Shown here: piece after piece, positions 1 to 64,000 of the stretch
Layout: every line of letters starts with the position of its first letter
How positions within the stretch are numbered: position 1 is the stretch's first letter
Source: a virus
Lineage: Duplodnaviria > Caudoviricetes
Virus record (IMG/VR): IMGVR_UViG_3300021255_005860
Location: 1 to 64,000 of that record
Reading direction: 5' to 3' (one strand)
Length of the DNA stretch: 64,000 bases
Program-made: the position numbers and the translations under genes
The notes under the pieces: generated by a model
What the model was told of the DNA's origin: nothing
The model's database searches: none
What the model saw: only the letters and a program-made list of their open reading frames with translations

Positions 1-783
1 CAAGATCAGAATATCCTTACTCTCTACCCAGAACTCTTTACCTCATCTAAACTTCATTTTAATCTGCAAGAGTTATCTATACTGCTCTCTACTACTACTG
101 AAAAATTACATCAATGTGCTCAGACTGATGCTGAAGCTGAATCACTGTATTTGACTATCAAACCCTACATACCTTTATATAACATCCAAGAACCTAAAAT
201 AGAATATCGAGATTGTAAAGATCTTCAAGATAGTGTATCTACCTCTGAGACAGAAACTATGCACACTACTGTACATATCCCTAAACACTATATAACCTTA
301 AAATTAACTACCTCAGAAGTATTGTGTATCAAGACAGTTATGACCGATACTATCACTACCACTACTGATCCTAGAATCAAAGCTGATATCGAGAGTATAC
401 TTACTAAGATAAGTCACGAGATCACTACTTCTACTGAGGTTGAAAGACTTGAGCATCAAGAGAGACGTCCCTTTACCCAAGCTCTATTTGACCTAGTTAA
501 AATAGGGGATCCTAAGATAGGATGTTACTGCAGTGTTAACGGTTGTTATTTTATTCATCAAGAACGACCACATAGTGCACTCCTTATCAACTATCAGATC
601 AATGATACTAACTATGATCACTTAAGTGTAACTGCTATGCGCAAACATGTATGTGAAAGGTTTACCGATATCACTACTACTCACGAGATCTTAGATTTTA
701 AGACTGATTTTAAACTAGATAAGGATACCTTAACTAAAATCGCCGAGCACATCGTACAGATGTTAGCTCCAAGTGAACCATGA
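1..783 (+). CDS. hypothetical protein (5'-partial)
   Basis: Frame 1 is open from base 1 (QDQNILTLYPELF...) into the tracked 151..783 ORF, so the start lies upstream of the window. Confidence 0.7.
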   Translation, partial: QDQNILTLYPELFTSSKLHFNLQELSILLSTTTEKLHQCAQTDAEAESLYLTIKPYIPLYNIQEPKIEYRDCKDLQDSVSTSETETMHTTVHIPKHYITLKLTTSEVLCIKTVMTDTITTTTDPRIKADIESILTKISHEITTSTEVERLEHQERRPFTQALFDLVKIGDPKIGCYCSVNGCYFIHQERPHSALLINYQINDTNYDHLSVTAMRKHVCERFTDITTTHEILDFKTDFKLDKDTLTKIAEHIVQMLAPSEP

Positions 784-825
784 AACAATGAATAAATCAA
801 TGAAGAATTGAATAATTTGAAGATA

Positions 826-833
826 TATATTAC
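826..833 (+). promoter_or_regulatory. phiKZ-type early promoter (TATATTAC)
   Basis: Exact TATATTAC, intergenic, upstream of the GGAGG RBS and ORF 898; the motif recurs before several + strand genes. Confidence 0.7.
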
Positions 834-897
834 TATATTGACAAATATGATCTAAGGAAGGTCATATACTTACTTAACCGACTATGGAGGTCGAAAT

Positions 898-1725
898 ATG
901 AAACTATCTAGAATGAATAAATTATTAAGAGAAATCGTAACCACAGGGGCATCTACCTTTGAGGTGGATGCTTCTGATAGTGATGAAATTTTAGAGCGGT
1001 TGAAGAACTGGAAAATAATGGCTGCGGTTGTCAGAAGTGTTAGAAGTGATGAGGATGCTCCAGGAAAAGCAACTCTGAAATTGCTGGGGTCCGATTTGAG
1101 TCAAGCTTTAGATTGGCATCTGAGAATCACTAGCGACGTCATAACCTCTTATGCTGCCATGTTTGCCGATAGATTAATTCCTATTGCTCAGGTAGTAGTA
1201 ACTAAGGAGGCAAATGTCCTGCGTAAGGACAAATTGTTAGCTCGTAGGGATAGCTCTACAGGTCAATATAAGATCTTAGGAATCGCTGAGATAACCTCCT
1301 ACGAATGGAAGGTTATTGGAACGTATCTGGCTCGTCCTTGGGCCAGAGGAGTAAATAGTGATGACTATATCGAGCATAGTCACACTAATGCTCTAAATGT
1401 AATGGCATATGGGTTCACGTTGGCGGAACCTATACTTGGGCGTCTCCAAGATTCTTTAGGAAAGAGTGATAAGATCTGGATGATGATGTTCCATTGCCAT
1501 CTAGAGAAAGAGAATCGAGATATACCAGTATTAGTACCGATCAGAATGATGGCAAATGAGGTAGGTGATAGACAGCCTAATTCATTTGACGATTATCTGG
1601 TTGATTATCTCGACGATAAACTTGAGTGGCAACCTTTAGTCAGGAAGGTAGCTGCTCCTAAGATGGGTACAGCTGTTCAGGAGGTTATTTCAACCCTGAA
1701 GATGTTGACACCTATAGATAAATAA
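898..1725 (+). CDS. hypothetical early protein
   Basis: 275 aa ORF with GGAGG RBS, downstream of an early promoter. Confidence 0.8.
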   Translation: MKLSRMNKLLREIVTTGASTFEVDASDSDEILERLKNWKIMAAVVRSVRSDEDAPGKATLKLLGSDLSQALDWHLRITSDVITSYAAMFADRLIPIAQVVVTKEANVLRKDKLLARRDSSTGQYKILGIAEITSYEWKVIGTYLARPWARGVNSDDYIEHSHTNALNVMAYGFTLAEPILGRLQDSLGKSDKIWMMMFHCHLEKENRDIPVLVPIRMMANEVGDRQPNSFDDYLVDYLDDKLEWQPLVRKVAAPKMGTAVQEVISTLKMLTPIDK

Positions 1726-1793
1726 TACATAGATTCTCGTTGCCGGGGGTAACCTCAAGACCTTGTAACGAGATCTATGCCAGGAGAACATAC

Positions 1794-2384
1794 ATGTATC
1801 AAGATATCCTAAAAATAAAAATGAGGGATATTCTGTTGTCTGATAGAATATTTGAATATAAAAGAGCTGTTCTTCCCAATAACTGGGAAGGGCAGTTTCA
1901 ATCTGGGTCAACTATGCTCAATGTTTTTCGTGAGCATATAGGTCCGGATGATCTCTGGCTGTATTTTAATGAGCGTACAACTGGAGAGATTGGTCATAAA
2001 GAATGGAATTGCTTAAAGCAGATATCAGAAGAGGAGAAAGCACGCAATCCCTTAATAACTGTTGGTGCATACCTGCCGTATAAGTCTGTAGGGCTTGATT
2101 TTCCGTACTACGATTTTGAAGATAGTACGATTCTAAGGTTAATGCACTTACAGGTAGCTCATTACGATAAGACGACTAATGTTGTCTACAGTGTCGAATT
2201 GACACTCAACGATTTATTGTCGGGCAATTATGACTATCTTCGAATTCCTACCGAGGAGGAGATATTAAAAGCTTGGGATAAACTCCAAGACATCGAAGAG
2301 AATATTGCCAAGTTACAATTTGAGGGTAAATTCTACGAAGCTAAAGCACTTGATGCTACTAAGTGGCTCGAAGCTGCTATCTGA
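1794..2384 (+). CDS. hypothetical protein, paralog of 2403..2951
   Basis: AGGAG then ATG at 1794; shares N-terminal DI(L/I)K(I/L)KM and C-terminal LMHL...LL..xYD..xIP.xEE with the next gene. Confidence 0.75.
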   Translation: MYQDILKIKMRDILLSDRIFEYKRAVLPNNWEGQFQSGSTMLNVFREHIGPDDLWLYFNERTTGEIGHKEWNCLKQISEEEKARNPLITVGAYLPYKSVGLDFPYYDFEDSTILRLMHLQVAHYDKTTNVVYSVELTLNDLLSGNYDYLRIPTEEEILKAWDKLQDIEENIAKLQFEGKFYEAKALDATKWLEAAI

Positions 2385-2402
2385 ACTATAAAGGAGAAAA
2401 AT

Positions 2403-2951
2403 ATGATTGAGGACATAATTAAATTAAAGATGGATAAAATCCTCGGCACTAATCGGCCGCACGAAGAGTCATCAACAGAAGAGGCATCAGCAGTAGAAAG
2501 ATACTACGCAATATGCACGCATATTACGCAGGAAGTTGAGAAGTATCTATATACCCATGACCTACAACTGCGAGTTGCCAATGAGCAGCGAGAATTCATA
2601 ATTACTAACTGGGAGGAATACTTTCGGACCCTATCAACCTCAGAGATTGAACGTAATCCTGAGATCCGTATGGATATTTGCATACCAATCGCGGAGATGA
2701 TAAATCTCCTCGCCAGAGATAACCTCATGAGCACTGTTCTGTGGTTATATGACAACGCACAATCAAGTAATCTACAGGATCCGCTCTTAACTAAAGTCAT
2801 GAGTCTCATGCACTTAGTTATCCCACATCCATATTTAGTCGAATATGAGATTACTTGTAAGCTTAAACAGCTTTTGAACAATCAATACGATTGTTTCAAG
2901 ATACCTTCCTACGAGGAGGTGTGCGCCAAATTGAATTCAAAGGAAGCATGA
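2403..2951 (+). CDS. hypothetical protein, paralog of 1794..2384
   Basis: AAGGAG RBS; 182 aa; shares motifs with the upstream gene. Confidence 0.8.
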   Translation: MIEDIIKLKMDKILGTNRPHEESSTEEASAVERYYAICTHITQEVEKYLYTHDLQLRVANEQREFIITNWEEYFRTLSTSEIERNPEIRMDICIPIAEMINLLARDNLMSTVLWLYDNAQSSNLQDPLLTKVMSLMHLVIPHPYLVEYEITCKLKQLLNNQYDCFKIPSYEEVCAKLNSKEA

Positions 2952-2978
2952 TTTAAGATTCTATAGATAACTCAATTT

Positions 2979-3017
2979 AACTATAGCTCTTCTCAACAGG
3001 GCTATAGTTTATTTTTT
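2979..3017 (+). terminator. intrinsic terminator
   Basis: AACTATAGC...GCTATAGTT stem followed by a T-tract. Confidence 0.65.
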
Positions 3018-3126
3018 CCTTATAGTGGTGTATATAAGTTATCTACTCTGGCTAACTATATACTTGAGTTGCATTCTCGCTACCTGCAACCTACAAGTAT
3101 TTTATCATAAAGGACCTAAGATATCT

Positions 3127-3903
3127 ATGAAGATTTATTCTATTGAATTTAATCCTACGCTTACTATCAGTGCCGGCTACCATCTTGCTAACGATGAGTT
3201 AGGTAAAAGAGATGTTTGGATCAATTTAGGCTATAAAGTACCTAAAAAGAACTCACCTGTAGGAACTCCTCTAAAACCTCGCAAATGTAAATTAACTCGT
3301 GATAAATCTTTAATAGATCAAGATCTGGTGCTATACGCCCAGTGCTCTGCTATCGATTCTCCAGTAACTCCTAACGTTAGATATTTAGCTTCGATTCAAG
3401 AGCTGGTAGAAGATGATGAAAATGATGCAGTGATAGTTATTATTAAATCTGATGATGGACATGAACATGTAAGAGTTGAGAATAACTACCATCTACGTAA
3501 CGCTTCACAGTTGATGGAAGGGTTACATTACGCACCTGAGAGTAATGTAGTCCCAGAACCTATACCAGGTAAAAGAGCGCATACTACTTCCCCTTGTATC
3601 TTGGTGATGCAGCCTTATGAAACTTATACTCTGCATTATACCGATACTGAGAAACATGTTCAGCATACTGTTACTTTGTGTAAGAGTGATGGTGGAATAG
3701 AAGTTATCGAAGATAAATTTAAAGAGACCCAGTTCAAATCTCATAAATTTAAAACTACTCCAAGGTTCACTGACGAGAACCATATGAAAGATAAGCGACC
3801 TAACAGACGTCATAAAGATTACCCGTCTACTCTAGGTGATATCTTCAATTTAAAACCACATCGTCAGCACAAACGTGATAAACGCCAGCAATGGATATCT
3901 TAG
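3127..3903 (+). CDS. hypothetical protein with basic C-terminus
   Basis: Long ORF; likely start MKIYSIEF at 3127 after AAGGA. Confidence 0.7.
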   Translation: MKIYSIEFNPTLTISAGYHLANDELGKRDVWINLGYKVPKKNSPVGTPLKPRKCKLTRDKSLIDQDLVLYAQCSAIDSPVTPNVRYLASIQELVEDDENDAVIVIIKSDDGHEHVRVENNYHLRNASQLMEGLHYAPESNVVPEPIPGKRAHTTSPCILVMQPYETYTLHYTDTEKHVQHTVTLCKSDGGIEVIEDKFKETQFKSHKFKTTPRFTDENHMKDKRPNRRHKDYPSTLGDIFNLKPHRQHKRDKRQQWIS

Positions 3904-3966
3904 TATAACACCTATAGCTAGAGGTTACCCACCCCTAGCTATACATCCTATTTTAAGAGAGTTTAT

Positions 3967-4149
3967 ATGCCTTATATCCCGAATAGATATGAACCATCTA
4001 AAGATCATCTAGATCGTCAAGACAAAAAGACCTACCATAAAGAAAGATCGATACTAGTATCGCTACCTATGGGACCACTTGAGATAGCAGAAGGACTAGT
4101 CAAAGATAACCCTAGTTTGATAATTATACCTAGAAATAAAGAAGAGTAA
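3967..4149 (+). CDS. small hypothetical protein
   Basis: 60 aa ORF; its stop codon abuts the first cassette. Confidence 0.5.
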   Translation: MPYIPNRYEPSKDHLDRQDKKTYHKERSILVSLPMGPLEIAEGLVKDNPSLIIIPRNKEE

Positions 4150-4150
4150 G

Positions 4151-7100
4151 TGCAGAGAACCATATTGTCCGTGCACAAATGTATTTGGCATTCCATTTGA
4201 TTGATGAAAGTAGAATATGCCATTACCCGGGCCTTCTCCTCCACCGGAACGATCGCATCCTCCGCATAACAAGTAGATTCCAGTAGGCTCATGTGGCCAA
4301 TGATAATCTTGTTATCACTTTCTTGTTCATGGTACATGTAGAATATTCCTATTCAATTAGCACTGCGATATCAATCTCAGCTAGCACGCTCTTCCCATGC
4401 AGCTCCACCATAAAGGTTATGATACTCCGAAAATGATGCCAGTGTTAGAGAACCTATGCATTCCCACGCTATCGTTACGGCATGATAGTAGCATGAGTAT
4501 ATTCCTCCAGACGTCTTAGAACGGAATATGTCTCCAGTATTTAACTGGTTATCGTCCACAGTACGGATCGCATGATAATCCTGAGTCAGTTCACGAGAAC
4601 CCATATTCACATCTGCTGAGGCGTCATTTACAGTCGAGCCTTGGCGAAAAATGTCATGAGCATAGTCTCCGCTGCCCGAGTTCCAAGCACCACCTATAGC
4701 CCAAAACATTTTTCCTCCGGAGCCGTAATGATGATCCAAAATAATATCAGTACCGAGAACCTATCAATTTTTGCTCAACCTAGCAACGTTATTATCTGCT
4801 ATCCAGGTATAGACATCAAAACTATTAGACATGAATGCTCCGCCTTCAGTTCCAGTATCCCAACCTTTCCCAACAGTATAAGCTTTAACTCCTAATTCAG
4901 CATTGGCAGAATGATGACCTGTCAGGCAGAGAACCTGTATCAATTCTTACTTAGGCGAGAACCTATGAAATCCCAGAAGATTGTATTAGCGTGTTTATAA
5001 GCGTTGAATATACCGCCATTTCCGGAAGGCTTCCAAAACTCAGATGCGGCTCCATTGATACTGCCACCGCCCACCTGCATTTCAGTATCGTTCGCATCTC
5101 TAGTCCAATGATAAGCCATCACAGAGAACCTTCTAAAGGATGAGCCTCAGTTATCCTAACTGGAGTTTGATTAAACATGCCACCACCTCTTGAGGTATTC
5201 CCTGTGGCCCAGTCGTCATACCACAGCCCTCCCAGCATGCGGTGAACTTTATCAGACGCCAGAGCTCCTCCTAAACTATTATTATCCACGCAATGATAAT
5301 ATCAGTGAGAGAACTAATAGTCGGTAAGCTATCAGTGGAGTATATAGTTCTGGCATAAAACACACCCGTGTCAGATGGACCGTTGATATCGTTGCCTCCA
5401 GTGCTAGTTGAAATCCATCTTCTATGACCTATTTCAACCCTGCCAGAACTGTAGACGGTCGTAGAATCAGTTGCTGACTCGGTGATATGATAATCTGGCA
5501 TATACAAAGCAGTTTGAGAACCCCATTTGTGATATGTCGTGAAAAACCATTGCTCCTGTGCAAATATTCCGCTTTGTTCACTATACTCGTCTAAAGCACC
5601 AACATGAACTTCATTTAACGAGGTATGAGTTCCATCACCTGACCAATGATAAACGACAGTCCAGAGAACCTATTTGTACATGATTCATACCAGGCCCTAC
5701 GCCTGTCTGATGAAGAGCTTCAAAGATTCCGGCAGTGTGCCATTGCTCCGCGTAGAATCCCGAGATGAGGATATCTCCGACATTGGGATCACTCTGCAAG
5801 GCATGATAATCGTGGTCATTGTAGAGAACCTGTATGTGCACGAGTTCGCTCCGTTTCGATGGTATTGTTATCGTCAATCCAATTCGTAATTGCGCAAAAC
5901 AAACCCATCGATGCCTCGGTAATAGCACTTGACCATAGACATCCGGCAAAATACATCGATCCACCAGAAGCAGAATTCGTATGATAATTTTTCAGTGCAG
6001 AAGAACCTATATCGACCCCGTCTTTGTATGATCCATTAGAAGAAGCATTCGTAAATCCACCGTTACGCGTTCCATTCTGCCAACTTACTGATGCGGATAC
6101 CGCTGAACCGTACCAATTGAATCTGGAATCATACGCAAAATGATATTCCCAGTTTAGAGAACCTAACGCTATCCACGGGTCTTCGATATCGTATTTGAAA
6201 AATGCACCATTCTTAGATCCTTGACTCCAATATCCTCCAACGCCTTGCTCTCCATTAGAATTAGTATCGAACTTGGAATGGTAGTGCGAGAGAACCCCAG
6301 ATCTCTCCATATCTGTGATCAATGTTATCGCTAAACAGTCCTATTGTTGTTTCAGCTCCAGGACCTCCAACATTGTATCCATGAAACGGATGGTTCACAT
6401 CGATTACATACCAATGATAATTAAAAATGTTATCAGTGTGAGAACCTGTTCCGTCAGTTATCGACCAAACTGGATCAATATTTACATCAAAAATTCCGGT
6501 ATGAGTTCCACCACCTAGAGTACCAGTAAGCAGCATTGTCGTATTTTTGCCTGCCTCATACCAACTTTCTTGTGCATACCTCTCATAAGACCAATGATAA
6601 GATCGATAAGTCAATGCGAGAACCTACATGATTCCAATAATCGGCATAAGGAATATCAGGATTACTTATGAACTCACCACCTGTAGGGTGATCGTACCAA
6701 CTTCCTGCAGTAAGTAAGCAAAATGGTTCGATCAATTGTGACGGCTCTCTTTCATCGGCGTAATGTACGATATGATAATCATCACAGAGAACCTCAATCC
6801 TTAGAGACTCGAGCTGTCCACGCATATAACGTGTCAATCGAAGATCCGTCACTGCGATTGTCCCAGGCAAATCCTCCTGAAAGATTATCGTTAGTAGCTT
6901 CTCCACCGACAGCTCTAGATACCTTTGACGCCTTCCCAAAATGATAATGTAACTGTTCAGTTCAGAGAACCTTAATTTTTGGATAGTCGTGCCACATGAG
7001 CGTCATTAGACGGTACAGAAGTATCGGCATCGTGGAAGATCCCGCTCCAACTAGTAGAAAGCGTAGGGTAATTCACCAAGTATTTTGATGACACACCAAC

Positions 7101-7162
7101 AAGAAATATATACCACGTATTCGGATTACTGGTCGGTGTCATGCCACGAGACTGATGATAAT
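4151..7162 (-). repeat. cassette array 1: 17 CLec-like variable-region cassettes plus one degenerate copy
   Basis: Plus-strand GAGAACC-type ends at about 4155, 4448, 4595, 4755, 4929/4957, 5124, 5309, 5516, 5664, 5824, 6000, 6157, 6290, 6440, 6618, 6787 and 6965, each paired with ATGATA. Minus-strand translations include DYHWPHEPTGIYLLCGGCDRSGGGEGPGNGIFYFHQSNGMPNTFVHGQYGSL and HYHSKFDTNSNGEQGVGGYWSQGSKNGAFFKYDIEDPWIALGSL. Confidence 0.9.
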
Positions 7163-7185
7163 TTTGCTCATAATAAGTATAATTC

Positions 7186-7193
7186 TATATTAC
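7186..7193 (+). promoter_or_regulatory. phiKZ-type early promoter (TATATTAC)
   Basis: Exact motif upstream of AAGGAG and ORF 7229. Confidence 0.7.
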
Positions 7194-7228
7194 TTAGTTG
7201 ATATAACAACTAAGATAAAGGAGAAGAT

Positions 7229-7552
7229 ATGAACTTACTTAAATTTGCACTACTAGAGCTTATAATAGCACATCTTCAAATGTATGAGGAGATGTTAGCT
7301 CGACATCAAGATATGCTAGCTAGAATGGATGCTACTATAACGTATTATAAAAATACTAAACAAATATTTAAAAAGCTAAAACAACATAACGTTCCTAGTA
7401 GTGCTGCTGTGGAATCAGCCATCGAAGCTGCCAAAGTAGCCGTAAGACGAGCTACTGCTGCTAAACAGGATTGTGTTAACGCCTTTATCACTGCTAAAGA
7501 AGAAACCCAAAGAGCAGTACTAGAACTGGTTATCTGTTTCAACTCGTTATAG
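7229..7552 (+). CDS. hypothetical helical early protein
   Basis: 107 aa with its own promoter, RBS and terminator; sits between cassette arrays. Confidence 0.8.
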   Translation: MNLLKFALLELIIAHLQMYEEMLARHQDMLARMDATITYYKNTKQIFKKLKQHNVPSSAAVESAIEAAKVAVRRATAAKQDCVNAFITAKEETQRAVLELVICFNSL

Positions 7553-7566
7553 AAGATGACATTTAA

Positions 7567-7597
7567 CCCTGTCTCATATGACAGGGATTTTATTTTT
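7567..7597 (+). terminator. intrinsic terminator
   Basis: CCCTGTC...GACAGGG stem plus T-tract. Confidence 0.7.
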
Positions 7598-7601
7598 GTT
7601 G

Positions 7602-9550
7602 TCAGTGAGGAGAACCTGTTTCCGGACCTTTATACGCAGCGTATTTAACGCCAATAGAGTCCACTATGAAACATCCAGATCCTAGTTCTGCATAATACCC
7701 GCCAATCAAATACACCGGGCGATCTAGCTCGGTGAGTGATCCACCAGGTTCACCGCCCAGCGAATGATAATTGCACCAAACTTATTATCATTGGCCTGGT
7801 GGTGAAACCACCGTACTATTCGGAGGAGACTGGACACTGGCGAACTCTACAGAGTGGGGAGATCGTCTCCGGTACGGTGGTATATTCATTTATCACAAAT
7901 CTGTAGTCACTGATAACGTCTTCGCGGGTTCTCTACGGACTATCATTGGGGTGGCGATATGGGACCTAACGGTTTTATTTATAACACACCAGGCTGTTTG
8001 GTAGCAGGCGGTGAATACAGCATTGATACTGGGCACGGCATTTATGCTCAAGGTCACACGCAACTATTAACCCCAGATGACTATAGCGGTAAAGGTTCTC
8101 TACGCTGCTCTAGTTATTATCATCTCAGTCAATACGGAACTCAATACATCTGGTATACGATCGGCAATGAAATCGTTGGATTTTCGTCACAGGGATATTC
8201 GACTTGGCCGGTAACTGCTGCTGGTTTACTAGGAAGTCAGAATTGGGCAGATCCGTCGGAACTCAATCCAGATATGGGGCCACATCCTGAGATAAGTTCT
8301 CTGCACTAGTATCTCAGATCTCTAGGTAATACATACAAGAAGTAAAAACTCCAGCGCATCGATGACCAAGACTCTCCAGTAAGAGGAACCCATCCGCTGG
8401 TTATACTCTGTCGGTTCCGCAAACGGATTATTGATAAAAAGTCCGTTTTCTGCTGCATCAATGTACTAGTAACCGCTCGTACACAAGATACGGACTCCAG
8501 ATAGTGCTCCTAGATGATAACTGAAAACATTGTCAGTACTGAGAACTGTACCAGTCTTCAACATGCTCGGCAGTCCAGTCGATGTCGTTACCGAATAAAC
8601 CACCGTATAGGTCGGAGCCTGGAAATCCGCCTACGGTCATAACGACGGTCTGTGTTGGGTTGTGATCATTGTAATGATAGCCTGTGCGAGAGAACCTGCA
8701 TAGGCATTATTAGTAATTGCGGATTTGTGGTAAAGGAATATACCTCCGTACTGAAGACGATCTCCCCACGCCGATGGACTTGATAGCGTCCAGTCTCCTC
8801 CGAACAGTACGGTGGTTTCACCGCTAGGCAAATGATAAACGGTAATCAGTGCAAGAGAACCTATTGATGCATGTTTACCGCCTTCATACGCAGGATAAGG
8901 ATCGTACCAATTGTTGTTATGAAAAATACCAGCCGCAGTACCTGCACCTGCGTAATCGAATCCTGTTAGATACACTTTCCACGATCCGACGTTTGGGTTT
9001 TCCGCATGATAGTCAATTTGAGAACCTGTATTAGATCCGCTTGACGCGGGACTAGTATGAGATCTAGACAACAGTCCACCATCATAATCTCGCCACTCAC
9101 CGCCAATAGTTACACTCGGACCAAAATACGACGCGGTCGAAACATATCCATGATAGTGCCAGTCAGAGAACCTTGACGCGCATCGGTGTGTGGAGCGACA
9201 CTTGGGATCTGTAAATTGGCCACATACTCCCACACTCTACCTAAATGAAATAACCCAGCTCTGTTAGAACCGCTAGATACACCAGTATCAGATGAGTAAC
9301 ATCCCAACGATTGTGGCACTGGGTATCCAGTTGCAAACGATTCGTACTCTCTTGTACCGCAAGGCTGATGATAATATAAACTAGTGCCAGAGAACCGTAG
9401 ACTCCATATCCTGAATCTAAAGGAGTAGGTTCGTTGAAGAACGCTCCACCTGTGCTAGAGGGTTCCCAAGTTCCTACACAACCGACTAGTGATTGAGTGG
9501 AGCGATTGGTACCATCGTGAAACAGATGATGATTCGCAGCACAGAGAACC
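7602..9550. repeat. cassette array 2: 11 cassettes (8 minus, 3 plus) plus stubs
   Basis: Minus ends at about 7610, 8384, 8541, 8690, 8855, 9020, 9166 and 9390 (stub at 9544); three plus-strand cassettes in 7783-8309 end at (G/A)GTTCTC 7927, 8094 and 8295. Confidence 0.9.
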
Positions 9551-9585
9551 TCTTCATATTCGATACTAGCATTTTTAATCTATAG

Positions 9586-9617
9586 GGCACTAGGACCTAT
9601 TAAAAGGTCCTAGTGTC
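9586..9617 (-). terminator. hairpin terminator
   Basis: CACTAGGACC...GGTCCTAGTG palindrome downstream of the 9656..10243 gene. Confidence 0.55.
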
Positions 9618-9655
9618 TTACTTATATCTTTTTAAGATATTAGATTAATGAAACA

Positions 9656-10243
9656 TTACCCTTTAAGCCAGGTAAATGCATAGCCTAAAGAAGCTACATT
9701 AGATGCACCTGTTAAAATATCTACAAATGCGCGTTCATTGGTAAGAGGGTTGATAATAGTCAAAGCTACCGTGGTGTCTTCACATGGACGTATACCAGAT
9801 ATAACAGTTAGAAGAATATAGTTAATACCCTTGGTAACCTGTGAACCTAAGTATACAACAGGTTCTAGATGTGCACCTACATAGCCTTCAAATCTCTTGT
9901 GGAAGGCTGCCTTAATATCCTCTGGAATTTCGGTTTGAACATCGATCTTGATGCCACCCATAGGTGCACCTCCTTCAAGAACACGTTCAATGTTAACCAA
10001 AGTAACATCTTCACCTTTCTCATTGAAGATCATTAAAACAATATTCTTCTGATCACGACCGGTGATAAGTAACTGCTCAGCCAATACGGCGTGGTTAGTA
10101 CCATTTACAAGTTGTGAGCCTAAATAAGCAATAGGTGTATATTCAGCTCCCATAAGGTTTAAGTTACCAAACGCAGAAGCAATTTTCTGAGGCATGCTAC
10201 CAACGGTAACATTGACAGTCCATTCACCTAAATTTGATGCCAT
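9656..10243 (-). CDS. protein with two tandem cystatin-like (QxVxG-type) repeats
   Basis: Internal duplication YTPIAYLGSQLVNGTNHAVL / LEPVVYLGSQVTKGINYILL; AAGGAG RBS. Confidence 0.7.
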   Translation of the reverse strand: MASNLGEWTVNVTVGSMPQKIASAFGNLNLMGAEYTPIAYLGSQLVNGTNHAVLAEQLLITGRDQKNIVLMIFNEKGEDVTLVNIERVLEGGAPMGGIKIDVQTEIPEDIKAAFHKRFEGYVGAHLEPVVYLGSQVTKGINYILLTVISGIRPCEDTTVALTIINPLTNERAFVDILTGASNVASLGYAFTWLKG

Positions 10244-10345
10244 AATTAAATCTCCTTACGACAAGATAATCTCCCCCATAAGTAATATGGGTTTTCCAAA
10301 TTATAGTAGATACATAGAATTAATTAAAATTCTTAAATATAGAAC

Positions 10346-11984
10346 ACTGTGCATAGAACCTATATGTACGTCATCATCTCTGTTTGCGACGTATGTTTCA
10401 TATGTAAACAATCCGGACTGAGGATGACCATCCCACCAACCTCCTGCTGACGCATACGGTCCTTCCCGACGATACTGCGACCACTAATGATAAATGATGG
10501 AAGTAACGCAGAGAACCTGCATAATCGCGGACAGACTCTTCACTACCACTTTCACGCAGCCAGTTGATGATGTTACAAAAGATTCCTCGATGCAATGGAG
10601 CAGCATCGATGCGAAACATACCTCCCACAAACTGTATTCGTCCGTTTGATGAACTAAAGGCATGATAGTTCAGTTTGAGAACCTATATGACTATAACCAA
10701 GTTCATCGTAATAATTGAGCACAATACAGAATATACCGGCACTAGTGGGATTCGGAGTAGGAGTTCCATCCCAGTTCATAGCCGATCTGCCGGTCGTAAC
10801 TACGAGAGTCCTAGTCATATCGTCAGTTATCGTAAAGCTATGATATCCCTCAGTTTGAGAACCTACAGTTCCTCCTTTCAGTCCAGTGTAGATCAGCACT
10901 GCATATCCTCCACTACCTGGACCACCGTTAGTCTCTTCTTGTAACGGACCGATGTTACAACCACCGGAGCAATAGACTCCACTGACATAATTGACCCAAT
11001 GATAATGTCATGCGGAGAACCTCTATCTTTGTGACCGTTATCGTCCGCCGGTGAAGCTCCATGGAAAATACCTGACCAATTAACTGTATCAGTTCTACCC
11101 CACGGCCAAGCATCATTGCCTACCATCCACAATCCGGTGTATTTCGTTCCAGATCCCCAATTATGATAAAGCCACTGCGAGAACCATACGCAGCATTTTC
11201 AAAGTTCATATTAGTCTCCCAGGTAAATATTCCAGCACTACTTCCATTTGCAGTTCTTCCACCAGTGATTAGTGTGTTGTTAGCTGGGACATTGTTGACG
11301 TAATGACAGTTCGAGAACCATTGACGGATGCAGAGAGGTTGGTACGATAGCAACAGTTAAAAAATAATCCTGGGGTAGTAGATCTACGATCAGGATCAGA
11401 CGTACTACTAGACCATTCTGCATTAGCACCTACCCAGCAATCATATTCATTAGTAGAAGTAGTAACAAACCAATGATAACAGTGCATAGAACCTCGAGGC
11501 TTCTGTGCTTCCCAACTCAAACTCACATCTTGAACCCTGTATATGCCAGCATACGTTGTTCCGTCGCCGTAGTGTCCTCCAAATTGCACGAAATGCTGCG
11601 AAATAACACCGGACCCATCGATTTCAGAATAATGATAATAAGTTCACTGTAAGAGAACCTCCTATGGCCGCAGTACTCAAAATCGGCACTCTGCCACGAT
11701 AGAAAATACCCGCATAACCTGATCCTGTATCAGTATTAAAAGCTTCTCCACCTGTGCTCACCATCAACGATACACCAGCAGCCCAGATTACTCCAGAATT
11801 CGCTGCTTCACCGCTACCGTGACGATAGTCATGTCAGAGAACTTATATTCTTCATTCCTGATTCTATCCATCCGTGATAGTTATAGATTCCTGCTGAATT
11901 AGGCATTTCTTTCGAAGTGATCCAACACCCCCCATTTATAGCAGCAGGTCCTCTAGCATCCTCGCTGTGCTGAAAATGATAATA
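10346..11984 (-). repeat. cassette array 3: 10 cassettes
   Basis: Ends at about 10354, 10511, 10677, 10857, 11015, 11179, 11313, 11487, 11653 and 11837; e.g. CHYVNNVPANNTLITGGRTANGSSAGIFTWETNMNFENAAYGSR. Confidence 0.9.
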
Positions 11985-12017
11985 TAACAGCATAAGCTTC
12001 ACCCTAAGGAGATCTAT

Positions 12018-12317
12018 ATGTCATTTATAGTTAAAGTGTCTAACATATTTAGGATATTAACCCATCGTCCTATCCTACATGAAGAAGAAGGATTCTATCC
12101 TTGGACCAGTGAAGATCCTGTAAGAGTTAGAAAAGATGGAGGGTTCGGTATCAACTTAAATAACCCTAGAGTATTTAACCACATCAACCGTAACCTCCAC
12201 TTGATGCAACATATCAATAATGATCTTGCCTCTAGAATAGCTAACCGCACTCTTACTGAGAAAGATAAACAATACTTAGCCAAAGTTCAGGCTAAGATAG
12301 ATAAAAAATTTAAATAA
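12018..12317 (+). CDS. hypothetical protein
   Basis: 99 aa, AAGGAG RBS. Confidence 0.75.
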   Translation: MSFIVKVSNIFRILTHRPILHEEEGFYPWTSEDPVRVRKDGGFGINLNNPRVFNHINRNLHLMQHINNDLASRIANRTLTEKDKQYLAKVQAKIDKKFK

Positions 12318-12490
12318 CTCTAGATCAACGTTCATAAACCTACATCAGTTTGGGTTGTTTTAACATTTGTAATAAAAAAACAAATCGATACATAAGATGA
12401 GTGAGATCAGGGATATTTCAACGCCTCCCTGAAGGGCGAACTGCATCCTGCTATGAGGGTCAGTCTCATCTTAAGATGAATGCATAGATC

Positions 12491-12778
12491 TTAAAGAAGA
12501 CCTAGTTGTTTAGCCTGCTGTGTGGTTAATGCGGTGAACACGTATGCAGGATCTACATGTAGCCCGTAATTTAAGAGAAATTCTGTATAGAAGATCACAT
12601 AACCGGGGTGATTTTGTATCTCTGCATATTTGCGTGGAAGCTGTTGCATGTATAGTTCCTCACGTTGATTAAACAGATGCTCCGATCGTTGCGACACCAA
12701 CGATCTCAGTGAAATAATATACATCTTCAACAAAGATGAATATTTAAGATACATACAGTTGGGATCCTGATGTCTCAC
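12491..12778 (-). CDS. hypothetical protein (start uncertain)
   Basis: 95 aa ORF, no clear RBS. Confidence 0.4.
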   Translation of the reverse strand: MRHQDPNCMYLKYSSLLKMYIISLRSLVSQRSEHLFNQREELYMQQLPRKYAEIQNHPGYVIFYTEFLLNYGLHVDPAYVFTALTTQQAKQLGLL

Positions 12779-12891
12779 TCACAAAAGAGAGAACACTACC
12801 TCTTGGAGGTAGTGTTCTCCCATCGTACTGGTGTTCATCAAATTTCATCTCTATATGACTGATGGGAATTTAACCAACTTTCTGCGAGATA

Positions 12892-13506
12892 ATGATTATG
12901 AACAGCATCGAAAAAGCTATCACCATGAACTCAGTGTCGATAGTATTTGCAACCGCCCTATATGCGACTGTGTACGGGTTGATATCGTTCCGGCTCGTCA
13001 ACCAGAATATTTTGACTCCTCAGATCATCGGGGCGTCTAACATGGCTACCACGATCAGTGGTATTTTAACGTATCAGCTCTTGGAGAAGGAGCAGATACT
13101 CAAATGAGTAGACTCCCATTTAGAGTGCATACTAGTGTGCTTGGGCATAATAACCATGGGCGGGTTAGCTGTCACCCTAGTGTATCCACTCGTTGGGTAC
13201 TTTATCGACGGAATTTGTTCTGTCTCAGTCGGGATCGTTTTCTTCCAGGGAAAGCAATTGTCAATAAACGCACGTATCGTAGATACCAGCGAAAGAAAGT
13301 ATAGGACTCTTCTGCAGGGAAGAGCGGGGAAGGCTAATTTTATTGGAGCGATGCTAAGCGGCATCGCAATGATCATAATCGGCAATGCTGATATTGTCTA
13401 TGTGATCTATGTGGGAATCATTCTAGTGATCCCAGATACTTTGATAGGGCTCTACTCCATTAGAAAGATAAGAGCTCTTCCAGTGAGAGAAGAGGAGATG
13501 AAATAG
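12892..13506 (+). pseudogene. multi-TM membrane protein (half-MFS-like) interrupted by an in-frame TGA
   Basis: ORFs 12892..13107 and 13135..13506 are in the same frame, separated only by TGA at 13105-13107 (EQILK*VDSHLECILVCLGII); both halves are hydrophobic. Confidence 0.6.
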
Positions 13507-13510
13507 AAAA

Positions 13511-13558
13511 CAGGAGCCCATCTTTGGTGGGCTCCTGCGACTTTGTTGTTTTCTTTTT
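13511..13558 (+). terminator. intrinsic terminator
   Basis: CAGGAGCCCA...TGGGCTCCTG stem followed by a T-rich tail. Confidence 0.65.
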
Positions 13559-13577
13559 CACGTAATAGACTAAGATG

Positions 13578-14068
13578 TCAATACAGAGAACCTAAATTAT
13601 CATACTTGACAGTAGGAAGGTTATGACCTTCGTGGAAGATTCCTACGGAATTGATAACTGTCTCTCCACCTGATGAACCCATAACGACTATACCATCAGT
13701 ACCATATAAAAATGCTCCAGGGGCAAAGTCACCACCAAAATGATACTTCCGTTCAGAGAACCTCTTGTTGCAGTACCCACTTCTCGTTGCAGTCCGACAT
13801 CGGTGAAGATTCCTCTAGTAGTAGTAACATTGTCAGCTTCCGATGTTACTCCTGCCCATCCAAACATCAGTGTTGTATAATCTACTTTTTGTACGGAATG
13901 TTAATCCTCAGGCTAAGCAGCGCAGGAGAACCTAGATTGATGCCTTTAGATGTATCTTTGGTGCGGTTAACCTGGAAGATTCCTATACTGCCTGTAGATG
14001 AACTATACGAGTCCCATCCGGCTCCTATCATCACGGTGGTAACATCAGCATTTTGATCAGCATGATAA
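13578..14068 (-). repeat. cassette array 4: 3 cassettes
   Basis: Ends at 13586, 13756 and 13926; e.g. IYHADQNADVTTVMIGAGWDSYSSSTGSIGIFQVNRTKDTSKGINLGSP. Confidence 0.85.
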
Positions 14069-14119
14069 ATACAAAACGTTAAAAATCTCCTTCACGAGGG
14101 TCCCTTAACCCCTCGTGAA

Positions 14120-14510
14120 GGATGCGACCATAAATGTCAGCAAATACACTTGCATTTCAAATCAAGATAGGAGCCACTAGTAACACAGGTATACAATCGA
14201 TGTGTGAGTGGCTGCACACTGGACCTGCCTTATCGATCATCCTGCGATAGTCATTTGACTAACTACCCGTGGTTGCCAGCTACGTAAAGAGCTGACTTGT
14301 TAGTTCCAAACTACTCTAGGTTTCATAGAGGAGAACAATTAGCCGTTACCACGATTGTCTTCACACCCAAGTCCCTTTAGCTATTCACCTATACGTTCTA
14401 TCACAGAAACCTAATAGAACAGGTAGGACTGTTAATAGGCTCACTCATGCTAACCTCGATGAGTCATTAAGTATCACGGCACTGCATACAATAGTACTCA
14501 TACTGTCACA
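14120..14510 (-). ncRNA. candidate structured ncRNA (unclassified)
   Basis: About 390 nt without a tracked ORF, with many short stems (ACTCAT/ATGAGT, GTTCTAT/ATAGAAC, GTCAGCT/AGCTGGC, AGCCACT/AGTGGCT, CTCTA/TAGAG); G-U pairs favour the minus strand. Confidence 0.4.
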
Positions 14511-14554
14511 ATCTACATTTGACAAACATAATCTTCATGGAGTTTTAACTATAT

Positions 14555-14932
14555 ATGGATACTGAGGAATTCTTAAAATTCAGCTCTGAGATCAAATTAA
14601 ATAAAAATGGTTCTATCTCACCTGAGGCTTTATTAAAGTTACAAGAAACTTATAAGGATAAAACCTTAACTTATCTAAGATGGTATTTAGGATACCTATC
14701 ACTACATAACGTCTATGACAGATTAGCTAAATTAAAATCTCCTCAGTTTCAATTGATCCATAACCTACCTATAGAAGATGCTACCACTAAAAGATCGATA
14801 GAATCTTTTTGCGAAACTCTACTTACGATCATTGAAGCTACTAACCGTGAGTTGGAAGGTATAGCCGTTGCAAGTTTATCCGATTGCCCTAAAGCTATCG
14901 AAGAAGGACTATTTTCTCCTGTAGATAAATAA
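14555..14932 (+). CDS. hypothetical protein
   Basis: 125 aa, GGAG RBS. Confidence 0.75.
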   Translation: MDTEEFLKFSSEIKLNKNGSISPEALLKLQETYKDKTLTYLRWYLGYLSLHNVYDRLAKLKSPQFQLIHNLPIEDATTKRSIESFCETLLTIIEATNRELEGIAVASLSDCPKAIEEGLFSPVDK

Positions 14933-14952
14933 TTTCAGAAAAATTACGATCA

Positions 14953-14960
14953 TATATTAC
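14953..14960 (+). promoter_or_regulatory. phiKZ-type early promoter (TATATTAC)
   Basis: Exact motif; no ORF follows before the terminator at about 15495-15531. Confidence 0.65.
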
Positions 14961-14966
14961 TAAAGT

Positions 14967-15531
14967 GGTACCGTAGCTAAGATGCTCCTTTTCCTCATCA
15001 CTGACGATTTAGTTATGGTACCCACTTCGGACGATAGGTATGAGATTACCTCCTTTCTTGATACTTATCGTCCACCTATTCATAATCACAGGGACCTCCG
15101 TACTCGACCATTTCCGTGCTGTTCTATGTAAGAGTGGTTCTAGTATGGGTAAAAATGCAGCAGTCACCTCACCTCTTTGACTGTTATACCATCCCGGTTG
15201 TTAGCAGATATCCGCCTTACGGTATCCGATGAGGGTTATACTCTACGTGAAAATCAGGTATAGCCCGTCTCTAATTCATCACAACTTCATGCATTTTCTG
15301 AGGAACGCTTGCTGTTAAGTATACTCAGTATCTTTTAGTGAAATAAGTTACAATAGAACGTTGCCTCCTTCAACTGTAACTTTACGGTGATAAAATACAT
15401 TGTACTAGACTGCCGTTCAGTTAGTACAAGACCGTGACTACACTTTAAGATAAAAGTTAGCAGCTCTAAATTTGACATTTGTAACTTTGTTTCATCTACA
15501 CTTCTAGACAACTAGAAGTGTAGATCTTTTT
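14967..15531 (+). ncRNA. candidate early ncRNA with multiple anti-Shine-Dalgarno hairpin loops
   Basis: Bounded by a promoter and a terminator, no ORF of 60 aa or more; hairpins 14967-15022, 15029-15073, 15159-15185 and 15345-15382 have CTCCTT / ACCTCCTTT / CCTCACCTC / CCTCCTT loops. Confidence 0.55.
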
Positions 15532-15566
15532 ATTAGAGCATAAACAAATATACCGGACTTTTTACT

Positions 15567-15860
15567 ATGAGAAAATATCTGATGCGCGATTTACAAATAG
15601 TAGATGCCAGATGTAATGGGTTAAGCTTAGAGCAATTGGCTACTAAATTTGTGCTTACTGTACGTACAATACGTAGAATTCTAAAGAAGCACAGAAACGA
15701 ATTGAAAATATTAGATCCACTGAAGTATAGCACAGTAGCAGAGGTGAATAATCACCCATATGTACTGCATGCTATTTTAGAGGGTGAACCGTTGCGCAGT
15801 ATCTCAGAGCGTAGTGGGATCTCATTACAGTTACTACACAAATATCAAAGAGCACTATAG
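15567..15860 (+). CDS. helix-turn-helix DNA-binding protein
   Basis: Two HTH-like segments (GLSLEQLATKFVLTVRTIRRIL; GEPLRSISERSGIS). Confidence 0.65.
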   Translation: MRKYLMRDLQIVDARCNGLSLEQLATKFVLTVRTIRRILKKHRNELKILDPLKYSTVAEVNNHPYVLHAILEGEPLRSISERSGISLQLLHKYQRAL

Positions 15861-15868
15861 GAGAGTAT

Positions 15869-16330
15869 ATGGAGAAAAATATATTAACTAAATTTGTGGA
15901 AAACAAGTTGAAGAAAGCTGACGATAATGAAAAATTAGGTATACAATTAGTTCAGATCATACATGCGATCCTAACTCACATCGACAACAGATCTGGTCAG
16001 GGAATAAAGGTTTCTGTAAACCAAGATCTAGTCAATGTCGAATGTTCTTATCCTAGAGGATCAGGCACAGATAAAATCGAATTTGAATATGATCCTGGTA
16101 CTATCGATCAATTCAAAGGCTTCTTTTATATGCTACCCGATGCCAACTGGATACATGACAAAGGTGGTCATCCTACTATAAGACTCTTTACCTGCTTACA
16201 GTATCTAAGAGATAGCCTGAATAACGATCCCGAAATAGGTAGAGCATTCGCAGCTGCAGGATATCCAGAATTTACAATATTAAATCTTACTGATACCGGA
16301 GTAGTCATATCCTGGAAACAGATCAAATAA
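15869..16330 (+). CDS. hypothetical protein
   Basis: 153 aa, AGGAG RBS, followed by a terminator hairpin. Confidence 0.75.
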   Translation: MEKNILTKFVENKLKKADDNEKLGIQLVQIIHAILTHIDNRSGQGIKVSVNQDLVNVECSYPRGSGTDKIEFEYDPGTIDQFKGFFYMLPDANWIHDKGGHPTIRLFTCLQYLRDSLNNDPEIGRAFAAAGYPEFTILNLTDTGVVISWKQIK

Positions 16331-16413
16331 GAATTCATTCAAGTGTAGTTAAGTAGTCTCTCATAAGAGGGGCTACTTTTTTTATTTTAACGGTGATGAA
16401 GAATCTTCAAATA

Positions 16414-16421
16414 TATATTAC
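16414..16421 (+). promoter_or_regulatory. phiKZ-type early promoter (TATATTAC)
   Basis: Exact motif upstream of ORF 16478. Confidence 0.7.
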
Positions 16422-16477
16422 TTATGTGACTGAGAGGCAATGAATGTCTCTCATCTTATCAATTATTGGAGATAATT

Positions 16478-16849
16478 ATGAAGATTATAAACTTAACACC
16501 ACACATTGTATCCATCGTTTCCCCAGCATGTGCTGAATTCGACCCAAGAACTAAGTCTTATAAACTTGTCGGAGAATTAAAAATCCTGAAGACCTACGAA
16601 CCTGAAGGATCAGCAATACCTCGTTGTAGCATGCGCGAGGAAGAGATAGGCGTTATCGACAATGTACCGGTCGTGAAAAATACATACGGCGAAGTTACCG
16701 ACCTCCCACCAGAGGAGGAGGACACTTACTATATCGTCAGCGCGCTGGTCGCAAATGCCGCAAAGCGCAGCGATCTGCTTATCCCATCCAGAATGGTGAG
16801 AGACACCGAGGGTAAAATCCTAGGGTGCTTAGCATTTGGAAAGGTCTAA
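16478..16849 (+). CDS. conserved hypothetical phage protein (NLTPH family)
   Basis: MKIINLTPH N-terminus, LP....TYYIVS.LVA and RD..G.I.GC motifs; GGAG RBS. Confidence 0.75.
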   Translation: MKIINLTPHIVSIVSPACAEFDPRTKSYKLVGELKILKTYEPEGSAIPRCSMREEEIGVIDNVPVVKNTYGEVTDLPPEEEDTYYIVSALVANAAKRSDLLIPSRMVRDTEGKILGCLAFGKV

Positions 16850-17158
16850 TTAGCCGTCTGACAATCGATAACTGGGCACCTTCGGGGTGTCTGGTTATTT
16901 TTTTGAAAAGTCATCATGATTCAAATTATATATTATTTAAGTGTGATATACGGTTACCGCAGTATCATTCGATGAACTCATATTTTGCTTATAGGACATC
17001 GAGAGGACAGGGGTATGGAGACTGTACTGTTACTCATTTTGATATTGTGTGTAGTATACCCTACAGTACTTGGACTACGTAAGTTATATCATCACATCAA
17101 AGTGATCATTGAAGAAGTAAGATTCTTCATGAAGTTTTAAAAGAAAGGAGAACGTCAA

Positions 17159-17761
17159 ATGGATAAGTCAAAAATTGAGGAATGTGAAGAACTGATTTCG
17201 TTGGCTGAAGAGACTGGACAGCCAGATGAAGTTATCACAAGATTAAAACGTAAGTTATTCGAGTTGAAATTAGATGCCTTTGAGGGCTCTTTTACTAGGC
17301 CACATCTACAAACCAAATTTGATACTGAGGGGGTAATAGAAGCTCCCCAGATGTCTGAACTGGAAATTCTATCTCAGCCTATACCTAAGCAGGAAGAGCC
17401 TGCGGTATTTGCCAAAGAAGTATACAGTAATGGCAATACTAAACTCACCATGCAATCTGAAGGTGTAGCAGGTAATGGATTCTCCCAAAGAGATTTGGAC
17501 ATCATCAATGCCTATCAGAGCGGTACTAAGGTCGCTGAGATAGAAAAGAAATTCAATGTTCCTCATAACAGTTTCTACAACATACTTAAGAAAGCTCGCC
17601 GGTTGGGGATTATCAAAATGTCCCGTATGGCTACTGAGGCTGATATCGATGATGTCATCAGTCTTTATAAGGAAGGGAAATCCGTTGGGGATATAGCTAC
17701 TGAAAAGAATTGGAGGTATACTCGAGTATATGCAATATTGCGACGTAACGGAGTAATATAG
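17159..17761 (+). CDS. HTH-containing protein
   Basis: Two C-terminal HTH-like repeats (YQSGTKVAEIEKKFNV; YKEGKSVGDIATEKNW); variant promoter TATATTAT at 16929. Confidence 0.7.
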   Translation: MDKSKIEECEELISLAEETGQPDEVITRLKRKLFELKLDAFEGSFTRPHLQTKFDTEGVIEAPQMSELEILSQPIPKQEEPAVFAKEVYSNGNTKLTMQSEGVAGNGFSQRDLDIINAYQSGTKVAEIEKKFNVPHNSFYNILKKARRLGIIKMSRMATEADIDDVISLYKEGKSVGDIATEKNWRYTRVYAILRRNGVI

Positions 17762-17806
17762 CAGGAGGAGGACCTATCCTAGGTTACCCTAGGATAGGTT
17801 ACATAT

Positions 17807-18130
17807 ATGCGTCAATTATCTCAAGCCTCTGAGATCTCATCTATAGCAGAAGCAACCCGTCACGGTATCTATGTACTCGTACAAGGTTGCAAGATCTTAG
17901 AGGATATGTATGCTCAAGGAGCCCAGATAGCTGAGATAGCAGAACTACTAGAAGTAAATCCTTCTAGACTCATCTTTGAGACTTCTGATACTGGGATACA
18001 GTTAACTCTTATCTCAGCTCGAGGTACTAAAGTCTGCACTCACTCAGCTCGTGGGTTATTTTTACATTTAGGATCTTTAGAAGGATTAGGTATCTGGATC
18101 AAGATCATCAAACGTTGGCAGCTGACTTAG
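17807..18130 (+). CDS. hypothetical protein
   Basis: 107 aa ORF in a + strand gene run. Confidence 0.6.
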   Translation: MRQLSQASEISSIAEATRHGIYVLVQGCKILEDMYAQGAQIAEIAELLEVNPSRLIFETSDTGIQLTLISARGTKVCTHSARGLFLHLGSLEGLGIWIKIIKRWQLT

Positions 18131-18173
18131 GTTTCTGCGATGATATAGTTCATTGTTATAAGGCCACATTAAA

Positions 18174-18626
18174 ATGCAATTAGTAAAATGGTTACATGAT
18201 CTATTCAAAAGACCCCAGCCTATCTTAGATAGTCAATTATACGTTTGGTTTGACGATAGACATCATCACTATCGTAAGACTCTAGTTATAATTGACCCAT
18301 CCTTGCCAACATCTACGGTAAGATTCACCTATAGTGTTAAAGATAAATCTTATACTCTAGCCATTCCTACTACGGTATATGAAGTCTTTAATGAACGTCA
18401 TGAAGGAGCAGGAATAGCTCTCTTAGTTAAAGTTATCACCTATTGGTATGATCCTGCCATCAATACTAATAGTGATAAAGATACTACTATAGATGTGGAT
18501 TTTAGTAAACGTAACCCCAACTTTACAGATCTATTAAACTACGAAGATGGATCTGACATGGCAAACGTGGTACTAGAATTAAACTCACTAACTCTAGATC
18601 ACGGACACTTCAAAAAATCATACTAA
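18174..18626 (+). CDS. hypothetical protein
   Basis: 150 aa ORF. Confidence 0.7.
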   Translation: MQLVKWLHDLFKRPQPILDSQLYVWFDDRHHHYRKTLVIIDPSLPTSTVRFTYSVKDKSYTLAIPTTVYEVFNERHEGAGIALLVKVITYWYDPAINTNSDKDTTIDVDFSKRNPNFTDLLNYEDGSDMANVVLELNSLTLDHGHFKKSY

Positions 18627-18640
18627 CGGAGAACTAACCT

Positions 18641-19057
18641 ATGGACAAAGATATACGTATTGTAAGAAGCGAGATAACTGCTTTGGTCAAGATGCGTAGA
18701 AGTATTATTAAGCTTATAGCAACTGAGAAAAGAGTAGAACCTTTTGATAAGTTCTTCTCAGAAGTTGTGCAAAGTAGAATACATGTATACGCTGATATGA
18801 TCCTAGACATCGATCATAAGATCGCAGATAAGTCTAAGTATCTTGCTTATCTTGAAGATAGTGTATCCTTTGCCGCTATGAGTCATAGTGAGCAAGTTCA
18901 TATGTTAGTTAACGGTATCAACGATATCTATCGTAATATAGCATCTACTTATACTGACAATGTAGATGTTGATAAAATAGAAGATACCCAAGATAAAGAG
19001 TTAGTAACATACTTTCAAGATATGCTACATGACCGAATAGATGAAGCTATAGACTGA
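18641..19057 (+). CDS. hypothetical protein
   Basis: 138 aa, GGAG RBS. Confidence 0.75.
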   Translation: MDKDIRIVRSEITALVKMRRSIIKLIATEKRVEPFDKFFSEVVQSRIHVYADMILDIDHKIADKSKYLAYLEDSVSFAAMSHSEQVHMLVNGINDIYRNIASTYTDNVDVDKIEDTQDKELVTYFQDMLHDRIDEAID

Positions 19058-19146
19058 TCGTATAAAACTACTGAGGTTACTACAACCTTGGTAGTTATTA
19101 TTTTTTGATTAAGGCATCATCATACCTATACGCAAGGAGATTGTCT

Positions 19147-20043
19147 ATGATCGATTATAAACTATTTGACAGCATTCTAGAATCCTGCGCTCGGGATTCT
19201 GCTGAATTTAAAATAGCTCAAACTTACGAGAGAACAGTTACCAAAGATGACTTCGTGATCTTAACTCCCGAGTATGACGAGTTACCAGGTAAATTTGAAA
19301 AGTATCAGATCGAGTTATACTTAAAGGCACATAGAAATGCTATCGCCCTGAGTGTACCTTTATGTGCACCCTTCTTATCTAGATTACGTAAAACCTCTGA
19401 GGAAGATCCTCACTTTATCGTATCTGACCTGCGTATAGTCCAATATGAGGATGAACTCTACTACCTAGAGCAACTGGGCATCTACCGTTCACGAGATATC
19501 GCTGCATCTGGAGGTGATATCGGACTACCAGTTTTACAACTGATACGTATCTGCAAATATAAAGATGTAGAACGTAAGATTGTAAGACAACTTCAAAACT
19601 ATCTATCCTTCTTACGTAGGATAAGTAGTACACTCGATATGTCATTGTGTAATCACAATGCAGATATCGTCTTTCGTGATACTGGCAGACCTTATTTTAC
19701 TGCGGTACTAAGTTCACTTAACTACTATGTTAAAAATACTGGTGTTTGGTGTATTAATTTAAATTTAGGTACTGATGATATAACTATCTACGATGGAGGT
19801 ATCGACAAAGATAACCTTCATAAGTATTTTGAATATCTCACCGTCTTTGAATACGAAGATAGATTACGTGAGATGTTTAATAGATTAGAAGATCCTGAGA
19901 TGGGTGTATCTATGCTGCAAATAGGTTATAACACTGTGGAAGGATCAGTGTTAGGTAAGTTTAAAGCGATTGTATTAAATTCCATCGATAGTTCTTACCA
20001 CCATTTAAACTTTGGTAAATTCAGAGAAGAGAATGATCAATGA
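19147..20043 (+). CDS. hypothetical protein
   Basis: AAGGAG then ATG at 19147; stop overlaps the HNH start (ATGA). Confidence 0.75.
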   Translation: MIDYKLFDSILESCARDSAEFKIAQTYERTVTKDDFVILTPEYDELPGKFEKYQIELYLKAHRNAIALSVPLCAPFLSRLRKTSEEDPHFIVSDLRIVQYEDELYYLEQLGIYRSRDIAASGGDIGLPVLQLIRICKYKDVERKIVRQLQNYLSFLRRISSTLDMSLCNHNADIVFRDTGRPYFTAVLSSLNYYVKNTGVWCINLNLGTDDITIYDGGIDKDNLHKYFEYLTVFEYEDRLREMFNRLEDPEMGVSMLQIGYNTVEGSVLGKFKAIVLNSIDSSYHHLNFGKFREENDQ

Positions 20044-20555
20044 GCGATAACTTAGGCAGGATGAAACGTATACTAGGAGCTGATGAATACTATCTATCTG
20101 ATCTAGGCAAACTCTATAGAGTACTAGACGGTAAGTTAACTGAGATATATCCAAGTTACCAAAGTGAATATCCTTACTGGCTTATCTCTTATCAAGGTAA
20201 CTTTAGAGCCTACTCTTGTCACCGTCTTATGGCTGAATATTTTCTACCTAACCCTCAAGGATACAAGGTAGTAAATCACAAGGATGGTAACAAACACAAT
20301 TTTAAACTATCTAACCTTGAGTGGTGTTCGCAAGGATACAATGTTACTCATGGCTATAGAACTGGGTTAAATCGTCACACTACCCCTAAAGTGGTAGTTG
20401 ATGCTATCATAACTGAGTTATCTTCTTATAACTTAAATGCTATGAAGAAGTATCCTTATAAACAAATAGCAGCTAAGTATAACGTATCTTATCAAACTGT
20501 ATGGAATATAGCTCATAAAGTAAGACATGCTCAATCTCTAACCTTTACTTGGTAA
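20040..20555 (+). CDS. HNH homing endonuclease with C-terminal HTH
   Basis: HRLMAEYFLPNP...VNHKDGNKHNFKLSNLEW. Confidence 0.9.
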   Translation: MSDNLGRMKRILGADEYYLSDLGKLYRVLDGKLTEIYPSYQSEYPYWLISYQGNFRAYSCHRLMAEYFLPNPQGYKVVNHKDGNKHNFKLSNLEWCSQGYNVTHGYRTGLNRHTTPKVVVDAIITELSSYNLNAMKKYPYKQIAAKYNVSYQTVWNIAHKVRHAQSLTFTW

Positions 20556-20603
20556 ATATTTAAGTATAACTACCTCTAGTACCTAGGTACTAGAGGTAGG
20601 GTA

Positions 20604-21278
20604 CTAGAACATATACTCTGAGACGATATCTTTGTAGATAGCTCTCTTTTTGATCCTTGAGACTACCGCAGTATCTACACCTGTGAGATCAGATATCTCA
20701 GCATTGGTGTGACACTCTTCACATAGATACTCGCATACCTTGCGAATAAGTTTCTCTGAATATTTACGCAAGAGCGTCTCCTTGATCTTGCGTGGACCAG
20801 TTTCTTCTTCCTGTGCCCACTCTACGTTATCTAGTGTCAGATCCCAATAGAGTCCATTCTTAAGTTTAACACATGGAAGATGATGTCTATTACGTAAGAA
20901 AGTACGTGCTAGTAGTTCTTTAACCGGCATCACGATAACTCCATCAGGAGTCTCTATATGCCAGACTACTAGATATCTTTCATTGACGATGATCGTCTCT
21001 TGGGGAATCACAGTTAAAATAGGATAATTATTTAACCCCTCTCTTGGAGGTGTTCTTTTATATAACACCCCATTACGAGTTAATAGGTAATTTGGATAAT
21101 TCTTTAAAGGTACTCTCCTTTTGTACAAGATCGCTTTTTCACGAGCTGATTTTGACATGAACATAAATATTTTTTCCTTATCTATCGTTTGATTATATTT
21201 TTCTATATCATTTTTATAGCTTGGCTTATATATGCCTTGCATCAAGATAGTGCCGTGCAAAAAACAAATATATATCAC
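20604..21278 (-). CDS. degenerate HNH-family protein with C-terminal HTH (true start probably downstream of 21278)
   Basis: VKELLARTFLRN...CVKLKNGLYWDLTLDNVEW aligns with the HNH motif but lacks the His/Asn residues. Confidence 0.65.
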   Translation of the reverse strand: MIYICFLHGTILMQGIYKPSYKNDIEKYNQTIDKEKIFMFMSKSAREKAILYKRRVPLKNYPNYLLTRNGVLYKRTPPREGLNNYPILTVIPQETIIVNERYLVVWHIETPDGVIVMPVKELLARTFLRNRHHLPCVKLKNGLYWDLTLDNVEWAQEEETGPRKIKETLLRKYSEKLIRKVCEYLCEECHTNAEISDLTGVDTAVVSRIKKRAIYKDIVSEYMF

Positions 21279-21324
21279 TACTGTGAAGGTAAGCTATAGA
21301 CCTTCATATCTTAAGGAGACAAAA

Positions 21325-21531
21325 ATGAAAAGATTCAACGACTGGTTAGTAGAAAATGAAACCAGACTATTTCGGTTTATCGTAGTAGTACTATTAATAA
21401 TCATAGCCTACTGCTCGTATAAGAGTTACAAACTCACTGAGTTGGCTATCATGAGCGATAACTACAGTGAACCTGTAGTAGTTGTTGACCCAGTAACAGG
21501 TGATATAGAGAATACTGAGCCTAAAGAATGA
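21325..21531 (+). CDS. small single-TM membrane protein
   Basis: AAGGAG RBS, TM segment FIVVVLLIIIAY; variant promoter TATATCAC at 21271. Confidence 0.7.
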   Translation: MKRFNDWLVENETRLFRFIVVVLLIIIAYCSYKSYKLTELAIMSDNYSEPVVVVDPVTGDIENTEPKE

Positions 21532-21577
21532 TACAAGTACTCCTTCCTTTTGATGGGAAGGAGTACTCTCTACTTAT

Positions 21578-22405
21578 TTATTTTTGTTCGTTAACAGCTT
21601 CTGTACGTACTGGCATCTTACCACAGCATCCTTTGCCCTCAGGACAATATCCTAATCTCTCACATTTAGATCCATGAAAGATAAATGGTATTTCTTTTTG
21701 TAAGTAGTCACGTATCTTAGTTGCTATAGTACGTATCTCTTCTTGAGCACGAGTACAACATCTCTCCTCTAGTATGTGCTGCCACTCTCTTAGGTTAGCA
21801 GTAGTTACTATTTCAGTTGTAATAGCATTAGGGAAGATCGCTCTTATATCTTCATTAGGAATACCTAACCTTCTGAAGGTTTCTACTATCTCAGGTATTC
21901 TACCTAAGTACTTACAAAAATAATCATAAGCAATAGGCTCATGTCTTATCGATGGTGGACAGATAAAATCAGGATCATCGGTTTTGATATATCGTTGGCT
22001 TGCCTGGCTGTGACTTGCAACACGGCTTCTAACCCATTGGTGTGATGCTGAACGTGACATAGTGACACGTACCGACATTGATCCGTGCTCTAGTGGTGAT
22101 TCGTGGTTCATGTGGTTAGCTATGAAAGAACACATCTGCCAGTACTCAAGATATTTATCAATATTCTCACTATCTGGCTGTACCCACTTATCCTCAGGAT
22201 GAGATCTGTTATAATACTCATAGTAGGCAGTAGCTCTAGCTATAAGTGTCATAGCTTTAGTAGGATCTATTTTAAGTTCACCTGTAGGATCCGTCTTATA
22301 ACACTGACGATAACCTAAATATATTTTACGTATCTCAGGATAGAAAGGTAATACTGTATCCTCTACTAAAAAATCTACCTGAGGTTTAAAATCAAAATTC
22401 ATCAA
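21578..22405 (-). CDS. thyX: flavin-dependent thymidylate synthase
   Basis: HESPLEH, SRSASHQWVRSRVASHSQASQRY, EDIRAIFPN, NLREWQHILEERC..RAQEEIR. Confidence 0.92.
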   Translation of the reverse strand: MMNFDFKPQVDFLVEDTVLPFYPEIRKIYLGYRQCYKTDPTGELKIDPTKAMTLIARATAYYEYYNRSHPEDKWVQPDSENIDKYLEYWQMCSFIANHMNHESPLEHGSMSVRVTMSRSASHQWVRSRVASHSQASQRYIKTDDPDFICPPSIRHEPIAYDYFCKYLGRIPEIVETFRRLGIPNEDIRAIFPNAITTEIVTTANLREWQHILEERCCTRAQEEIRTIATKIRDYLQKEIPFIFHGSKCERLGYCPEGKGCCGKMPVRTEAVNEQK

Positions 22406-22947
22406 TGCTCTCCTTCTTCAGTATTTAGTATACCGAATACTCTTTTCTTGCCATCTACATATAAATCAAAATTACGATACAAAGTAGAGTAGTTCAAAGA
22501 TATATCTTGTCCTAGTTGAATCTGAGTTCCACTATGCCCTACTATCAGTCTCTCCCAGATAGCAGGTGGGTTAACAGAATCCTTATAAGCACCATTAGCT
22601 TTAGTAGGTTTGTGTGACATTCTAACCCAATTGGTAGTAACTATCGATTTGAATTCATCAAAAGATGCAAATGGTCTTGAGCTCTCATTGTGAACAGCTT
22701 TAGCTGGAATGAACAATGTGTAAGCGTGTTTATCATCGATCATAAAACATGCGTATTTGTTGACATCCACTTTAGCTAGAACTCGTATATTTTGAATAGA
22801 GGTAGTAACCTCCACGAGCTCCTCAAAGTCATTAGCAAAGTAGCCTTCAGCTGGTAGTAAGATAGAATTCTTAACAGCCTTATCCCAAGTTAGTACATCT
22901 TCTATATTAAAATTAGTAGTCTCCATATCTCTTTCCTTATCTTTCAT
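22402..22947 (-). CDS. hypothetical protein
   Basis: 181 aa, coupled to thyX. Confidence 0.75.
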   Translation of the reverse strand: MKDKERDMETTNFNIEDVLTWDKAVKNSILLPAEGYFANDFEELVEVTTSIQNIRVLAKVDVNKYACFMIDDKHAYTLFIPAKAVHNESSRPFASFDEFKSIVTTNWVRMSHKPTKANGAYKDSVNPPAIWERLIVGHSGTQIQLGQDISLNYSTLYRNFDLYVDGKKRVFGILNTEEGEH

Positions 22948-22949
22948 TT

Positions 22950-23315
22950 TTAAATCTCATCATTAAAAGCTAGAGGTTTGTCACTTGTAAAACATCTATC
23001 AAGATCGTCACATATAGTCTTAGCTATTCTTTCAATATAAAGAGGATCGTCATTTTGGAAATCAACATCATAGACTCGTTTCCAAGCAGCGAATATATGG
23101 TCCATACGGTTATAAATAGATACCTGCACTTGACTAGGTTCTACAAAATCAAAATCTACTCGTGCCGCTGGAATAAATACGGCCTCATCTGAGTCTTTAA
23201 ATACGATATATGACAGATCTTGTACTTCATCAAATTCTTCACATTCATAATCGTTATAATAAGCCCATTGCGCAAAGTAATTTCCAATAGCTCGTAATGT
23301 AGCTTGTTTGTTCAT
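22950..23315 (-). CDS. hypothetical protein
   Basis: 121 aa, AAGGAG RBS. Confidence 0.75.
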   Translation of the reverse strand: MNKQATLRAIGNYFAQWAYYNDYECEEFDEVQDLSYIVFKDSDEAVFIPAARVDFDFVEPSQVQVSIYNRMDHIFAAWKRVYDVDFQNDDPLYIERIAKTICDDLDRCFTSDKPLAFNDEI

Positions 23316-23429
23316 ATGTGACTCCTTAAGTAAACTACTCCTAACTGACGCACTAACCCATCTTCACACAGGAACTGTATCATAGTTTAAGTTGTTCATT
23401 TCCTAGCGGCCATCAATTCATTAGTAATA

Positions 23430-23437
23430 TATATTAC
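23430..23437 (+). promoter_or_regulatory. phiKZ-type early promoter (TATATTAC)
   Basis: Exact motif upstream of ORF 23489. Confidence 0.7.
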
Positions 23438-23488
23438 TAATGTGAACTAAAGCAACGAATGGTTCGTTGCATACAAAAGGAATGTATC

Positions 23489-23752
23489 ATGAACGATATA
23501 GTTATAAGAAATACTAACGTTGCAGCTAACGAAGCGGTAATAGTTGAAACCGAAGTTATAGAAAATACCCAAACTGACGAAACATTCTCCAAGGGGTTCA
23601 ATTCAACGTTTGAAGATTTCGAAAAACACTTTGCAGAAACTGCTGCAGAAATCGAAGCCTCCAGACGTGAAATGGAAAAACGTCAGGCAACTTTTAAGGA
23701 GCGCTGGAATCGCTCCGTAGATGCCGGCTTCAATCCATTCGGCAAGATGTAA
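23489..23752 (+). CDS. hypothetical early protein
   Basis: AAGGA RBS then MNDIV; followed by a terminator hairpin. Confidence 0.7.
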   Translation: MNDIVIRNTNVAANEAVIVETEVIENTQTDETFSKGFNSTFEDFEKHFAETAAEIEASRREMEKRQATFKERWNRSVDAGFNPFGKM

Positions 23753-23795
23753 TCGATATGCCACAGGTTACCTAACAAGGTAACCTGCAGCTATT

Positions 23796-24254
23796 TTATT
23801 TTTTGTTACTATCTAAAATATAGTCAGCAAGTGAATCAGCAATCTGCTTGGCCTCAGTCCATTCAGGACGAGTTTCATAGATACTGCCAGACTGATCCTG
23901 CCAAATAATAATGCCTTCAATAGCTGGATTTTCGATAACATACATATCAGTTGATACGTATGGAGTCATCTCACGTTCACGTTTGGTATTCTCAACCACA
24001 CAACGATGACCTTTAGAAGTAACTCCAGTAAATTCATGCGATTCAAAAATGACCAAGCCATATTTTTTAAGCATAGCTTTGTAGTCTTCAGCAAAAGAAA
24101 GTTTTAATGCTTTCTCTGCTTGTTCTATATCTTTATCAGTTGCAGGTTTTAAAGGTTTTAGATCTTTAACATTTTGAAGTACACTCAATATATCGTTATC
24201 TAAACTCTCACAACCCTGAATCCATGATTCAATTCCATTTATATATGAAGTCAT
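23796..24254 (-). CDS. SMI1/KNR4 (SUKH) family protein
   Basis: PATDKDIEQAEKALKLSFAEDYKAMLKKYG ... IADSLADYI. Confidence 0.85.
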   Translation of the reverse strand: MTSYINGIESWIQGCESLDNDILSVLQNVKDLKPLKPATDKDIEQAEKALKLSFAEDYKAMLKKYGLVIFESHEFTGVTSKGHRCVVENTKREREMTPYVSTDMYVIENPAIEGIIIWQDQSGSIYETRPEWTEAKQIADSLADYILDSNKK

Positions 24255-24320
24255 ATTAACCTCTCATCGTTCAAATAAAGCTACAGATAATAAGATCCTA
24301 TTACCTGTAGCCATCTTTGT

Positions 24321-27300
24321 TTATTCCAACTTTTTATCGTTGAAGTAGTAGTCTACGATGTTCTGTTCAAGCTGTTCCATGATGCGAGATGAAACACCCA
24401 TAAACATCGGTGACATACAGACACGTCGACCTGCGGCATCGGCACTAAAGAACATGTCGATAGGTCTACCTCCCTCAGTATACTGCGGATGGTTAGCGAT
24501 ATCTGAGATAGTACACTTAAGCTGGTTGCAGACAACAACTTTGTCACCTACACGAGCTGACTCTACTTCTTGGATATAGAAGATAAGTATCACCGTATCC
24601 TCAAAGATCTTAACACCCTTGAACTTACTACCGACAGGTAGTGGAGATGGAGGTGCGAAATCACCCTGAGCTAGAGTACCTTTAGCAAATCTATTCTTAC
24701 GGATAACATCAGTTAAAGCAGTATTGACTACTTCTTGTACTGATGGATGCATCTCATTGATAGGTCCACCGTAGAAAGCTTCTATCTTAGTAATTTTACC
24801 TGAGTACTTAGCAGATGGTGTACGTCTGTTAAGATCACCTAATAAGTCTAAGGTTTCAGCATCACCTTTGAATAAATCGCCACCTGTTAGAGTAGCATCT
24901 TCTTCATAGATGAGCAGGTTATCAGTATGCTTTACTATATCACCTACTTTAGCACAGAAGTGTACTAGTGAGTTACGTTTAATAGATATAACTCTAGTAT
25001 TAGTAGGTTTAATACCAATACGATCTGCAAAATCACGAGAGATAGCCGTAGCATCTTCTAAGGTTACATCCGATTCAACCATAGCTACGGTTGCGTTAAC
25101 ACCGATGGTAAAATCTACTTGGTTATCGCGTTTGTTCTTGACAAAATAATTTTTGTCATACATCACGATATCACCTTTCTTTAATTTATCACCTATGTCA
25201 ACATTACAGATAAGATTAGATGTTACATTAACACCTTCATGCTCACTGTATTTCTCACCATAGTTGAACACATCGATAGTTCCATCTTTGTATGTAACCT
25301 CAACTAACTGAGCTTTCTTATCGATGTTAGTAACCTCACCATCTTGCTCGGCTACTCCCGCAAACTGTCTACCGCAGTACTGAGCTACAACTCTCTCATA
25401 TCCTGTATGAACACGAGAACGCTCAACTGAGTTAGTAGGTATCATGTGCGTAGATTGGATGGATTCAAAATTTAAGCGTTTTGCATCATCCTTATCGCCA
25501 AACGGGAAGAGTAAAGTATGAATGGAGAACACATCAGAAGGTTTCATATCCTTACGATCTTTCTCTACACATAATCCTTCAGTAGTGGCTATAGAAGAGT
25601 TCAGAGTTAACTGAGCATTCATACCTACTTTTTGGTTATCAGTAGTATCCATTGCCATGATACCAACACTGTCTTCAGTGAACTTACGATCTTCAACTAC
25701 GAATGACTCTGAAGTTCTACCACCAGCACCTGCGAAAGTCATAGATGCTGAGAGCTTGATATCCTGCAGAGGGTTAGCTGAAGCTGTAGGTTCCATAGAA
25801 GCATTTTGCACTATTCGTAAGTAGATAGCCTCAGGGTTGACAGTAAAGTTGTTAGACCTACCACGAGATGCCTGCCAGGCAGCTATCTGCTGAGCCATTT
25901 CGTTGTAGACGATATAATTGAACTGTTCATACCCACGGATACGATAGTTAGCCGAAGAGGCAGCAGGTCTATAGTCACGGGTAGTTAAAAGTTCACTTGC
26001 TCTTATGAAGATATCACGTACTGTAGTAGGTTCATGCATCTGTTTTAACACATTAAAGGTAATAGGATCTATAAAGAGATCATAGAAACTATCTAAACCC
26101 TTTAAGTAGTTAGGTGATTTACCCATGTCATTCATCACTGCTGTATATACCTCAGGAGAATTGAAATCGGCAAAATCATAATCTTCAGTGTTAAAACTAT
26201 CTAAGCCTGCTACTATCAGTGAGTACTTCAATGGATAACGGTTAAACCATAAGGTCTTATCTTTAAAACGTATACCGATATCATCAGGTCTTGGTACGTA
26301 TTTAGTATCAAGTGCTATATCTTCAAGTCCTGGAATGACATAACCTTCCTCTCCTGCTCTTACTTTAAAGAGATCTTTTAATATTACATCGTAACCATTT
26401 TCAACAGGTTCTAACTCGTAGGAGAAATAGATACCTTGCTGTTTTAGACTCGTATGTAATAACTCCATCTGCTCTAAAATAAACTTAGAGTGATCAAGAA
26501 CAGGATAAGATCCTGTAGGGTAAGTCTTAGATCTTAGGATACCTAAAGATACCTTAGCGCCAGATGAGAGCTTCATTATTCTCTCCTGCCAGGAAGTAAT
26601 ATCCTCAGGATTAAACAAGATCTGGATATATTCAAGTTTAGGTAGGTTACGCTCAAATACTCTAGAGAGTGCTTCTACAAAAGATACTGATAAAGATGCT
26701 ACATCAGGAGTTACTTTATAACTACCTTCAGGTAGCGTAGTTACTGCAGTACCAAAAGTATTAGCATCTTCTAACCCTGCTTTCTCAAACTTGAATTTGT
26801 GATAGTGGGGTGCTATATCACCTATATCTCTATTTCCACCTACAACGATCTCGTCGTATAGATTCTCTTCAAAAGATTCGGCATCACCTTCTAAGATATC
26901 CAAAGGTAAACCTTTGACATGCTCCAATCCTCTTATCTCTAAGCGGTTCTTAGGGTCAGCTGCGTACCGAAGTATATCTTTGATCCAGTTATTGTGCTTT
27001 ATCTCTTTTAGTACTTTAACTTTTTTGTAGCATATAACTTCAGTAGTAGATTTAGCATACTGCTTCCATCCAGCATTAGGATCTAATACGTAGGTAGACC
27101 AAGGATGTGATACTTCCTTGTAAGATATATCTTTTAAGAAAGTATAAACAAATCTAGGATTGGAACCATCTGCGCTATCTGAATATGCAGATAAGTTAGC
27201 TCTACGGTCGTCCCAGCTATCGCCGAATAGAATAGAATACGTCAGATAAGGTGAGCCGAATACTCTTCCTATATCCTTACCATCAGGAGTTTTCTCATGT

Positions 27301-30038
27301 CTAGGTTCTAGTACCTTAAGATCTTGAGTATCTGAACTGTGGTAGATATTCTTCGTATTAAGAGTATAACTCTCAGTACCATTATTGAGAGATTCGCTAC
27401 CTGATAAGATAACTTTGCTCTTACGTTCTGTGATGACATATTTGATCTTAAGGTAGTCTAGTATCTTACGTAGTCCATATCTGTAACCTAATACGAAGAT
27501 CACAGGTAATGCAGTACCTAAATGATCTAATACTGTATATTCAGTAAGTGATGCAGGTTTATTAACTCCTTCCTTTAAAGATAGGAAGCAGATAGATTTG
27601 ATAGTAGGATACTCATAGTTGATATCCTCACCACCTGAGAACAATACACCTCTGACAGTATTCTGATTGTCAATAAATAACCACTCATGAGCATTATGAC
27701 CTACATAGATACCATAGGTGTCTTCAAGTGTCTGTAATTTTTCTTCACTATCACCAAAGTGCTCTAGACGATTGTTATAATCAAAACATAGACTCCAGCT
27801 CTCTTGAGCTTTAAATTCTATCGCGGCATAGTGAGCTGCCAGCGATGCATACTCATAAGAGATAGGAGCATCTATAACAGTATGTCCATAGATCACTTTA
27901 GCTGTAGACTTGGCAGTATTAACCACCTTATCTATATAAGAGAAGAAATCATGTGCTCTTGTAGTAACTCTCTTGATCAGTGCTTTGTTATAGCAAGAGG
28001 AGATAGATACGTTGATGTCAGATAGTTTTACTATAGGCAGATTGATTCTCTGCTTTAATAAGATCTGATCGATACCATCTATCTTGACTCTACCATTACG
28101 ATCTACATTAGGTAACTTAAATTTGATAGTAGACTGTCTTCCCTGAATATCTACATACTTAGCTGAGTATTCAATATCGTCGTTAACAGGAGTTACGATC
28201 CTCTTAGTCTTAAGATCAGTTAAGAACACACCTTCTGATCTAAAGGAAGTTAAGATAGAACCTAACTGCTTTTTATAAGTAGTTTTCATATAAGTTCTAT
28301 CAAAGGATTTAATCGTAGAGTTAGCTATAGAGTCATCGATAGGTTTTATCTTAGGATTGGAGCTGAATACATTGCTACCTAATTTAGTATCAGGGATCTC
28401 TACCTGAGTATCCTCTTCTATGATGTCATCTAAAAACTCATCGTCTAACTTGATCTCACGATACTTACGAGCTAACATCTTAAGCCTAGCTTTCTGTTTT
28501 ACTGTAAGATCTTGTGACTCGATCAGCTCATCAGTCTTAGCATCCAAATCAGCGTGATATTCAGCTGTAGTAGTATCAGTTTGAGCTATAGTCTCGATCT
28601 TAGTCTGGTTCTCTACAACCTTAGTATCAGGAGTTCTATCATCAGTAGAAGATCCTGTCTTAACTACTTGAGAAGTTATAAGCGCTGCTCTCTCTGTAGA
28701 AGGTTTAGGAGCGATAGCTTTAGGTAGAGTTTTAACTTTAACTTTAGATGCTACTTTGTTGATAACTTGTTCAACTTTGTCATCTTCAGTGATACCGGAT
28801 ACATGAGCTACTGCTTTAGGAGAGATCTTAAATGATGTAACCTTATTATCTTTAACAGATGGTCCATCTATAAGTACATCTTCTTTCTCTATCTCAGATG
28901 GAGTAGATGCATCCACATGTACACTACCATGCGACTTAGCTTGAACTGAAGTTGAGTGATCAGTAGAGGCAACTTTAGCTTCAACTTTATTATCAGTATC
29001 CTGTGCATCCTGCTCCAATTCACCCTTTAATTCCGAAGGGATATTATCCTCGGTTATCTCAGCTACATCCTCACTAGGGTGTACTACAGGAGCTGGAAGT
29101 CTACCCATAACGGATAATAAGTTTAATAAATTAACTATTCTGATAAAGGCATTATTCTTAGTATTTAATCCTTTCAGAGTAGCTAAATTAAAAATGACAT
29201 ATCTATCATTTAAATGTAAAATGAGATTGATCTTGCTAAGATCAGATTTAGGTAACTGTTTAAAAAGTGAAGGTGCATTGCCGTCCCAGACATAATTTAA
29301 CAATTCCATCATAAAGATATAGTGGAAGCTGTTAGGCTGTCTTATAGTAGTTTGATCTACTTTAGTTAGCGTACGCATAAAAGCAGATCTTGGTATGACA
29401 TCTTCATCCCAAGGTACAAAGATGAACTGTTGTTTATCTGGCTGTTGCTGTATGCAAGCATGTACGTTATTTAAAATAGAGGTAAGAATAATTTGAATAC
29501 GTCTAAAATAACGTAACTTACCACCGCCTAAAGTATACACACGGAACAATGGATTGTGACTTATTACACATAAGACATTATTGATCTTAGGCATCATATC
29601 AAAAGATGAGACAGGTTTAAACTTGCTCATATTTTGCATACGCCATTTCATCAAATTAGCAGGCATACCTGCCTGTCTATAGATGAACTTAGTTTCATCT
29701 AACTTGACACAGGAACTAAGATCCAAAGTACGGTTGTGATAGATAAATTTACGTAAAGATTCACGTCTTAGAAAATCACATTCTTCACAGCGTGGAGTAT
29801 CTTGGTGCGACTCAGGATAGGATACATCATCTAAAAGATGTATCATGGATCCTGTAGGTAACTGTATTTTGCTATTTAAGGTTATGACACGGGTAGAGAG
29901 GTGTGCAAGAGTGAAGATCGTAGTAGATCTTTTAAAAGAGTTAAGCATCCAGCGCTCTTGGCCTGGTTCCTGCAGCTCTTGATCTTGTCTACGGCACTCT
30001 TCGTCATAAGCCTTCCAGATAAGCTTATCGTCGATCAT
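24321..30038 (-). CDS. virion RNA polymerase beta-like subunit (phiKZ gp178-like)
   Basis: 1905 aa; RIRGYEQF, GAGGRT, DDAKRLNF, TGYERVVA, EDATAIS, GDKVV...QLKCT, PIDMFFS motifs; synteny with beta' and tape-measure genes. Confidence 0.9.
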   Translation of the reverse strand: MIDDKLIWKAYDEECRRQDQELQEPGQERWMLNSFKRSTTIFTLAHLSTRVITLNSKIQLPTGSMIHLLDDVSYPESHQDTPRCEECDFLRRESLRKFIYHNRTLDLSSCVKLDETKFIYRQAGMPANLMKWRMQNMSKFKPVSSFDMMPKINNVLCVISHNPLFRVYTLGGGKLRYFRRIQIILTSILNNVHACIQQQPDKQQFIFVPWDEDVIPRSAFMRTLTKVDQTTIRQPNSFHYIFMMELLNYVWDGNAPSLFKQLPKSDLSKINLILHLNDRYVIFNLATLKGLNTKNNAFIRIVNLLNLLSVMGRLPAPVVHPSEDVAEITEDNIPSELKGELEQDAQDTDNKVEAKVASTDHSTSVQAKSHGSVHVDASTPSEIEKEDVLIDGPSVKDNKVTSFKISPKAVAHVSGITEDDKVEQVINKVASKVKVKTLPKAIAPKPSTERAALITSQVVKTGSSTDDRTPDTKVVENQTKIETIAQTDTTTAEYHADLDAKTDELIESQDLTVKQKARLKMLARKYREIKLDDEFLDDIIEEDTQVEIPDTKLGSNVFSSNPKIKPIDDSIANSTIKSFDRTYMKTTYKKQLGSILTSFRSEGVFLTDLKTKRIVTPVNDDIEYSAKYVDIQGRQSTIKFKLPNVDRNGRVKIDGIDQILLKQRINLPIVKLSDINVSISSCYNKALIKRVTTRAHDFFSYIDKVVNTAKSTAKVIYGHTVIDAPISYEYASLAAHYAAIEFKAQESWSLCFDYNNRLEHFGDSEEKLQTLEDTYGIYVGHNAHEWLFIDNQNTVRGVLFSGGEDINYEYPTIKSICFLSLKEGVNKPASLTEYTVLDHLGTALPVIFVLGYRYGLRKILDYLKIKYVITERKSKVILSGSESLNNGTESYTLNTKNIYHSSDTQDLKVLEPRHEKTPDGKDIGRVFGSPYLTYSILFGDSWDDRRANLSAYSDSADGSNPRFVYTFLKDISYKEVSHPWSTYVLDPNAGWKQYAKSTTEVICYKKVKVLKEIKHNNWIKDILRYAADPKNRLEIRGLEHVKGLPLDILEGDAESFEENLYDEIVVGGNRDIGDIAPHYHKFKFEKAGLEDANTFGTAVTTLPEGSYKVTPDVASLSVSFVEALSRVFERNLPKLEYIQILFNPEDITSWQERIMKLSSGAKVSLGILRSKTYPTGSYPVLDHSKFILEQMELLHTSLKQQGIYFSYELEPVENGYDVILKDLFKVRAGEEGYVIPGLEDIALDTKYVPRPDDIGIRFKDKTLWFNRYPLKYSLIVAGLDSFNTEDYDFADFNSPEVYTAVMNDMGKSPNYLKGLDSFYDLFIDPITFNVLKQMHEPTTVRDIFIRASELLTTRDYRPAASSANYRIRGYEQFNYIVYNEMAQQIAAWQASRGRSNNFTVNPEAIYLRIVQNASMEPTASANPLQDIKLSASMTFAGAGGRTSESFVVEDRKFTEDSVGIMAMDTTDNQKVGMNAQLTLNSSIATTEGLCVEKDRKDMKPSDVFSIHTLLFPFGDKDDAKRLNFESIQSTHMIPTNSVERSRVHTGYERVVAQYCGRQFAGVAEQDGEVTNIDKKAQLVEVTYKDGTIDVFNYGEKYSEHEGVNVTSNLICNVDIGDKLKKGDIVMYDKNYFVKNKRDNQVDFTIGVNATVAMVESDVTLEDATAISRDFADRIGIKPTNTRVISIKRNSLVHFCAKVGDIVKHTDNLLIYEEDATLTGGDLFKGDAETLDLLGDLNRRTPSAKYSGKITKIEAFYGGPINEMHPSVQEVVNTALTDVIRKNRFAKGTLAQGDFAPPSPLPVGSKFKGVKIFEDTVILIFYIQEVESARVGDKVVVCNQLKCTISDIANHPQYTEGGRPIDMFFSADAAGRRVCMSPMFMGVSSRIMEQLEQNIVDYYFNDKKLE

Positions 30039-30348
30039 AATTGGTAAATCTCCTAGGGATTTAAGCTATACAATCGTCTTTAAACAAAAGAGTCATAGCA
30101 AGTACCGCACAGAACGGTACCTGCTATAGATTTTTATCCCAGGTGAGAGAAATAGCTTTAAGCGTTGCAGTTACACCTTATGAAACCGAAAAAGCATAAG
30201 GCTATCTGTCTATATATGTTTCTTACCTGAGAGTTTCATAGGACAGGGGCCCTGAGGTAAGCGGAGTCTTATAGCAGATCGTTCTCAAAGTTACTTCTCT
30301 CAGTATATAGTCTAGCTACATCTTTTGTAAATTTTAATATACCCCAAG

Positions 30349-30483
30349 TTCAGAGAACCTACATATACTCTACTATTATCTATCAGATCGACTCCACCCT
30401 GCCTAAATGCACCAGCTCTCGCGAAGTTATCGATCTATCCACTGATCACTATGAAGCACATCTGTGCCCACCCATCATGATAA
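30349..30483 (-). repeat. solo variable-region cassette
   Basis: TATCAT...GGTTCTCTGAAC encoding FYHDGWAQMCFIVISG*IDNFARAGAFRQGGVDLIDNSRVYVGSL. Confidence 0.8.
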
Positions 30484-30536
30484 AAAGTATAAAAGAAGAG
30501 CAGGAGGCGTGGGACCTCCCGCTCTTAGATACTAAC

Positions 30537-32441
30537 TTAGGAGAAAAATACGATATCTTTAACTGTAAGTTTATTAGATTCTAATCCTGCCAGTACGTTA
30601 AAGTTTAAAGCTATAATGATATTAGCACTAGCGTCTTTATAAACTTCAGCGTTGATATAAGCAGGTTCATCTTGATGAGTAAAGGTAGCATGACCTTTGA
30701 GATGAGCTGACTGGGCAAATGGAATATCCACTGCAAACTCCAATCCCTCTTCTTCTTTGATATCAAGTCTCATCTTAGTGATGCGAGAAATATCCACATT
30801 TTCCGAGGCTGCTATGATGCTATCAGTTAGCACCTTATTCTGCCAACCTTCAATCTCACGGTTAAGATCCAAATCACCTACCCAAGCTAAATGACCCTTA
30901 TGGAAAGGTATTAACATGGATTCAGATTTAGAGCTATCAAGTAAAGATGACCAAGTTGAAGACCCATCAGGTAATACAAAATCTGAGTTAGCTGGATAGG
31001 TGAGTTCATCAATCTCATCTATTAGTACCCACTCAGATTCTTGTCCTGAGATATCCTCAATTTGGAAGGTCTCTTTGTTCATGGTCTTAAGATCTAGGCC
31101 TAACTGCAGGTAACAGCCAGAAGCTTTTTCTTGACTATTCCAAACAACTCTAAGCTGAGGTCTTATGATGTCAGCTATAGCAGAATAATCACTAAATGCT
31201 GTATAACCTTTAGGATAGTTATCTACTAATACTTGACAGTTGAAAACATCACCATCCGTATTTTCAAGATCTACTGCTACTGAGCAGGTGAACTGGAAGT
31301 GGGATAGTAAGGATTGTAATTTAAAAGTAAAGGTATCAGCAGTTGATACTGTGCTAGAACCACCTGCTTTATATAAGGAGGCTATTGTAAACCAGTTAAC
31401 TCCACTCTCTGATGCATAGACTTTCATCAAAATAGTCTTACCATCAGTGACATCACCGTAATTTACTCCGCCATGCAATCTACGCATTTCAGACTCCAGG
31501 GTAGTTATTCTATCAAATAAAGATGAGATTACTTTAGTGCTTCCTATAGAAGAAGTAGTCACTGTTTGAGCATCGTTTAAATAGCTTATAATTGAGCTTA
31601 GATTTTCAAGCAGCAATCTATAATTCTCAACTGTAGGTTCACCACCAAAAGCTTGGTATGTGATCTTAACTGTACCTTCAACCGGAGTTACAATCGCGAT
31701 AAAATGCCAAACAGCCTCCAGTGCTGAGGTAGCTTTAGTGGCAGCTTCATCCATGCCAACTAGATAGTAATCAGTACCCTTAACAAGTTCTACCTCGTTA
31801 TAGGTAACCTTGATACTATCAGCATAGAAACTACCTGCCTGTGGATGCACTATCACTCTGCCATTAGCAGTTGAAACTACATGCTCTTCATCTTCTACTA
31901 AGTTAGCAGGATTCTCACCTGTGGTATCTACTTCGTAGATCTTAGCATCTCCCGTGGTAAGTGCGGTAGTAGATGACACTCTATTTAACAGAGCATCATG
32001 CTGAGCTATCTTAGCTACCATCTCAGAGAGCATCTCAGGTGTGAAGTTTAATGCAGTATTCTCAACATAGCTCTGCTGGATCTGAGATGGGTATAACCTC
32101 TGATAAGAGATAGCGATAGAGAAATCACTATCATCATCTTCAAAGGTATGGATCATCTCGATACCTGAACAGAAATTAGCTCTGAAAGTACTATCGCGTA
32201 ACCTTGCAGCTGAATAATCATTATCGCAGGTAGTTACAAAATCATCTGGAATAATGTAATCGGTATTTAAGGTCAGAAGCTGTCCTGAGATACCGCCTGA
32301 GGCATAGTAGACTTTGATACTATCAGCATAGACTGGAGTTTCAAAATCTATCCTCTGCCCATATTTGTATACTTTATAGATAAGATTTGATACTGTGCAA
32401 TTACTATCGCTACCAGTCAAATCCATGGTTAAATTAGCCAT
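30537..32441 (-). CDS. virion structural protein (baseplate/tail-associated)
   Basis: 634 aa; DLTG / DTTGENPANLVEDEEH motifs typical of phiKZ-like tail proteins. Confidence 0.65.
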   Translation of the reverse strand: MANLTMDLTGSDSNCTVSNLIYKVYKYGQRIDFETPVYADSIKVYYASGGISGQLLTLNTDYIIPDDFVTTCDNDYSAARLRDSTFRANFCSGIEMIHTFEDDDSDFSIAISYQRLYPSQIQQSYVENTALNFTPEMLSEMVAKIAQHDALLNRVSSTTALTTGDAKIYEVDTTGENPANLVEDEEHVVSTANGRVIVHPQAGSFYADSIKVTYNEVELVKGTDYYLVGMDEAATKATSALEAVWHFIAIVTPVEGTVKITYQAFGGEPTVENYRLLLENLSSIISYLNDAQTVTTSSIGSTKVISSLFDRITTLESEMRRLHGGVNYGDVTDGKTILMKVYASESGVNWFTIASLYKAGGSSTVSTADTFTFKLQSLLSHFQFTCSVAVDLENTDGDVFNCQVLVDNYPKGYTAFSDYSAIADIIRPQLRVVWNSQEKASGCYLQLGLDLKTMNKETFQIEDISGQESEWVLIDEIDELTYPANSDFVLPDGSSTWSSLLDSSKSESMLIPFHKGHLAWVGDLDLNREIEGWQNKVLTDSIIAASENVDISRITKMRLDIKEEEGLEFAVDIPFAQSAHLKGHATFTHQDEPAYINAEVYKDASANIIIALNFNVLAGLESNKLTVKDIVFFS

Positions 32442-32447
32442 TCAACT

Positions 32448-33098
32448 CTAGCTCCCCGATGCTTTAAGTTCTTCTATGATAGCATTCTGTCTTACGATGA
32501 TCTCTTCGTAAGCTTCAAGCTTAGACTTAAGCGAACTGTTCTCTTTAAGAAGACGAGCATTCTCAGAAAAGTAGTTAACTACTCCTGTCTTGACTGCTTC
32601 ACGGCGTTCTAATTCAGCTTGGTATTCACTATCTGTAAGCCACTCTTCACCTACTGTAATAAGAGCAGGATCAGGGTTGATGCCTAGCATAGATTTACAT
32701 CTATCAATGATAGTATTTTTGACCTCACCTAAGGTATCAGGATCAGCTGTGATACCTACATAAGCTGTAACACCGAATTTATAATAACACTGCACATTGT
32801 GATCTGGAGTTGTTTCCATAAAACACAGTGGCATGTATAATAAAGTCGAGCCTTTAGTTTCAGGAGATTTTAACTTCATGATCTTAGATGCTTTGATAGT
32901 TTCAAGATCATCGTTAACATCACTCTCAGTTAACCCGCATGGTTCATACACCTGGGTTAACAGATCTCCACCTTCTTCTAGGAACTCATCGTAGGTCATA
33001 AGTTTAATCAACCGATAAATTCCATCGAGGATAGTAAAACGATCTAAAAAGGTGAACTTATATACTACCCCTACAGTTGGAATGATCGAAACACTCAT
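32448..33098 (-). CDS. putative virion protein with C-terminal coiled coil
   Basis: 216 aa, in an operon with structural genes. Confidence 0.6.
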   Translation of the reverse strand: MSVSIIPTVGVVYKFTFLDRFTILDGIYRLIKLMTYDEFLEEGGDLLTQVYEPCGLTESDVNDDLETIKASKIMKLKSPETKGSTLLYMPLCFMETTPDHNVQCYYKFGVTAYVGITADPDTLGEVKNTIIDRCKSMLGINPDPALITVGEEWLTDSEYQAELERREAVKTGVVNYFSENARLLKENSSLKSKLEAYEEIIVRQNAIIEELKASGS

Positions 33099-33108
33099 AA
33101 CCTAACTC

Positions 33109-34491
33109 CTAACTACCAGTAGGCAGTACTGATAAGAATGCTTGCTGTTCTAGAACATAGAACTCAGCTTGGTTAGAGGTAAAGGTTAGGTAACTTAGAG
33201 AACCATCGACCACTTTGGTAAACTCAGTTGAGGTAGTAGCACCTGTTAATACAGCCATACAACGAATCAGCTTACCTGCAAACTCCTGAGTTGCAGTAGG
33301 TAAGTATTTCCAGCCATCAGTCATAGTTGAGTAGTTCTGATACTGTGGATACTCATCATAGAAGTTCATATGTTCAGCGTCGTTTAACTCATCTGGTATC
33401 ACAACTGAGAATAAGGTATTCTGAGCGTTAGTGATAAGATAAGCATAGTTATCTATGAAATCATCCGAAGTCTCAGGATAGATAGTCTTGATAGCAGTCA
33501 TAGCTTTACTTATAGACTGAATCGATGGATAGATCGTTCTGTCAGATAACTCAGTTACATTATTCCAAAGTGGAATGATGTAGTAACGAGCCTCTATAAA
33601 CAGGTCTGGGAATAACTCCTCAAGCACACTATCTGTAACACCTGTAGCCTCAGTTAAATAGTCACGAATAGCTTTACGACATTCAAGACTTGATGGAGCC
33701 TCTCTACCACAGTAAGCTAAGGCAAAAGTTACTTCTATATCCTGAGTTGTGGAGATATTGTACTTAGTCTTAAAGGTATGGATACCATTTTGATCACGTA
33801 CTACGGTCTCAACATTAGTTCTTGCAAAGATATAAGTAGCACTGTTAGTCAATACATCTACATTAGAGGTAGCTAGGAAAGTTGTAGGATCTACTAACTT
33901 ATCTGGTGAGTATGGCGGTATCACCTGAGTGATAGTTATAAATGGATACTCTTCGCTAAAGGCCTTACGACCTACCCAAATATGGAAGAAGATCTCAACT
34001 GTATCTGACTTATAACTAAAGATCAATGAGTCATAGACTCTAATAGTAGTCTTATTACCAGTATTATCACAGATAATCGGAGTACCATAAGTACTACCAT
34101 GTGAGAATGTTCCTGCCACATAGCCACTATAAGAGGTAGCAGTAGTAAGGATATGCTCTATGTTCTCATCAGTATAATCTTGCTGTAAATATACACGCTC
34201 TAAGATGTTAAAAATAGCCTGACTATCTGCGTCAGTCATATTCTTAAGTTCATCTAGATCGACTCTATCTTGATCAAATAAGATCCGCATGCCACCACGA
34301 GCTGGCGCATGGTTCACGATAGTCATACGTGAGGTTCTGCTATCGCCTAAGATACCTCGGTTGACTAGATAATTTGCAGGCTCTAAAGTAAGAACTCCGT
34401 ATCCTTGATCAGTGGATGCAGAGAGATCTAATGTAGTTGATAACTTCAACGCATCATCTTCTAAAAAGCCATAAAGAATAGTTGTGGCCAT
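33109..34491 (-). CDS. putative virion structural protein
   Basis: 460 aa; FPDLF...YYIIPLW motif seen in jumbo phage structural proteins. Confidence 0.6.
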   Translation of the reverse strand: MATTILYGFLEDDALKLSTTLDLSASTDQGYGVLTLEPANYLVNRGILGDSRTSRMTIVNHAPARGGMRILFDQDRVDLDELKNMTDADSQAIFNILERVYLQQDYTDENIEHILTTATSYSGYVAGTFSHGSTYGTPIICDNTGNKTTIRVYDSLIFSYKSDTVEIFFHIWVGRKAFSEEYPFITITQVIPPYSPDKLVDPTTFLATSNVDVLTNSATYIFARTNVETVVRDQNGIHTFKTKYNISTTQDIEVTFALAYCGREAPSSLECRKAIRDYLTEATGVTDSVLEELFPDLFIEARYYIIPLWNNVTELSDRTIYPSIQSISKAMTAIKTIYPETSDDFIDNYAYLITNAQNTLFSVVIPDELNDAEHMNFYDEYPQYQNYSTMTDGWKYLPTATQEFAGKLIRCMAVLTGATTSTEFTKVVDGSLSYLTFTSNQAEFYVLEQQAFLSVLPTGS

Positions 34492-34669
34492 CGATGACCC
34501 TCTTTCTATAGAAAAATGTAAGTTCGAACTATAGCCCTGTTACGGGCTATAGCATCGTCGTAATCATCAAGATATTCAGGAGATGAACCTATAAGCCAAC
34601 GAACGATGTTATGACGTCGTTACGCCGAATGATCGGCCACTTTTTTGCGCACAAAAGAGGAACAACTGT

Positions 34670-36433
34670 ATGGCTACTCTTGCCGAGATTCAAACTGCTG
34701 CTCAGGCCGCAGTAGATGCTGCGACTAATACAATCGCAGCAACTACCAAAACCCAAGCAGTACTTGAACAACAGCAGTATTTAGTAAATAGCAAGATCGC
34801 TGCTCACAACGCAGATGAATCTGCACATCCTTATATAAGACAGCTGATAGCTAACATAGCGGCAGGTGGATCTACTACCACTGAAATAGTAGATGAAACT
34901 GGTGAGACTACCATAGATACTAGTGATGTTAAAATCACTTTAAATATGGTACCTGAATTTGAGTTGGTCAATGAAACCGAGCGTAACATGATTACGCTCT
35001 ATATCACTGCAACTGATAACGAGATGCATTCTGTCACCAGGGGTATACCGATCTATATGACACCTCAGTTGAACTTAGGTGCTATCTCTTTTAACTGTGA
35101 TAACTACTTCACTCAAGGATCGGTTAATAACTTTAATATAACAGGTGTAGTAAGTCGTATCGATGAGACTAAATCTCCTTTCTACGATATCATCTGCGAT
35201 AATGCCAATGTAACTATAAGTAAGTTAAATGCTATCTCCCAAGGTGAAAACATCACGATAGCAGTCCCTGAGACGGTAGCACTTGGTACTACTTTAACTT
35301 TTACAGTAACTCTACACGACAGAGCAGATGATCTCTTCCAGAGTACTACGACATTTACTCGTAAGGTTACCAACCCTCCATCAGTTACCGATGTAGTGTG
35401 TAACTTCCCTGCAAATGTAGTACGAGGAGATACTGGTAGCTTTACTATAAGTGGTGCAGTAGATCCTGATGGTGACACTTGTACTTATGCTTTAGTTAAT
35501 GCTCATAGTAGTTTAACCTTTAGCCAAACCGTAGGTATAGCAGATGGTGCTAGTGTAACTTACAATGTAGGTAATACTGCTCCTCATGGTGAAAATATCT
35601 CTTTCACTATAAGAGCCTATGACCCTGATGGTGGATGTTCTGATAAAGTTATAACTGCTTATGTCAACGATAGTATCGAGCAAGATGAATTAGGAGTAGT
35701 TTTCTCCTTCTTACCTAACACTGATAACACTATCTCCTTTACACCAACTGAAGATAGCGATGGACAGACTGTAACTTATACAGTTACAACTTCCACACCT
35801 GGTGCCAGCGTAACTGGCGCAAATGGTATCGCAGGCGGGGTTGAATTTACCTTACACTCACCAACTGAGGCTACCATAGCCCGTGGCGCAACTTGGCCTA
35901 TCACGGTCACAGTTGAGGATGGAGTTGAGACTTATACCTATGCAGTCAATGTAAGACAGGCAACTGTTCCTACCATCGTAGACAGTCAGGTAAGTTCTTC
36001 TATCGAAGGTATCACCATGCATGGCGGTGCTGAGAACGCAGTAGCAACCTCTATCGTAGGTCCTACTACTGATGCTAATGGTGTTGGAGTAACTTACAAC
36101 ATCACTAACATCTCAAGTGGGTTAACCTTCTCTAAGACTACCGGTATAACATCAGGTGAAGCTATATCTGTTACAGCATCTAAAGTTACTCAAGCTACAA
36201 CTGCAAGCTTTAGTGTAACTGTAACTAATGCCTTAGGTGAAACTTCAGCTACTAGTGTTACTATGTCCTTTGCCGTAGATCCTATCGAAGTTACTGCTCA
36301 GCCTACTTTCACCTATCCTACAACAGGTGTAGAAGTTGAGTACTACAATGGATTTACTATGACCTGGTCTGATATAGCGTTAGGCTATGACACAGGTGAA
36401 GGTGCATATCCATCGGACGGATCTGAAGCTTAA
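34670..36433 (+). CDS. tail-fibre-like protein with Ig/cadherin-like repeats
   Basis: AAHNADESAHPYIRQLI fibre motif; Thr/Val-rich beta repeats with DPDGD/DSDG. Confidence 0.7.
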   Translation: MATLAEIQTAAQAAVDAATNTIAATTKTQAVLEQQQYLVNSKIAAHNADESAHPYIRQLIANIAAGGSTTTEIVDETGETTIDTSDVKITLNMVPEFELVNETERNMITLYITATDNEMHSVTRGIPIYMTPQLNLGAISFNCDNYFTQGSVNNFNITGVVSRIDETKSPFYDIICDNANVTISKLNAISQGENITIAVPETVALGTTLTFTVTLHDRADDLFQSTTTFTRKVTNPPSVTDVVCNFPANVVRGDTGSFTISGAVDPDGDTCTYALVNAHSSLTFSQTVGIADGASVTYNVGNTAPHGENISFTIRAYDPDGGCSDKVITAYVNDSIEQDELGVVFSFLPNTDNTISFTPTEDSDGQTVTYTVTTSTPGASVTGANGIAGGVEFTLHSPTEATIARGATWPITVTVEDGVETYTYAVNVRQATVPTIVDSQVSSSIEGITMHGGAENAVATSIVGPTTDANGVGVTYNITNISSGLTFSKTTGITSGEAISVTASKVTQATTASFSVTVTNALGETSATSVTMSFAVDPIEVTAQPTFTYPTTGVEVEYYNGFTMTWSDIALGYDTGEGAYPSDGSEA

Positions 36434-36488
36434 ATATATGTAAGATACTGATACGGTTATCCCGTATCAGTATCTATACTCTTTTTAT

Positions 36489-36692
36489 ATGTTATTGGAG
36501 GTGATAACTATGCAAAACTCATCTGATGTTATATACCCTGTATATACACGATCTGTGATTTCTAGTGCCCCTATAACCCCTGTAACTCAAACCTATGGAT
36601 ACGCTATCAACTCATATGGCGATATGTTATCCGCAACTGGATCTATAGTAAAAGCTCCTAGAACTCAAGATCCTTATTCAAACAAAAAATAA
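36489..36692 (+). CDS. small hypothetical protein
   Basis: GGAGG before the internal ATG (MQNSS); flanked by hairpins. Confidence 0.5.
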   Translation: MLLEVITMQNSSDVIYPVYTRSVISSAPITPVTQTYGYAINSYGDMLSATGSIVKAPRTQDPYSNKK

Positions 36693-36732
36693 TGAGAAGT
36701 ACTACTCTTAATGAGTAGTACTTCTTAGATCA

Positions 36733-36918
36733 CTAATTATTCTGATTAGGCAGCTGGTGGTAAGTCATATTAAAGAAATTCATCTTTAACAATCTACCAC
36801 TTCCCGCTCCATAAACTAATTTTTGTGAACTGTCAACCATAGCTTTCGGAGAGTTTAAAAACTCCTCTATTTCTCGGTTGGCTTCATCGGACATCAGAAT
36901 ATTCATACCCAAGACATC
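36733..36918 (-). CDS. virion RNAP beta'-like subunit, exon 2
   Basis: DVLGMNILMSDEANREIEEFLNSP... completes DGDHDG-D after splicing. Confidence 0.85.
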   Translation of the reverse strand, partial: DVLGMNILMSDEANREIEEFLNSPKAMVDSSQKLVYGAGSGRLLKMNFFNMTYHQLPNQNN

Positions 36919-37210
36919 CACTATTGTTATCGTAGAAGCTTTTTATCCTCTACTTCTACATATTGCTATGTAGGTCGGCGTACGTTTTAGGAATTTTGAA
37001 TAACTCCTTTGCGGCCTCTTGGTAGGATTATATTCTCAATACTTCGAATATTCTAGGATATTCTCAATATGAGGTTCACCTACTACGCTCTGCCCCTGAC
37101 TGAAATATTACTTACAGCCTTCGGTTCACGTTGGGTATTTAACCGTTCGTGCTTAATTCCGCAATTTATCGATGGCCATGTATATTTAACTTATTGATTT
37201 ATATGGAAAA
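36919..37210 (-). mobile_element. group I intron (292 nt, no endonuclease ORF)
   Basis: The 5' exon ends CGAUGGU and pairs with IGS GCCAUCG (plus 37170-37176) with U-G at the splice site; P7-like G(A)GCGUA/UACGCC; terminal G; splicing restores the frame and the DxDGD motif. Confidence 0.88.
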
Positions 37211-39079
37211 ACCATCGTGATCGCCATCATACTTGTCTAGATGCGCAGGATGTACAGACATAGAGTCTTTAACCTTTTCACCTATAATTGGATACTCAGG
37301 ACAAATTACATCCACATCTTCATTGGATTGAAGCGATCTTATTCTTACTTTACGTGCATTAGTAGTTGATACTATATGCAACTTATCAGGTACGATATTC
37401 TCAAGTAACAAAATAGGGTATCTAGTAAATACACCGTGCTTATTATAAAGTCCTCTGAAGGCTGCCATGTAGAACATCTCAGTCCAAGTAAGTGGTCGTA
37501 TTCTTCTAGTATCAAGATAAATAGATTTCAAGAACTTGATCTTATCTTTATCTTTAAGTCTCTTGGATGCGATGTACTGTTGTAGCAATCTTTCAGGCGC
37601 GAGTACCCAATACCCATCTACATTGATGCACATGCTCTTATAAGCTTCAGGAGTGTTAGCTTTAGGATCGAACTCTTTCCACCAAGCATCATCGCCTATC
37701 CTAACTCCTTCTATTTGAGCACCGATAGGTCGTATTGACATAACTGTTAACTCTTCAGGTTCAACTTGATAGCCTAGCATATAAAGAGCAGTAGATCCGA
37801 TGATAGCTACATTATCCTTGATATCATCTAAGAGTTGCAAGGTTTTAAGAGCATGAGTTCCTAGGTTTAACTTATGTGAATAGTATTCTCTGAAGATATT
37901 TACATCTCTAAAGAAGTATACTTCATCATCGTTATCGTACACTAGATATAAGTAGTAGTCTTGTAACTGTCCTTCGTTATTAGTTGCCTTACACGTTACT
38001 GGTTCAAAATGTATTTCAGGGTTACGATAGTTAGTCATGAGATCGTTAATACCCTCAGAGGTAGTAAATCTCATCATCTCTTTATAACTAACCTTAGCGT
38101 AAGTTAAACTGTTAGCTCTCTGCGGATCTATCAAAGGGACATTCTCAGATCCTTGGGCAAAGATCTGTTCAAAGAAGATACTCTTTAACTGATTGACCAT
38201 CAACGGCATAGCAGATTTCATAGCCTGAAATAATGGCACGAATGCCTCATGCGGATTGAACGCATGAGGATCGGACTTAGATGAAGTAACTCTTGTCATA
38301 GGAGCCGCAGTGATAACGTTACGTGATCCATACACAATACCACGAGCTGCAAATCTGTGCTGAGCAAAACCACCTTTACCGTCTACGAGATTACCTATGT
38401 AGTTGTAGATCTCCTGTACCTTCATCTGGATCTGATATTTGATCGTATCGAAGATCGGGTTAGTAGTAGGAGTATCAGGTAGAGCTGATGTAAGTGATAG
38501 TAACGACGTATAGTACTTGTTGATATCCTCTTTGGAGATCTTACCAGATGCCGATGCTTTAACATCTCTAACACCTGCTGGAAGTACTATAAGTTTAGTA
38601 GTTATAAGTACGTTTTTGTACTTATTTAATAATGCTATCTTATCCCTACGAGTTTTACTCTCAGTCTCAGGAAACTTTAATGTTGGCAATATATCTAAGA
38701 ACCACTGATACCCAGTATGACCTTCAGGGTCATCTTGGGTAGTTAATTCTAAATCACCGTTAGCTGCTATCTTAGCGTAAGCTTTACCTGCGATAACTTC
38801 TTTATAAAAACTCTTAAGTGAGATAACCTGCTTATACAGATGAGGAGTTATGATCTTAGTTTTAAGATCTATATAACCTCTACGTATAAGTCTTTCTTTT
38901 GATCCTACCTGACCGAAGATAACCTCAGAGTATAACCCATCTGGATGAAATCTTCTAGTTGACGATTCAAACATCGCCATGTTGGTTACAGGTAGACACC
39001 CTTTTAATTTAATATACTCTTCAGCATCTAAAATCTGGATATTAAACGGAGGGAGTTTTTTGAGTAGAATAGGTTCCAT
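37211..39079 (-). CDS. virion RNAP beta'-like subunit (phiKZ gp180-like), exon 1
   Basis: FHPDGLYSEVIFG, VLPAGVRD, GKGGF, GSRNVIT, TRYP; ends HPAHLDKYDGDHDG. Confidence 0.9.
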
Positions 39080-39165
39080 AAAGGACACTCCTACGACCAT
39101 AACTTATATTGAGTTAAAACCCATCTTATGACTTAAACAAAGGTCAATTGAGGATATTTACATCT

Positions 39166-39999
39166 ATGGTTAGTACCGCATCTTTAGCCCATCCTAAGAG
39201 GGTTCAAATACTCAATCGAGTAAATGAAGCTATCATGGGGAGAGACTACAAAGAAGTTCGAGGCATCTATATCGATTTTGCCTTATTAAAAGATATAAGG
39301 TTAGGACTTATGCTGGCCATAAGTTCGCCTGAAGATAGAGAATATATCATCTCTCATGTCAAAGAATATAACGACAGACTAGATAGGAAATTTAAAACTT
39401 GTTTTCCTAAGATCAAGTATACTGAAGATGCTTTAAATGCGATGCTCAAAGATGAAAAGTTCAGTGATTTTGCTTTAGACTTTGCACCTGATACTGAACT
39501 TAGTTACCTATTGCAAGAATACCTAGGTAATATCTTAGAGCGTAACCATAAATCTAAATATTTTTTGAAAGTTCCTATAACCATCAACATTTATCCTCTA
39601 CACGATACACCTTTGGTTAGACAATGTCAAGAAGCTATCAAAGCTGCCACTGATTCTAAAGACTTCTTAGTAAGTTTTATAAGAGAAGAGCCGGTGTCTA
39701 TTAAAACAGAATACTGGGGAATGTATGATGTTCTCTTCATAGACAACATAGAACCTTTATGTGCTGAAGGTACACCTTGGGAGGTTCCTATGAAAGAGGC
39801 TCAGTGGCTTACCAAAAATATCTTCGCACCACCTGTTATAAGTGATGCTAGCAAGAAAAAGTGGGATGAAGAGAAACTCAAGATGACCGAGCGTGGAGCT
39901 TTGGATATATCTTTAGAGACAACCGCTCAGATGTTAGAGTTTTGTTGTAGGTTTCAATTCGTCACTTTTAATATCCCTATTCCTAATGAAGGTGAATAG
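39166..39999 (+). CDS. hypothetical protein
   Basis: About 277 aa ORF directly upstream of the tape-measure gene. Confidence 0.75.
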   Translation: MVSTASLAHPKRVQILNRVNEAIMGRDYKEVRGIYIDFALLKDIRLGLMLAISSPEDREYIISHVKEYNDRLDRKFKTCFPKIKYTEDALNAMLKDEKFSDFALDFAPDTELSYLLQEYLGNILERNHKSKYFLKVPITINIYPLHDTPLVRQCQEAIKAATDSKDFLVSFIREEPVSIKTEYWGMYDVLFIDNIEPLCAEGTPWEVPMKEAQWLTKNIFAPPVISDASKKKWDEEKLKMTERGALDISLETTAQMLEFCCRFQFVTFNIPIPNEGE

Positions 40000-40001
40000 C
40001 T

Positions 40002-43000
40002 ATGGCTACAATAGATCGCAACGATCCTTCCAATAAGAGAAGTAATGAGTTCAAGAACAAACTCAACCCTCAAAATCTAGATAATCGCACCAGTCATTAC
40101 TCAGATTTTAACTTTGACTTCGAAGGATTTGATGACGACAAAGATAGATCTCCTGACAGTGGTAAGAAAGACAAATTCAAGATCAACTGGAATGCACTAG
40201 GAAGACAAAGTGGCTCTGCTGCTGCACATGGTATCGCAGCTGCACTAGCCAACGCTCTGCCTAAGAGTGCTGAATTTGTCCAAAAGGCTTCTGATCTTGG
40301 TACTGACATAGGTTCGATGAAAGATGAAGTTATGTCTAATATCGATCCGATGCTTGCTCAGGCTAAGATCATCAGTAACCGTATTCTGCCTCGTGTAGAG
40401 AAAGTCCTACCTAAGAATCTCTACGATAAACTTTCAAAATCCCTAGCTTCTGATGTAGGTACGGGTAGTGGCTATCAAGTTCCTAGTAAAGATGCTCAAA
40501 GACTTTCACATACTCAAGATACGTTAAATGCCATCTTCAAATCTGAGATGGCGATGCGTATGGACGAGAAGCGTCAGGAAGCAGTCAACCGCATCGTAGA
40601 TACTAAAGTTGATAACATAAGACATGGACAGTTACTCCAAGAGTTAGATGGTATCAGACGTCAAAGTTTCTTCCAGACTAACTTCCTGCGTAGTACCTAC
40701 ATGGCTTACTTGCAGAAAGACCTGCAGTTAAAATACCAGATGCTGTATACTCAGCAAGATATCTTGACTGCTAACAAGTTAGGTTATCAGACTATCGGTA
40801 TCGCTCTGGAGAAGATCCGTCACAATACTGGCTTACCTGACTTTGTTAAGAAGAGAGGATTGGAAGCTGCCAAAGAGGCTATCTATCAAAAAGTACTAGG
40901 TAGTGCTAGCGAGAAACTTACAGGTTACGGTGGTAAGATCTTACAGAACATCAAGTCGAAGTATATCGACATGCCATTATCTTTACTCTCTATGGGTTTA
41001 GGTATGGCCGATATGTCTACTTCCATGATGGCAATGGAGAACCTATCACCTGCTGAAAGATTAACTAATCTCCTAGCATCTTTAACTGGTAAATATGTAG
41101 GTGGTAAACTTGGTAAGGGATTATCTGACACTCTTACTAAGGAGCAGCGAGAGCAAATAGAATCCTTTGCTGGTAATGCTCCTACCATGATTCCATTGCT
41201 CTTAGATCAGATCAAACGTACAGGTAAGATACCTGCTGAGTTATTACCTCTTTTAGGAGGAGCTGATGGTAATGGTAACATTTTAGGTTATCTTGCTAAA
41301 TTTGCGGCAAGTAATGCTGAACCATTAGATTTTAAAGCTAAGGTACGCGATAGAAATAAATTAGATCCTGATGCTGAAGGTACTATCACTAACCACTTTA
41401 CTCAAGCAGTTGAAAGTATCATCCCAGGCTACCTGAGAATGCAAACTCGCTATCTTGAAGCTATTGCTTATGGAGTACATCCAGATAAAGTAGAAGAGAG
41501 AACTTGGAATCCTTCTAAGGGTCAATTTGATACTATCTCAGGTGTTAAACGTAGTCTTAGAGATCAGCTCTATAGCTCTACTAGTGCTACTAATACACTA
41601 GCTAAATCTGCATCTGCTCTTATGACAGCTGATATGGATGCAGCAGATAAGTCTAAGCTTACTGCTAACTTATCTCGTCAGATAACTGATGAAAATGGTA
41701 ACATAGATTATCAGAAGACTTTTGATACTTCTTTATTATCTGTTGCCAAGGTGATGCGGAATATCGCCAATAACCCATCTTACACTAATGTTACCTTCGG
41801 TTCAGACCAGATGCTCTGGCTACAAGATTACATCGATGGTAATGGTAGGTTATCTGAGTTCTCCGATAGTAAAGAAGCAACTAAATGGGCTGATGATTTA
41901 TTTGGCTCTTTAGATAACACTGAAAGGTTAGATGCTGCTAAATTACTTGCTAATATCTTAGGTAATGAGCAAGTCTCATCTGGTGTTCGCCGTAGAATGC
42001 AAGATGATATCGTCTCACAGATCAATAATCTCAATCGTAATCAGCAAGCTACTGATAAGTTTGTAAGATCATCTGGATTACTTGAAATAGGTGCTGCTGA
42101 TGATCTCTTTGAGACTACTGGTACTGGACGTTATACCGGACCTAATAAAGAATATGTTAACCTCTCATCTAAACTCAGAGGTGAGGCTCAAGGTAACATA
42201 GATTTTGATACTTGGAAAAAAGGTGTACGTCAAGGCGATTTCTCAAAAGACTATAAGTACGATGAACAAGGTAACTTAGTTAAGTTAACCGATGAAGAAA
42301 TCAAAGAGCGTGACCGTAAGAAAGAACTTGCCAAGAGAGTTGAAAACTCTTCTATCTTCAAGAGAGTTACTGCTCCATTTAAAACCATTGACAAAGGAAT
42401 AGATAAGGTAATTGAAGGCTTACTTAGAACTTCTAAACTCGCAGATCTTAATCGTTACTTAGCCTCCAATGGTGTCAAACTTGCAGGCATGGAATCTTCT
42501 ACCAAAGAAGAACTTGTCAAAAGAGTTTGGCAATGGTTTAAGAGTAAATCTTATTTTGAATACTCAAGTGAGAATCTCTTACGTAAACTCATCTTTGAAG
42601 ATGATGGTAATAAACCTATCGTAAGAGAAGATATACCAGCTGAAGAGATAGTTAATATCTTAGCTCGTTTCCCATTTGTATTTAAAACTTTAAAACTTAT
42701 CCATGAAGCTAAGATAAACGATAAGGAAATATGTTACCTTGTTAACATGATTCTGCCTGATAGGTTGAAAATTGCAGCTGAACTGACTCAGAATGATATC
42801 GATACTATCTGCAGAGCACAAGATCCTATCAAAGCTTTTGAGAATTATCTTAACAGCACTAAACCTAAAGAGACTGCTAGAGCTACTGAAGCTTCATTTG
42901 TAGATAGTGATGTAGCTGCAGGTAAGGACGATAGTGTACTAGTAACTCCTAATAGCATCAATGCTCTCAAAGATAAGATTGCAGCTGCCAATGCTCAGAG

Positions 43001-46000
43001 TGAAACTGAAACTACTAGAACTGATGCAGCATCTCATCCTAAAGTATCAGGAGCTACTCAAGCTGAGAGTGGTAGTATCAAAGATGAGCACGCTGATGCT
43101 TCTCGTAGAGCTACTCCTCCTCCTTTTGGTGGTACTGGTACTTCACTAAACTTAGGATCTACCAATAAACTTCTGCAAATGCAAGTTGACATCCAAAATA
43201 AGATCTTAGATATCTTAGAGTCTAAAGGCGTGCCAACTTATTCAGCTGAAGAGGCCGCTCAGATAGATGAAGAAGCTACTCCTTCTGATATCAACAGTAA
43301 AGGTAGATTTGGTGCTAAACTTAAGAACCTAAGTCGTACTATCAGAGATAGAATCAAGAACTCCAATTTTGCAAAAGGAATTGGTGGCTTAGGCAAATTT
43401 GGTTTTGGTGCTATTAAAGGCAGTGCTGGTTTATTAAGTAAACTTGGTACCTTTGGTACTAGAGTAGGTGGTGCAGGTTTAGATGCCTTAGGTAGCCTAG
43501 CCTCTATGGGTGCTGCAGGATTACGTGGTTTAGCACCACTGGCAGGATCTCTTGCAGAAGGCGCTGGTAAACTTGGTGCTGTGGGCATGAGAGCTGCTAG
43601 TGCAGCTGTTACATCTTTATTTGGGCCAGCAGGCTTACTCTTAACAGGTGGTGCCAAACTACTAGGTAAGGGTGTAGGTGTATTATTTGGAACCGATCAG
43701 AACCCTTACATCGATGTCTTCGTTAAGGATGTAGAAGGTAATTTCGATCCTAAAACCCCTAGAATAAAGGGTATCAAGATCAAAGAAGGTGTTGATGACG
43801 AAGAGAAGGCAGAGTACTTCACAACCGACGGCAAGATACTAAAATCAGCTTATGACATCAAAGGTGCTATCTACTCTCGTGATGGTAAAACTTGTTTTAT
43901 AAGTGAAGATGAAGTTGCTCGTATCTGTGATGCTAGCGGTAAGAAACTTATAAAAGGTGGTCTTTTAGGCAGAATAGTAGGAGCTGGTGCCGGATTAGTC
44001 GGTGGACTTATCAAAGGCGTGCTCGGTGGTGCTAAAGGATTACTAGGTTTTACTGGTAGACTTCTCTCAGGTGGTTTTGATCTCACTAAAGGTATCTTTA
44101 AATTACCAGCTCGTGCCTTAGGTGGTGTTACCAAATTATTTGGTACTATCTTCGGTGGTGCCTTTAAATTTGCAGGTATCGCAGGACGAGAGGATCTTCA
44201 ATCTATCGTAGGTGATAAGTTAGAAGATTTATACATCATGCTGCACGATGGTACTTACTCAGCTCCATCAGCCAAAGGTGTTGCAGGTGATACTGACGGC
44301 GATGGTACCCGTGAAGGTTCTTATGAAGAGTTCAAGAAGAAACGTGATGCTCGTGACGCTGCTCGTAAGGCTCAAAGAGAAGCTGATGCTAAAGAGAAAG
44401 CTAAAGGTACTAAATCTGATAAAGCAGGTGGTGGAGGATTCCTCTCTAAACTTCTAGGTCTTTTTGGTAAGAAAGATGAAGACGACGAGGAAGGAGGAGG
44501 ATTCTTCTCTAACTTACTTGGCACTGCCTTAGGTAGTAAACTAGGTGGCCTTGGTACTAAATTAGGTGGTGGTATCCGTGCACTAGGTGGTCTCTTAGGA
44601 AGAGGAGGCGCTGCCCTAGGTGCTGCTGCTAAAACTGGATTAGGTGCATTAGCATCAGGCTTTACTTCAACTGGTGTAGGTTCTGCTATAGCCTCAGGAT
44701 TGGGTACTGCTGGCGCTGCCATCATGGGTGGCTTAGGAACAGCCGGAACTGCTATCGCAGGTGGTCTTGGTACAGCAGGAACTGCGGTAGGTAGTGCGGC
44801 TCTCTCAGGTCTAGGTGCTATAGGTACCGGACTTGGTACTGCTGCTACCTTCTTAGTATCTAACCCAATAGGTTGGGCAATATCTGCAGGATTAGCACTC
44901 TACGGTGGGTATAAACTCATCTCCTGGATGATGGAGGATAGTGATACTGTTACTCGTTGGAAAGATTGTCGTTACTCATTATACGGAGCCGATCCTAACA
45001 ATGAAGATATGCGTGAAGCATTAGACGATCTTGAAGATGATGTTTTAGATATCCTCTTTGAAGGTGATGACGAGTTAGATGCTGAAGATTTAGAGAAGCA
45101 TGCTCGTGCCTTAGGTTTTATCAAGAAAGAAGGATTTGTATCCAAAGCTATGCGACTTGCAAGCTATGCCAACCCTCTAGGGTGGGCAGCTCGTGCTGGC
45201 AAAGCTTTAGGTGGTCTTTTTAGTGATAAGAAGAAAGAGTCTAAGAAATGGGATAATCCTAAGACCGAATCTGAATGGAGAATGAACTTCTTTAATACTT
45301 GGTATGCAACTCGCATGCGTACAGTATTCAAACTCTACTGTGATATCGTAAAGAAGTATACTCCACAAGAAGATCCTAACGAAAAACCAGATCCTGATGA
45401 TATCGATAGTACTTTTGAACCACAAGCCTTCTCCGAATTTGAGAGAATGGGTAAAGAGCTCATAAGTAAAGATGACATCTCAAAATTCGCTCCTACTGAA
45501 GAGGCCTACCAAGAGTGGCGTCAGCAGATGGAAGAAAAGCAGATGGCAGGTCAAGACCTCTCAGGTGAGTTAGGTGCTGGATCTGCAGCTTTAGCTGGTA
45601 TGGGAGTTAGCCTTGATACTGAAAAGGATCTTAATGGTAATGCTCTACCACAAAAATCACTTACTGATAAACTTATAGGCGCATCTAAATGGCTAGGTCC
45701 GGTAGGATGGATCGTCAATGGTTTATTTGGTAACGATGATACTAATGTTGATCTTCATTGGAAGTCACTACGCTATACCTCTTACGGTGCTGAATATGAA
45801 AAGCATAACCGTATCCTAGAGGATATGGAAGATGACTGTCGAGATTACTTCTTAGATGGTGACGATCTGCCTGATGATGACGATATCGCTGAATATGCTG
45901 AACAGTTTGGTCTTATAGCTCATACTGGATTATCTAGTGTATTCTCAGGTGGTCTTGCTATTAACTTAGCTCGTCGTAGTCGTGAGACTGATGAAGGACG

Positions 46001-49000
46001 TAATGGTAGATTAAGATACTTTAAACAATGGTTCCACGATCGCTTCTTGCCTATGTTCTCCTTATACTTAAAAGTAGCACAGCAAGCTTGTAAGTGTGAA
46101 CCTGATGAAGAACCAGATGTCAACGACATTCCAGCTATGTACCAAAAAGAATCATTAGAAGCTTATAAGAAAGCTATCGATGAAGCTTTAGGTCAAAAAC
46201 CTGAAATCAAAGATCTGTTGCCTACAGAAGAGGGTTACCTCAAATGGCAAAAGAAGAAAGATGAAGAGAAAGCTGCACGTCGTGGTGCTCCTACAGGAGC
46301 TGCTGCTGGTGTTTTAGCAGCCTCAGGTGCTCGTGATTATGGCATTCAAAGAGCTCATACTGTCGATACTATAAAGTCAACACTCAAATGGTTAGGACCT
46401 GTAGGCTGGCTTGCTAACGGTATCTTAAACATGTTCAACGATACTGAAAGAGAAGCTCGCTGGAAAGAGGTTAAAGATCTACTCTACGGAGTCGATATGA
46501 CTCAGTACGCTTCTACCTTAGAGGAGATCGAAGAAGATGTCTTTGACATGATCACAGACGGTGATACCATTGACGATAAAACTATCCTACGCTGGATGTT
46601 TGAATTTGGTATCTCAGAGGCCTTTGATGGTGGAACGGTAGGTAGCCTCTTTGAAGGTAACGATGCCAAGAAAGCTCGTGATAATGCTCTTGCATATGGA
46701 CGTGCTTGGTTACTTAAGAGATTTAAACCGATCTTCATGATCTACTGCAGAACCATTCAGCAGGCTTGCAAAGAAGAATACGATTGGTTCCCAGATGTAG
46801 AAGCTATACCTGAGATGATCCATGAAGAAGTCATCGAAGCTGTGGAAGATCAAGGTTTCAAATACTTAAACTCTCATCCTGAAGTTCAAAAACTCATCCC
46901 AACTCAGAAAGACTTTGAAGCTTGGGTCAAAGAGAAAGAGACTAAGAGCGAGGAGATGAAGAAACAGGGATTAAACCCTGATGGAACTAAAATCACAGAA
47001 GAGCAGAAAGCTAAAGAGGCTGAAGATGAAAGATGGAATAATCTTACCTTAGGTGAGAAAGCATCCGAAATCATGGCCAAGACTGCTGCTAAACTCAATC
47101 CTATCAATATCGCATCCTCAGTAGTAAGCTGGTTATTCGGCGAAGGTGCTGATGAGGAATGGCGTAAGATAAGATTCAACGGTTATGGACTTACTGATGA
47201 GGACATAGACGAATATGGTGATATAGTAGATGATCTTGAACAAGAAGTTCATGCTGTCATCTGTAAACGTCGTGGACCTATCTTTGATAAGGAATTAACC
47301 AACTGGGCTGAGAAGTTTGATCTTATTGATAGCGGCTTCTTAGGCTTTATAGGTGGCGATAGTGATGAGACTGCTGGTAAGAAGTTACAATACTTCCGTA
47401 AATGGTTTGAATTAAGATTCTTACCTATATTCCAGGCATTCTCTGATATCGTACATCAAGCCTCCCATGATCCTATTACTAGTTTCCCAACTCCTGATAA
47501 CATTGAAGAGACTAATAGAGCTGCTGCCTTAGAACAATTTAAGAAAGCTATAGCTTCTATCTGTACTGACGATGTTAAGAAGTTAAAACCATTAATCGAT
47601 GGCTTTGAGGCACTAGAGAAAGGGGTAGAGCTTGAACAAAATAAGGTTAAAGATGAACCTTCAACTAACCCTATTCAACAGCAAGCTCAACAGCTCAATG
47701 AGACTACTACTGAAGAAGAGGTAGCTGAAGAGCAACCTAAATCTGCTTTTGATATAGCAAAAGATACAGTTGTCAATGAAGCTAAAGATGAGATCCCACT
47801 TGATGAAGCCTTACGTACAGTTAAAGCTGAAGTCAACAAAGCTAAAGAGAAAGGGCTCTTTGGTGGACTTAAGAGTCTATTTGCCTGGATAACAGGTGAA
47901 AGTCAAACTGATAACAGACTACAAGATGCCTTCTACAAATACATAGGTATCGATCCTAAGACCTTCAGGCACTTTGGATCTTTGCGTGATTTGATGGATG
48001 ACTATCTTGAAGTACTAAAGGCAGAACGTGATCCATTATCAGATCAAGAGATAGAAGATTACTGTGCAAGATTCGATCTTATTAATAGAGGATTTTTGCA
48101 TATCTTCGGTATCTCTGGTACTGGTATGAACAATAAGATCTTACAAGATAGAAATGAATTTTTCCGTGCTTGGGTCTTATGTAGGTTCGCACCTGTTTAT
48201 GCTACTTATGTACATGTTATCAATGTCTACTCACCTAAAGGTGATAACGAAGAATTAACTGCAACTGAACCTACGGATGTTCCCGAGGATAAACTTGAGA
48301 ATGCTTTAAAGGCATTTGAAACTTTAGCCGCACAAGATCTTAAAGAAGCTCAATACGCAGATCAATTAGAACCTACTGAAGAAGGTTACCGTAAGTGGTA
48401 TGATATCATCCACAAAGGTGAGACTGATGAAGAGGTAGCAAAGCAGGACGATAAACCTTCAACTCCTGAGGAATTTGGTAAAATGTTTGCCAATACTCCT
48501 GAAGGTAAGAAGGCACTGCCAGGTGGTGGTCCTATAGCTGATCTTCTGCGCAGAATGGGTATACTCAAAGAAGAGAAAACTGCAACTCCAAAAGAAGAGG
48601 CTCAGAAGGAAGATGAGAGCTTTTTAACTAAGGTTAAGAACTTCTTCTCTAATCCTATTGATACTGTTAAGGATACCTTCACTAGTGGAGTTAATGCCTT
48701 GACTAGTCTATTCTCCTCAGATGACGAAAATGAGCAAGAAGGAGGATCTACGACCCCTAGCTCTTCGGGATCTGGTGGAGGATCTGGTGGAGGTGGAGCC
48801 ATAGCCCCTGTTAAGGTTCCTGATGGTGATATGCAGACTAATGCTAGAGCTATCTGGAAATTCTTATTAGACAGAGGACTTACACCTGAGGGTGCAGCTG
48901 GTCTGATGGGTAACCTGAGAGCTGAATCTACTCTACGTGCTAATATCGTTCAACGTGGCATGGGTCACACGGATGATGGCTTTACCCAATTATTAGATGA

Positions 49001-50879
49001 GTTAGTAAAGTCCGGCAAAGGCAAAGCTGAACTTACTAAGATAATGAAGAAAAAGCCGTACGCTTCTGTAGGCTACGGTTTAGCTCAATGGACTACTGCT
49101 GACCGTAAGGCAGGGTTAGTATTAAAAGCTCGTAAGAATGGTACTTCTGTTGCCGATCTTAATACTCAGCTTGAGTTCTTAATGGATGAACTTGGGGGTA
49201 AGTATTACAGTAAGGTATGGAAGACATTAACTTCAGCTAAGTCAGTTGAAGAAGCTTCTACGAGTGTACTCAAGGGATTTGAAAGACCTGCTGACATGGG
49301 ACCTGCTACGGTTGCCAAACGTGCAAGTTTCGGTCAAGGGTTCTTCGATCTGTTAGCTAAGGGTGAGAAGAGTGAAGAAGAGCAGGCTAAAGATGCTGAA
49401 GCTTCGCAGCAGGCTGATGCTCAGACTACTGACACCCAAGGACAACAAGGTACTCAGGATAGCGGAAATCTAAGTGGTACAGGTCAACCTGGATATGTTA
49501 CCAACGATGCTCCTGGTAGCACTAGTTCTGGAGTTGGTGAAACATCTTCAAGCAGTGGTGCAGGTGGCGGAGGTAGTGACACAGCTGGTTCTACTGATAC
49601 CCAAAGTGCAGCTGGTGATACTGGCGGCTCAACGGTAGTTGATCCTAAACTGGCCTCAGCTCTTAAAGAGTACGTTGTCCCTAAAGACAAATCAGTTAAC
49701 TTAGAAGGTCTTGATCCTAAATTCAAAGCACGCTTAGCGGCAGCTGCTAAAGACTTTAAGGATCAGACTGGTAAGAAATTACAGATCAACGAAGCAAAAC
49801 GTGATCCTAAACATCAAGCAGAACTATGGGTACGTGGCCGCATCTTACACGAACCTGGTATCCATACTCCGGCCAAACCGCCTGAGAATATGACGATAAC
49901 CTACAAGGGCAAGCAATATAAAGTTCCAGGCTCTGGTAGAAAGAATCAGCATATCCTTGGTGCCGCTGTCGACGTTCCTGCAAGATCAGGTGTAGCTCAA
50001 ACCTTCGAACCATTTGCACGTAAGTACGGCTTAGGTCGTCCGTGGGCTCAGAAGGATCCACCTCACTTCCAGGTCACCGATGCGTCCAAGGGCGTAGGTG
50101 AGTTTGACGGTACAGTTAACGATGCTCCTCCTGTAGATAACAGTAACCCACAGGCTACTGAAGGCACTGTAGCCCAGGAAGGTCAGCAACCAGCAGCAGT
50201 TCAAGCTATGCAGGATCAGCTTAACGCAAAAGCAGATGAAGCGCGTCAAGACAATGCTCCTACAGCTGAACAGCAACAAGCTATTGATAAGCAACAGCAG
50301 GCTCAAGAAGCTGCGCAAGCTGCAGTCGATAAGAGTCTGTCATCTGATTCTACTTCACCTAGTGATAGTAGTACTGCTACTTCATCAGCTGTCTCTTCAT
50401 CTGCAACTGATACAGCATTAACTCAATCAACAGCGCCTCTAGATCTGACTAACCCTGATGTCAATAAGTCAACTATGACTAATACACCATCTCAGACTGG
50501 CAACGTAGGATCTCCAACCGAGGATGCGCATCTTGGGGAATTAAAGATCCAAACCCAGTTATTAACTGAGCTGCGTGATGCTATCAAAGGTTACATCGAA
50601 GGCAAAGCTAAGTCTCCTGAGACTGAAGCTAAACAACCACCAGTAGAGACGGCTCCGATTAAAACAGGACCTACCCCTGAGGAGAGAACTAAATCCTCTG
50701 AGATAGATCAAAATGCGATGGTCAATGCCTTTGCAGATATGTTTAAACCAGGGTCACCAATATTAACTGCTATAGCAAATGTCATAGAAAGTAATAAACC
50801 TTCTTCGGGAGGACCTTCTTCTTCCTATGATACCACACCTGCTATCAATACTAGAAGACAAGCTCCAGCTTACAGCTAG
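40002..50879 (+). CDS. tape-measure-like tail protein with phage lysozyme and M15 peptidase domains (phiKZ gp181-like)
   Basis: 3625 aa; Gly/Ala/Leu-rich segments; GAAGLMGNLRAES...GYGLAQWT...FERP (tail lysozyme); NEAKRD...QH..GAAVDV...DPPHFQ (M15). Confidence 0.85.
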   Translation: MATIDRNDPSNKRSNEFKNKLNPQNLDNRTSHYSDFNFDFEGFDDDKDRSPDSGKKDKFKINWNALGRQSGSAAAHGIAAALANALPKSAEFVQKASDLGTDIGSMKDEVMSNIDPMLAQAKIISNRILPRVEKVLPKNLYDKLSKSLASDVGTGSGYQVPSKDAQRLSHTQDTLNAIFKSEMAMRMDEKRQEAVNRIVDTKVDNIRHGQLLQELDGIRRQSFFQTNFLRSTYMAYLQKDLQLKYQMLYTQQDILTANKLGYQTIGIALEKIRHNTGLPDFVKKRGLEAAKEAIYQKVLGSASEKLTGYGGKILQNIKSKYIDMPLSLLSMGLGMADMSTSMMAMENLSPAERLTNLLASLTGKYVGGKLGKGLSDTLTKEQREQIESFAGNAPTMIPLLLDQIKRTGKIPAELLPLLGGADGNGNILGYLAKFAASNAEPLDFKAKVRDRNKLDPDAEGTITNHFTQAVESIIPGYLRMQTRYLEAIAYGVHPDKVEERTWNPSKGQFDTISGVKRSLRDQLYSSTSATNTLAKSASALMTADMDAADKSKLTANLSRQITDENGNIDYQKTFDTSLLSVAKVMRNIANNPSYTNVTFGSDQMLWLQDYIDGNGRLSEFSDSKEATKWADDLFGSLDNTERLDAAKLLANILGNEQVSSGVRRRMQDDIVSQINNLNRNQQATDKFVRSSGLLEIGAADDLFETTGTGRYTGPNKEYVNLSSKLRGEAQGNIDFDTWKKGVRQGDFSKDYKYDEQGNLVKLTDEEIKERDRKKELAKRVENSSIFKRVTAPFKTIDKGIDKVIEGLLRTSKLADLNRYLASNGVKLAGMESSTKEELVKRVWQWFKSKSYFEYSSENLLRKLIFEDDGNKPIVREDIPAEEIVNILARFPFVFKTLKLIHEAKINDKEICYLVNMILPDRLKIAAELTQNDIDTICRAQDPIKAFENYLNSTKPKETARATEASFVDSDVAAGKDDSVLVTPNSINALKDKIAAANAQSETETTRTDAASHPKVSGATQAESGSIKDEHADASRRATPPPFGGTGTSLNLGSTNKLLQMQVDIQNKILDILESKGVPTYSAEEAAQIDEEATPSDINSKGRFGAKLKNLSRTIRDRIKNSNFAKGIGGLGKFGFGAIKGSAGLLSKLGTFGTRVGGAGLDALGSLASMGAAGLRGLAPLAGSLAEGAGKLGAVGMRAASAAVTSLFGPAGLLLTGGAKLLGKGVGVLFGTDQNPYIDVFVKDVEGNFDPKTPRIKGIKIKEGVDDEEKAEYFTTDGKILKSAYDIKGAIYSRDGKTCFISEDEVARICDASGKKLIKGGLLGRIVGAGAGLVGGLIKGVLGGAKGLLGFTGRLLSGGFDLTKGIFKLPARALGGVTKLFGTIFGGAFKFAGIAGREDLQSIVGDKLEDLYIMLHDGTYSAPSAKGVAGDTDGDGTREGSYEEFKKKRDARDAARKAQREADAKEKAKGTKSDKAGGGGFLSKLLGLFGKKDEDDEEGGGFFSNLLGTALGSKLGGLGTKLGGGIRALGGLLGRGGAALGAAAKTGLGALASGFTSTGVGSAIASGLGTAGAAIMGGLGTAGTAIAGGLGTAGTAVGSAALSGLGAIGTGLGTAATFLVSNPIGWAISAGLALYGGYKLISWMMEDSDTVTRWKDCRYSLYGADPNNEDMREALDDLEDDVLDILFEGDDELDAEDLEKHARALGFIKKEGFVSKAMRLASYANPLGWAARAGKALGGLFSDKKKESKKWDNPKTESEWRMNFFNTWYATRMRTVFKLYCDIVKKYTPQEDPNEKPDPDDIDSTFEPQAFSEFERMGKELISKDDISKFAPTEEAYQEWRQQMEEKQMAGQDLSGELGAGSAALAGMGVSLDTEKDLNGNALPQKSLTDKLIGASKWLGPVGWIVNGLFGNDDTNVDLHWKSLRYTSYGAEYEKHNRILEDMEDDCRDYFLDGDDLPDDDDIAEYAEQFGLIAHTGLSSVFSGGLAINLARRSRETDEGRNGRLRYFKQWFHDRFLPMFSLYLKVAQQACKCEPDEEPDVNDIPAMYQKESLEAYKKAIDEALGQKPEIKDLLPTEEGYLKWQKKKDEEKAARRGAPTGAAAGVLAASGARDYGIQRAHTVDTIKSTLKWLGPVGWLANGILNMFNDTEREARWKEVKDLLYGVDMTQYASTLEEIEEDVFDMITDGDTIDDKTILRWMFEFGISEAFDGGTVGSLFEGNDAKKARDNALAYGRAWLLKRFKPIFMIYCRTIQQACKEEYDWFPDVEAIPEMIHEEVIEAVEDQGFKYLNSHPEVQKLIPTQKDFEAWVKEKETKSEEMKKQGLNPDGTKITEEQKAKEAEDERWNNLTLGEKASEIMAKTAAKLNPINIASSVVSWLFGEGADEEWRKIRFNGYGLTDEDIDEYGDIVDDLEQEVHAVICKRRGPIFDKELTNWAEKFDLIDSGFLGFIGGDSDETAGKKLQYFRKWFELRFLPIFQAFSDIVHQASHDPITSFPTPDNIEETNRAAALEQFKKAIASICTDDVKKLKPLIDGFEALEKGVELEQNKVKDEPSTNPIQQQAQQLNETTTEEEVAEEQPKSAFDIAKDTVVNEAKDEIPLDEALRTVKAEVNKAKEKGLFGGLKSLFAWITGESQTDNRLQDAFYKYIGIDPKTFRHFGSLRDLMDDYLEVLKAERDPLSDQEIEDYCARFDLINRGFLHIFGISGTGMNNKILQDRNEFFRAWVLCRFAPVYATYVHVINVYSPKGDNEELTATEPTDVPEDKLENALKAFETLAAQDLKEAQYADQLEPTEEGYRKWYDIIHKGETDEEVAKQDDKPSTPEEFGKMFANTPEGKKALPGGGPIADLLRRMGILKEEKTATPKEEAQKEDESFLTKVKNFFSNPIDTVKDTFTSGVNALTSLFSSDDENEQEGGSTTPSSSGSGGGSGGGGAIAPVKVPDGDMQTNARAIWKFLLDRGLTPEGAAGLMGNLRAESTLRANIVQRGMGHTDDGFTQLLDELVKSGKGKAELTKIMKKKPYASVGYGLAQWTTADRKAGLVLKARKNGTSVADLNTQLEFLMDELGGKYYSKVWKTLTSAKSVEEASTSVLKGFERPADMGPATVAKRASFGQGFFDLLAKGEKSEEEQAKDAEASQQADAQTTDTQGQQGTQDSGNLSGTGQPGYVTNDAPGSTSSGVGETSSSSGAGGGGSDTAGSTDTQSAAGDTGGSTVVDPKLASALKEYVVPKDKSVNLEGLDPKFKARLAAAAKDFKDQTGKKLQINEAKRDPKHQAELWVRGRILHEPGIHTPAKPPENMTITYKGKQYKVPGSGRKNQHILGAAVDVPARSGVAQTFEPFARKYGLGRPWAQKDPPHFQVTDASKGVGEFDGTVNDAPPVDNSNPQATEGTVAQEGQQPAAVQAMQDQLNAKADEARQDNAPTAEQQQAIDKQQQAQEAAQAAVDKSLSSDSTSPSDSSTATSSAVSSSATDTALTQSTAPLDLTNPDVNKSTMTNTPSQTGNVGSPTEDAHLGELKIQTQLLTELRDAIKGYIEGKAKSPETEAKQPPVETAPIKTGPTPEERTKSSEIDQNAMVNAFADMFKPGSPILTAIANVIESNKPSSGGPSSSYDTTPAINTRRQAPAYS

Positions 50880-50976
50880 ATAAGTCTATAACGATCAGGT
50901 ATCCTCGGAAGGGGATACCTGGTCTACTATCTTTTAAAACATTCGATAGCTCTGTATCGATACAACGAGGTTATAT

Positions 50977-52941
50977 ATGCCTGGTCAAAGACAAAAAGTT
51001 TTAAGAGATGCCGACACCAAATGGGGTCGTGTACCTTATCAAGTTACATTAGGTGAACAGTTCAGTTCACCTCGCATGATCTATGAAAATGCCTTGAATT
51101 CTTGGGGTGAAAGATCAGGCGGTAATGAATCTGGTAAAACTGCTATCAACGGTGGTCTAGGTCAATTTTCAGGTATTCATACTGCTCTATTAACTCACTC
51201 TTATCAAGATACTCGTGTAGGTGCTAATGATGCAGTCAACTGCCTATGGCAATTTAACCGTGATGATGACATCGTACATCCAAGTTTAATTACTGGTGCA
51301 CATACTGTATATGCTAATAGTTCAGATAATACTGAATCAAGCTACGGTGAGGGTCGTGTATATGCATCTACTACCCAGATGAATCAATCAGTAGCTTATC
51401 TATCCTTTGGCATTCCTCAATACTCAGATGTAGGTAAATTCTTAGCTAATGCTATCAATGAAGATATGTCTCAGTACAACGCTATTGGCAGTAGTAAGGG
51501 CTTTAAGTTAGGTCAGTTATTTGGTGCTTTAGGTATATTAGCATTTCCTATCGTTTTCGTACCTTTAAAATTATTTCAAATAGCATCTAAACTTGCCACT
51601 ACTACTCATGTAAATAGATTCTATGACTTCAAGCGTCAGATGCACGCTTATTACACTTACGTAGATAGTATCTGCGCTCAATGGTTAGTTGCAACTGGAT
51701 TATACGGTGAAGCTGAATCTAAAACTCAAGGTTCTGGATGGTTCTCTAATCTGATGGGAGCTATGATACCAGGTTTTACTATGAGTAATGATGCGCTGCC
51801 ACTGGCACTACGTATCAACGGACCTAGTATATTTGATATGCTAACTCTAAAAGCCCGTAATCTTGGATATAAAGAGGGATGGTTCTCTGATGGTGCTAAA
51901 AATGTCCAAGAGCAGTTAGATAGGATCAACGAAAATGTATCTAGCAGCGTAGGTTCTGAAAACGAAACTTACTCAACTGCTTATCCATCCTGGTCTGGTG
52001 AAAACTTAGTAGTTAAAGAAGATACTTCTTTTAGTGCAGTACTTAAAAATACTGCAGCAGGTGCTACTCAGTTCGTAGGATTTAGAATCGAGAAGGGTGT
52101 CAGCGCTAGTGAATCTTTTGATAACCAAGCAGGTCCATCTACTTTAGCTGAGAAGATCAACTCTAAGATCCAGGAGACTAAAGATAGTGCATTAACTAAA
52201 GCTGCAGGTATTGATCAATCGCAACAAGGAACGATAAGTAATATAGCTAACTTTTTATCTGGTATTACTTCTACTATTGCATCCTTTGTAGGTTTAGGTG
52301 AAGCTATGTCAGCTGTAACCTGTGGTGCGTATGTAGATATCCCAGATGAGTATAAAAGCTCTAGCTTTAATAAGTCGCATAGCTTATCTTTCCAGTTACG
52401 TGCTCCTTATGGAGATGTAGTTACTATCTATCAGACGATTATTGTACCTATGGCTCTGATACTCGCAGGTGCTCTCCCAAGAGCTGCAGGTCCTAATTCT
52501 TATCAGCAGCCATTTATTTGCCAAGCCTACTGCAAAGGTATCTTCTCAGTACCTATGGGATTAATTGAATCAGTATCTCTAGAACGTGGTAGCTCTGAGT
52601 TTGGCTGGACTTATAAGAATCTTCCTACTACTGTTAATATCAACATCAGTATCAAGGATCTCTCTCCTATAATGTACATGACCATGAGAGGTAGTTCTAT
52701 TTCAGATTTGATCTCCTCTGACAATAGCTCCTTTGATGAGTACTTAAATACTCTAGCAGGTGTTGGGTTATTTGAAAGATTATCAGGTTTAAATCAGTTA
52801 CGTCGTAATACAGAACTTGCCATGCATACTCTTAGAAATAAATACTTCAACCCTAACTATTGGGCATCCGACTTAGGTGGTTCTGGCATAGCCCAAGCTA
52901 TAGGTCAGATCTTTATGGACAATAAGATTCCACGTAATTAA
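50977..52941 (+). CDS. tail/baseplate structural protein (phiKZ gp182-like)
   Basis: 654 aa; NDAVNCLWQF..DDDI, SLSFQLRAPYG, MGLIESVSLERG, ISIKDLSP; directly follows the gp181-like gene. Confidence 0.75.
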   Translation: MPGQRQKVLRDADTKWGRVPYQVTLGEQFSSPRMIYENALNSWGERSGGNESGKTAINGGLGQFSGIHTALLTHSYQDTRVGANDAVNCLWQFNRDDDIVHPSLITGAHTVYANSSDNTESSYGEGRVYASTTQMNQSVAYLSFGIPQYSDVGKFLANAINEDMSQYNAIGSSKGFKLGQLFGALGILAFPIVFVPLKLFQIASKLATTTHVNRFYDFKRQMHAYYTYVDSICAQWLVATGLYGEAESKTQGSGWFSNLMGAMIPGFTMSNDALPLALRINGPSIFDMLTLKARNLGYKEGWFSDGAKNVQEQLDRINENVSSSVGSENETYSTAYPSWSGENLVVKEDTSFSAVLKNTAAGATQFVGFRIEKGVSASESFDNQAGPSTLAEKINSKIQETKDSALTKAAGIDQSQQGTISNIANFLSGITSTIASFVGLGEAMSAVTCGAYVDIPDEYKSSSFNKSHSLSFQLRAPYGDVVTIYQTIIVPMALILAGALPRAAGPNSYQQPFICQAYCKGIFSVPMGLIESVSLERGSSEFGWTYKNLPTTVNINISIKDLSPIMYMTMRGSSISDLISSDNSSFDEYLNTLAGVGLFERLSGLNQLRRNTELAMHTLRNKYFNPNYWASDLGGSGIAQAIGQIFMDNKIPRN

Positions 52942-52989
52942 TATATCTAACTCCTAGGTTACCATTAAGGTAACCTAGGAGTCTATCTT

Positions 52990-54453
52990 TTACCAACCTT
53001 TCCAAGCATTAGATTTGACTGAAGATCCCATATATTTCTCTAGGATCTGATTAGTAAGTTTCTGCTCTTTCTCCTCAGGTGACATCCCAGGTCTCTTTCT
53101 AATCTGGTTAGCTGCATCCTCATAGTTAGATAAGATATGCAGAAGATCTGAAACTAAAGTATCTAATGCCTGATATGCAGTATTCTCAGCTAACATTAAG
53201 AAGTCTAATCTCAGTAACTGGACCTTAGCCTTCTCATCATTTTTAGCAACTGCTTCTTTAAGCTTAGTAAGTAATGCTTCATTATCAGATTTCATTTTCT
53301 TTATCATCTTAGGATCCAATACTTGACCTAGATGACCTAAGTATTCAACACATCCGAAAATGTTTCTAGGAGTAAATCCCAAATCTATTATGGAATCACG
53401 AGCATGTTTACTATTAAACTCAGTTAAATTGGCTCTATTGGATTTAAGATCAATGTTGATGCCTACTGATTCAAATGCTCGCATGATATTGTTTAAATCC
53501 GAAGTTATGACTTCTGAAGAGTCATCTGCAACTAATTGAGTGCCACGCAGTAGTGTCGAAATAATATCAGCCATAGCCTTAGCGCAATCAGTCCACACAT
53601 CCTGAGGAAAAGATATAGCTTTCTGTCGAGCTAGATATTCTTCATCGATCTTATCTATTATCTTAGATAATTTCTTCTCCCAAAATTTCTGGATCTTAGT
53701 CATGTTACCAACAGAACGCATGGAGTGATCTCTGATATTAGCCCAGGCTGATTTACCTACTTTAATTAGTTTCTTGAAAAGATCAACACCGGCACCTATA
53801 CCTTCTGCTACATCATCAGTAAATGCTTCTTGAGCTGCTTTTAATCTTAGTAATTCAGCTCTAAGTTCTGGTAGCTGAGTTTCATCTTGGTTAGGTTCAC
53901 CGCCTTGATTCTCCTCAGGTGTCTCTTCACCTCCACCAAGATCGTCTCCCATATCACCGCCAAAATCATTTCCACCCATGTCACCAAAATCATCACCAGT
54001 ATCGCCACCGCCTTCAACGGCTTCTTCTTTCTTCTCGTCAAACTCCTTAGAGCCTGGTTCTTCTGACTCTTCATCTGGACCTATTTCGGCGTCTATGATG
54101 GCAGCATCAGCGGCATCGGCGCAACTAGGGCAAGAAGCAGGAGTGTCGCTATTAGTGCCGTCACCATAAGTAAATCTAGGAAGGAATCTAAGGTATAGTA
54201 AAAAACGGGGCGACGCCACATCCAACTCTTCATCTGTGAACGCATCCGCCGACATTTCCTCACTATCATTTTCAGATAATAAGTCTTGATCCTCAGCAGA
54301 CTCTGTCTCCTCTGCTTTGGATTCTTCTTCCACATTTTCAGTAGCCTCCTCGGCTTCTTCTAATTCTTCTTTATCCGTTTTAATGGGCTGCTGTTCAGTT
54401 ACAGGAAGGATCGATTCATCCTCTCCTGGTAAAAATTCTAATATAGACGCCAT
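52990..54453 (-). CDS. putative internal head protein with acidic N-terminal propeptide
   Basis: Very acidic N-terminal half ending at AAQEAF (AxE-type prohead-protease site), followed by a helical domain. Confidence 0.55.
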   Translation of the reverse strand: MASILEFLPGEDESILPVTEQQPIKTDKEELEEAEEATENVEEESKAEETESAEDQDLLSENDSEEMSADAFTDEELDVASPRFLLYLRFLPRFTYGDGTNSDTPASCPSCADAADAAIIDAEIGPDEESEEPGSKEFDEKKEEAVEGGGDTGDDFGDMGGNDFGGDMGDDLGGGEETPEENQGGEPNQDETQLPELRAELLRLKAAQEAFTDDVAEGIGAGVDLFKKLIKVGKSAWANIRDHSMRSVGNMTKIQKFWEKKLSKIIDKIDEEYLARQKAISFPQDVWTDCAKAMADIISTLLRGTQLVADDSSEVITSDLNNIMRAFESVGINIDLKSNRANLTEFNSKHARDSIIDLGFTPRNIFGCVEYLGHLGQVLDPKMIKKMKSDNEALLTKLKEAVAKNDEKAKVQLLRLDFLMLAENTAYQALDTLVSDLLHILSNYEDAANQIRKRPGMSPEEKEQKLTNQILEKYMGSSVKSNAWKGW

Positions 54454-54540
54454 AGATCTTTTGAACCTCGTATTCCTCGTACTGATGGGTTAGGTCATAT
54501 GATGACTTAGGTAGGGACGCCTACCTTAGATGTAACCTTA

Positions 54541-54738
54541 ATGAGGAATTCCCATATGACACAGACAAAAGAGCAGATATGTCGTAATGTGATCAATTAC
54601 TGCATCTGCCTAGATTTAGCCAGAGCTTCTATAAGTCAGGTTGATAACACTAAGAAGTCTGACAAATTCAAAGTAACTAATGCTATTTATGAACAAGTTA
54701 CTTCCAATATCAAGAAACAGGCAGAACTGTCAAAATAA
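54541..54738 (+). CDS. small hypothetical protein
   Basis: 65 aa; GAGG before MTQTK. Confidence 0.5.
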   Translation: MRNSHMTQTKEQICRNVINYCICLDLARASISQVDNTKKSDKFKVTNAIYEQVTSNIKKQAELSK

Positions 54739-54754
54739 AAGGTAGGATCAAATC

Positions 54755-56290
54755 ATGAGTGATATTCGTAATTATGATAGCACTGTCTATACCCCACTTC
54801 TAGTAGAGGATCTTAATAGTTTAGTTGATTTTACCTTCAATGCTAAACTCCCTGAGATCAGTGCCTCTACTAATTCTATTGTGGATATCGTTTTATCTTC
54901 TATAGATGCAAGCAAACTTACCTCTGATAGTGCCTTAGTAACTGAAGTTGTAAATCGCTACAATGCTTTAAAGCAGGATGATACTTGTTCAGCTATCTTT
55001 GAAGATCTCAATGTAGCTGCTAATGCTTTTGCATCCAAACTACGTGAGAGCTACAAAGAGTTGTCAGATGTAGTCTATCCTGAGATGCAGTCACTTAAGA
55101 GTGCTATCAATGAGACTACTGAAAAACTCTTACGTCGTGATGGCATGGAAGCTTTAGTTGCACCTAACTCTGATATAACTCCTCAGTTTAAAACTATCAA
55201 CTGGGATGAGATGATCAATATGCAAGGTGGTATAGAAGCTTTAGAGGAAGTCTTTGACTCTGTCAATAACTTCAAAGGCGGTTTTACCATCAACTCAGTT
55301 AGAAGTGCTTTAAACAGCGGCAAGTATGATATCGAATCTCTTCAGTTAGGCTCTGAAGCCTTACGTGATATGAAGATGAGATTTAATGAATCCCTAACTG
55401 CTACTAAGCAGTATGACGAATTAGATGTAGAAAGATTCATAGGTATTTTAACATCTAAATATGAGTTCCGTAAATTAACTGATACTCTGCGTCACTTGAT
55501 CGATTCTAACAACGTAGTTGCTGATATCAATACTACTTGCGGTATGCTCTCTAAGCTCTCAGGTATGGTACCTGTAGCCAAAGCTACTCCACTTAACGTC
55601 TCATCAAGAATACGTGATGAAATTGATCACAATCTAAAAGTTCTAAGTAATACCATCTCCTTAGCAGCCTATGAGCTACAAGCAACTCGTATTTTATACG
55701 AGAACTCATTGATTATAGGTAAGCACACTTTAAACGGTGACAACGTATTGAACTTTACTCGTGAAGGTGGCAGATTAGAAGATATCGCCCACTTTTTACA
55801 GTTCAGAGATGATGTCCCATTTGGTGGTATCAGTGGTCAGGAAGTACTAGACAATCGTGAAAAAATCAATCAACTTCTAAAAGATCAGAATACTGAACAC
55901 TTCAAAAATGCTGATAGAATCAAAGCTGACTATCAGACTAAAGCTGCCAAGTTAGTATTTGAAGATTACATCAAGAGAACTCCTAAGAAGGATATCCCTG
56001 AAGGGTTAAATCTTAATGAATTCATGGATCAGTGTTTACCTATTATCAATTCTGAGATTAAGAGATTAAATTCAGATGGCGATAATAACATTGAAAGCAT
56101 GATTAATAATGTTATCTTCAAGGTACATTACCACGACAGTATAGTTAGAAGAATTCACGCTATGCTAGGTGAAGCCTTTGTCAATCATTCACATGCCTCT
56201 GAGAAATTAACTGATGAGGATTTAAACATGATGGATGTTGATACTGGTTGTAGAATAGCAGGTGAGTTCATTGCAACTAGATTGATTTAA
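54755..56290 (+). CDS. putative virion structural protein
   Basis: 511 aa helical ORF in the structural module. Confidence 0.65.
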   Translation: MSDIRNYDSTVYTPLLVEDLNSLVDFTFNAKLPEISASTNSIVDIVLSSIDASKLTSDSALVTEVVNRYNALKQDDTCSAIFEDLNVAANAFASKLRESYKELSDVVYPEMQSLKSAINETTEKLLRRDGMEALVAPNSDITPQFKTINWDEMINMQGGIEALEEVFDSVNNFKGGFTINSVRSALNSGKYDIESLQLGSEALRDMKMRFNESLTATKQYDELDVERFIGILTSKYEFRKLTDTLRHLIDSNNVVADINTTCGMLSKLSGMVPVAKATPLNVSSRIRDEIDHNLKVLSNTISLAAYELQATRILYENSLIIGKHTLNGDNVLNFTREGGRLEDIAHFLQFRDDVPFGGISGQEVLDNREKINQLLKDQNTEHFKNADRIKADYQTKAAKLVFEDYIKRTPKKDIPEGLNLNEFMDQCLPIINSEIKRLNSDGDNNIESMINNVIFKVHYHDSIVRRIHAMLGEAFVNHSHASEKLTDEDLNMMDVDTGCRIAGEFIATRLI

Positions 56291-56349
56291 CGGTTACCAA
56301 CTTTGATAGTAGGAGATACTAGTCTTACGACTAGTATCTCCCTTTTTCT

Positions 56350-56958
56350 TTATTTACGATAATTACGATCCAATTTAACACTAGCCCAGGTAGTCAAATC
56401 ATCTGACCCGAAAATAGTACGAATCATTTCAAGTGACAGATTATTTTTATTAGCATTACCTGCTGCAAGTTTCATCATTAACTCGTAGAACACTCTAAGT
56501 TTAACGTTTTCAGTAGGCGCTAGATCCTGAGTACCCTGCAGTGCGTTAATAGGATTTAAAAATTCTGCTCTCTTGTATTTAACAAAGAAATCGTAGATAG
56601 TATCCAAAATGATCTTCTTAGGCATCTTTAATACTAACTTTAAGATAGCATGCAGAGCATTAGCCTTCTTCTTAGAACCTATAGGTGCATTCAAGAAGAT
56701 ATCTAAAAAGTTCTTAACTGAATCTAAAGCGGATTCATCTTTAGAACGGATGATTCTAGCTTTAGGTTTAACAGGTTGAACTTTAGGTGCTACTACTTCC
56801 TCTTTATGAGGTAAGTTGTCACTAGTAGGTTTCTCTTCTTTAGCAGGTTCAGGCTCTTCTGTAGAAGTTGTCTGCGCATCCTGCTTCTTCTCTTCTTCAG
56901 CTTGAGCTAACAGATCTTTAGATAGCTCACTGATGGAAATGGTATTTTTATTCGACAT
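56350..56958 (-). CDS. hypothetical (probable virion) protein
   Basis: GGAG then MSNKN; charged linker plus helical domain. Confidence 0.65.
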   Translation of the reverse strand: MSNKNTISISELSKDLLAQAEEEKKQDAQTTSTEEPEPAKEEKPTSDNLPHKEEVVAPKVQPVKPKARIIRSKDESALDSVKNFLDIFLNAPIGSKKKANALHAILKLVLKMPKKIILDTIYDFFVKYKRAEFLNPINALQGTQDLAPTENVKLRVFYELMMKLAAGNANKNNLSLEMIRTIFGSDDLTTWASVKLDRNYRK

Positions 56959-57042
56959 CGAAAACTCCATATATAGAAGTTGGTTGAAACGTTTCATCTC
57001 ATGATGCAAGGATAGGGTAGAACTACTACCCTATCTTGTACA

Positions 57043-59973
57043 CTAAACACTTACAGATGTAGTATCCTGGTTATCGTCAAGTGAGATAAATGTAATATCC
57101 AGTGCTTTCTCCAGTGAGAGAACATTGTCATTATTTAACACCAATTGACGTTTTAACGATGGCTGCGCATCTTCGTCCACTATGACGAAGGTTTGAGTGG
57201 TATGATCTCCATTGATTCCTAAAAGGTCGAAGTGGTCAATGTAGTCTATAAGTTTAGACTTGACTTCTTCAAACACATCCAGCATCGAGATCTCTTTAGT
57301 CCTGATGGCACTCTCAATTGCATCACAGGTCTTAGCCACTATCGTCTCTTGTATCGTAGTATCTTTCTTGATGTAAGATGGAACATAGCAAACTATCTTA
57401 AAGTCCATCTCTACATTCTGTTTAGATACTACACCATCACCAAAATTAAATCTAGCAGTACCAGTGGATCTTACGCACTTAAAATATACATAAGTACGTT
57501 CTAGTAACTGATCTTGTAGATTACGTACTACATCAAAATAAGATTCAATGGTATCGTAGAGATTATCTATAAAGGAAGTCTGTGCATTACGCTCTGAGGC
57601 GAATACTTTAGCATCTACTAGCATCATATCGATGTAGTATAACTTCTCTCTGTCTACTGCTACGATAGGCTCTCCATTGGTATCGTATTTGATATCACCA
57701 ACTTTATGAGCATACACGATATTGCCGTTACTATCTTTGACTACATCACCTGCTTTATGAGTTAAAGTAAGTTCCATAGTACCATCTTCATTGACAGTAA
57801 CCTTATAAGCACCCGTCTCATCACGAGCATACTCATCTTTCTCGTAGTACATAGGAACATCTACTTCATACTTAGCATAAGTCTTAGGAGAGATAGAAGT
57901 TTCTATATCGTTACGAATTACATCTTCAAGCGAGTAACCAAGCTCTACTGTTACATACTGACGAGATAATGCTACATAGGTCTCAAGATAAGCTGCAGGT
58001 AGTCCTTCTACTACAGTAGCATCAGCATCTTCATACGATTCACCAGCCGAAGTTCTCTTTACTAAGTAGATCACATGGAACTCTGAGGTAAGATCGATCA
58101 AATGCTCAGATAAGATAATAGTCTCATTTTGTAGATTAGTAACTGCTATTCTACCCTCCTCAGTTAGGAGGTAGTTAGTTGCTATGTGTAAGTTGTAGAT
58201 AGTACGCTCATTGGTACTGGTAAGATAAGTTGCCTCACCACCGATCCAATAGTTATCTTTAGTCTTTACACATACGTAGACTAAGATCTCAGACTCAGCT
58301 ATATTAGCAAAGTCATCTGACTTATACACAGAGAATCTTAAATCATATCCGCCTGCGCCTTCATCGGCATGCTGAATCAAAGCTTCATAGGCTACCATCT
58401 TTAAAGCTATGTTGTAATTCTCAGCTTTAAAGATAAGTTGTTTGATCTCAGGGTTCATCAAGTTATAAGAAATAGCTTTAGGATATTGCCCTGAGATATC
58501 CAGCCTTGTGTGAAATAATCCTTTGAAGTATTGACCTTCATTTAAAGCTGCCGCATACGCCTCTTTACCTAGATCTACTAATGCTTGTACATCCGACATT
58601 TTCATCGGCAGTACATCATCTGTATCTTTATTATACTGATACACAGTAGTAGGCAGAATAGTGTAGCTATCATCACTTTGCTTTATGAAAGATTCATAAG
58701 AGGAAATATTAGATCCTAAGATACGCAGGAGCGCACTCTTAGATGGAATGATGTTTCCTGCCCCATCTTCTAAGGTTCTGTAGGCGTAGTAGATACGATC
58801 AGTAACGTTATCTAGAGCCTTCTTCACATAGAAGTTATGATCCTCAAAATAATCCGAGATCTCAGCTTCAGTGATAGGTACTTTGTCATATAACCTATCG
58901 TTGACTACTCGATCACGTAAAGTTGCAAATGGTATCTCATTAGAACCACCAGTGATCTTAGCAGATGACACTTTAATGATATTGTCAAATGGCAGATTCT
59001 GTAAAATCTCAGAGAACTTAGTAGTATCTTTAGAATCAATATTGTAATTGATCATTATAGTTGAGCTATCAATATTAGTAGTATCGATATCAAGCTCACC
59101 CATAGTGGTATAGATCTCTAAGTATAACTTAGTTCCTATGATGTCATTATCTAAATATGCCTGAGGAATAGTTAGTTTTAACTTCTGCTCATCTGGTAAC
59201 ACATTAAGCAAGATAGTAGGATTATAAACATCATAAACTATCTTAGATTGTGACTGTGATAACTCAGTATAAACACCATCTTTAATTGAAAATGCTCTTA
59301 GGGCATAGAACCTATTATTGTAGATAAACTTCTGTGAATAAGAAGTAGATGGAATAATAGTAGCGGTTACTATTTCCTTGGCAAATTGGTAGATAGGAAA
59401 TTCAATTAAGATATAATCAAGCCCACTGTAGGTAAAATCATATTTGTTGACTACATTACGAGTTAATGTATGCAATGGGTTAGAATAAGAAGTATCATAA
59501 ACTACCGTAAAGGTATTAGTATACTTATTAATTAAGATATCAATAGGATAATAAATACCATATCTGTATCTACCAATAGTAAAAACTGTATCTTTAGGAA
59601 TAGTTACTTTCTTATACTGATCGTTATACTCCAAGGCATTGGCTATGAAGTATTTCTTAGGGAAAGTTAACTGAATCGTTCCCTGCGATGGAGTTGCATA
59701 CATCTTCAGATAATCAAAATCTGACATGTGGTGCTCAAGATCTTCCATCGAAGTTGCTCTATGCGGATAGAGCTGTTCCATCTTAGCCATCATGCCTTGA
59801 ATAGCGGCAGCATTCCAAGATGCACCTGCCTCAAGCAAATGACAGGCAGGAGAGTTAGGATCAGCTATAACTGCATTGCCTCCTAACCTACTCTCTATTT
59901 CAGATAACGTAGCAGATGCTGCTGTAAGTGGATTTGACAATAACTCCACTACGTTAGTTTTATCCTCAAACAT
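57043..59973 (-). CDS. baseplate wedge-like virion protein (phiKZ gp87-like)
   Basis: 976 aa; DPNSP..HLLE, YP.RA....DL.HHMSD.DY, YTTMG, GGSN...F..LR.RV motifs. Confidence 0.75.
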   Translation of the reverse strand: MFEDKTNVVELLSNPLTAASATLSEIESRLGGNAVIADPNSPACHLLEAGASWNAAAIQGMMAKMEQLYPHRATSMEDLEHHMSDFDYLKMYATPSQGTIQLTFPKKYFIANALEYNDQYKKVTIPKDTVFTIGRYRYGIYYPIDILINKYTNTFTVVYDTSYSNPLHTLTRNVVNKYDFTYSGLDYILIEFPIYQFAKEIVTATIIPSTSYSQKFIYNNRFYALRAFSIKDGVYTELSQSQSKIVYDVYNPTILLNVLPDEQKLKLTIPQAYLDNDIIGTKLYLEIYTTMGELDIDTTNIDSSTIMINYNIDSKDTTKFSEILQNLPFDNIIKVSSAKITGGSNEIPFATLRDRVVNDRLYDKVPITEAEISDYFEDHNFYVKKALDNVTDRIYYAYRTLEDGAGNIIPSKSALLRILGSNISSYESFIKQSDDSYTILPTTVYQYNKDTDDVLPMKMSDVQALVDLGKEAYAAALNEGQYFKGLFHTRLDISGQYPKAISYNLMNPEIKQLIFKAENYNIALKMVAYEALIQHADEGAGGYDLRFSVYKSDDFANIAESEILVYVCVKTKDNYWIGGEATYLTSTNERTIYNLHIATNYLLTEEGRIAVTNLQNETIILSEHLIDLTSEFHVIYLVKRTSAGESYEDADATVVEGLPAAYLETYVALSRQYVTVELGYSLEDVIRNDIETSISPKTYAKYEVDVPMYYEKDEYARDETGAYKVTVNEDGTMELTLTHKAGDVVKDSNGNIVYAHKVGDIKYDTNGEPIVAVDREKLYYIDMMLVDAKVFASERNAQTSFIDNLYDTIESYFDVVRNLQDQLLERTYVYFKCVRSTGTARFNFGDGVVSKQNVEMDFKIVCYVPSYIKKDTTIQETIVAKTCDAIESAIRTKEISMLDVFEEVKSKLIDYIDHFDLLGINGDHTTQTFVIVDEDAQPSLKRQLVLNNDNVLSLEKALDITFISLDDNQDTTSVSV

Positions 59974-59986
59974 CTATAACTCCTAC

Positions 59987-61552
59987 CTATGATTTAATAG
60001 TATCGTTGACAGCATACTTATCTAAGCGATTTTTATAATCGGTGTTAGGAATACTGTAACCATCGACAGGTCTGTTGCGGCTAGGTATCTCACGCGCTGC
60101 GATCTGATCTTCTTCCATTATACCACCATACGACTGAGCAAATTGTGCTACAGCTGCTGCGATATCAGCATCTCTCTTAGCTGCAACTTCCATAGCCAAA
60201 TTACTCTGTGTCTCCTCACGTTCTTCTTTATTAGTAAGATCTACATTGTTATTCTCAGGATCATCAAAAGCGTAGTTATCAGAAGTACGCCACTGCATAA
60301 TAAGACCCTGAGTTGGAGTAGATACAATATAAGGAAGAGAGTTGAAGTTTTGGGTACTATCGTTGATTGGTACTGGTGTGAAAACAGATGAATTAATAGT
60401 AGGTTCATACCTACGTACTAAAGCATTAAAATCATACAAGATACCAGGATCATTAACTTCGATCTTATTACAAGCAAAGGGAATTGAGAACTTAGTTGCA
60501 GATTCTACAAAGGTAGAACCCTGGTCCATATTAAACAATCCACCAATAGGTACACTGATAGGGAAACACCCAGTAGCCTTAGCCCACCACAGAATATTTT
60601 CACGAGTCATATCAGTTATGAATCTATAAATAGAGACAGTGTAATTTAATCTTTGTTCATAGATGTCATCTGGATATGCTACTACCTGCCCTTTAGCTTG
60701 CAGTGCCATATATAAACACCAATAATAAAAGGTACTCATAATGATACTGCCTTGCACATCACGAAACTCAAGTGAGAGTTCCGTTGATGCATTATTCATA
60801 TCAGAACCTTTGACCCAAGTTTCATTGCCATTATGGAAGTCACCTTCATTACGATCAGTTTCCATTCTAAAATCAGGAAAACCCGAGATGCCCATAAGTC
60901 CATTACACAGAGGTACGAAGAAAGGGTTATTGATATCTATAAGCGGAGATTTAGCACAGTTCTCTCTAAACTCAGTAGCCTCAGGAGTTGTATAAGAAGT
61001 ATCTTGTACATTACCTAGATTCATCGAGATACCACGAGATAACTTAGTATCCAATAAAGCACGTATCATCGTAATAACTGAGTTTTCATTTGACGAGTAG
61101 AGAGTAGATAAAACCGGATGCTGATGCAAATTAGCACCGGTTAGATTTAATCTTGGACGAGTTATAAAAGTATAACCGTAGTTCAAAGTGTTTAAAGGAG
61201 TTATTACTGAGCCATGTCTATCAAGACGAGATAAAAATGACTGCATATTGTTCTGATAAGGTCCATGACCCATCAGAAGCGAAGTTTCCTTTAATACAAA
61301 ATCAGCATACTTCTTAAAGTTTTCAGAAGTAATGAAAGAACCATATTTTCTAGCATAACTGTGGCTAAAATCCTGAGCGTGCGTAACAGGATCTGGAGTC
61401 AGTGGAGCATAAGGGTCAGAAGTTGGGTTACTAGTAGTACTAGCAGTCGGTCTTTCTGGGTTCCCATAAGCTGCCAGCACCTTCTCTTCTTTATCTTTTT
61501 GACTCAGGCTCTGAGCATAAAGTTCTTCAAGCGCATTCAAGCTTACAGACAT
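59987..61552 (-). CDS. virion structural protein (phiKZ gp88-like, tube/baseplate-related)
   Basis: GYTFITRPRLNL, NPFFVPL.N...ISGFPD, YTVSIYRFI.D, TGCFP..VP.G motifs. Confidence 0.7.
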   Translation of the reverse strand: MSVSLNALEELYAQSLSQKDKEEKVLAAYGNPERPTASTTSNPTSDPYAPLTPDPVTHAQDFSHSYARKYGSFITSENFKKYADFVLKETSLLMGHGPYQNNMQSFLSRLDRHGSVITPLNTLNYGYTFITRPRLNLTGANLHQHPVLSTLYSSNENSVITMIRALLDTKLSRGISMNLGNVQDTSYTTPEATEFRENCAKSPLIDINNPFFVPLCNGLMGISGFPDFRMETDRNEGDFHNGNETWVKGSDMNNASTELSLEFRDVQGSIIMSTFYYWCLYMALQAKGQVVAYPDDIYEQRLNYTVSIYRFITDMTRENILWWAKATGCFPISVPIGGLFNMDQGSTFVESATKFSIPFACNKIEVNDPGILYDFNALVRRYEPTINSSVFTPVPINDSTQNFNSLPYIVSTPTQGLIMQWRTSDNYAFDDPENNNVDLTNKEEREETQSNLAMEVAAKRDADIAAAVAQFAQSYGGIMEEDQIAAREIPSRNRPVDGYSIPNTDYKNRLDKYAVNDTIKS

Positions 61553-61639
61553 AAATATTTCTCCCTTGTAAATGGAGTCATTTTATGGATCCGACCCCCG
61601 CAGTAGCGGGATTTTTTAACATGTTAAAGGTAAAAATTT

Positions 61640-63097
61640 ATGGCAAATGATGCTTTCACTTTAGCCGGTGTTGTAAATGCACTCGCCGGAGCTAAAGATA
61701 CTTATAGAAGTGATCACAGCGTGAGTTTATTCAAATATGCTAGACGTGCTATATTGACTTCGAGAGTATATATTGAAGAGAATTTATCAACCGATGAAAT
61801 TCTATCTCCACTGATGCAGAACATCATGAACCTGTATGTAGGTTTGATCTTAACTGCCTTAGGATTAGATCGTGCGATATCTGGCTCCAAAACTATTCGT
61901 GATAAGATTGATCTTGTTGGTACTGAAAGCTTTAAGATAGAAGAAGTCCAGGATTTGGTCGCAGCTGTAGAAGACTATTTTGGATTCTCGCCTAAGATGG
62001 CATCAGCTACCGTCAAAGATACTGCATCTACAACTACAGTAGATGAGAAAGTTGGGCGTAACACAACTAAGACTTCTAACAGAAATTCTGATACCAATGA
62101 ATTTAACGATACTATCACAGGTAAAATAATAGATACTCAAGGTAAAGAAGTTCCGCTACCTTGTGGAAGATTGATCCAAATTGATCTTGATACAGGTTCT
62201 TTAATCACAAATGAAACAAGCAATTCGCAGGAACGTGAAAGAGCTCGCTCATCCCGTCAGGCTGGATCATCAAAGTCTGAGAAAACTTATATAGAAGAAT
62301 ACGAAGTAACTAAGAAATATCTGGATGGTACTGAAGAGCCTTCTGTTAACCCTTCTGACACAGATCGTACTACTATTGTCAAAGAGTACAATCCGCAAGA
62401 TAGAGATAAACCAGCATACGACAGCAAAAAAGAAGAAACTTTAGGAATCTCCAGATCAAATGAAACTTATTCTTCCAATAAGACTTCAACTAAATTAACC
62501 TTAAATCTGTTCTTGCAGTTATCACCGATGTTTATCAACTCATCAGTTGCCAGACAATTCGTCGGATTAAACTTCCAAGCATCAAGAGCTATTCGTTGGC
62601 AGCAAGTTAAAGCAGGTGAGATCTCCTTTTTCAAAGATTTCCTTTTAGGTTGTGATATCGTCAGGAAACGTAACAAAGCTATCCTAGCAGATAAAACTGG
62701 TGCCTTACGTGACATGGTAGCCAAACAACAGTCAGCTGTAGCCAAGCACTGGGAAAAAGAAGCTTCCAATGCTGTCATGGGATCAGACTTTGATAAGAGA
62801 GCAAATATCGCTAATACTATTTTAATCTTTGAGAAACATTCCTTTGATCAGGCATGCTCAGCTACTGGTCTTAAATGGAATAATGAAGCTAACCGTCAGA
62901 GATTCTTCGATAGAACATATGCAATGATGCTATGTGTCGTCGATCCTATGTACGGTAAGGTCGAGATGTATTATAACGGTTTACCAGCATTCTCTGTCTG
63001 GAAGTATGACCAAGTCAAACGCAACGCTAAATCAGAGCAGATTGACCTTGGTGCTATCATGAAGAATTATGCAGCTAATATGGCACCTAAGTTTTAG
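61640..63097 (+). CDS. virion (head) protein, phiKZ gp89-like
   Basis: 485 aa; PCGRLI, RW...KAGEISFFKDFLLGCD, AN.ANTILI, VDPMY..V.MYYNG; GTES putative cleavage site. Confidence 0.65.
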   Translation: MANDAFTLAGVVNALAGAKDTYRSDHSVSLFKYARRAILTSRVYIEENLSTDEILSPLMQNIMNLYVGLILTALGLDRAISGSKTIRDKIDLVGTESFKIEEVQDLVAAVEDYFGFSPKMASATVKDTASTTTVDEKVGRNTTKTSNRNSDTNEFNDTITGKIIDTQGKEVPLPCGRLIQIDLDTGSLITNETSNSQERERARSSRQAGSSKSEKTYIEEYEVTKKYLDGTEEPSVNPSDTDRTTIVKEYNPQDRDKPAYDSKKEETLGISRSNETYSSNKTSTKLTLNLFLQLSPMFINSSVARQFVGLNFQASRAIRWQQVKAGEISFFKDFLLGCDIVRKRNKAILADKTGALRDMVAKQQSAVAKHWEKEASNAVMGSDFDKRANIANTILIFEKHSFDQACSATGLKWNNEANRQRFFDRTYAMMLCVVDPMYGKVEMYYNGLPAFSVWKYDQVKRNAKSEQIDLGAIMKNYAANMAPKF

Positions 63098-63116
63098 GTA
63101 AAGGAGATAGGACAAT

Positions 63117-64000
63117 ATGTCAGTTTTTGGTGATGTCATCGACAGCGTGATGAACAAGTTTAGGGCTCTCTCTAATGATCCTAAAACTAAGTCTATTGAT
63201 CGAGATGATCTACGTGATCTACTCGAGGACAATTTAGCTGTTCACAAATGTATACTTGAGGTTTTAACTGTTATCAAAGGTCCTCAGTTAAAGGATTGGA
63301 TGCAGAATAAAGTCGATCAGGCTATGCGTGAGGATACGAGTACTGGTAAAGATAGTTATACTCGTTATATAAGAAGTCTAACTGGTAAAGCTAAATCTTT
63401 AGAGATGAATGCTCCATTTGGCTCTTTAATCCAGGCTCACAAAAATTACATCGATCTTTTAAATGATGTATTAAAGAATTTAGATACTATTGTAGATAAG
63501 GAAACTATCACTATCTACAATGCTCGTATCTCTTTACTAGCACTACTGACAATTCTAAAGAAGTCGGATGTATTATCTAACTTTAGTGAATACCTCTTCT
63601 CCTATTTAGTAAGAGTCAGCTGCAGAACTCAGATGGAGATCCCTAAGTATCGTTTTAAATACTTAGAAGATCATGCTGATGAAGCGGCTCAGTTAGTATC
63701 CGATCTTATTGATCGTAAGAATGACTTTGATGTAGTAAATCAGATCGAACAATCTCGTCGTAAATTTGCTGATTTTGAATTCTCCCAAAATGGGCAGTTT
63801 ACCAAAGATAAAGCAGACTTTATCAAAGGACAAAAGAACCTCATCACTTTGGCAACCATCAGTGCTGTAGGTGTGGGTATCGCGGCTGCGATATCTTTAT
63901 TAGGTACTGTCTTTGGTGGTAACGTAGTAGCATTTATCTCTGACTGGAAACTCTCTCGTCATGAAAAACGTAAAGAGATGTTAGAATGGATGAGAACTCA
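63117..64000 (+). CDS. virion protein (3'-partial)
   Basis: AAGGAG then MSVFGDVIDSVMNKFRALS...; appears open to the window end. Confidence 0.75.
   Translation, partial: MSVFGDVIDSVMNKFRALSNDPKTKSIDRDDLRDLLEDNLAVHKCILEVLTVIKGPQLKDWMQNKVDQAMREDTSTGKDSYTRYIRSLTGKAKSLEMNAPFGSLIQAHKNYIDLLNDVLKNLDTIVDKETITIYNARISLLALLTILKKSDVLSNFSEYLFSYLVRVSCRTQMEIPKYRFKYLEDHADEAAQLVSDLIDRKNDFDVVNQIEQSRRKFADFEFSQNGQFTKDKADFIKGQKNLITLATISAVGVGIAAAISLLGTVFGGNVVAFISDWKLSRHEKRKEMLEWMRT

Follow-up and report, generated by a model that had tools for sequence, protein, structure and literature searches.

Silent cassettes in a jumbo phage of the sheep rumen, a likely donor library for the C-terminal tip of a tail protein

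A giant phage from the sheep rumen carries about 42 unexpressed alternative tips of a tail protein, and more than 60 when a second array region is counted. The units, about 50 codons each (YH..GG.W..GIF..GS) and without start codons, lie at 4.1-14.1 kb of the stretch analysed here (the window: 64,000 nt, positions 1 to 64,000 of the 153-kb IMG/VR record IMGVR_UViG_3300021255_005860). The arrays are likely to be a silent, promoterless donor library from which one expressed tail protein receives its hypervariable C-terminal tip; there are no read-level data on switching. Comparison of sister alleles and of copies within the same contig makes it likely, too, that silent cassettes are copied into the expressed gene non-reciprocally, within limits set by short homologies.

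At the DNA level, units are bordered by TTATCAT on one side and GGTTCTC on the other. The minus strand of the 153-kb contig has 40 copies of the latter motif, 34 of them inside the first 15 kb. The arrangement GGTTCTC-N3-30-TATCAT has 26 matches, of which 25 fall at 4.4-13.8 kb; a reversed-pattern control gave 0. A protein-level regular expression recovered 31 clean units that read in frame from YH to GS. An HMM trained on these 31 units and run over the 153 kb placed ~42 units between 4099 and 14091 and returned no other match with E < 0.1 outside the cassette region. Boundary codons are fixed at synonymous sites: in the clean units the border Gly codon is GGT in 29/31 (versus 36% of internal Gly codons), the border Ser codon is TCT in 30/31 (versus 25% of internal Ser codons), the border His codon is CAT in 31/31, and the base right after the boundary codons is C in 28/31. 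Purifying selection acts on the cassettes in their own frame alone, with pN/pS values of 0.19 and 0.35 versus 0.6-1.8 in the other two frames (some 15-25 orthologous units, out of the 31 clean ones, passed the alignment filters). Values this low in the cassette frame show the units to be kept functional.

The original prediction, of a silent library of about 42 units at 4151-14068 laid out as arrays plus a solo copy, held in regex, HMM and motif counts, and the HMM layout agrees with it. Its description of units starting at TATCAT and ending at GGTTCTC was confirmed, as was the claim that linkers do not keep frame (8 of 17 adjacent clean pairs are in frame, 9 are out). The claim that units lack a start codon and RBS mostly held: start codons are absent from most units, the exception being unit 4940-5122, which has an ATG and a possible RBS. 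The claim that all units end at GGTTCTC (GS) needs a slight correction, as three (4764-4943, 4940-5122 and 6972-7142) add RLSKN and a stop first.

Array A (4099..7184, minus strand; HMM matches, clean units, junction listing) comprises about 18 units placed head to tail, antisense relative to the flanking plus-strand genes. Two of its cassettes, at 4764..5122 on the minus strand, end in the C-terminal tail of the acceptor described below (ARLSKN-stop and GSRLSKN-stop, read from the sequence), and a separate GGTTCTC linker element follows each; the first unit of the array (6972..7142, minus strand) likewise shows ARLSKN-stop ahead of GGTTCTC. The tail is identical to that of the acceptor, P0023, and must be conserved at the protein level, since all six of its codons differ synonymously among copies. 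A single cassette (7605..7781, minus strand, HMM match) is followed by an inverted block of three cassettes on the plus strand (7771..8309, regex and HMM matches), whose unit 7786-7935 is a paralogue of minus-strand unit 8688-8837 (81% nucleotide identity). The remaining units, all on the minus strand, form array B (8536..9579, ~7 units, HMM matches), array C (10304..12020, ~11 units, HMM matches and junction listing) and array D (13581..14091, 3 units, regex and HMM matches). Terminators flank the arrays, and no phage early-promoter motif was found on their sense strand.

Related strains differ at this locus. A 923-bp segment (7607-8529, which includes the cassette at 7605-7781) is missing in strains L009 and L010, and the linker element GTTCTC-NNN-ACTGACAA stands as a direct repeat at either end of the indel. 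Strain L010 has two unrelated cassettes in exchange for two array B units (9164-9531), and its array A differs from that of the window by unit-precise replacement, gain and loss. A TAG stop in the array C unit 10352-10483 reads TGG in strain L009.

Just outside the window lies a full-length gene whose C-terminus is homologous to the cassettes and in which TATCAT and GGTTCTC occupy the positions they have in the cassettes. It is seen in strain contig L059, which is 93-97% identical to the window where the two overlap (positions 1-10.6 kb). The gene occupies the minus strand some 1.6-3.0 kb past window position 1 and has cassette arrays on both sides (more than 60 units across ~26 kb). Its 445-aa product, P0023, ends in ..ENQGTFSDYH, a tip of 40-55 aa, and GSRLSKN-stop. 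The acceptor has no PDB or Pfam match at the sequence level; it matches the PHROG family "tail protein". In an AlphaFold (AF2) model of P0023 (pLDDT 90.7), the top Foldseek match is TaqVP (5vf4; E 4.6e-8, prob 1.0; TM 0.45/0.51 over ~430 columns), with Mtd as the next, weak match (E 0.015 or more). The predicted fold resembles that of DGR variable proteins (C-type-lectin/Mtd-type) with a C-terminal variable region, which supports the CLec, DGR-target reading of the original prediction. Across 78 protein clusters of acceptor homologues, flanks are conserved and tips are hypervariable and of differing length.

The acceptor of the window's own strain lies outside the 153-kb record, and the key comparison of tip and cassette is for this reason one between sister strains. 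The P0023 tip and the silent window cassette 11835..12020 (minus strand) are identical at 143 of 146 nt (96% amino-acid identity); identity begins at ATTATCAT (TTATCAT) and stops at GTTCTC, with unrelated flanks (alignment A2). A second allele, P0024, from contig L065 of the same BioSample series, shares 385 of 394 residues (98%) of the constant region with P0023 and has an unrelated tip. That tip matches the silent cassette 536-688 of L059, and both P0024 flanks match the flanks of the L059 acceptor. Two more distant genomes have such copies within the same contig. In contig L062 the expressed tip agrees with a silent inverted copy at 164 of 166 nt; in L061 the first ~130 nt of the tip are identical to a silent copy and the remainder is mosaic. 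Since tip and copy coexist in one contig in each of these two phages, the donor is kept. Altogether, the expressed tip has a silent match in all four cases (4/4) in which arrays from its own or a sister genome are available for comparison. The expectation of alleles identical to individual cassettes is therefore met for assembled alleles, in the form of nearly identical tips whose homology ends at both motifs.

Differences between tip and donor are few: 3 for P0023 (A2), 2 for L062 (A3), ~10 for L061 (A4) and 9 for P0024 (A6). Most donor bases at these positions are not A, and no template repeat differing from the variable region only at adenines is present among the nearest copies of expressed tips. 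Tips of different alleles also differ in length. The original statement that the units are not ordinary DGR template repeats stands. The right border motif co-varies with the acceptor, being GS (GGTTCTC) here and GA (GGTGCT) in L061; such co-variation between phages agrees better with homology than with a fixed site.

Directly downstream of the acceptor lies an Avd-like gene (L059:7061-7666). Avd is a DGR accessory protein. The product matches Pfam PF22296 (bAvd) at 49.8 bits (cut-off 40 bits; E 5e-13) and phrog_3206, "Avd protein of DGR" (E 2e-10). Its model is a four-helix bundle, best matched by Avd chains 8ub7 and 4dwl (TM 0.70-0.84, weak E-values), and has an additional N-terminal part of 90-150 aa. 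The spacer between acceptor and avd, 354-817 nt, is free of genes and moderately structured. G002, L066 and L067, three relatives in which arrays are absent, have no Avd-like gene either. No reverse transcriptase was detected in the 153-kb record (PF00078, RVT_1), among the genes called on another ~28 kb of L059 that extend past the window start, or within 10 kb of avd in L061; over ~180 kb in all there was likewise neither a template repeat nor a mutation pattern specific for adenines. Since the genome is incomplete (~53%, CheckV), absence of a reverse transcriptase is not proven. A search for tyrosine/serine recombinases was equally negative in the 153 kb (PF00239, PF00589) and among genes called on the extra ~28 kb.

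These data support the inference of a donor repertoire that swaps the tip of an expressed tail gene; they do not settle whether gene conversion, site-specific recombination or RNA-templated homing is at work. As the comparisons show, one cassette is copied into the gene and the donor retained, the copied block being delimited by short motifs that the gene has in common with all cassettes. The left motif is 7-15 nt, (TTYTCGGA)TTATCAT, encoding ..SDYH; the right one is 7-8 nt, GGTTCTC(G), encoding GS. Inside the arrays, whole units are replaced, gained and lost with unit precision through the same border motifs. Some expressed tips may flow in reverse and be archived in the arrays with their RLSKN-stop tail; the structure is shown, the process inferred. 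The purpose, also inferred, would be a fast change of receptor specificity from a stock of tips kept functional by selection. As to chemistry, we lean with some reserve towards DNA-level templated repair or copy-choice at microhomologies during phage replication, perhaps with help from the Avd-like protein. The enzymology is not shown: no recombinase, nuclease or polymerase has been tied to cassette copying, and at 7-15 nt the homology arms are shorter than expected for classical recombination of the RecA/UvsX type. A single genome does not reveal whether copying runs from array to gene or from gene to array, and exchange between co-infecting phages could possibly contribute to the pattern of tips and cassettes. 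A bolder reading is conceivable, in which a DGR lineage has lost mutagenic reverse transcription and kept the variable protein and an enlarged Avd. RT-independent, Avd-assisted homing might then copy any unit flanked by two 7-15-nt motifs, possibly into the gene and also between array slots.

The closest competitor to DNA-level copying is DGR-derived retrohoming, in which RT-Avd would faithfully reverse-transcribe cassette transcripts and the cDNA would replace the tip. The reverse transcriptase would be encoded elsewhere in the genome, and the short homologies GGTTCTC and TTATCAT would serve for priming and integration; the end result would not differ, but the intermediate would be RNA/cDNA. 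The Avd-like neighbour (bAvd, PHROG and model matches), the modelled DGR variable-protein fold of the acceptor, the structured gene-free spacer, and the retention of donors that are used in either orientation and from more than 10 kb away all speak for it. The balance nevertheless tips mildly against it: neither a reverse transcriptase (within the limits of an incomplete genome) nor a template repeat was found, mismatches between donor and acceptor are not at donor adenines, and the arrays are flanked by terminators and lack the early-promoter motif on the sense strand. We consider it improbable that the arrays are a mere graveyard, in which displaced former tips pile up like orphan Rhs/CdiA C-terminal modules, never to be re-used, while new tips arise elsewhere through horizontal exchange or a lost DGR. 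The four units with acceptor tail and stop before the linker, as expected of displaced gene ends, and the stops or frameshifts in some units fit that view. It is countered by the low pN/pS in the cassette frame, by the silent counterparts that both sister-allele tips (P0023, P0024) have in the arrays, and by the absence of a tail from most units, which end exactly at the shared motif.

Site-specific recombination, of shufflon, Min/Cin/Gin invertase or integron type, would bring cassettes to the gene end. Short conserved sequences on both sides of every unit, the inverted three-unit block and the integron-like array of promoterless cassettes are in its favour. It is made highly improbable by the lack of a tyrosine/serine recombinase in the sequence searched, by the direct orientation of nearly all units and the ordinary genes separating them from the acceptor, by the persistence of used donors in place and by the co-variation of the right border motif with the acceptor. 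Finally, translation of the units in place, as small independent genes or, through frameshifting at linkers, as a long repeat protein, can practically be ruled out. In places 2-3 successive units share a frame, unit 4940-5122 has its ATG and possible RBS, and the linker of phage G001 reads GS.LTKNKGTFSDYH when in frame. Against this, most units have no start codon, frames of neighbours are random (the 8/17 in frame do not differ significantly from a one-in-three chance), the arrays sit between terminators, and a full-length acceptor using the same units exists.

The proposed analogy with vlsE, pilS and tprK is supported; in the literature searched, such systems are described for bacteria, not phages, and no paper describing such a cassette library in a phage was found. 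As in Borrelia vlsE/vls, Neisseria pilE/pilS and Treponema tprK, one expressed gene is accompanied by arrays of promoterless partial copies that stay open in their own frame, copying is non-reciprocal with the donor retained, and border repeats are short and conserved (17 bp in vls, 4 bp in tprK). Unlike these systems, the present one belongs to a lytic-type jumbo phage and makes a tail protein that meets bacterial receptors rather than an immunity-facing antigen; whole-tip replacement seems the rule (a segmental mosaic appears only once, in L061), and the neighbour is a DGR Avd homologue, without known RecA-pathway context. With DGRs (Bordetella phage BPP-1 mtd-avd-TR-brt, Thermus TaqVP) the locus shares the Mtd/TaqVP-type target fold, a variable region at the extreme C-terminus followed by few constant residues, the adjoining Avd homologue, and one-way copying into the variable region, bordered by short homologies. 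It differs in having no detected reverse transcriptase or single template repeat, more than 60 different donors of different lengths and no adenine-specific mutation pattern, diversity being stored rather than generated de novo. Mu Gin, P1 Cin, p15B Min and the R64 shufflon/Rci (PilV) also store alternative C-termini of a host-recognition protein and join them to a constant N-terminal part; there a dedicated invertase moves, rather than copies, 2-7 alternatives between inverted crossover sites adjacent to the gene, whereas here no recombinase was found, the mostly direct repeats lie kilobases away and donors are retained. Orphan rhs/cdiA toxin modules, too, are start-less C-terminal gene ends that share a short junction with the main gene and can recombine into it, and some units here keep the displaced tail and stop. 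Those modules are few, several hundred codons long, each with an immunity gene, and recombine through long homology, in contrast to dozens of 50-codon units with 7-15-nt borders.

Phages are known to change the target of their receptor-binding proteins through point mutation, DGR hypermutation, DNA inversion and inter-phage module exchange. If our reading is correct, a library of dozens of selected tips copyable into one gene would be a further retargeting strategy, the counterpart in viruses of antigenic variation in bacteria and protozoa. Such a library would also account for two practical observations: metagenome assemblies of these jumbo phages break at the cassette locus, and about a tenth of the genome there appears non-coding to gene callers. 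A DGR-type target with Avd and no visible reverse transcriptase bears on the evolution of DGR components and on the role of Avd; the bolder reading, if true, would amount to programmable, microhomology-guided copy-and-paste of a kind not described for any virus. With borders this short and well defined, the copying reaction should be easy to test in a laboratory phage-host pair.

The order acceptor, Avd-like gene, X and DUF4376 tail-fibre-like gene is kept in two phages whose acceptors are ~68% identical. A decayed solo cassette (YH..AGAF..VGSL) with an internal stop, recognised by a weak HMM match and its translation, lies at 30349..30483 on the minus strand, in the structural module.

The prediction that the 4-14 kb region holds a library of about 42 silent cassettes was borne out, with HMM, motif counts and clean units in agreement. 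Thirty-one units that read cleanly at the protein level, from YH to GS(L/R/Q), conform to the pattern YH..GG.W..GIF..GS. An HMM built from them detects ~42 units, all between positions 4099 and 14091, and an HMM search found no further cassette-like sequence in the 153-kb IMG/VR record. The border motif GGTTCTC has 34 of its 40 minus-strand copies in the record within 4-14 kb; the composite GGTTCTC-N3-30-TATCAT matches 25 times in the array region and once elsewhere in the record (0 matches with the reversed pattern used as control). The borders are constrained as DNA, beyond the coding of Tyr-His and Gly-Ser, since synonymous positions are fixed far above internal codon usage: among the 31 clean units, GGT is used in 29 (versus 36% inside the units), TCT in 30 (versus 25%) and CAT in all 31. 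Adjacent units are in frame in 8 of 17 cases, no more than chance, and most units lack a start codon. The early-promoter-like motif TATATTAC is absent from the sense strand of the arrays. Multi-cassette ORFs matched no Pfam family, and tblastn with a cassette ORF found nothing in GenBank phages. Three units extend with RLSKN and a stop codon ahead of the next GGTTCTC, all six codons differing synonymously between copies. These relic tails predicted an expressed protein ending in GSRLSKN.

Profile searches did not disclose such a protein. A word-indexed search for longer proteins with the cassette profile returned only a spurious ORF of the window itself; an exhaustive cassette-HMM search of 1.84 billion proteins yielded array ORFs of this phage and of one other phage and nothing else, and a search with a tail-bearing cassette gave no match. 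The acceptor, the full-length gene whose variable C-terminal tip resembles the cassettes, was located only by walking a 49-kb strain contig beyond the window start. It encodes P0023, a 445-aa protein, and occupies L059:8021-9358 (minus strand; L059 is a strain contig), which places it ~1.6-3.0 kb outside the window, past position 1. Its C-terminus reads ..ENQGTFSDYH, a 44-aa tip, GSRLSKN and stop, exactly the structure predicted from cassette borders and relic tails. At the locus, the constant region ends in ..TTCTCGGATTATCAT and is followed by the tip, by GGTTCTCGTTTAAG.. and by the spacer preceding the avd-like gene. The AlphaFold model of P0023 (pLDDT 90.7, with the minimum in the tip) has as its best PDB match TaqVP, the variable protein of a diversity-generating retroelement (DGR; E 4.6e-8, probability 1.0). 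Mtd of the Bordetella phage is a much weaker match (E 0.015 or more), mixed with FN3-domain matches. PHROGs classify P0023 as a tail protein; its sequence has no match in Pfam or PDB, nor does tblastn with the acceptor find one in GenBank phages.

The left flank of the acceptor (L059:8190-8215) contains, in constant Glu-Asn-Gln codons ~20 nt upstream of TTATCAT, the sequence GAGAACC. Since this reads exactly as GGTTCTC, the right border, on the opposite strand, a 7-nt inverted repeat encloses the tip in this clade; the arrangement fails in the more distant phage L061, whose right border is GGTGCT.

Three elements of the system are established: silent tips kept under selection in a library, a single expressed gene, and non-reciprocal transfer delimited by shared motifs of 7-15 nt. 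At the DNA level, the P0023 tip and the silent window cassette at 11835-12020 agree at 143 of 146 positions; identity spans ATTATCAT to GTTCTC, and the flanks on both sides are unrelated. A second allele, P0024 (contig L065, from the same BioSample series), is identical to P0023 at 385 of 394 residues of the constant region and has an unrelated tip. The DNA of this tip matches the silent cassette L059:536-688 from ATTATCAT to GGTTCTC, and both its flanks equal those of the L059 acceptor. Two more distant phages, L062 and L061 (contigs of 232 and 227 kb; ~70% acceptor identity), each carry a silent copy of the expressed tip in the same contig. The L062 copy (164/166 nt) is inverted, lies 6 kb away and is bounded by TTTTCGGATTATCAT and AGTTCTC; the L061 copy is identical over its first ~130 nt and mosaic over the final 35 nt. 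For four expressed tips, arrays from the same genome or from a sister genome were available, and every one of the four matched a silent unit. Mismatches between donor and acceptor are few and show no adenine specificity, most donor bases at these positions being other than A. Because the donor is retained, the transfer is non-reciprocal. Chimeric assembly is an unlikely source of these patterns, we infer, since the k-mers used in assembly far exceed the borders in length and separate assemblies show the pattern repeatedly.

Orthologous cassettes were compared with those of strain contigs L009 (~97.5% identical) and L010 (93-97%). In the cassette frame, pN/pS values are 0.19 and 0.35, against 0.6-1.8 in the other two frames; the cassettes are thus kept functional. 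The arrays themselves differ unit by unit between strains. The cassette at 6300-6421 is swapped for an unrelated one, homology stopping exactly at TATCAT and restarting just before GGTTCTC; at 9164-9531 two cassettes are exchanged for two different ones, and single cassettes are gained or lost elsewhere. A 923-bp segment (7607-8529), which includes an inverted three-unit block, is missing from both L009 and L010, and copies of the linker GTTCTC-NNN-ACTGACAA flank it as direct repeats. Independent assemblies start or stop inside the arrays. At 10484-10517, a silent copy in the window reads YH-TAG-W where strain L009 (L009:252-392) has YHWW, indicating that a silent unit can bear a nonsense mutation, which would be exposed if copied into the gene.

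The arrays extend beyond the window. In a strain contig, at least 19 units, distributed over both strands, form a second array region on the far side of the acceptor, bringing the total to more than 60 units across ~26 kb. Lying inside this second region, at L059:4086-4676, is a gene for a 196-aa formate/nitrite-transporter-like protein (PF01226, E 4e-21), an unusual cargo for a phage.

The acceptor family comprises 78 protein clusters (35-89% identity) with conserved flanks, ..DTHDLMELFLP.TVVSAENQGTFSDYH and G/A-S/R-RLSKN, and hypervariable tips of unequal length. The same DNA borders are found in arrays of at least four more phages (L012/L013, G001/L035, L061 and L062). A pattern scan of IMG/VR DNA gave 42 loci, approximately the chance expectation, of which L035/G001 alone proved to be a genuine array; searching G001 with a short model left even its known array undetected. 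The G001 linker is longer and, where it is in frame, reads GS.LTKNKGTFSDYH, and many units end in SRLSKN and a stop codon, which makes this linker homologous to the acceptor tail plus left flank. Acceptor and cassettes of L061 alike have GGTGCT (Gly-Ala) as their right border. Borders therefore co-evolve, which is easier to reconcile with homology-guided copying than with a recombinase acting at a fixed site.

In some acceptor homologues, 507-626 aa in length (P0042, P0045, P0050-P0052, P0055-P0059, P0061, P0067 and P0071), the C-terminal part is much longer, rich in Cys and contains YGYVTRTR repeats; these proteins end in R(I/L)(A/S)KN. The acceptor gene is also present in the phages G002 (287 kb, complete), L066 and L067, with no arrays and no Avd-like gene nearby; that of L067 is one of the long Cys-rich homologues and is adjoined by an HNH_3 endonuclease gene.

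The gene that comes after the acceptor encodes a protein resembling Avd, the DGR accessory protein (Pfam bAvd, 49.8 bits, above cut-off; PHROG match to "Avd protein of DGR"). Its model is a four-helix bundle whose best matches, with weak E-values, are the Avd chains of the bRT-Avd complex and bAvd; the protein is longer by 90-150 aa at its N-terminus. L059/L065 and L061 share a conserved gene order: acceptor, Avd-like gene, gene X, DUF4376 tail-fibre-like gene. No reverse transcriptase (RT) was found in the 153-kb record, among the called genes of a further ~28 kb of strain contig, near avd in L061 or in the complete G002. No template repeat was found, and the 153-kb record has no tyrosine or serine recombinase. 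CheckV estimates the completeness of this record at 53%. The window, the first 64 kb of the record, comes from a phiKZ-like jumbo phage and codes for virion proteins and for beta subunits of a multisubunit RNA polymerase that are split; in these proteins the nearest GenBank phages show only ~30% identity. Near-identical contigs carry the sample names SHIW14-1, SAMN02144230 and SAMN02144231 and the run SRR873604, which point to a sheep-rumen metagenome.

We lean toward a DNA-level mechanism, in which tips would be copied by templated repair, or by copy-choice at microhomologies during replication, possibly with participation of the Avd-like protein. This inference is favored because no RT was seen and because the borders co-evolve and also mediate replacements and deletions within the arrays. 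The main rival, in which a distant RT acting with Avd would carry out faithful retrohoming, remains possible, and would account for donors working irrespective of orientation and distance. That the arrays are merely an archive of past tips is very unlikely, being contradicted by the purifying selection on the cassettes; archiving seems to occur too, since some units bear the RLSKN-stop tail. Neither the full-text literature searched nor a recent jumbo-phage review describes silent-cassette variation of a phage tail protein.

In a DGR, the position between acceptor and avd would hold the template RNA. Here the interval from the acceptor stop to the Avd-like gene is gene-free, spanning L059:7667-8020 (354 nt) and L061:11363-12178 (817 nt). 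The L061 spacer is rich in perfect hairpins and that of L059 has a fold z-score of -2.6; neither matches Rfam, and the two share no sequence similarity. The window, L059 and L061 matched no Rfam family. About 23 kb past the acceptor, a strain contig has a TnpB-like gene (OrfB_IS605/Cas12f1-like_TNB; 415 aa; L068:13934-15181). No link between it and the cassette system was found: its downstream region has no border motifs and has no stretch of 12 nt or more in common with the acceptor. The possible RNA that the original prediction placed in the gene-free stretch upstream of array D (14100-14560) is unsupported; it matches nothing in Rfam and lacks homologues in those other array-bearing phages that were compared.

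Between arrays B and C, a minus-strand gene (9656-10243) encodes a 195-aa protein that consists of two internal repeats and matches neither Pfam nor PHROGs. All strains conserve this gene, and a strong terminator (9583-9620) follows it. Finally, a 240-nt segment in the interval between arrays C and D (12490-12730) has an 87% identical second copy ~18 kb past the acceptor in a strain contig (L060:19595-19906).

What the first reader, a model, noticed from the sequence alone, without database searches (positions are those of the whole stretch)
4755..7162. The cassette 3' boundary GGTTCTC-N2-4-ACTG is a nucleic-acid signal, and it reveals the target's C-terminus
Most cassettes stop at GGT TCT C (GS-R/L), followed by out-of-register ACTG(A), e.g. 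GGTTCTCGTGAACTGA, GGTTCTCGGTACTGA, GGTTCTCACACTGA, GGTTCTCTGAACTGA, GGTTCTCAAACTG. Three cassettes whose peptide lacks GS at this position carry their own full ending and stop codon, then GGTTCTC in non-coding position: VARLSKN*-TA-GGTTCTC (about 4755), TARVSKD*-GGTTCTC (6787) and VARLSKN*-GGTTCTC (6965). A fourth has GSRLSKN*-TACA-GGTTCTC (4929/4957). Inference: GGTTCTC is required in cis as a crossover, priming or processing site regardless of coding, and the expressed gene ends ...GSR(L/V)SK(N/D)*. The near-invariant TATCAT and GGTTCT codon choice at both ends supports this.
Basis: partly seen in the sequence, partly recalled or inferred. Interest (0 to 1): 0.85.

Follow-up and report, generated by a model that had tools for sequence, protein, structure and literature searches.

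The report
Phage receptor-tip cassette-swapping signals
The short DNA words GGTTCTC and TTATCAT mark the edges of more than 50 silent gene pieces that a giant phage copies, one at a time, into the tip of a lectin-like tail protein, a way of changing a receptor-binding protein that I could not find described for any virus of bacteria.

Summary
Observation confirmed; interpretation supported, including its prediction. GGTTCTC occurs 42 times in the window (6.25 expected), 34 of them on the minus strand of the array at 3.7-14.1 kb. Each unit runs (T)TATCAT, about 140 nt of open frame, GGTTCTC, then ACTG 2-4 nt later. The four stop-bearing cassettes with non-coding GGTTCTC are as described.

The target lies 1.65 kb beyond window position 1. 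An ENA contig 100% identical to window 1-6988 continues into a 447-aa gene on the cassette strand ending ...DYH-[48 aa]-GSRLSKN*, with TTATCAT and GGTTCTC at the cassette edges. In a second strain the gene is the same up to DYH and again from GSRLSKN, but carries another cassette, which matches window silent cassette 11837-11983. Identity starts at ATTATCAT and ends at GTTCTC.

The first strain's expressed cassette has a 153/153-identical silent copy 6 kb downstream, so transfer is copy-paste and not adenine-mutagenic. The target models as FN3 plus a C-type-lectin fold (TaqVP Z 25, Mtd Z 11.8). An Avd-like gene follows it; no reverse transcriptase was found in about 185 kb. Related jumbo phages share the signals. 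The enzyme is unknown.

The scan noted this array before, on this genome only.

The parts
3776..7160 (-). Silent-cassette sub-array F, about 20 units.
   Evidence: Units run TATCAT...GGTTCTC at 133-180 nt spacing.
7611..7769 (-). Single cassette ending GGTTCTC-CTC-ACTGACAA, followed by a terminator hairpin at 7567-7586.
7785..8309 (+). Inverted block of three cassettes. Their ends are GGTTCTC at 7927, GGTTCTC at 8094 and AGTTCTC-TGC-ACTA at about 8297.
7607..8529 (.). A 923-bp segment present here but absent from a 97.5%-identical strain (L236). The junction lies inside the GTTCTC-N3-ACTGACAA signal.
8640..9579 (-). Silent-cassette sub-array C, about 6 units, three of them fortuitously in one frame (ORF 8637-9233).
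10512..12002 (-). Silent-cassette sub-array B, about 9 units.
11837..11983 (-). Silent cassette (YHFQHSEDARGPAAINGG...) that is the donor type of the cassette expressed in strain L242. It ends AGTTCTC here.
   Evidence: 147 nt with 3 mismatches. Identity starts at ATTATCAT and ends at GTTCTC.
13587..14091 (-). Silent-cassette sub-array A, 3 units.
6972..7160 (-). Cassette with its own ending VARLSKN*, followed at once by non-coding GGTTCTC (6965-6971).
6794..6946 (-). Cassette with its own ending TARVSKD*, followed at once by non-coding GGTTCTC (6787-6793).
4940..5113 (-). Cassette ending GSRLSKN*. The coding GGTTCTC is at 4957-4963, and a second, non-coding GGTTCTC at 4929-4935 follows TACA. 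Its tail resembles the 3' end of the expression site.
4764..4916 (-). Cassette starting CATCAT, with its own ending VARLSKN*-TA, then non-coding GGTTCTC (4755-4761). It is absent from strain L242.
30353..30483 (-). Degenerate solo unit (TTATCAT...GGTTCTC-TGAACTTG) with in-frame stops, lying 3' of tail/virion gene 30537-32441.
   Evidence: It scores only weakly against the cassette HMM.

Best explanation
GGTTCTC is the 3' junction signal, and in silent copies it is followed 2-5 nt later by ACTG(AC). (A)TTATCAT is the 5' junction signal. Together they bound a library of at least 53 silent cassettes spread over about 25 kb, on both sides and both strands of one expression site.

The expression site is the last 53 codons of a 447-aa tail protein (FN3 domain plus a DGR-type C-type-lectin domain). 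The gene lies 1.65 kb left of the window and ends ...FSDYH-[cassette]-GSRLSKN*.

One cassette at a time is copied faithfully and non-reciprocally into that site, and the donor is kept. This swaps the ligand-binding face that a DGR would hypermutate. The 3' junction is read as DNA, not as codons. A cassette that carries its own xARLSKN* ending therefore still works, because the GGTTCTC behind its stop codon is where the copy ends.

Shown:
- the signals and the target
- two independent switches with junctions in the signals
- donor retention and absence of adenine mutagenesis
- conservation of the signals in related phages

Inferred:
- that the process is programmed and DNA-level, by nick- or break-induced synthesis or copy-choice that uses the 7-16-nt signals
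- that the adjacent Avd-like protein takes part
- that switching changes host range
For: Target and prediction. L240/L243 is 100% identical to window 1-6988 and continues into an ORF ending ...DYHYYHENED...HVGSRLSKN*.

Expression-site DNA. It reads GGA-TTATCAT-[cassette]-GGTTCTC-GTTTAAGTAAGAACTAG.

Switch 1. The L242 and L243 targets are near-identical for 394 residues, unrelated across the cassette, then identical again from GSRLSKN. The L242 cassette matches window 11983-11837 over 147 nt with 3 mismatches, and identity is bounded by ATTATCAT and GTTCTC.

Switch 2. The L243 expressed cassette is 153/153 identical, including 43 adenines, to a silent copy at L243 15666-15818. L242 keeps the orthologous silent copy at 95% identity while expressing another cassette. 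The silent copy is therefore the older one, so transfer ran from silent copy to expression site.

Array turnover also happens at the signals.

Coding is maintained. Of 54 units, 50 are stop-free and in frame, against 13% for random windows of the same DNA.

Nucleotide-level constraint is shown and by the non-coding GGTTCTC copies.

Fold. The AF2 model has pLDDT 91.9. Foldseek gives TaqVP at E 1e-9. VIA-align gives TaqVP Z 25.1 (261 residues, rmsd 2.9, model 114-447 against chain 17-380), Mtd Z 11.8 and FGE Z 9.8. The TaqVP variable region is residues 341-381, at the very C-terminus (PMC6328139).

Avd-like neighbour. PF22296 at 5.4e-13 and PHROG 'Avd protein of DGR' at 2.3e-10. The order target, Avd-like gene, small protein, DUF4376 tail-fibre-like gene is conserved in two relatives.

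Family. 78 homologues share a constant ...VVSAENQGTFSDYH, a hypervariable 45-55 aa segment, and GSRLSKN. L247, L251 and L252 carry the same DNA signals; L247 and L251 also have their own arrays, and L251 has a silent near-copy of its expressed cassette.
Against: No reads could be examined. Switching within one population, its rate and exact junction positions therefore rest on comparing assembled contigs from different samples.

No enzyme has been identified. No reverse transcriptase, serine recombinase or tyrosine recombinase is found in the 153-kb record, which CheckV rates 53% complete.

The motifs are also conserved codons of the target (DYH, GS-R), so part of their conservation could reflect concerted evolution with the expression site rather than protein recognition.

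The expression site lacks ACTG near its own GGTTCTC. The role of ACTG is therefore unknown.

One relative (L246) has the target and the Avd-like gene but almost no GGTTCTC units nearby.
Confidence: 0.82

Rival explanations
1. RNA-templated transfer. The arrays are transcribed, and a reverse transcriptase encoded in the unsequenced part of the genome works with the Avd-like protein to copy one cassette RNA into the target. This would be a multi-template, non-mutagenic relative of DGR retrohoming, with GGTTCTC(-ACTG) acting like IMH/IMH*.
For: The target has the fold of a DGR variable protein and the cassette occupies the variable-region position. An Avd-like gene sits where DGRs place avd. Cassette length (123-168 nt) is like that of a template repeat. 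Donors work in either orientation. The record is only 53% complete.
Against: No RVT_1 match in the 153-kb record. None among the precomputed Pfam hits over about 32 kb beyond it. None within 10 kb either side of the target in L246 or L247 (L251 has only upstream flank). None in a complete 286-kb distant relative. DGR reverse transcriptases normally lie next to avd and the template. In the fresh copy, 0 of 43 adenines changed.
Confidence: 0.13
2. There is no dedicated signal. The motifs are just the conserved codons at the two ends of a variable segment. Cassettes move by ordinary homologous or microhomology-mediated recombination, or by replication slippage, and selection keeps the useful products.
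For: TTATCAT encodes the conserved DYH and GGTTCTC encodes GS-R of the target. In L251 many silent cassettes keep longer flanks of target homology: SAENQGTFSDYH upstream and an SRLSKN-like tail downstream. The L236 indel could be slippage on a 14-nt repeat.
Against: In this phage the homology is only 7-8 nt, yet every junction examined falls there. GGTTCTC is kept after stop codons, where it codes for nothing. ACTG(AC) is conserved at a variable offset and out of frame. Codon choice is invariant at the edges but free inside. The same words recur in phages with about 70% nucleotide identity in the constant region.
Confidence: 0.1
3. Conservative site-specific recombination, as in a shufflon or the Gin/Cin systems. 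An invertase or excisionase recombines the motifs and moves cassettes into the gene.
For: Cassettes occur in both orientations and there is an inverted three-cassette block. The full 16-nt signal occurs in antisense orientation just upstream of the expression-site cassette.
Against: Donors stay in place after transfer. Recombining the sites as they are arranged would fuse the constant region to an antisense cassette. No resolvase/invertase or tyrosine recombinase is found in 153 kb.
Confidence: 0.04
4. RNA-level choice. An array transcript is cut at the motifs and one cassette is joined to the target mRNA.
For: The motifs are short and strand-specific, and most cassettes share the target's strand.
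Against: The different cassettes are already present in the DNA of the expression site in DNA assemblies. A terminator-like hairpin at 9583-9620 and genes on the other strand interrupt the arrays.
Confidence: 0.02

Closest known systems
Diversity-generating retroelements (Bordetella phage BPP-1 mtd-avd-TR-brt; Thermus TaqVP)
   Same: The target is a C-type-lectin (FGE-type) fold variable protein, and its last 45 or so residues are the replaced segment. An Avd-family gene lies directly downstream. A unit of about 150 nt is replaced with a defined 3' boundary. The system sits in a phage tail module.
   Different: There are dozens of unrelated donor cassettes instead of one template repeat. The copy is faithful (0 of 43 adenines changed). 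No reverse transcriptase was found. The boundaries are 7-8-nt words rather than a GC-rich IMH with a nearby hairpin.
Borrelia vlsE / vls silent cassettes
   Same: One expression site next to an array of promoterless cassettes, some in the opposite orientation. Transfer is non-reciprocal and the donor is kept. Short repeats bound the variable segment (17 bp in vls, from my own knowledge).
   Different: Whole-unit replacement is seen here, not mosaic segments. The replicon is a phage. The signals are 7-8 nt. The target is a lectin-fold tip, not a surface lipoprotein. vls needs RuvAB (my knowledge); nothing comparable has been identified here.
Neisseria pilE/pilS antigenic variation
   Same: Silent partial gene copies act as donors for a single expressed gene. 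Cassettes stay open-frame though unexpressed.
   Different: pilS copies share long conserved blocks with pilE and use RecA plus a G4 element (my knowledge). Here the homology is minimal and no G4-type element is evident.
Shufflons and Gin/Cin/Min tail-fibre inversion systems (R64 Rci, Mu G segment)
   Same: They provide alternative C-terminal ends for a receptor-binding protein, using short specific DNA sites.
   Different: Those systems are conservative inversions by a linked recombinase, with 2-7 alternatives. Here transfer is duplicative, no recombinase was found, and there are more than 50 alternatives.
Orphan CT arrays of CdiA/Rhs toxins
   Same: Displaced or spare C-terminal modules lie in tandem near the main gene and are delimited by a short conserved peptide motif.
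   Different: Those modules are long, carry immunity genes and recombine through longer homology. Here units are about 150 nt, with nucleotide-level signals that persist where they do not code.

Membership tests
Diversity-generating retroelement | A DGR-type reverse transcriptase encoded in or near the locus | tested here: inconclusive
   No PF00078 match in the 153-kb record. None among precomputed Pfam hits over about 32 kb beyond the target, or within 10 kb either side of the target in L246 and L247. However, the genome is only about 53% complete by CheckV.
Diversity-generating retroelement | One template repeat nearly identical to the variable region and differing at adenines | tested here: not met
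   The expressed cassette equals its silent copy at 153/153 positions, including 43 adenines. There are more than 50 mutually divergent donors (mean column identity 21%). The second event shows 3 mismatches (2 A-to-G, 1 G-to-A) between different strains.
Diversity-generating retroelement | Accessory variability determinant (Avd) | tested here: met
   PF22296 bAvd at E 5.4e-13, 49.8 bits against a cut-off of 40. PHROG 3206 'Avd protein of DGR' at 2.3e-10. The protein has an extra N-terminal extension of 95-150 aa.
Diversity-generating retroelement | C-type-lectin-fold variable protein with the variable region at the C-terminus | tested here: met
   TaqVP Z 25.1, with the model aligned to its last residue; Mtd Z 11.8. 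The cassette is residues 394-441 of 447. The TaqVP variable region is 341-381 of 381.
Silent-cassette gene conversion (vls / pilS type) | A single expression site plus multiple partial copies without starts | tested here: met
   One full gene (L243 8303-9646) and at least 53 cassettes that have no start codon of their own and are separated by out-of-frame linkers.
Silent-cassette gene conversion (vls / pilS type) | Non-reciprocal transfer with the donor retained | tested here: met
   The expressed and silent copies coexist in one contig. The orthologous silent copy is kept in a strain that expresses another cassette. This rests on contigs, not reads.
Silent-cassette gene conversion (vls / pilS type) | Dependence on host or phage recombination functions (RecA, RuvAB and the like) | not testable with these tools
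   Needs genetics.
Shufflon / invertase switching | A linked site-specific recombinase and reciprocal inversion between sites | tested here: not met
   No PF00239 or PF00589 match in 153 kb. Donors are duplicated, not exchanged.

The most novel reading that the evidence does not exclude
A lineage of phiKZ-like jumbo phages has turned a DGR-type variable protein and its Avd partner into an RT-less, combinatorial-library system. Dedicated and still unknown machinery reads RSS-like words: TTATCAT; GGTTCTC-N3-ACTGAC on donors; and the same 16-mer in antisense just upstream of the acceptor. It pastes one of more than 50 stored tips into the receptor-binding face. This would be a new recombination mechanism and a second, independent route to programmed host-range variation in phages.
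Probability: 0.4. Interest if true: 0.95.

Novelty: new variant of a known kind. Interest (0 to 1): 0.9.

Why it matters
Programmed variation of phage receptor-binding proteins is known from DGR hypermutation and from invertase switches with a few alternatives. This locus adds a third logic: a stored library of more than 50 pre-tested tips, copied into a DGR-type lectin scaffold at 7-8-nt signals.

It links two fields, DGRs and bacterial or parasite antigenic variation. It also gives a case in which an Avd protein is conserved with no reverse transcriptase in sight.

The cis-signals and the donor and acceptor sequences are now defined at base resolution, so reads, reconstitution and mutagenesis can test the model directly. 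A survey of 224 jumbo phages found no FGS-type lectin domains (PMC7824862), and four literature searches found no description of such a system. The scaffold plus library could also be useful for engineering phage host range or binders.

Tried and rejected
- Motif scans of IMG/VR. Single chance hits and collagen-like Gly-Ser-Gln repeats, which are full of GGTTCTC, swamped the output. None of 235 loci matched the cassette HMM.
- Cassette peptides. No Pfam hit, no PDB sequence hit, and only weak ESM Atlas leads to carbohydrate-binding modules at 0.83. No homologues of a three-cassette ORF, and none of the tail-bearing cassette among longer proteins.
- The search for related loci on the cassette alignment failed because no block was conserved enough. 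No close relative of the phage turned up in IMG/VR or INPHARED. Two distant target homologues were found in IMG/VR, without a reverse transcriptase.
- The two GGTTCTC copies in gene 50977-52941 are unrelated GWFS codons.
- A cassette HMM over all six frames of the 153-kb record found nothing outside 3.7-14.1 kb.
- Rfam found nothing in the 17-kb target locus. The 370-nt spacer between the target and the Avd-like gene folds only modestly better than shuffles (z -2.3).
- A TnpB gene lies 25 kb from the target. Its downstream region shares no 10-mer with the expression site, so I rejected it as the guide for cutting.
- An exact expression-site flank scan of JGI metagenomes found nothing. A degenerate scan gave two more expression sites.
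- I worked through site-specific inversion or excision at the 16-nt signal on paper. It always yields an antisense cassette, so I rejected it.
Full report
**Setting.** The window is the first 64 kb of a 153,160-bp IMG/VR viral record that CheckV rates 53% complete. It carries split virion RNA polymerase beta genes and a 3625-aa tail-lysozyme protein. Its relatives are distant phiKZ-like jumbo phages at under 30% protein identity.

**The observation.**
- GGTTCTC occurs 42 times against 6.25 expected. Of these, 34 lie on the minus strand between 3775 and 13932, and two lie in an inverted block at 7927 and 8094.
- On the minus strand, each unit is (A)TTATCAT, 117-162 nt, GGTTCTC, 2-5 nt, ACTG(A/G), 0-20 nt, then the next TTATCAT.
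- The TAT CAT frame runs stop-free to GGT TCT and encodes YH(W)..GG.W..GIF..GS, 42-69 aa, with only about 21% mean column identity.
- Linkers vary in length and mostly break the frame.
- Codon statistics favour a nucleotide signal. The base after GGT TCT is C in 24/24 while the residue varies. TAT CAT occurs in 24/26 cassette starts. Internal Gly, Ser, Tyr and His codons are mixed.
- ACTG follows GGTTCTC within 2-4 nt in 14 of 34 junctions, against a 4.9% background.

**Finding the target.** No cassette-like sequence and no R[LV]SK[ND]* ORF exists elsewhere in the 153 kb.
- Exact-protein look-ups of array ORFs recovered ENA and Logan contigs of the same phage. L240/L243 (ERZ12302814 NODE_6422) is 100% identical to window 1-6988 and runs on past position 1.
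- About 1.65 kb beyond the window, on the cassette strand, lies a 447-aa ORF ending ...VVSAENQGTFSDYH-YYHENED...WDHV-GSRLSKN*.
- Its DNA reads GGA-TTATCAT-[cassette]-GGTTCTC-GTTTAAGTAAGAACTAG.

**Switching events.** A second strain (L242, ERZ28612951 scaffold_877, 95-97% identical) has the same protein for 394 residues, an unrelated cassette, then GSRLSKN*.
- Its cassette matches window silent cassette 11983-11837 (147 nt, 3 mismatches). Identity begins at ATTATCAT and ends at GTTCTC, and the flanks are unrelated.
- The cassette expressed in L243 has a 153/153-identical copy 6 kb downstream in the same contig (L243 15666-15818). L242 keeps the orthologous silent copy at 95% identity.
- The silent copy therefore predates the strain split. 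Transfer ran from silent copy to expression site, the donor is kept, and none of 43 adenines changed.

**The library is larger than the window shows.**
- More cassettes with the same junctions lie downstream of the target, on both strands.
- The composite 24.9-kb locus holds 54 units, including the expression site. Of these, 52 are in frame and 50 are open, against 13% for random windows.
- Between strains the arrays differ by whole-unit replacement or insertion bounded by TTATCAT and GGTTCTC.
- A 97.5%-identical contig (L236) lacks window 7607-8529, and its junction lies inside GTTCTC-N3-ACTGACAA.

**What the target is.**
- The AlphaFold2 model built on 40 homologues has pLDDT 91.9.
- Foldseek's top PDB hits are the DGR variable proteins TaqVP (E 1e-9) and Mtd.
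- VIA-align gives TaqVP Z 25.1 (261 residues, rmsd 2.9, model 114-447 against chain 17-380), Mtd Z 11.8 and FGE Z 9.8. Residues 2-75 form an FN3 domain.
- The TaqVP variable region is residues 341-381, at the very C-terminus (PMC6328139). The cassette (394-441 of 447) therefore occupies the variable-region position.
- The next gene is Avd-like. A small beta-rich protein and a DUF4376 tail-fibre-like protein follow. This order is conserved in two relatives.

**No reverse transcriptase or recombinase found.**
- PF00078, PF00239 and PF00589 give no match in the 153-kb record.
- Precomputed Pfam hits show none over about 32 kb beyond the target, or near the target in the relatives.
- A complete 286-kb distant relative has no reverse transcriptase.
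- A TnpB gene 25 kb away shows no guide-like match to the expression site.

**Distribution.**
- 78 homologues, on contigs up to 252 kb, share the constant ...THDLMELFLP.TVVSAENQGTFSDYH, a hypervariable 45-55 aa segment, and GSRLSKN-like ends.
- L247 (65% identical target, 241-kb contig) has its own arrays with GGTTCTC-N-ACTG...TTATCAT on both strands.
- L251 (70% identical) has a silent near-copy of its expressed cassette. Many of its cassettes keep longer target flanks.
- L252 has an expression-site 3' end identical to ours at 24/24 nt, although its constant region is about 71% identical at the nucleotide level.
- L253 and P0013 show a collapsed expression site.
- L246 has the target and the Avd-like gene but few units.

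**An unexplained feature.** In all four phages the full 16-nt donor signal, GGTTCTC-(T/C)GC-ACTGAC, lies in antisense orientation 16 nt upstream of the expression-site TTATCAT.
- There it encodes VSAEN.
- Its codons are invariant while neighbouring codons differ at synonymous sites.
- The expression site's own GGTTCTC lacks a nearby ACTG. Donors and acceptor are thus marked differently, which recalls IMH* against IMH.
- L243 also has 12-nt and 8-nt inverted repeats bracketing the cassette. L247 has the outer one, with one compensating change. L246 and L251 do not show it.

**Mechanism.** The data require DNA-level, duplicative, unit-length, faithful transfer, with both junctions in 7-8-nt words and donors usable in either orientation.
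- The best fit is a nick- or break-induced copy (synthesis-dependent annealing or copy-choice) guided by the signals, possibly with the Avd-like protein. This is inferred, and no enzyme has been identified.
- Retrohoming by a distant reverse transcriptase is not excluded, at about 0.13.
- Plain microhomology recombination is possible, at about 0.1.
- Conservative site-specific recombination and RNA-level joining are contradicted by donor retention and by the DNA contigs.

**Novelty.** Four literature searches found no description of such a system. A survey of 224 jumbo phages reported no FGS-type lectin domains (PMC7824862). I file this as a new variant of silent-cassette gene conversion, built on DGR parts. 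If dedicated machinery reads the signals, it would be a new mechanism.

**Limits.** All events are inferred from assembled contigs of different samples. Reads could not be examined. The host and the virion location of the protein are unknown.

Noticed in passing
L243:9445-9461 (off window); equivalents in L246, L247 and L251: The full donor 3' signal, GGTTCTC-(T/C)GC-ACTGAC, sits in antisense orientation 16 nt upstream of the expression-site TTATCAT. It encodes VSAEN. Its codons are invariant in four phages while neighbouring synonymous sites vary.
   Followed up: partly
L243:9406-9413/9725-9732 and 9460-9471/9670-9681; L247:11107-11117/11369-11379: Inverted repeats bracket the expressed cassette. 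The outer pair shows one compensating change between two phages. It was not seen in L246 or L251.
   Followed up: partly
window 9583-9620: A 16-bp hairpin lies between ORF 9656-10243 (195 aa, an internally duplicated domain with no family hit) and the start of cassette sub-array C.
   Followed up: no
window 6944: ENA scaffold_567 (69 kb, 99.99% identical to the window) ends inside the TATCAT of a cassette. This suggests the assembly graph breaks at the array.
   Followed up: no
L243:12990-13580: A formate/nitrite-transporter-like gene (PF01226, 8.7e-20) is embedded between cassette arrays downstream of the target.
   Followed up: no
L250:11936-13183: A TnpB (OrfB_IS605 / Cas12f-like TNB, 415 aa) lies in the phage about 25 kb from the target. 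No sequence link to the expression site was found.
   Followed up: partly
L253:about 2470-2545; protein P0013: A collapsed expression site in a relative. TTATCAT is followed by only about 33 nt with a stop, then an ARLSKN* tail. This may be a cassette-less null allele or a failed switch.
   Followed up: no
window about 20040-20243 (L237 1-204): An HNH_3 endonuclease gene (precomputed Pfam hit) lies 6 kb from the upstream end of the array. Such genes are common in phages. It was not tested as a candidate nuclease.
   Followed up: no
L128, L161 and L194 (IMG/VR contigs): Collagen-like Gly-X-Y genes rich in GGT TCT CAA give dense same-strand GGTTCTC runs. They are a false-positive source for any motif-only search for this system.
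   Followed up: yes
window 7785-7932 (+) and 8691-8837 (-): An inverted pair of paralogous cassettes (YHWPGGETTVLFGGDW... and YHLPSGETTVLFGGDW...) lies about 0.8 kb apart. The plus-strand copy lies inside the 923-bp segment that strain L236 lacks; the minus-strand copy lies just outside it.
   Followed up: partly

Follow-up and report, generated by a model that had tools for sequence, protein, structure and literature searches.

The question raised by this locus is what occupies the 634 nt (14933-15566) between two genes of a rumen phage, orf125 on the 5' side (14555-14932, plus strand) and orf97, which encodes an HTH_23/Mor-like protein, on the 3' side (15567-15860, plus strand). Coordinates are counted along the window, that is, the whole 64-kb stretch of DNA analyzed here. 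The parent IMG/VR virus record, of 153 kb and an estimated 53% completeness, begins with this stretch. No open reading frame (ORF) of at least 60 aa is found in this interval. We consider that the region is probably expressed as a phage RNA gene that belongs to no known family. The predicted non-coding RNA, of about 565 nt on the plus strand (14967-15531), is delineated by the absence of ORFs, by its fold, and by contigs from RNA libraries.

The phage encodes split subunits of a multisubunit RNA polymerase, and the beta subunit (37199-39100) matches phrog_2986 at 1e-118. The best relatives of this subunit among isolates belong to jumbo phages of Vibrio, Klebsiella, and Ralstonia, with identities of about 28-32%. 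On these grounds, the source is taken to be a distant, uncultured phiKZ-like giant phage. The stretch is present in sequencing runs of sheep and bovine gut (rumen) origin, and no tRNA genes were found in the 153-kb record.

In phages of this group, the early start sites of the virion RNA polymerase are preceded, at a distance of about 10 bp, by AT-rich words (PMC7598289, PMC11512511); the early-promoter consensus of 201phi2-1 is TATATTACDWHDGTG, and the phiKZ word is TATATTAC (PMC7058600, table 2). An earlier note on this DNA had placed such a word at 14953, and the plus strand does carry there a full match to the extended 201phi2-1 consensus, TATATTAC-TAAA-GTG (14953-14967), in which the -10 word TATATTAC is followed downstream by DWHD-GTG, as in phiKZ-type promoters. 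The extended word occurs at nine plus-strand sites of the 153-kb record, 30-70 nt upstream of ORF starts; plus-strand ORFs are preceded by it at 826, 7186, 16414, 23430, 75331, 86176, and 147646. Judging from the promoter word, transcription would start at about 14965-14968, which coincides with the first base of the stem of the 5'-terminal hairpin (H1). The 33 nt that include the promoter (14933-14965) show 0% variable columns among strain copies of the locus. The leaders behind the early-promoter words at 16414-16465, at 23430-23458, and at 147646-147700 of the record open with similar short hairpins, the loops of which read GAATGG or ATGAATG (gcaacGAATGGttcgttgc, gcagcGAATGGtttgctgc, gagaggcaATGAATGtctctc); such a hairpin may be a 5' leader element that early messages have in common.

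Downstream of the promoter, the plus strand folds at -166.5 kcal/mol (z -6.3), and none of 100 dinucleotide shuffles folded as well. The 5'-terminal H1 (14967-15022) has a 15-bp stem and a 26-nt loop with CUCCUUUUCCUC at 14985-14996. It is followed by H2 (15029-15073), a 17-bp hairpin with a 10-nt loop that carries ACCUCCUUUCU at 15048-15058 and is more stable on the plus strand than on the minus strand (-20.1 vs -13.6 kcal/mol). MFE and MEA structures both contain a central multi-branch domain (15091-15297), including a long hairpin at 15097-15149 and another at 15228-15266. H3 (15159-15186) consists of 8 bp and an 11-nt loop, with UCACCUCACCUCUUU at 15164-15178 and two CACCU words. H4 (15345-15382) combines an outer stem, AAGUUACA/UGUAACUU, with an inner GUUG/CAAC stem, and its loop is CCUCCUU (15364-15370). 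A 20-bp interrupted hairpin, H5 (15382-15437), is predicted next. The predicted RNA is closed by an intrinsic terminator (15494-15531), in which a perfect 14-bp stem (15494-15525) with a 4-nt loop is followed by CUUUUU (tail CTTTTTATTA); a G+C-containing hairpin lies here directly before a U-run on the transcribed (plus) strand, and the minus-strand side has no such U-run. The hairpins and the plus-strand terminator described by the earlier note are all at the places it gave, with the caveat that H4 is the weakest of the four, its 4-bp inner stem lying beside a 7-nt bulge, and is more stable on the minus strand.

Three RNA libraries, each from a different study (source sample, sheep, and cattle), provided contigs that were compared with 13800-16800; the tally leaves out six further RNA runs with small word shares. 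The source-sample contigs lie on 14977-15160 and 15175-15332, the sheep contig on 15098-15365, and the cattle contigs on 15110-15275 and 15274-15509. All of these (14977-15509) fall inside the predicted RNA, and such contigs attest presence only, not strand, ends, or level. It is important to note that the 3-kb control, 13800-16800, is wholly covered by DNA run X2 only, and that flanking ORFs left uncovered in the RNA runs cannot be read as silence. The position of the RNA contigs on the RNA and not on the neighboring genes is no more than a weak hint.

The 3' end of 16S rRNA reads ...GAUCACCUCCUUA in E. coli and ...GAUCACCUCCUUUCUA in Bacillus. Set beside these two sequences, H2 copies 11 nt of the tail (ACCUCCUUUCU) and H3 copies UCACCUC, and the idea that the loops mimic the 16S 3' end is borne out by four exposed loops. 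In partition-function folding, the unpaired probability of the words named above is 0.69 for CUCCUUUUCCUC in H1, 0.99 for ACCUCCUUUCU in H2, 1.0 for UCACCUCACCUCUUU in H3, and 0.8 for CCUCCUU in H4. Five of the six CCUC words of the RNA have an unpaired probability of at least 0.65 and lie in hairpin loops. As a control, 132 random 566-nt windows of the same genome were examined: 101 held no accessible CCUC word, 26 held one, and 5 held two. Among 465 shuffles that preserved dinucleotides, CCUC occurred in two or more MFE hairpin loops in three cases, and none of the 465 had two loops holding CCUCC or CCUCU. The excess and exposure of tail-like words far above background are statistically solid. 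Anti-Shine-Dalgarno-like words exposed in loops, by which the functional class of Shine-Dalgarno-targeting C-rich-loop RNAs is recognized, are present in this RNA. The loop theme is not repeated in any other ORF-free gap of the record; the gap at 104302-104689 holds a small gene and a terminator.

Strain variation was read from five further copies in other assemblies (L003, L004, L006, L007, and L008), which are about 96% identical to the window here. Variable columns make up 2.1% of the RNA, 5.6% of orf125, 7.8% of orf97, and 20% of the 35 nt beyond the terminator. Six of the 12 variable RNA columns fall in the H1 loop and three in the H1-H2 linker; the others are the terminal pair of H3 (15185), an unpaired A (15393), and a weak stem (15460). 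About 10 of the 12 belong to the H1 loop, the H1-H2 linker, or unpaired positions. Within the central domain (15091-15297), 15185 is the sole position substituted in the variants, and the tail-like loop words are invariant across the strain copies. A patch of the H1 loop (14994-15007) is rewritten in L003 and L004 (12 nt: CATCACTGACGA vs TCATTACTCATG), with the remaining RNA about 99% identical; the patch either is free of constraint or serves as a strain-specific recognition segment. In a bovine variant, 7 nt are inserted in the H5 loop, after 15413. This pattern of sequence variation is compatible with a constrained fold; since all copies come from one species and their stems hold almost no variation, they give no covariation evidence.

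What could such an RNA do? We tentatively propose that the virion RNA polymerase makes a stable early RNA here, the loops of which may pair with Shine-Dalgarno sites of messenger RNAs; this is the best supported of the readings considered, although we hold it at somewhat less than even odds. The injected virion RNA polymerase would initiate at the consensus early promoter (14953-14967), the intrinsic terminator (15494-15531) would end the transcript, and strong hairpins would close both ends. The four loops (CUCCUUUUCCUC, ACCUCCUUUCU, UCACCUCACCUCUUU, and CCUCCUU) would be displayed as single-stranded copies of the 16S 3' tail and would base-pair with Shine-Dalgarno sequences of the AAAGGAGG type. 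The RNA would in this way compete with 30S subunits, leading to lower translation initiation on several messages together. We infer in this scheme the early timing, the start site, the pairing with ribosome-binding sites, and the effect of that pairing.

The pairing of C-rich loops with ribosome-binding sites is an established mechanism, known in Gram-positive bacteria from S. aureus RNAIII, IsrR, RsaE/RoxS, Listeria LhrC, and M. tuberculosis 6C (PMC6486639, PMC4132741). Like these RNAs, the phage RNA is built of multiple hairpins, presents several unpaired C/U-rich loop words that complement ribosome-binding sites, and is closed at its 3' end by a terminator hairpin; RNAIII (514 nt, RF00503) is also close to it in size. 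Unlike the RNAIII class, it has no sequence or structure homology to any Rfam model, and it is encoded by a phage behind an early promoter of the virion polymerase. Its loops carry the full CCUCC/ACCUCCUUUCU tail word, whereas those of the RNAIII class carry UCCC. The comparison with RNAIII drawn in the earlier note holds as an analogy of design, but not as homology, because no Rfam model, RNAIII included, matches. The loop design is unusual and takes an RNAIII-like principle to the full 16S tail word in a giant phage; the function that it suggests is read by analogy.

Phage genes, including those behind early promoters, carry AGGAG, GGAGA, or AAGGA at -14 to -9, so the host uses Shine-Dalgarno initiation and the loops do complement real sites. 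For the same reason, a general blocker would also hit the phage's own genes, because their Shine-Dalgarno words are the same. No extended complementarity to the loops was found at phage translation starts in the whole record; the best loop complements, of 10-12 nt, lie inside ORFs at 116079(-), 105184(-), and 1204(+), and 11-mer identities and complementarities with the rest of the record are no more frequent than expected by chance. The shared Shine-Dalgarno sites, the missing extended complementarity at starts, and a downstream operon without a visible promoter weigh against simple host shut-off. The proposal of a multivalent sRNA that binds ribosome-binding sites is upheld as far as the non-coding nature, promoter, strand, terminator, tail-like loops, and RNA contigs are concerned; the binding itself, and host translation shut-off or phage gene timing as its outcome, are conjectural.

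In phiKZ-like giant phages, the known RNAs are short and no function has been assigned to them, whereas the rumen RNA, at about 565 nt, offers a functional clue in its loops. Should ribosome-binding sites, or factors that recognize the tail, be the targets of the loops, a giant phage would be taking over or protecting host translation at the RNA level. Such a route, if true, would complement the protein factors already described for phiKZ.

Relatives of the RNA were sought by several routes. Scanning the window with Rfam (4227 models, among them RNAIII, RsaE, CsrB, group I/II introns, riboswitches, T-box, 6S, tmRNA, GOLLD, OLE, and HEARO), a comparison that had been proposed earlier, gave no family match at gathering score; within 14700-15800 there were chance-level matches only (E 0.035-10), all far below gathering. 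Neither blastn of 14900-15600 against 50,697 phage records nor tblastn of both flanking proteins against the phage records gave any match. Peptide-pattern scans of IMG/VR for orf97, orf125, and the RNA polymerase beta subunit were empty, as was that of JGI metagenomes for orf97, and an exact 19-mer of the RNA was not found in IMG/VR. When compared with 5.8 billion proteins, orf125 and orf97 matched in the same species only, at 97% identity; by sequence, the flanking proteins are species-restricted. Relatives of orf127 were found at 37-60% identity, and the three contigs that carry them (L012-L014) hold no similar RNA by nhmmer or blastn; two of the three carry TATATTAC words. No homologue of the RNA outside this phage species was found in these searches. 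Two other kinds of RNA were considered and rejected: a type III antitoxin or pseudo-ToxI RNA, as no direct-repeat family has a copy inside 14933-15566, and a DGR or retron template RNA, as the 153-kb record (an estimated 53% of the genome) has no RVT_1 match.

ROOL (RF03087) is a large ornate RNA that was first described from rumen metagenomes and phages. It is similar to the present RNA in length (its model has 574 positions) and in its rumen and phage setting, yet its covariance model had no match at E up to 10 in the 153-kb record (control genomes were matchless too, which makes this result weak taken by itself), and cmscan of the window for ROOL was negative. Large phage-associated RNAs such as ROOL and GOLLD are not known to have a defined function. 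The present RNA, which is likewise large, built of many domains, well conserved, and of no known family, could be a structured RNA with another role (scaffold, protein sponge, or ribozyme-like), in which pyrimidine-rich loops serve tertiary or protein contacts and the likeness to 16S rRNA is incidental. In favor of such contacts, GAUGAGG at 15228-15234 could pair with the CCUCAUC word of the H1 loop, although L003 has lost this complementarity. An incidental likeness also sits poorly with a match that reaches 11 nt in H2 and with an excess and exposure of tail-like words well beyond the genomic background, and we consider this explanation unlikely, if still the best placed of the alternatives.

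A second alternative concerns the relation of the RNA to the genes behind it. The RNA may be a prematurely terminated leader and not a free-standing gene, since no promoter is visible between the terminator and orf97: no early-promoter word lies within 15531-15567, and the next terminator and the next early promoter are at 16351-16378 and 16414, respectively. In this case, the RNA would be a long cis-acting 5' leader of the orf97-orf153 operon, with 15494-15531 as an attenuator and the stable RNA as a by-product; read-through of the terminator would be set by the fold or by a factor. The word CUACACUU occurs twice, at 15439-15446 and in the 5' arm of the terminator, which permits alternative pairing. 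There is also a precedent: in 201phi2-1, premature termination within 5' leaders gives rise to 8 of the 11 small RNAs (PMC11512511). The small RNAs mapped by ONT-cappable-seq in this phage group, namely sRNA001-011 of 201phi2-1 and the phiKZ sRNA upstream of gp182, share with the rumen RNA the early-promoter word and the leader-derived layout, in which a (here predicted) start and a nearby terminator lie upstream of a gene; but they are shorter than 250 nt, as against about 565 nt here, and no anti-Shine-Dalgarno loops have been reported for them (PMC11512511). The rumen RNA has no sequence similarity to any record of the phage collection. Several points argue against the leader: riboswitch, T-box, and other leader families have no match, an attenuator needs far less than 565 nt with four tail-like loops, the terminator stem is a perfect 14 bp, and the RNA-library contigs lie on the leader itself. 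In addition, orf97 may have a promoter of its own, because middle and late promoter motifs are ill-defined in such phages. We regard a leader as a rather unlikely account of the whole RNA. As to orf97 itself, its ATG at 15567 has no recognizable Shine-Dalgarno word in 15532-15566, and the gene caller of one assembly put the start at 15582.

A third alternative keeps the likeness to 16S rRNA and changes the partner. The RNA could be a decoy of the 16S tail for a protein that recognizes this tail, with an abortive-infection endoribonuclease that clips the anti-Shine-Dalgarno sequence as the prime candidate. The 11 nt of tail in H2 (ACCUCCUUUCU) and the two CACCU words in the open 11-nt loop of H3 would suit such a target, and toxins that cut this region of 16S rRNA are known: MazF-mt11 cuts C/ACCU, and RelE1 and other MazF toxins also cleave the anti-Shine-Dalgarno region. 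A phage RNA mimic that neutralizes an endoribonuclease toxin is known as well, namely the pseudo-ToxI of phage PhiTE (PMC3475682), which is comparable to the rumen RNA as regards this reading only. ToxI and pseudo-ToxI consist of tandem 36-nt repeats and the rumen RNA has no direct repeats; pseudo-ToxI mimics an antitoxin, whereas the rumen RNA would mimic the 16S tail. The phage's own reliance on Shine-Dalgarno sites conflicts with a general blocker but not with a decoy. However, the case rests solely on resemblance: no such toxin is known for the host, nothing in the window indicates a partner protein, and the flanks of the loops differ, so that varied pairing sites fit at least as well as one protein site. 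We judge a decoy for a tail-recognizing protein to be quite unlikely, and its specific anti-defense form, in which early copies of the 16S tail would soak up endoribonucleases that clip the anti-Shine-Dalgarno off host ribosomes, to be improbable. If true, the phage would be shielding the translation machinery on which it relies by means of an RNA, a strategy that would be new.

The pairing of loops with Shine-Dalgarno sites, like these alternatives, presupposes an RNA transcribed from the plus strand. This orientation is strongly favored by the promoter word, the plus-only terminator, the fold, and the hairpin energies with their G.U pairs, taken together. The strand comparison of folds gave z -6.3 on the plus strand vs -2.1 on the minus strand. 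The G-U bias toward the plus strand that it had described was also recovered: in seven of the nine hairpins the plus strand gives the lower folding energy, and the 17 G.U pairs in total favor this strand because they would become A.C mismatches on the other. A minus-strand transcript would display loops such as AAGGAGG and GAGGAAAAGGAG and could serve as a GGA sponge of the CsrB kind or as a ribosome-binding-site decoy, and three of the four loops do read GGA on the minus strand; H4 is more stable there, and the RNA-library contigs carry no strand. Against this stand the promoter word and terminator U-run found on the plus strand only, the difference in folds, the mismatches just mentioned, and the plus orientation of every gene from 14555 to 20555, and we hold a minus-strand RNA to be very improbable. 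CsrB/RsmY sponges resemble the present RNA in having many hairpins with one short loop word, but here GGA occurs on the minus strand only, and a sponge of this type was rejected as the strand evidence favors plus.

A coding role for the region, in the form of one or several small proteins, can be set aside as extremely improbable. Frames of 49, 46, and 38 aa (plus strand) and of 58 and 52 aa (minus strand) do exist, the first of each set being the longest on its strand, and all fall short of 60 aa, in keeping with the original observation. However, no frame matches Pfam or has a properly spaced ribosome-binding site, and the start codons lie within stems. In L003 and L004, the 49-aa frame has ATA in place of its ATG, and the gene callers of four independent assemblies annotate nothing in the region.

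Several features of the surrounding genome deserve mention. At the end of orf125, 36 nt (14910-14945) match otherwise unrelated contigs from one DNA run and one sheep RNA run, with identical loose ends on both sides of the match; judged by sequence, this stretch is a short element common to another organism or phage. Upstream, 4151-14068 holds arrays of units of about 150 bp with plus-strand boundaries ATGATA...CAGAGAACC, and no repeats common to the RNA region and these adjacent cassette arrays were found. The arrays differ among strains (12889-13290 has no counterpart in L003, L004, and L007), and the assemblies of other samples break at them, contigs L003 and L004 beginning at about 11929. 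Downstream, the helix-turn-helix protein orf200 (17159-17761) has 21% variable columns among strains vs 0-8% in its neighbors, which suggests a recombinant or fast-evolving early gene, and the early gene block also includes, at 20040-20555, an HNH_3 endonuclease with a C-terminal helix-turn-helix (Pfam 1e-7).

Farther along the record, 89629-91202 is poor in ORFs and strongly structured, its z being about -6 to -7 on either strand; it contains AAT repeats and several hairpins that resemble terminators. This segment may be a replication origin region, since it adjoins a helicase gene and lies 3 kb from a DNA polymerase gene (about 94550-96853 of the record). The gap directly in front of that polymerase gene measures just 124 nt. 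Finally, a second ORF-free gap precedes orf125 (14057-14554). A cattle RNA-library contig lies on 14314-14477 with a depth of 24, above that of the main RNA; at 14088-14122, a 13-bp hairpin is followed by a U-run on the minus strand, and the fold of the gap reaches a z of only -1.3 (minus) and -2.0 (plus). Another RNA, read from the minus strand and ending immediately ahead of the cassette arrays, may be encoded in the gap.
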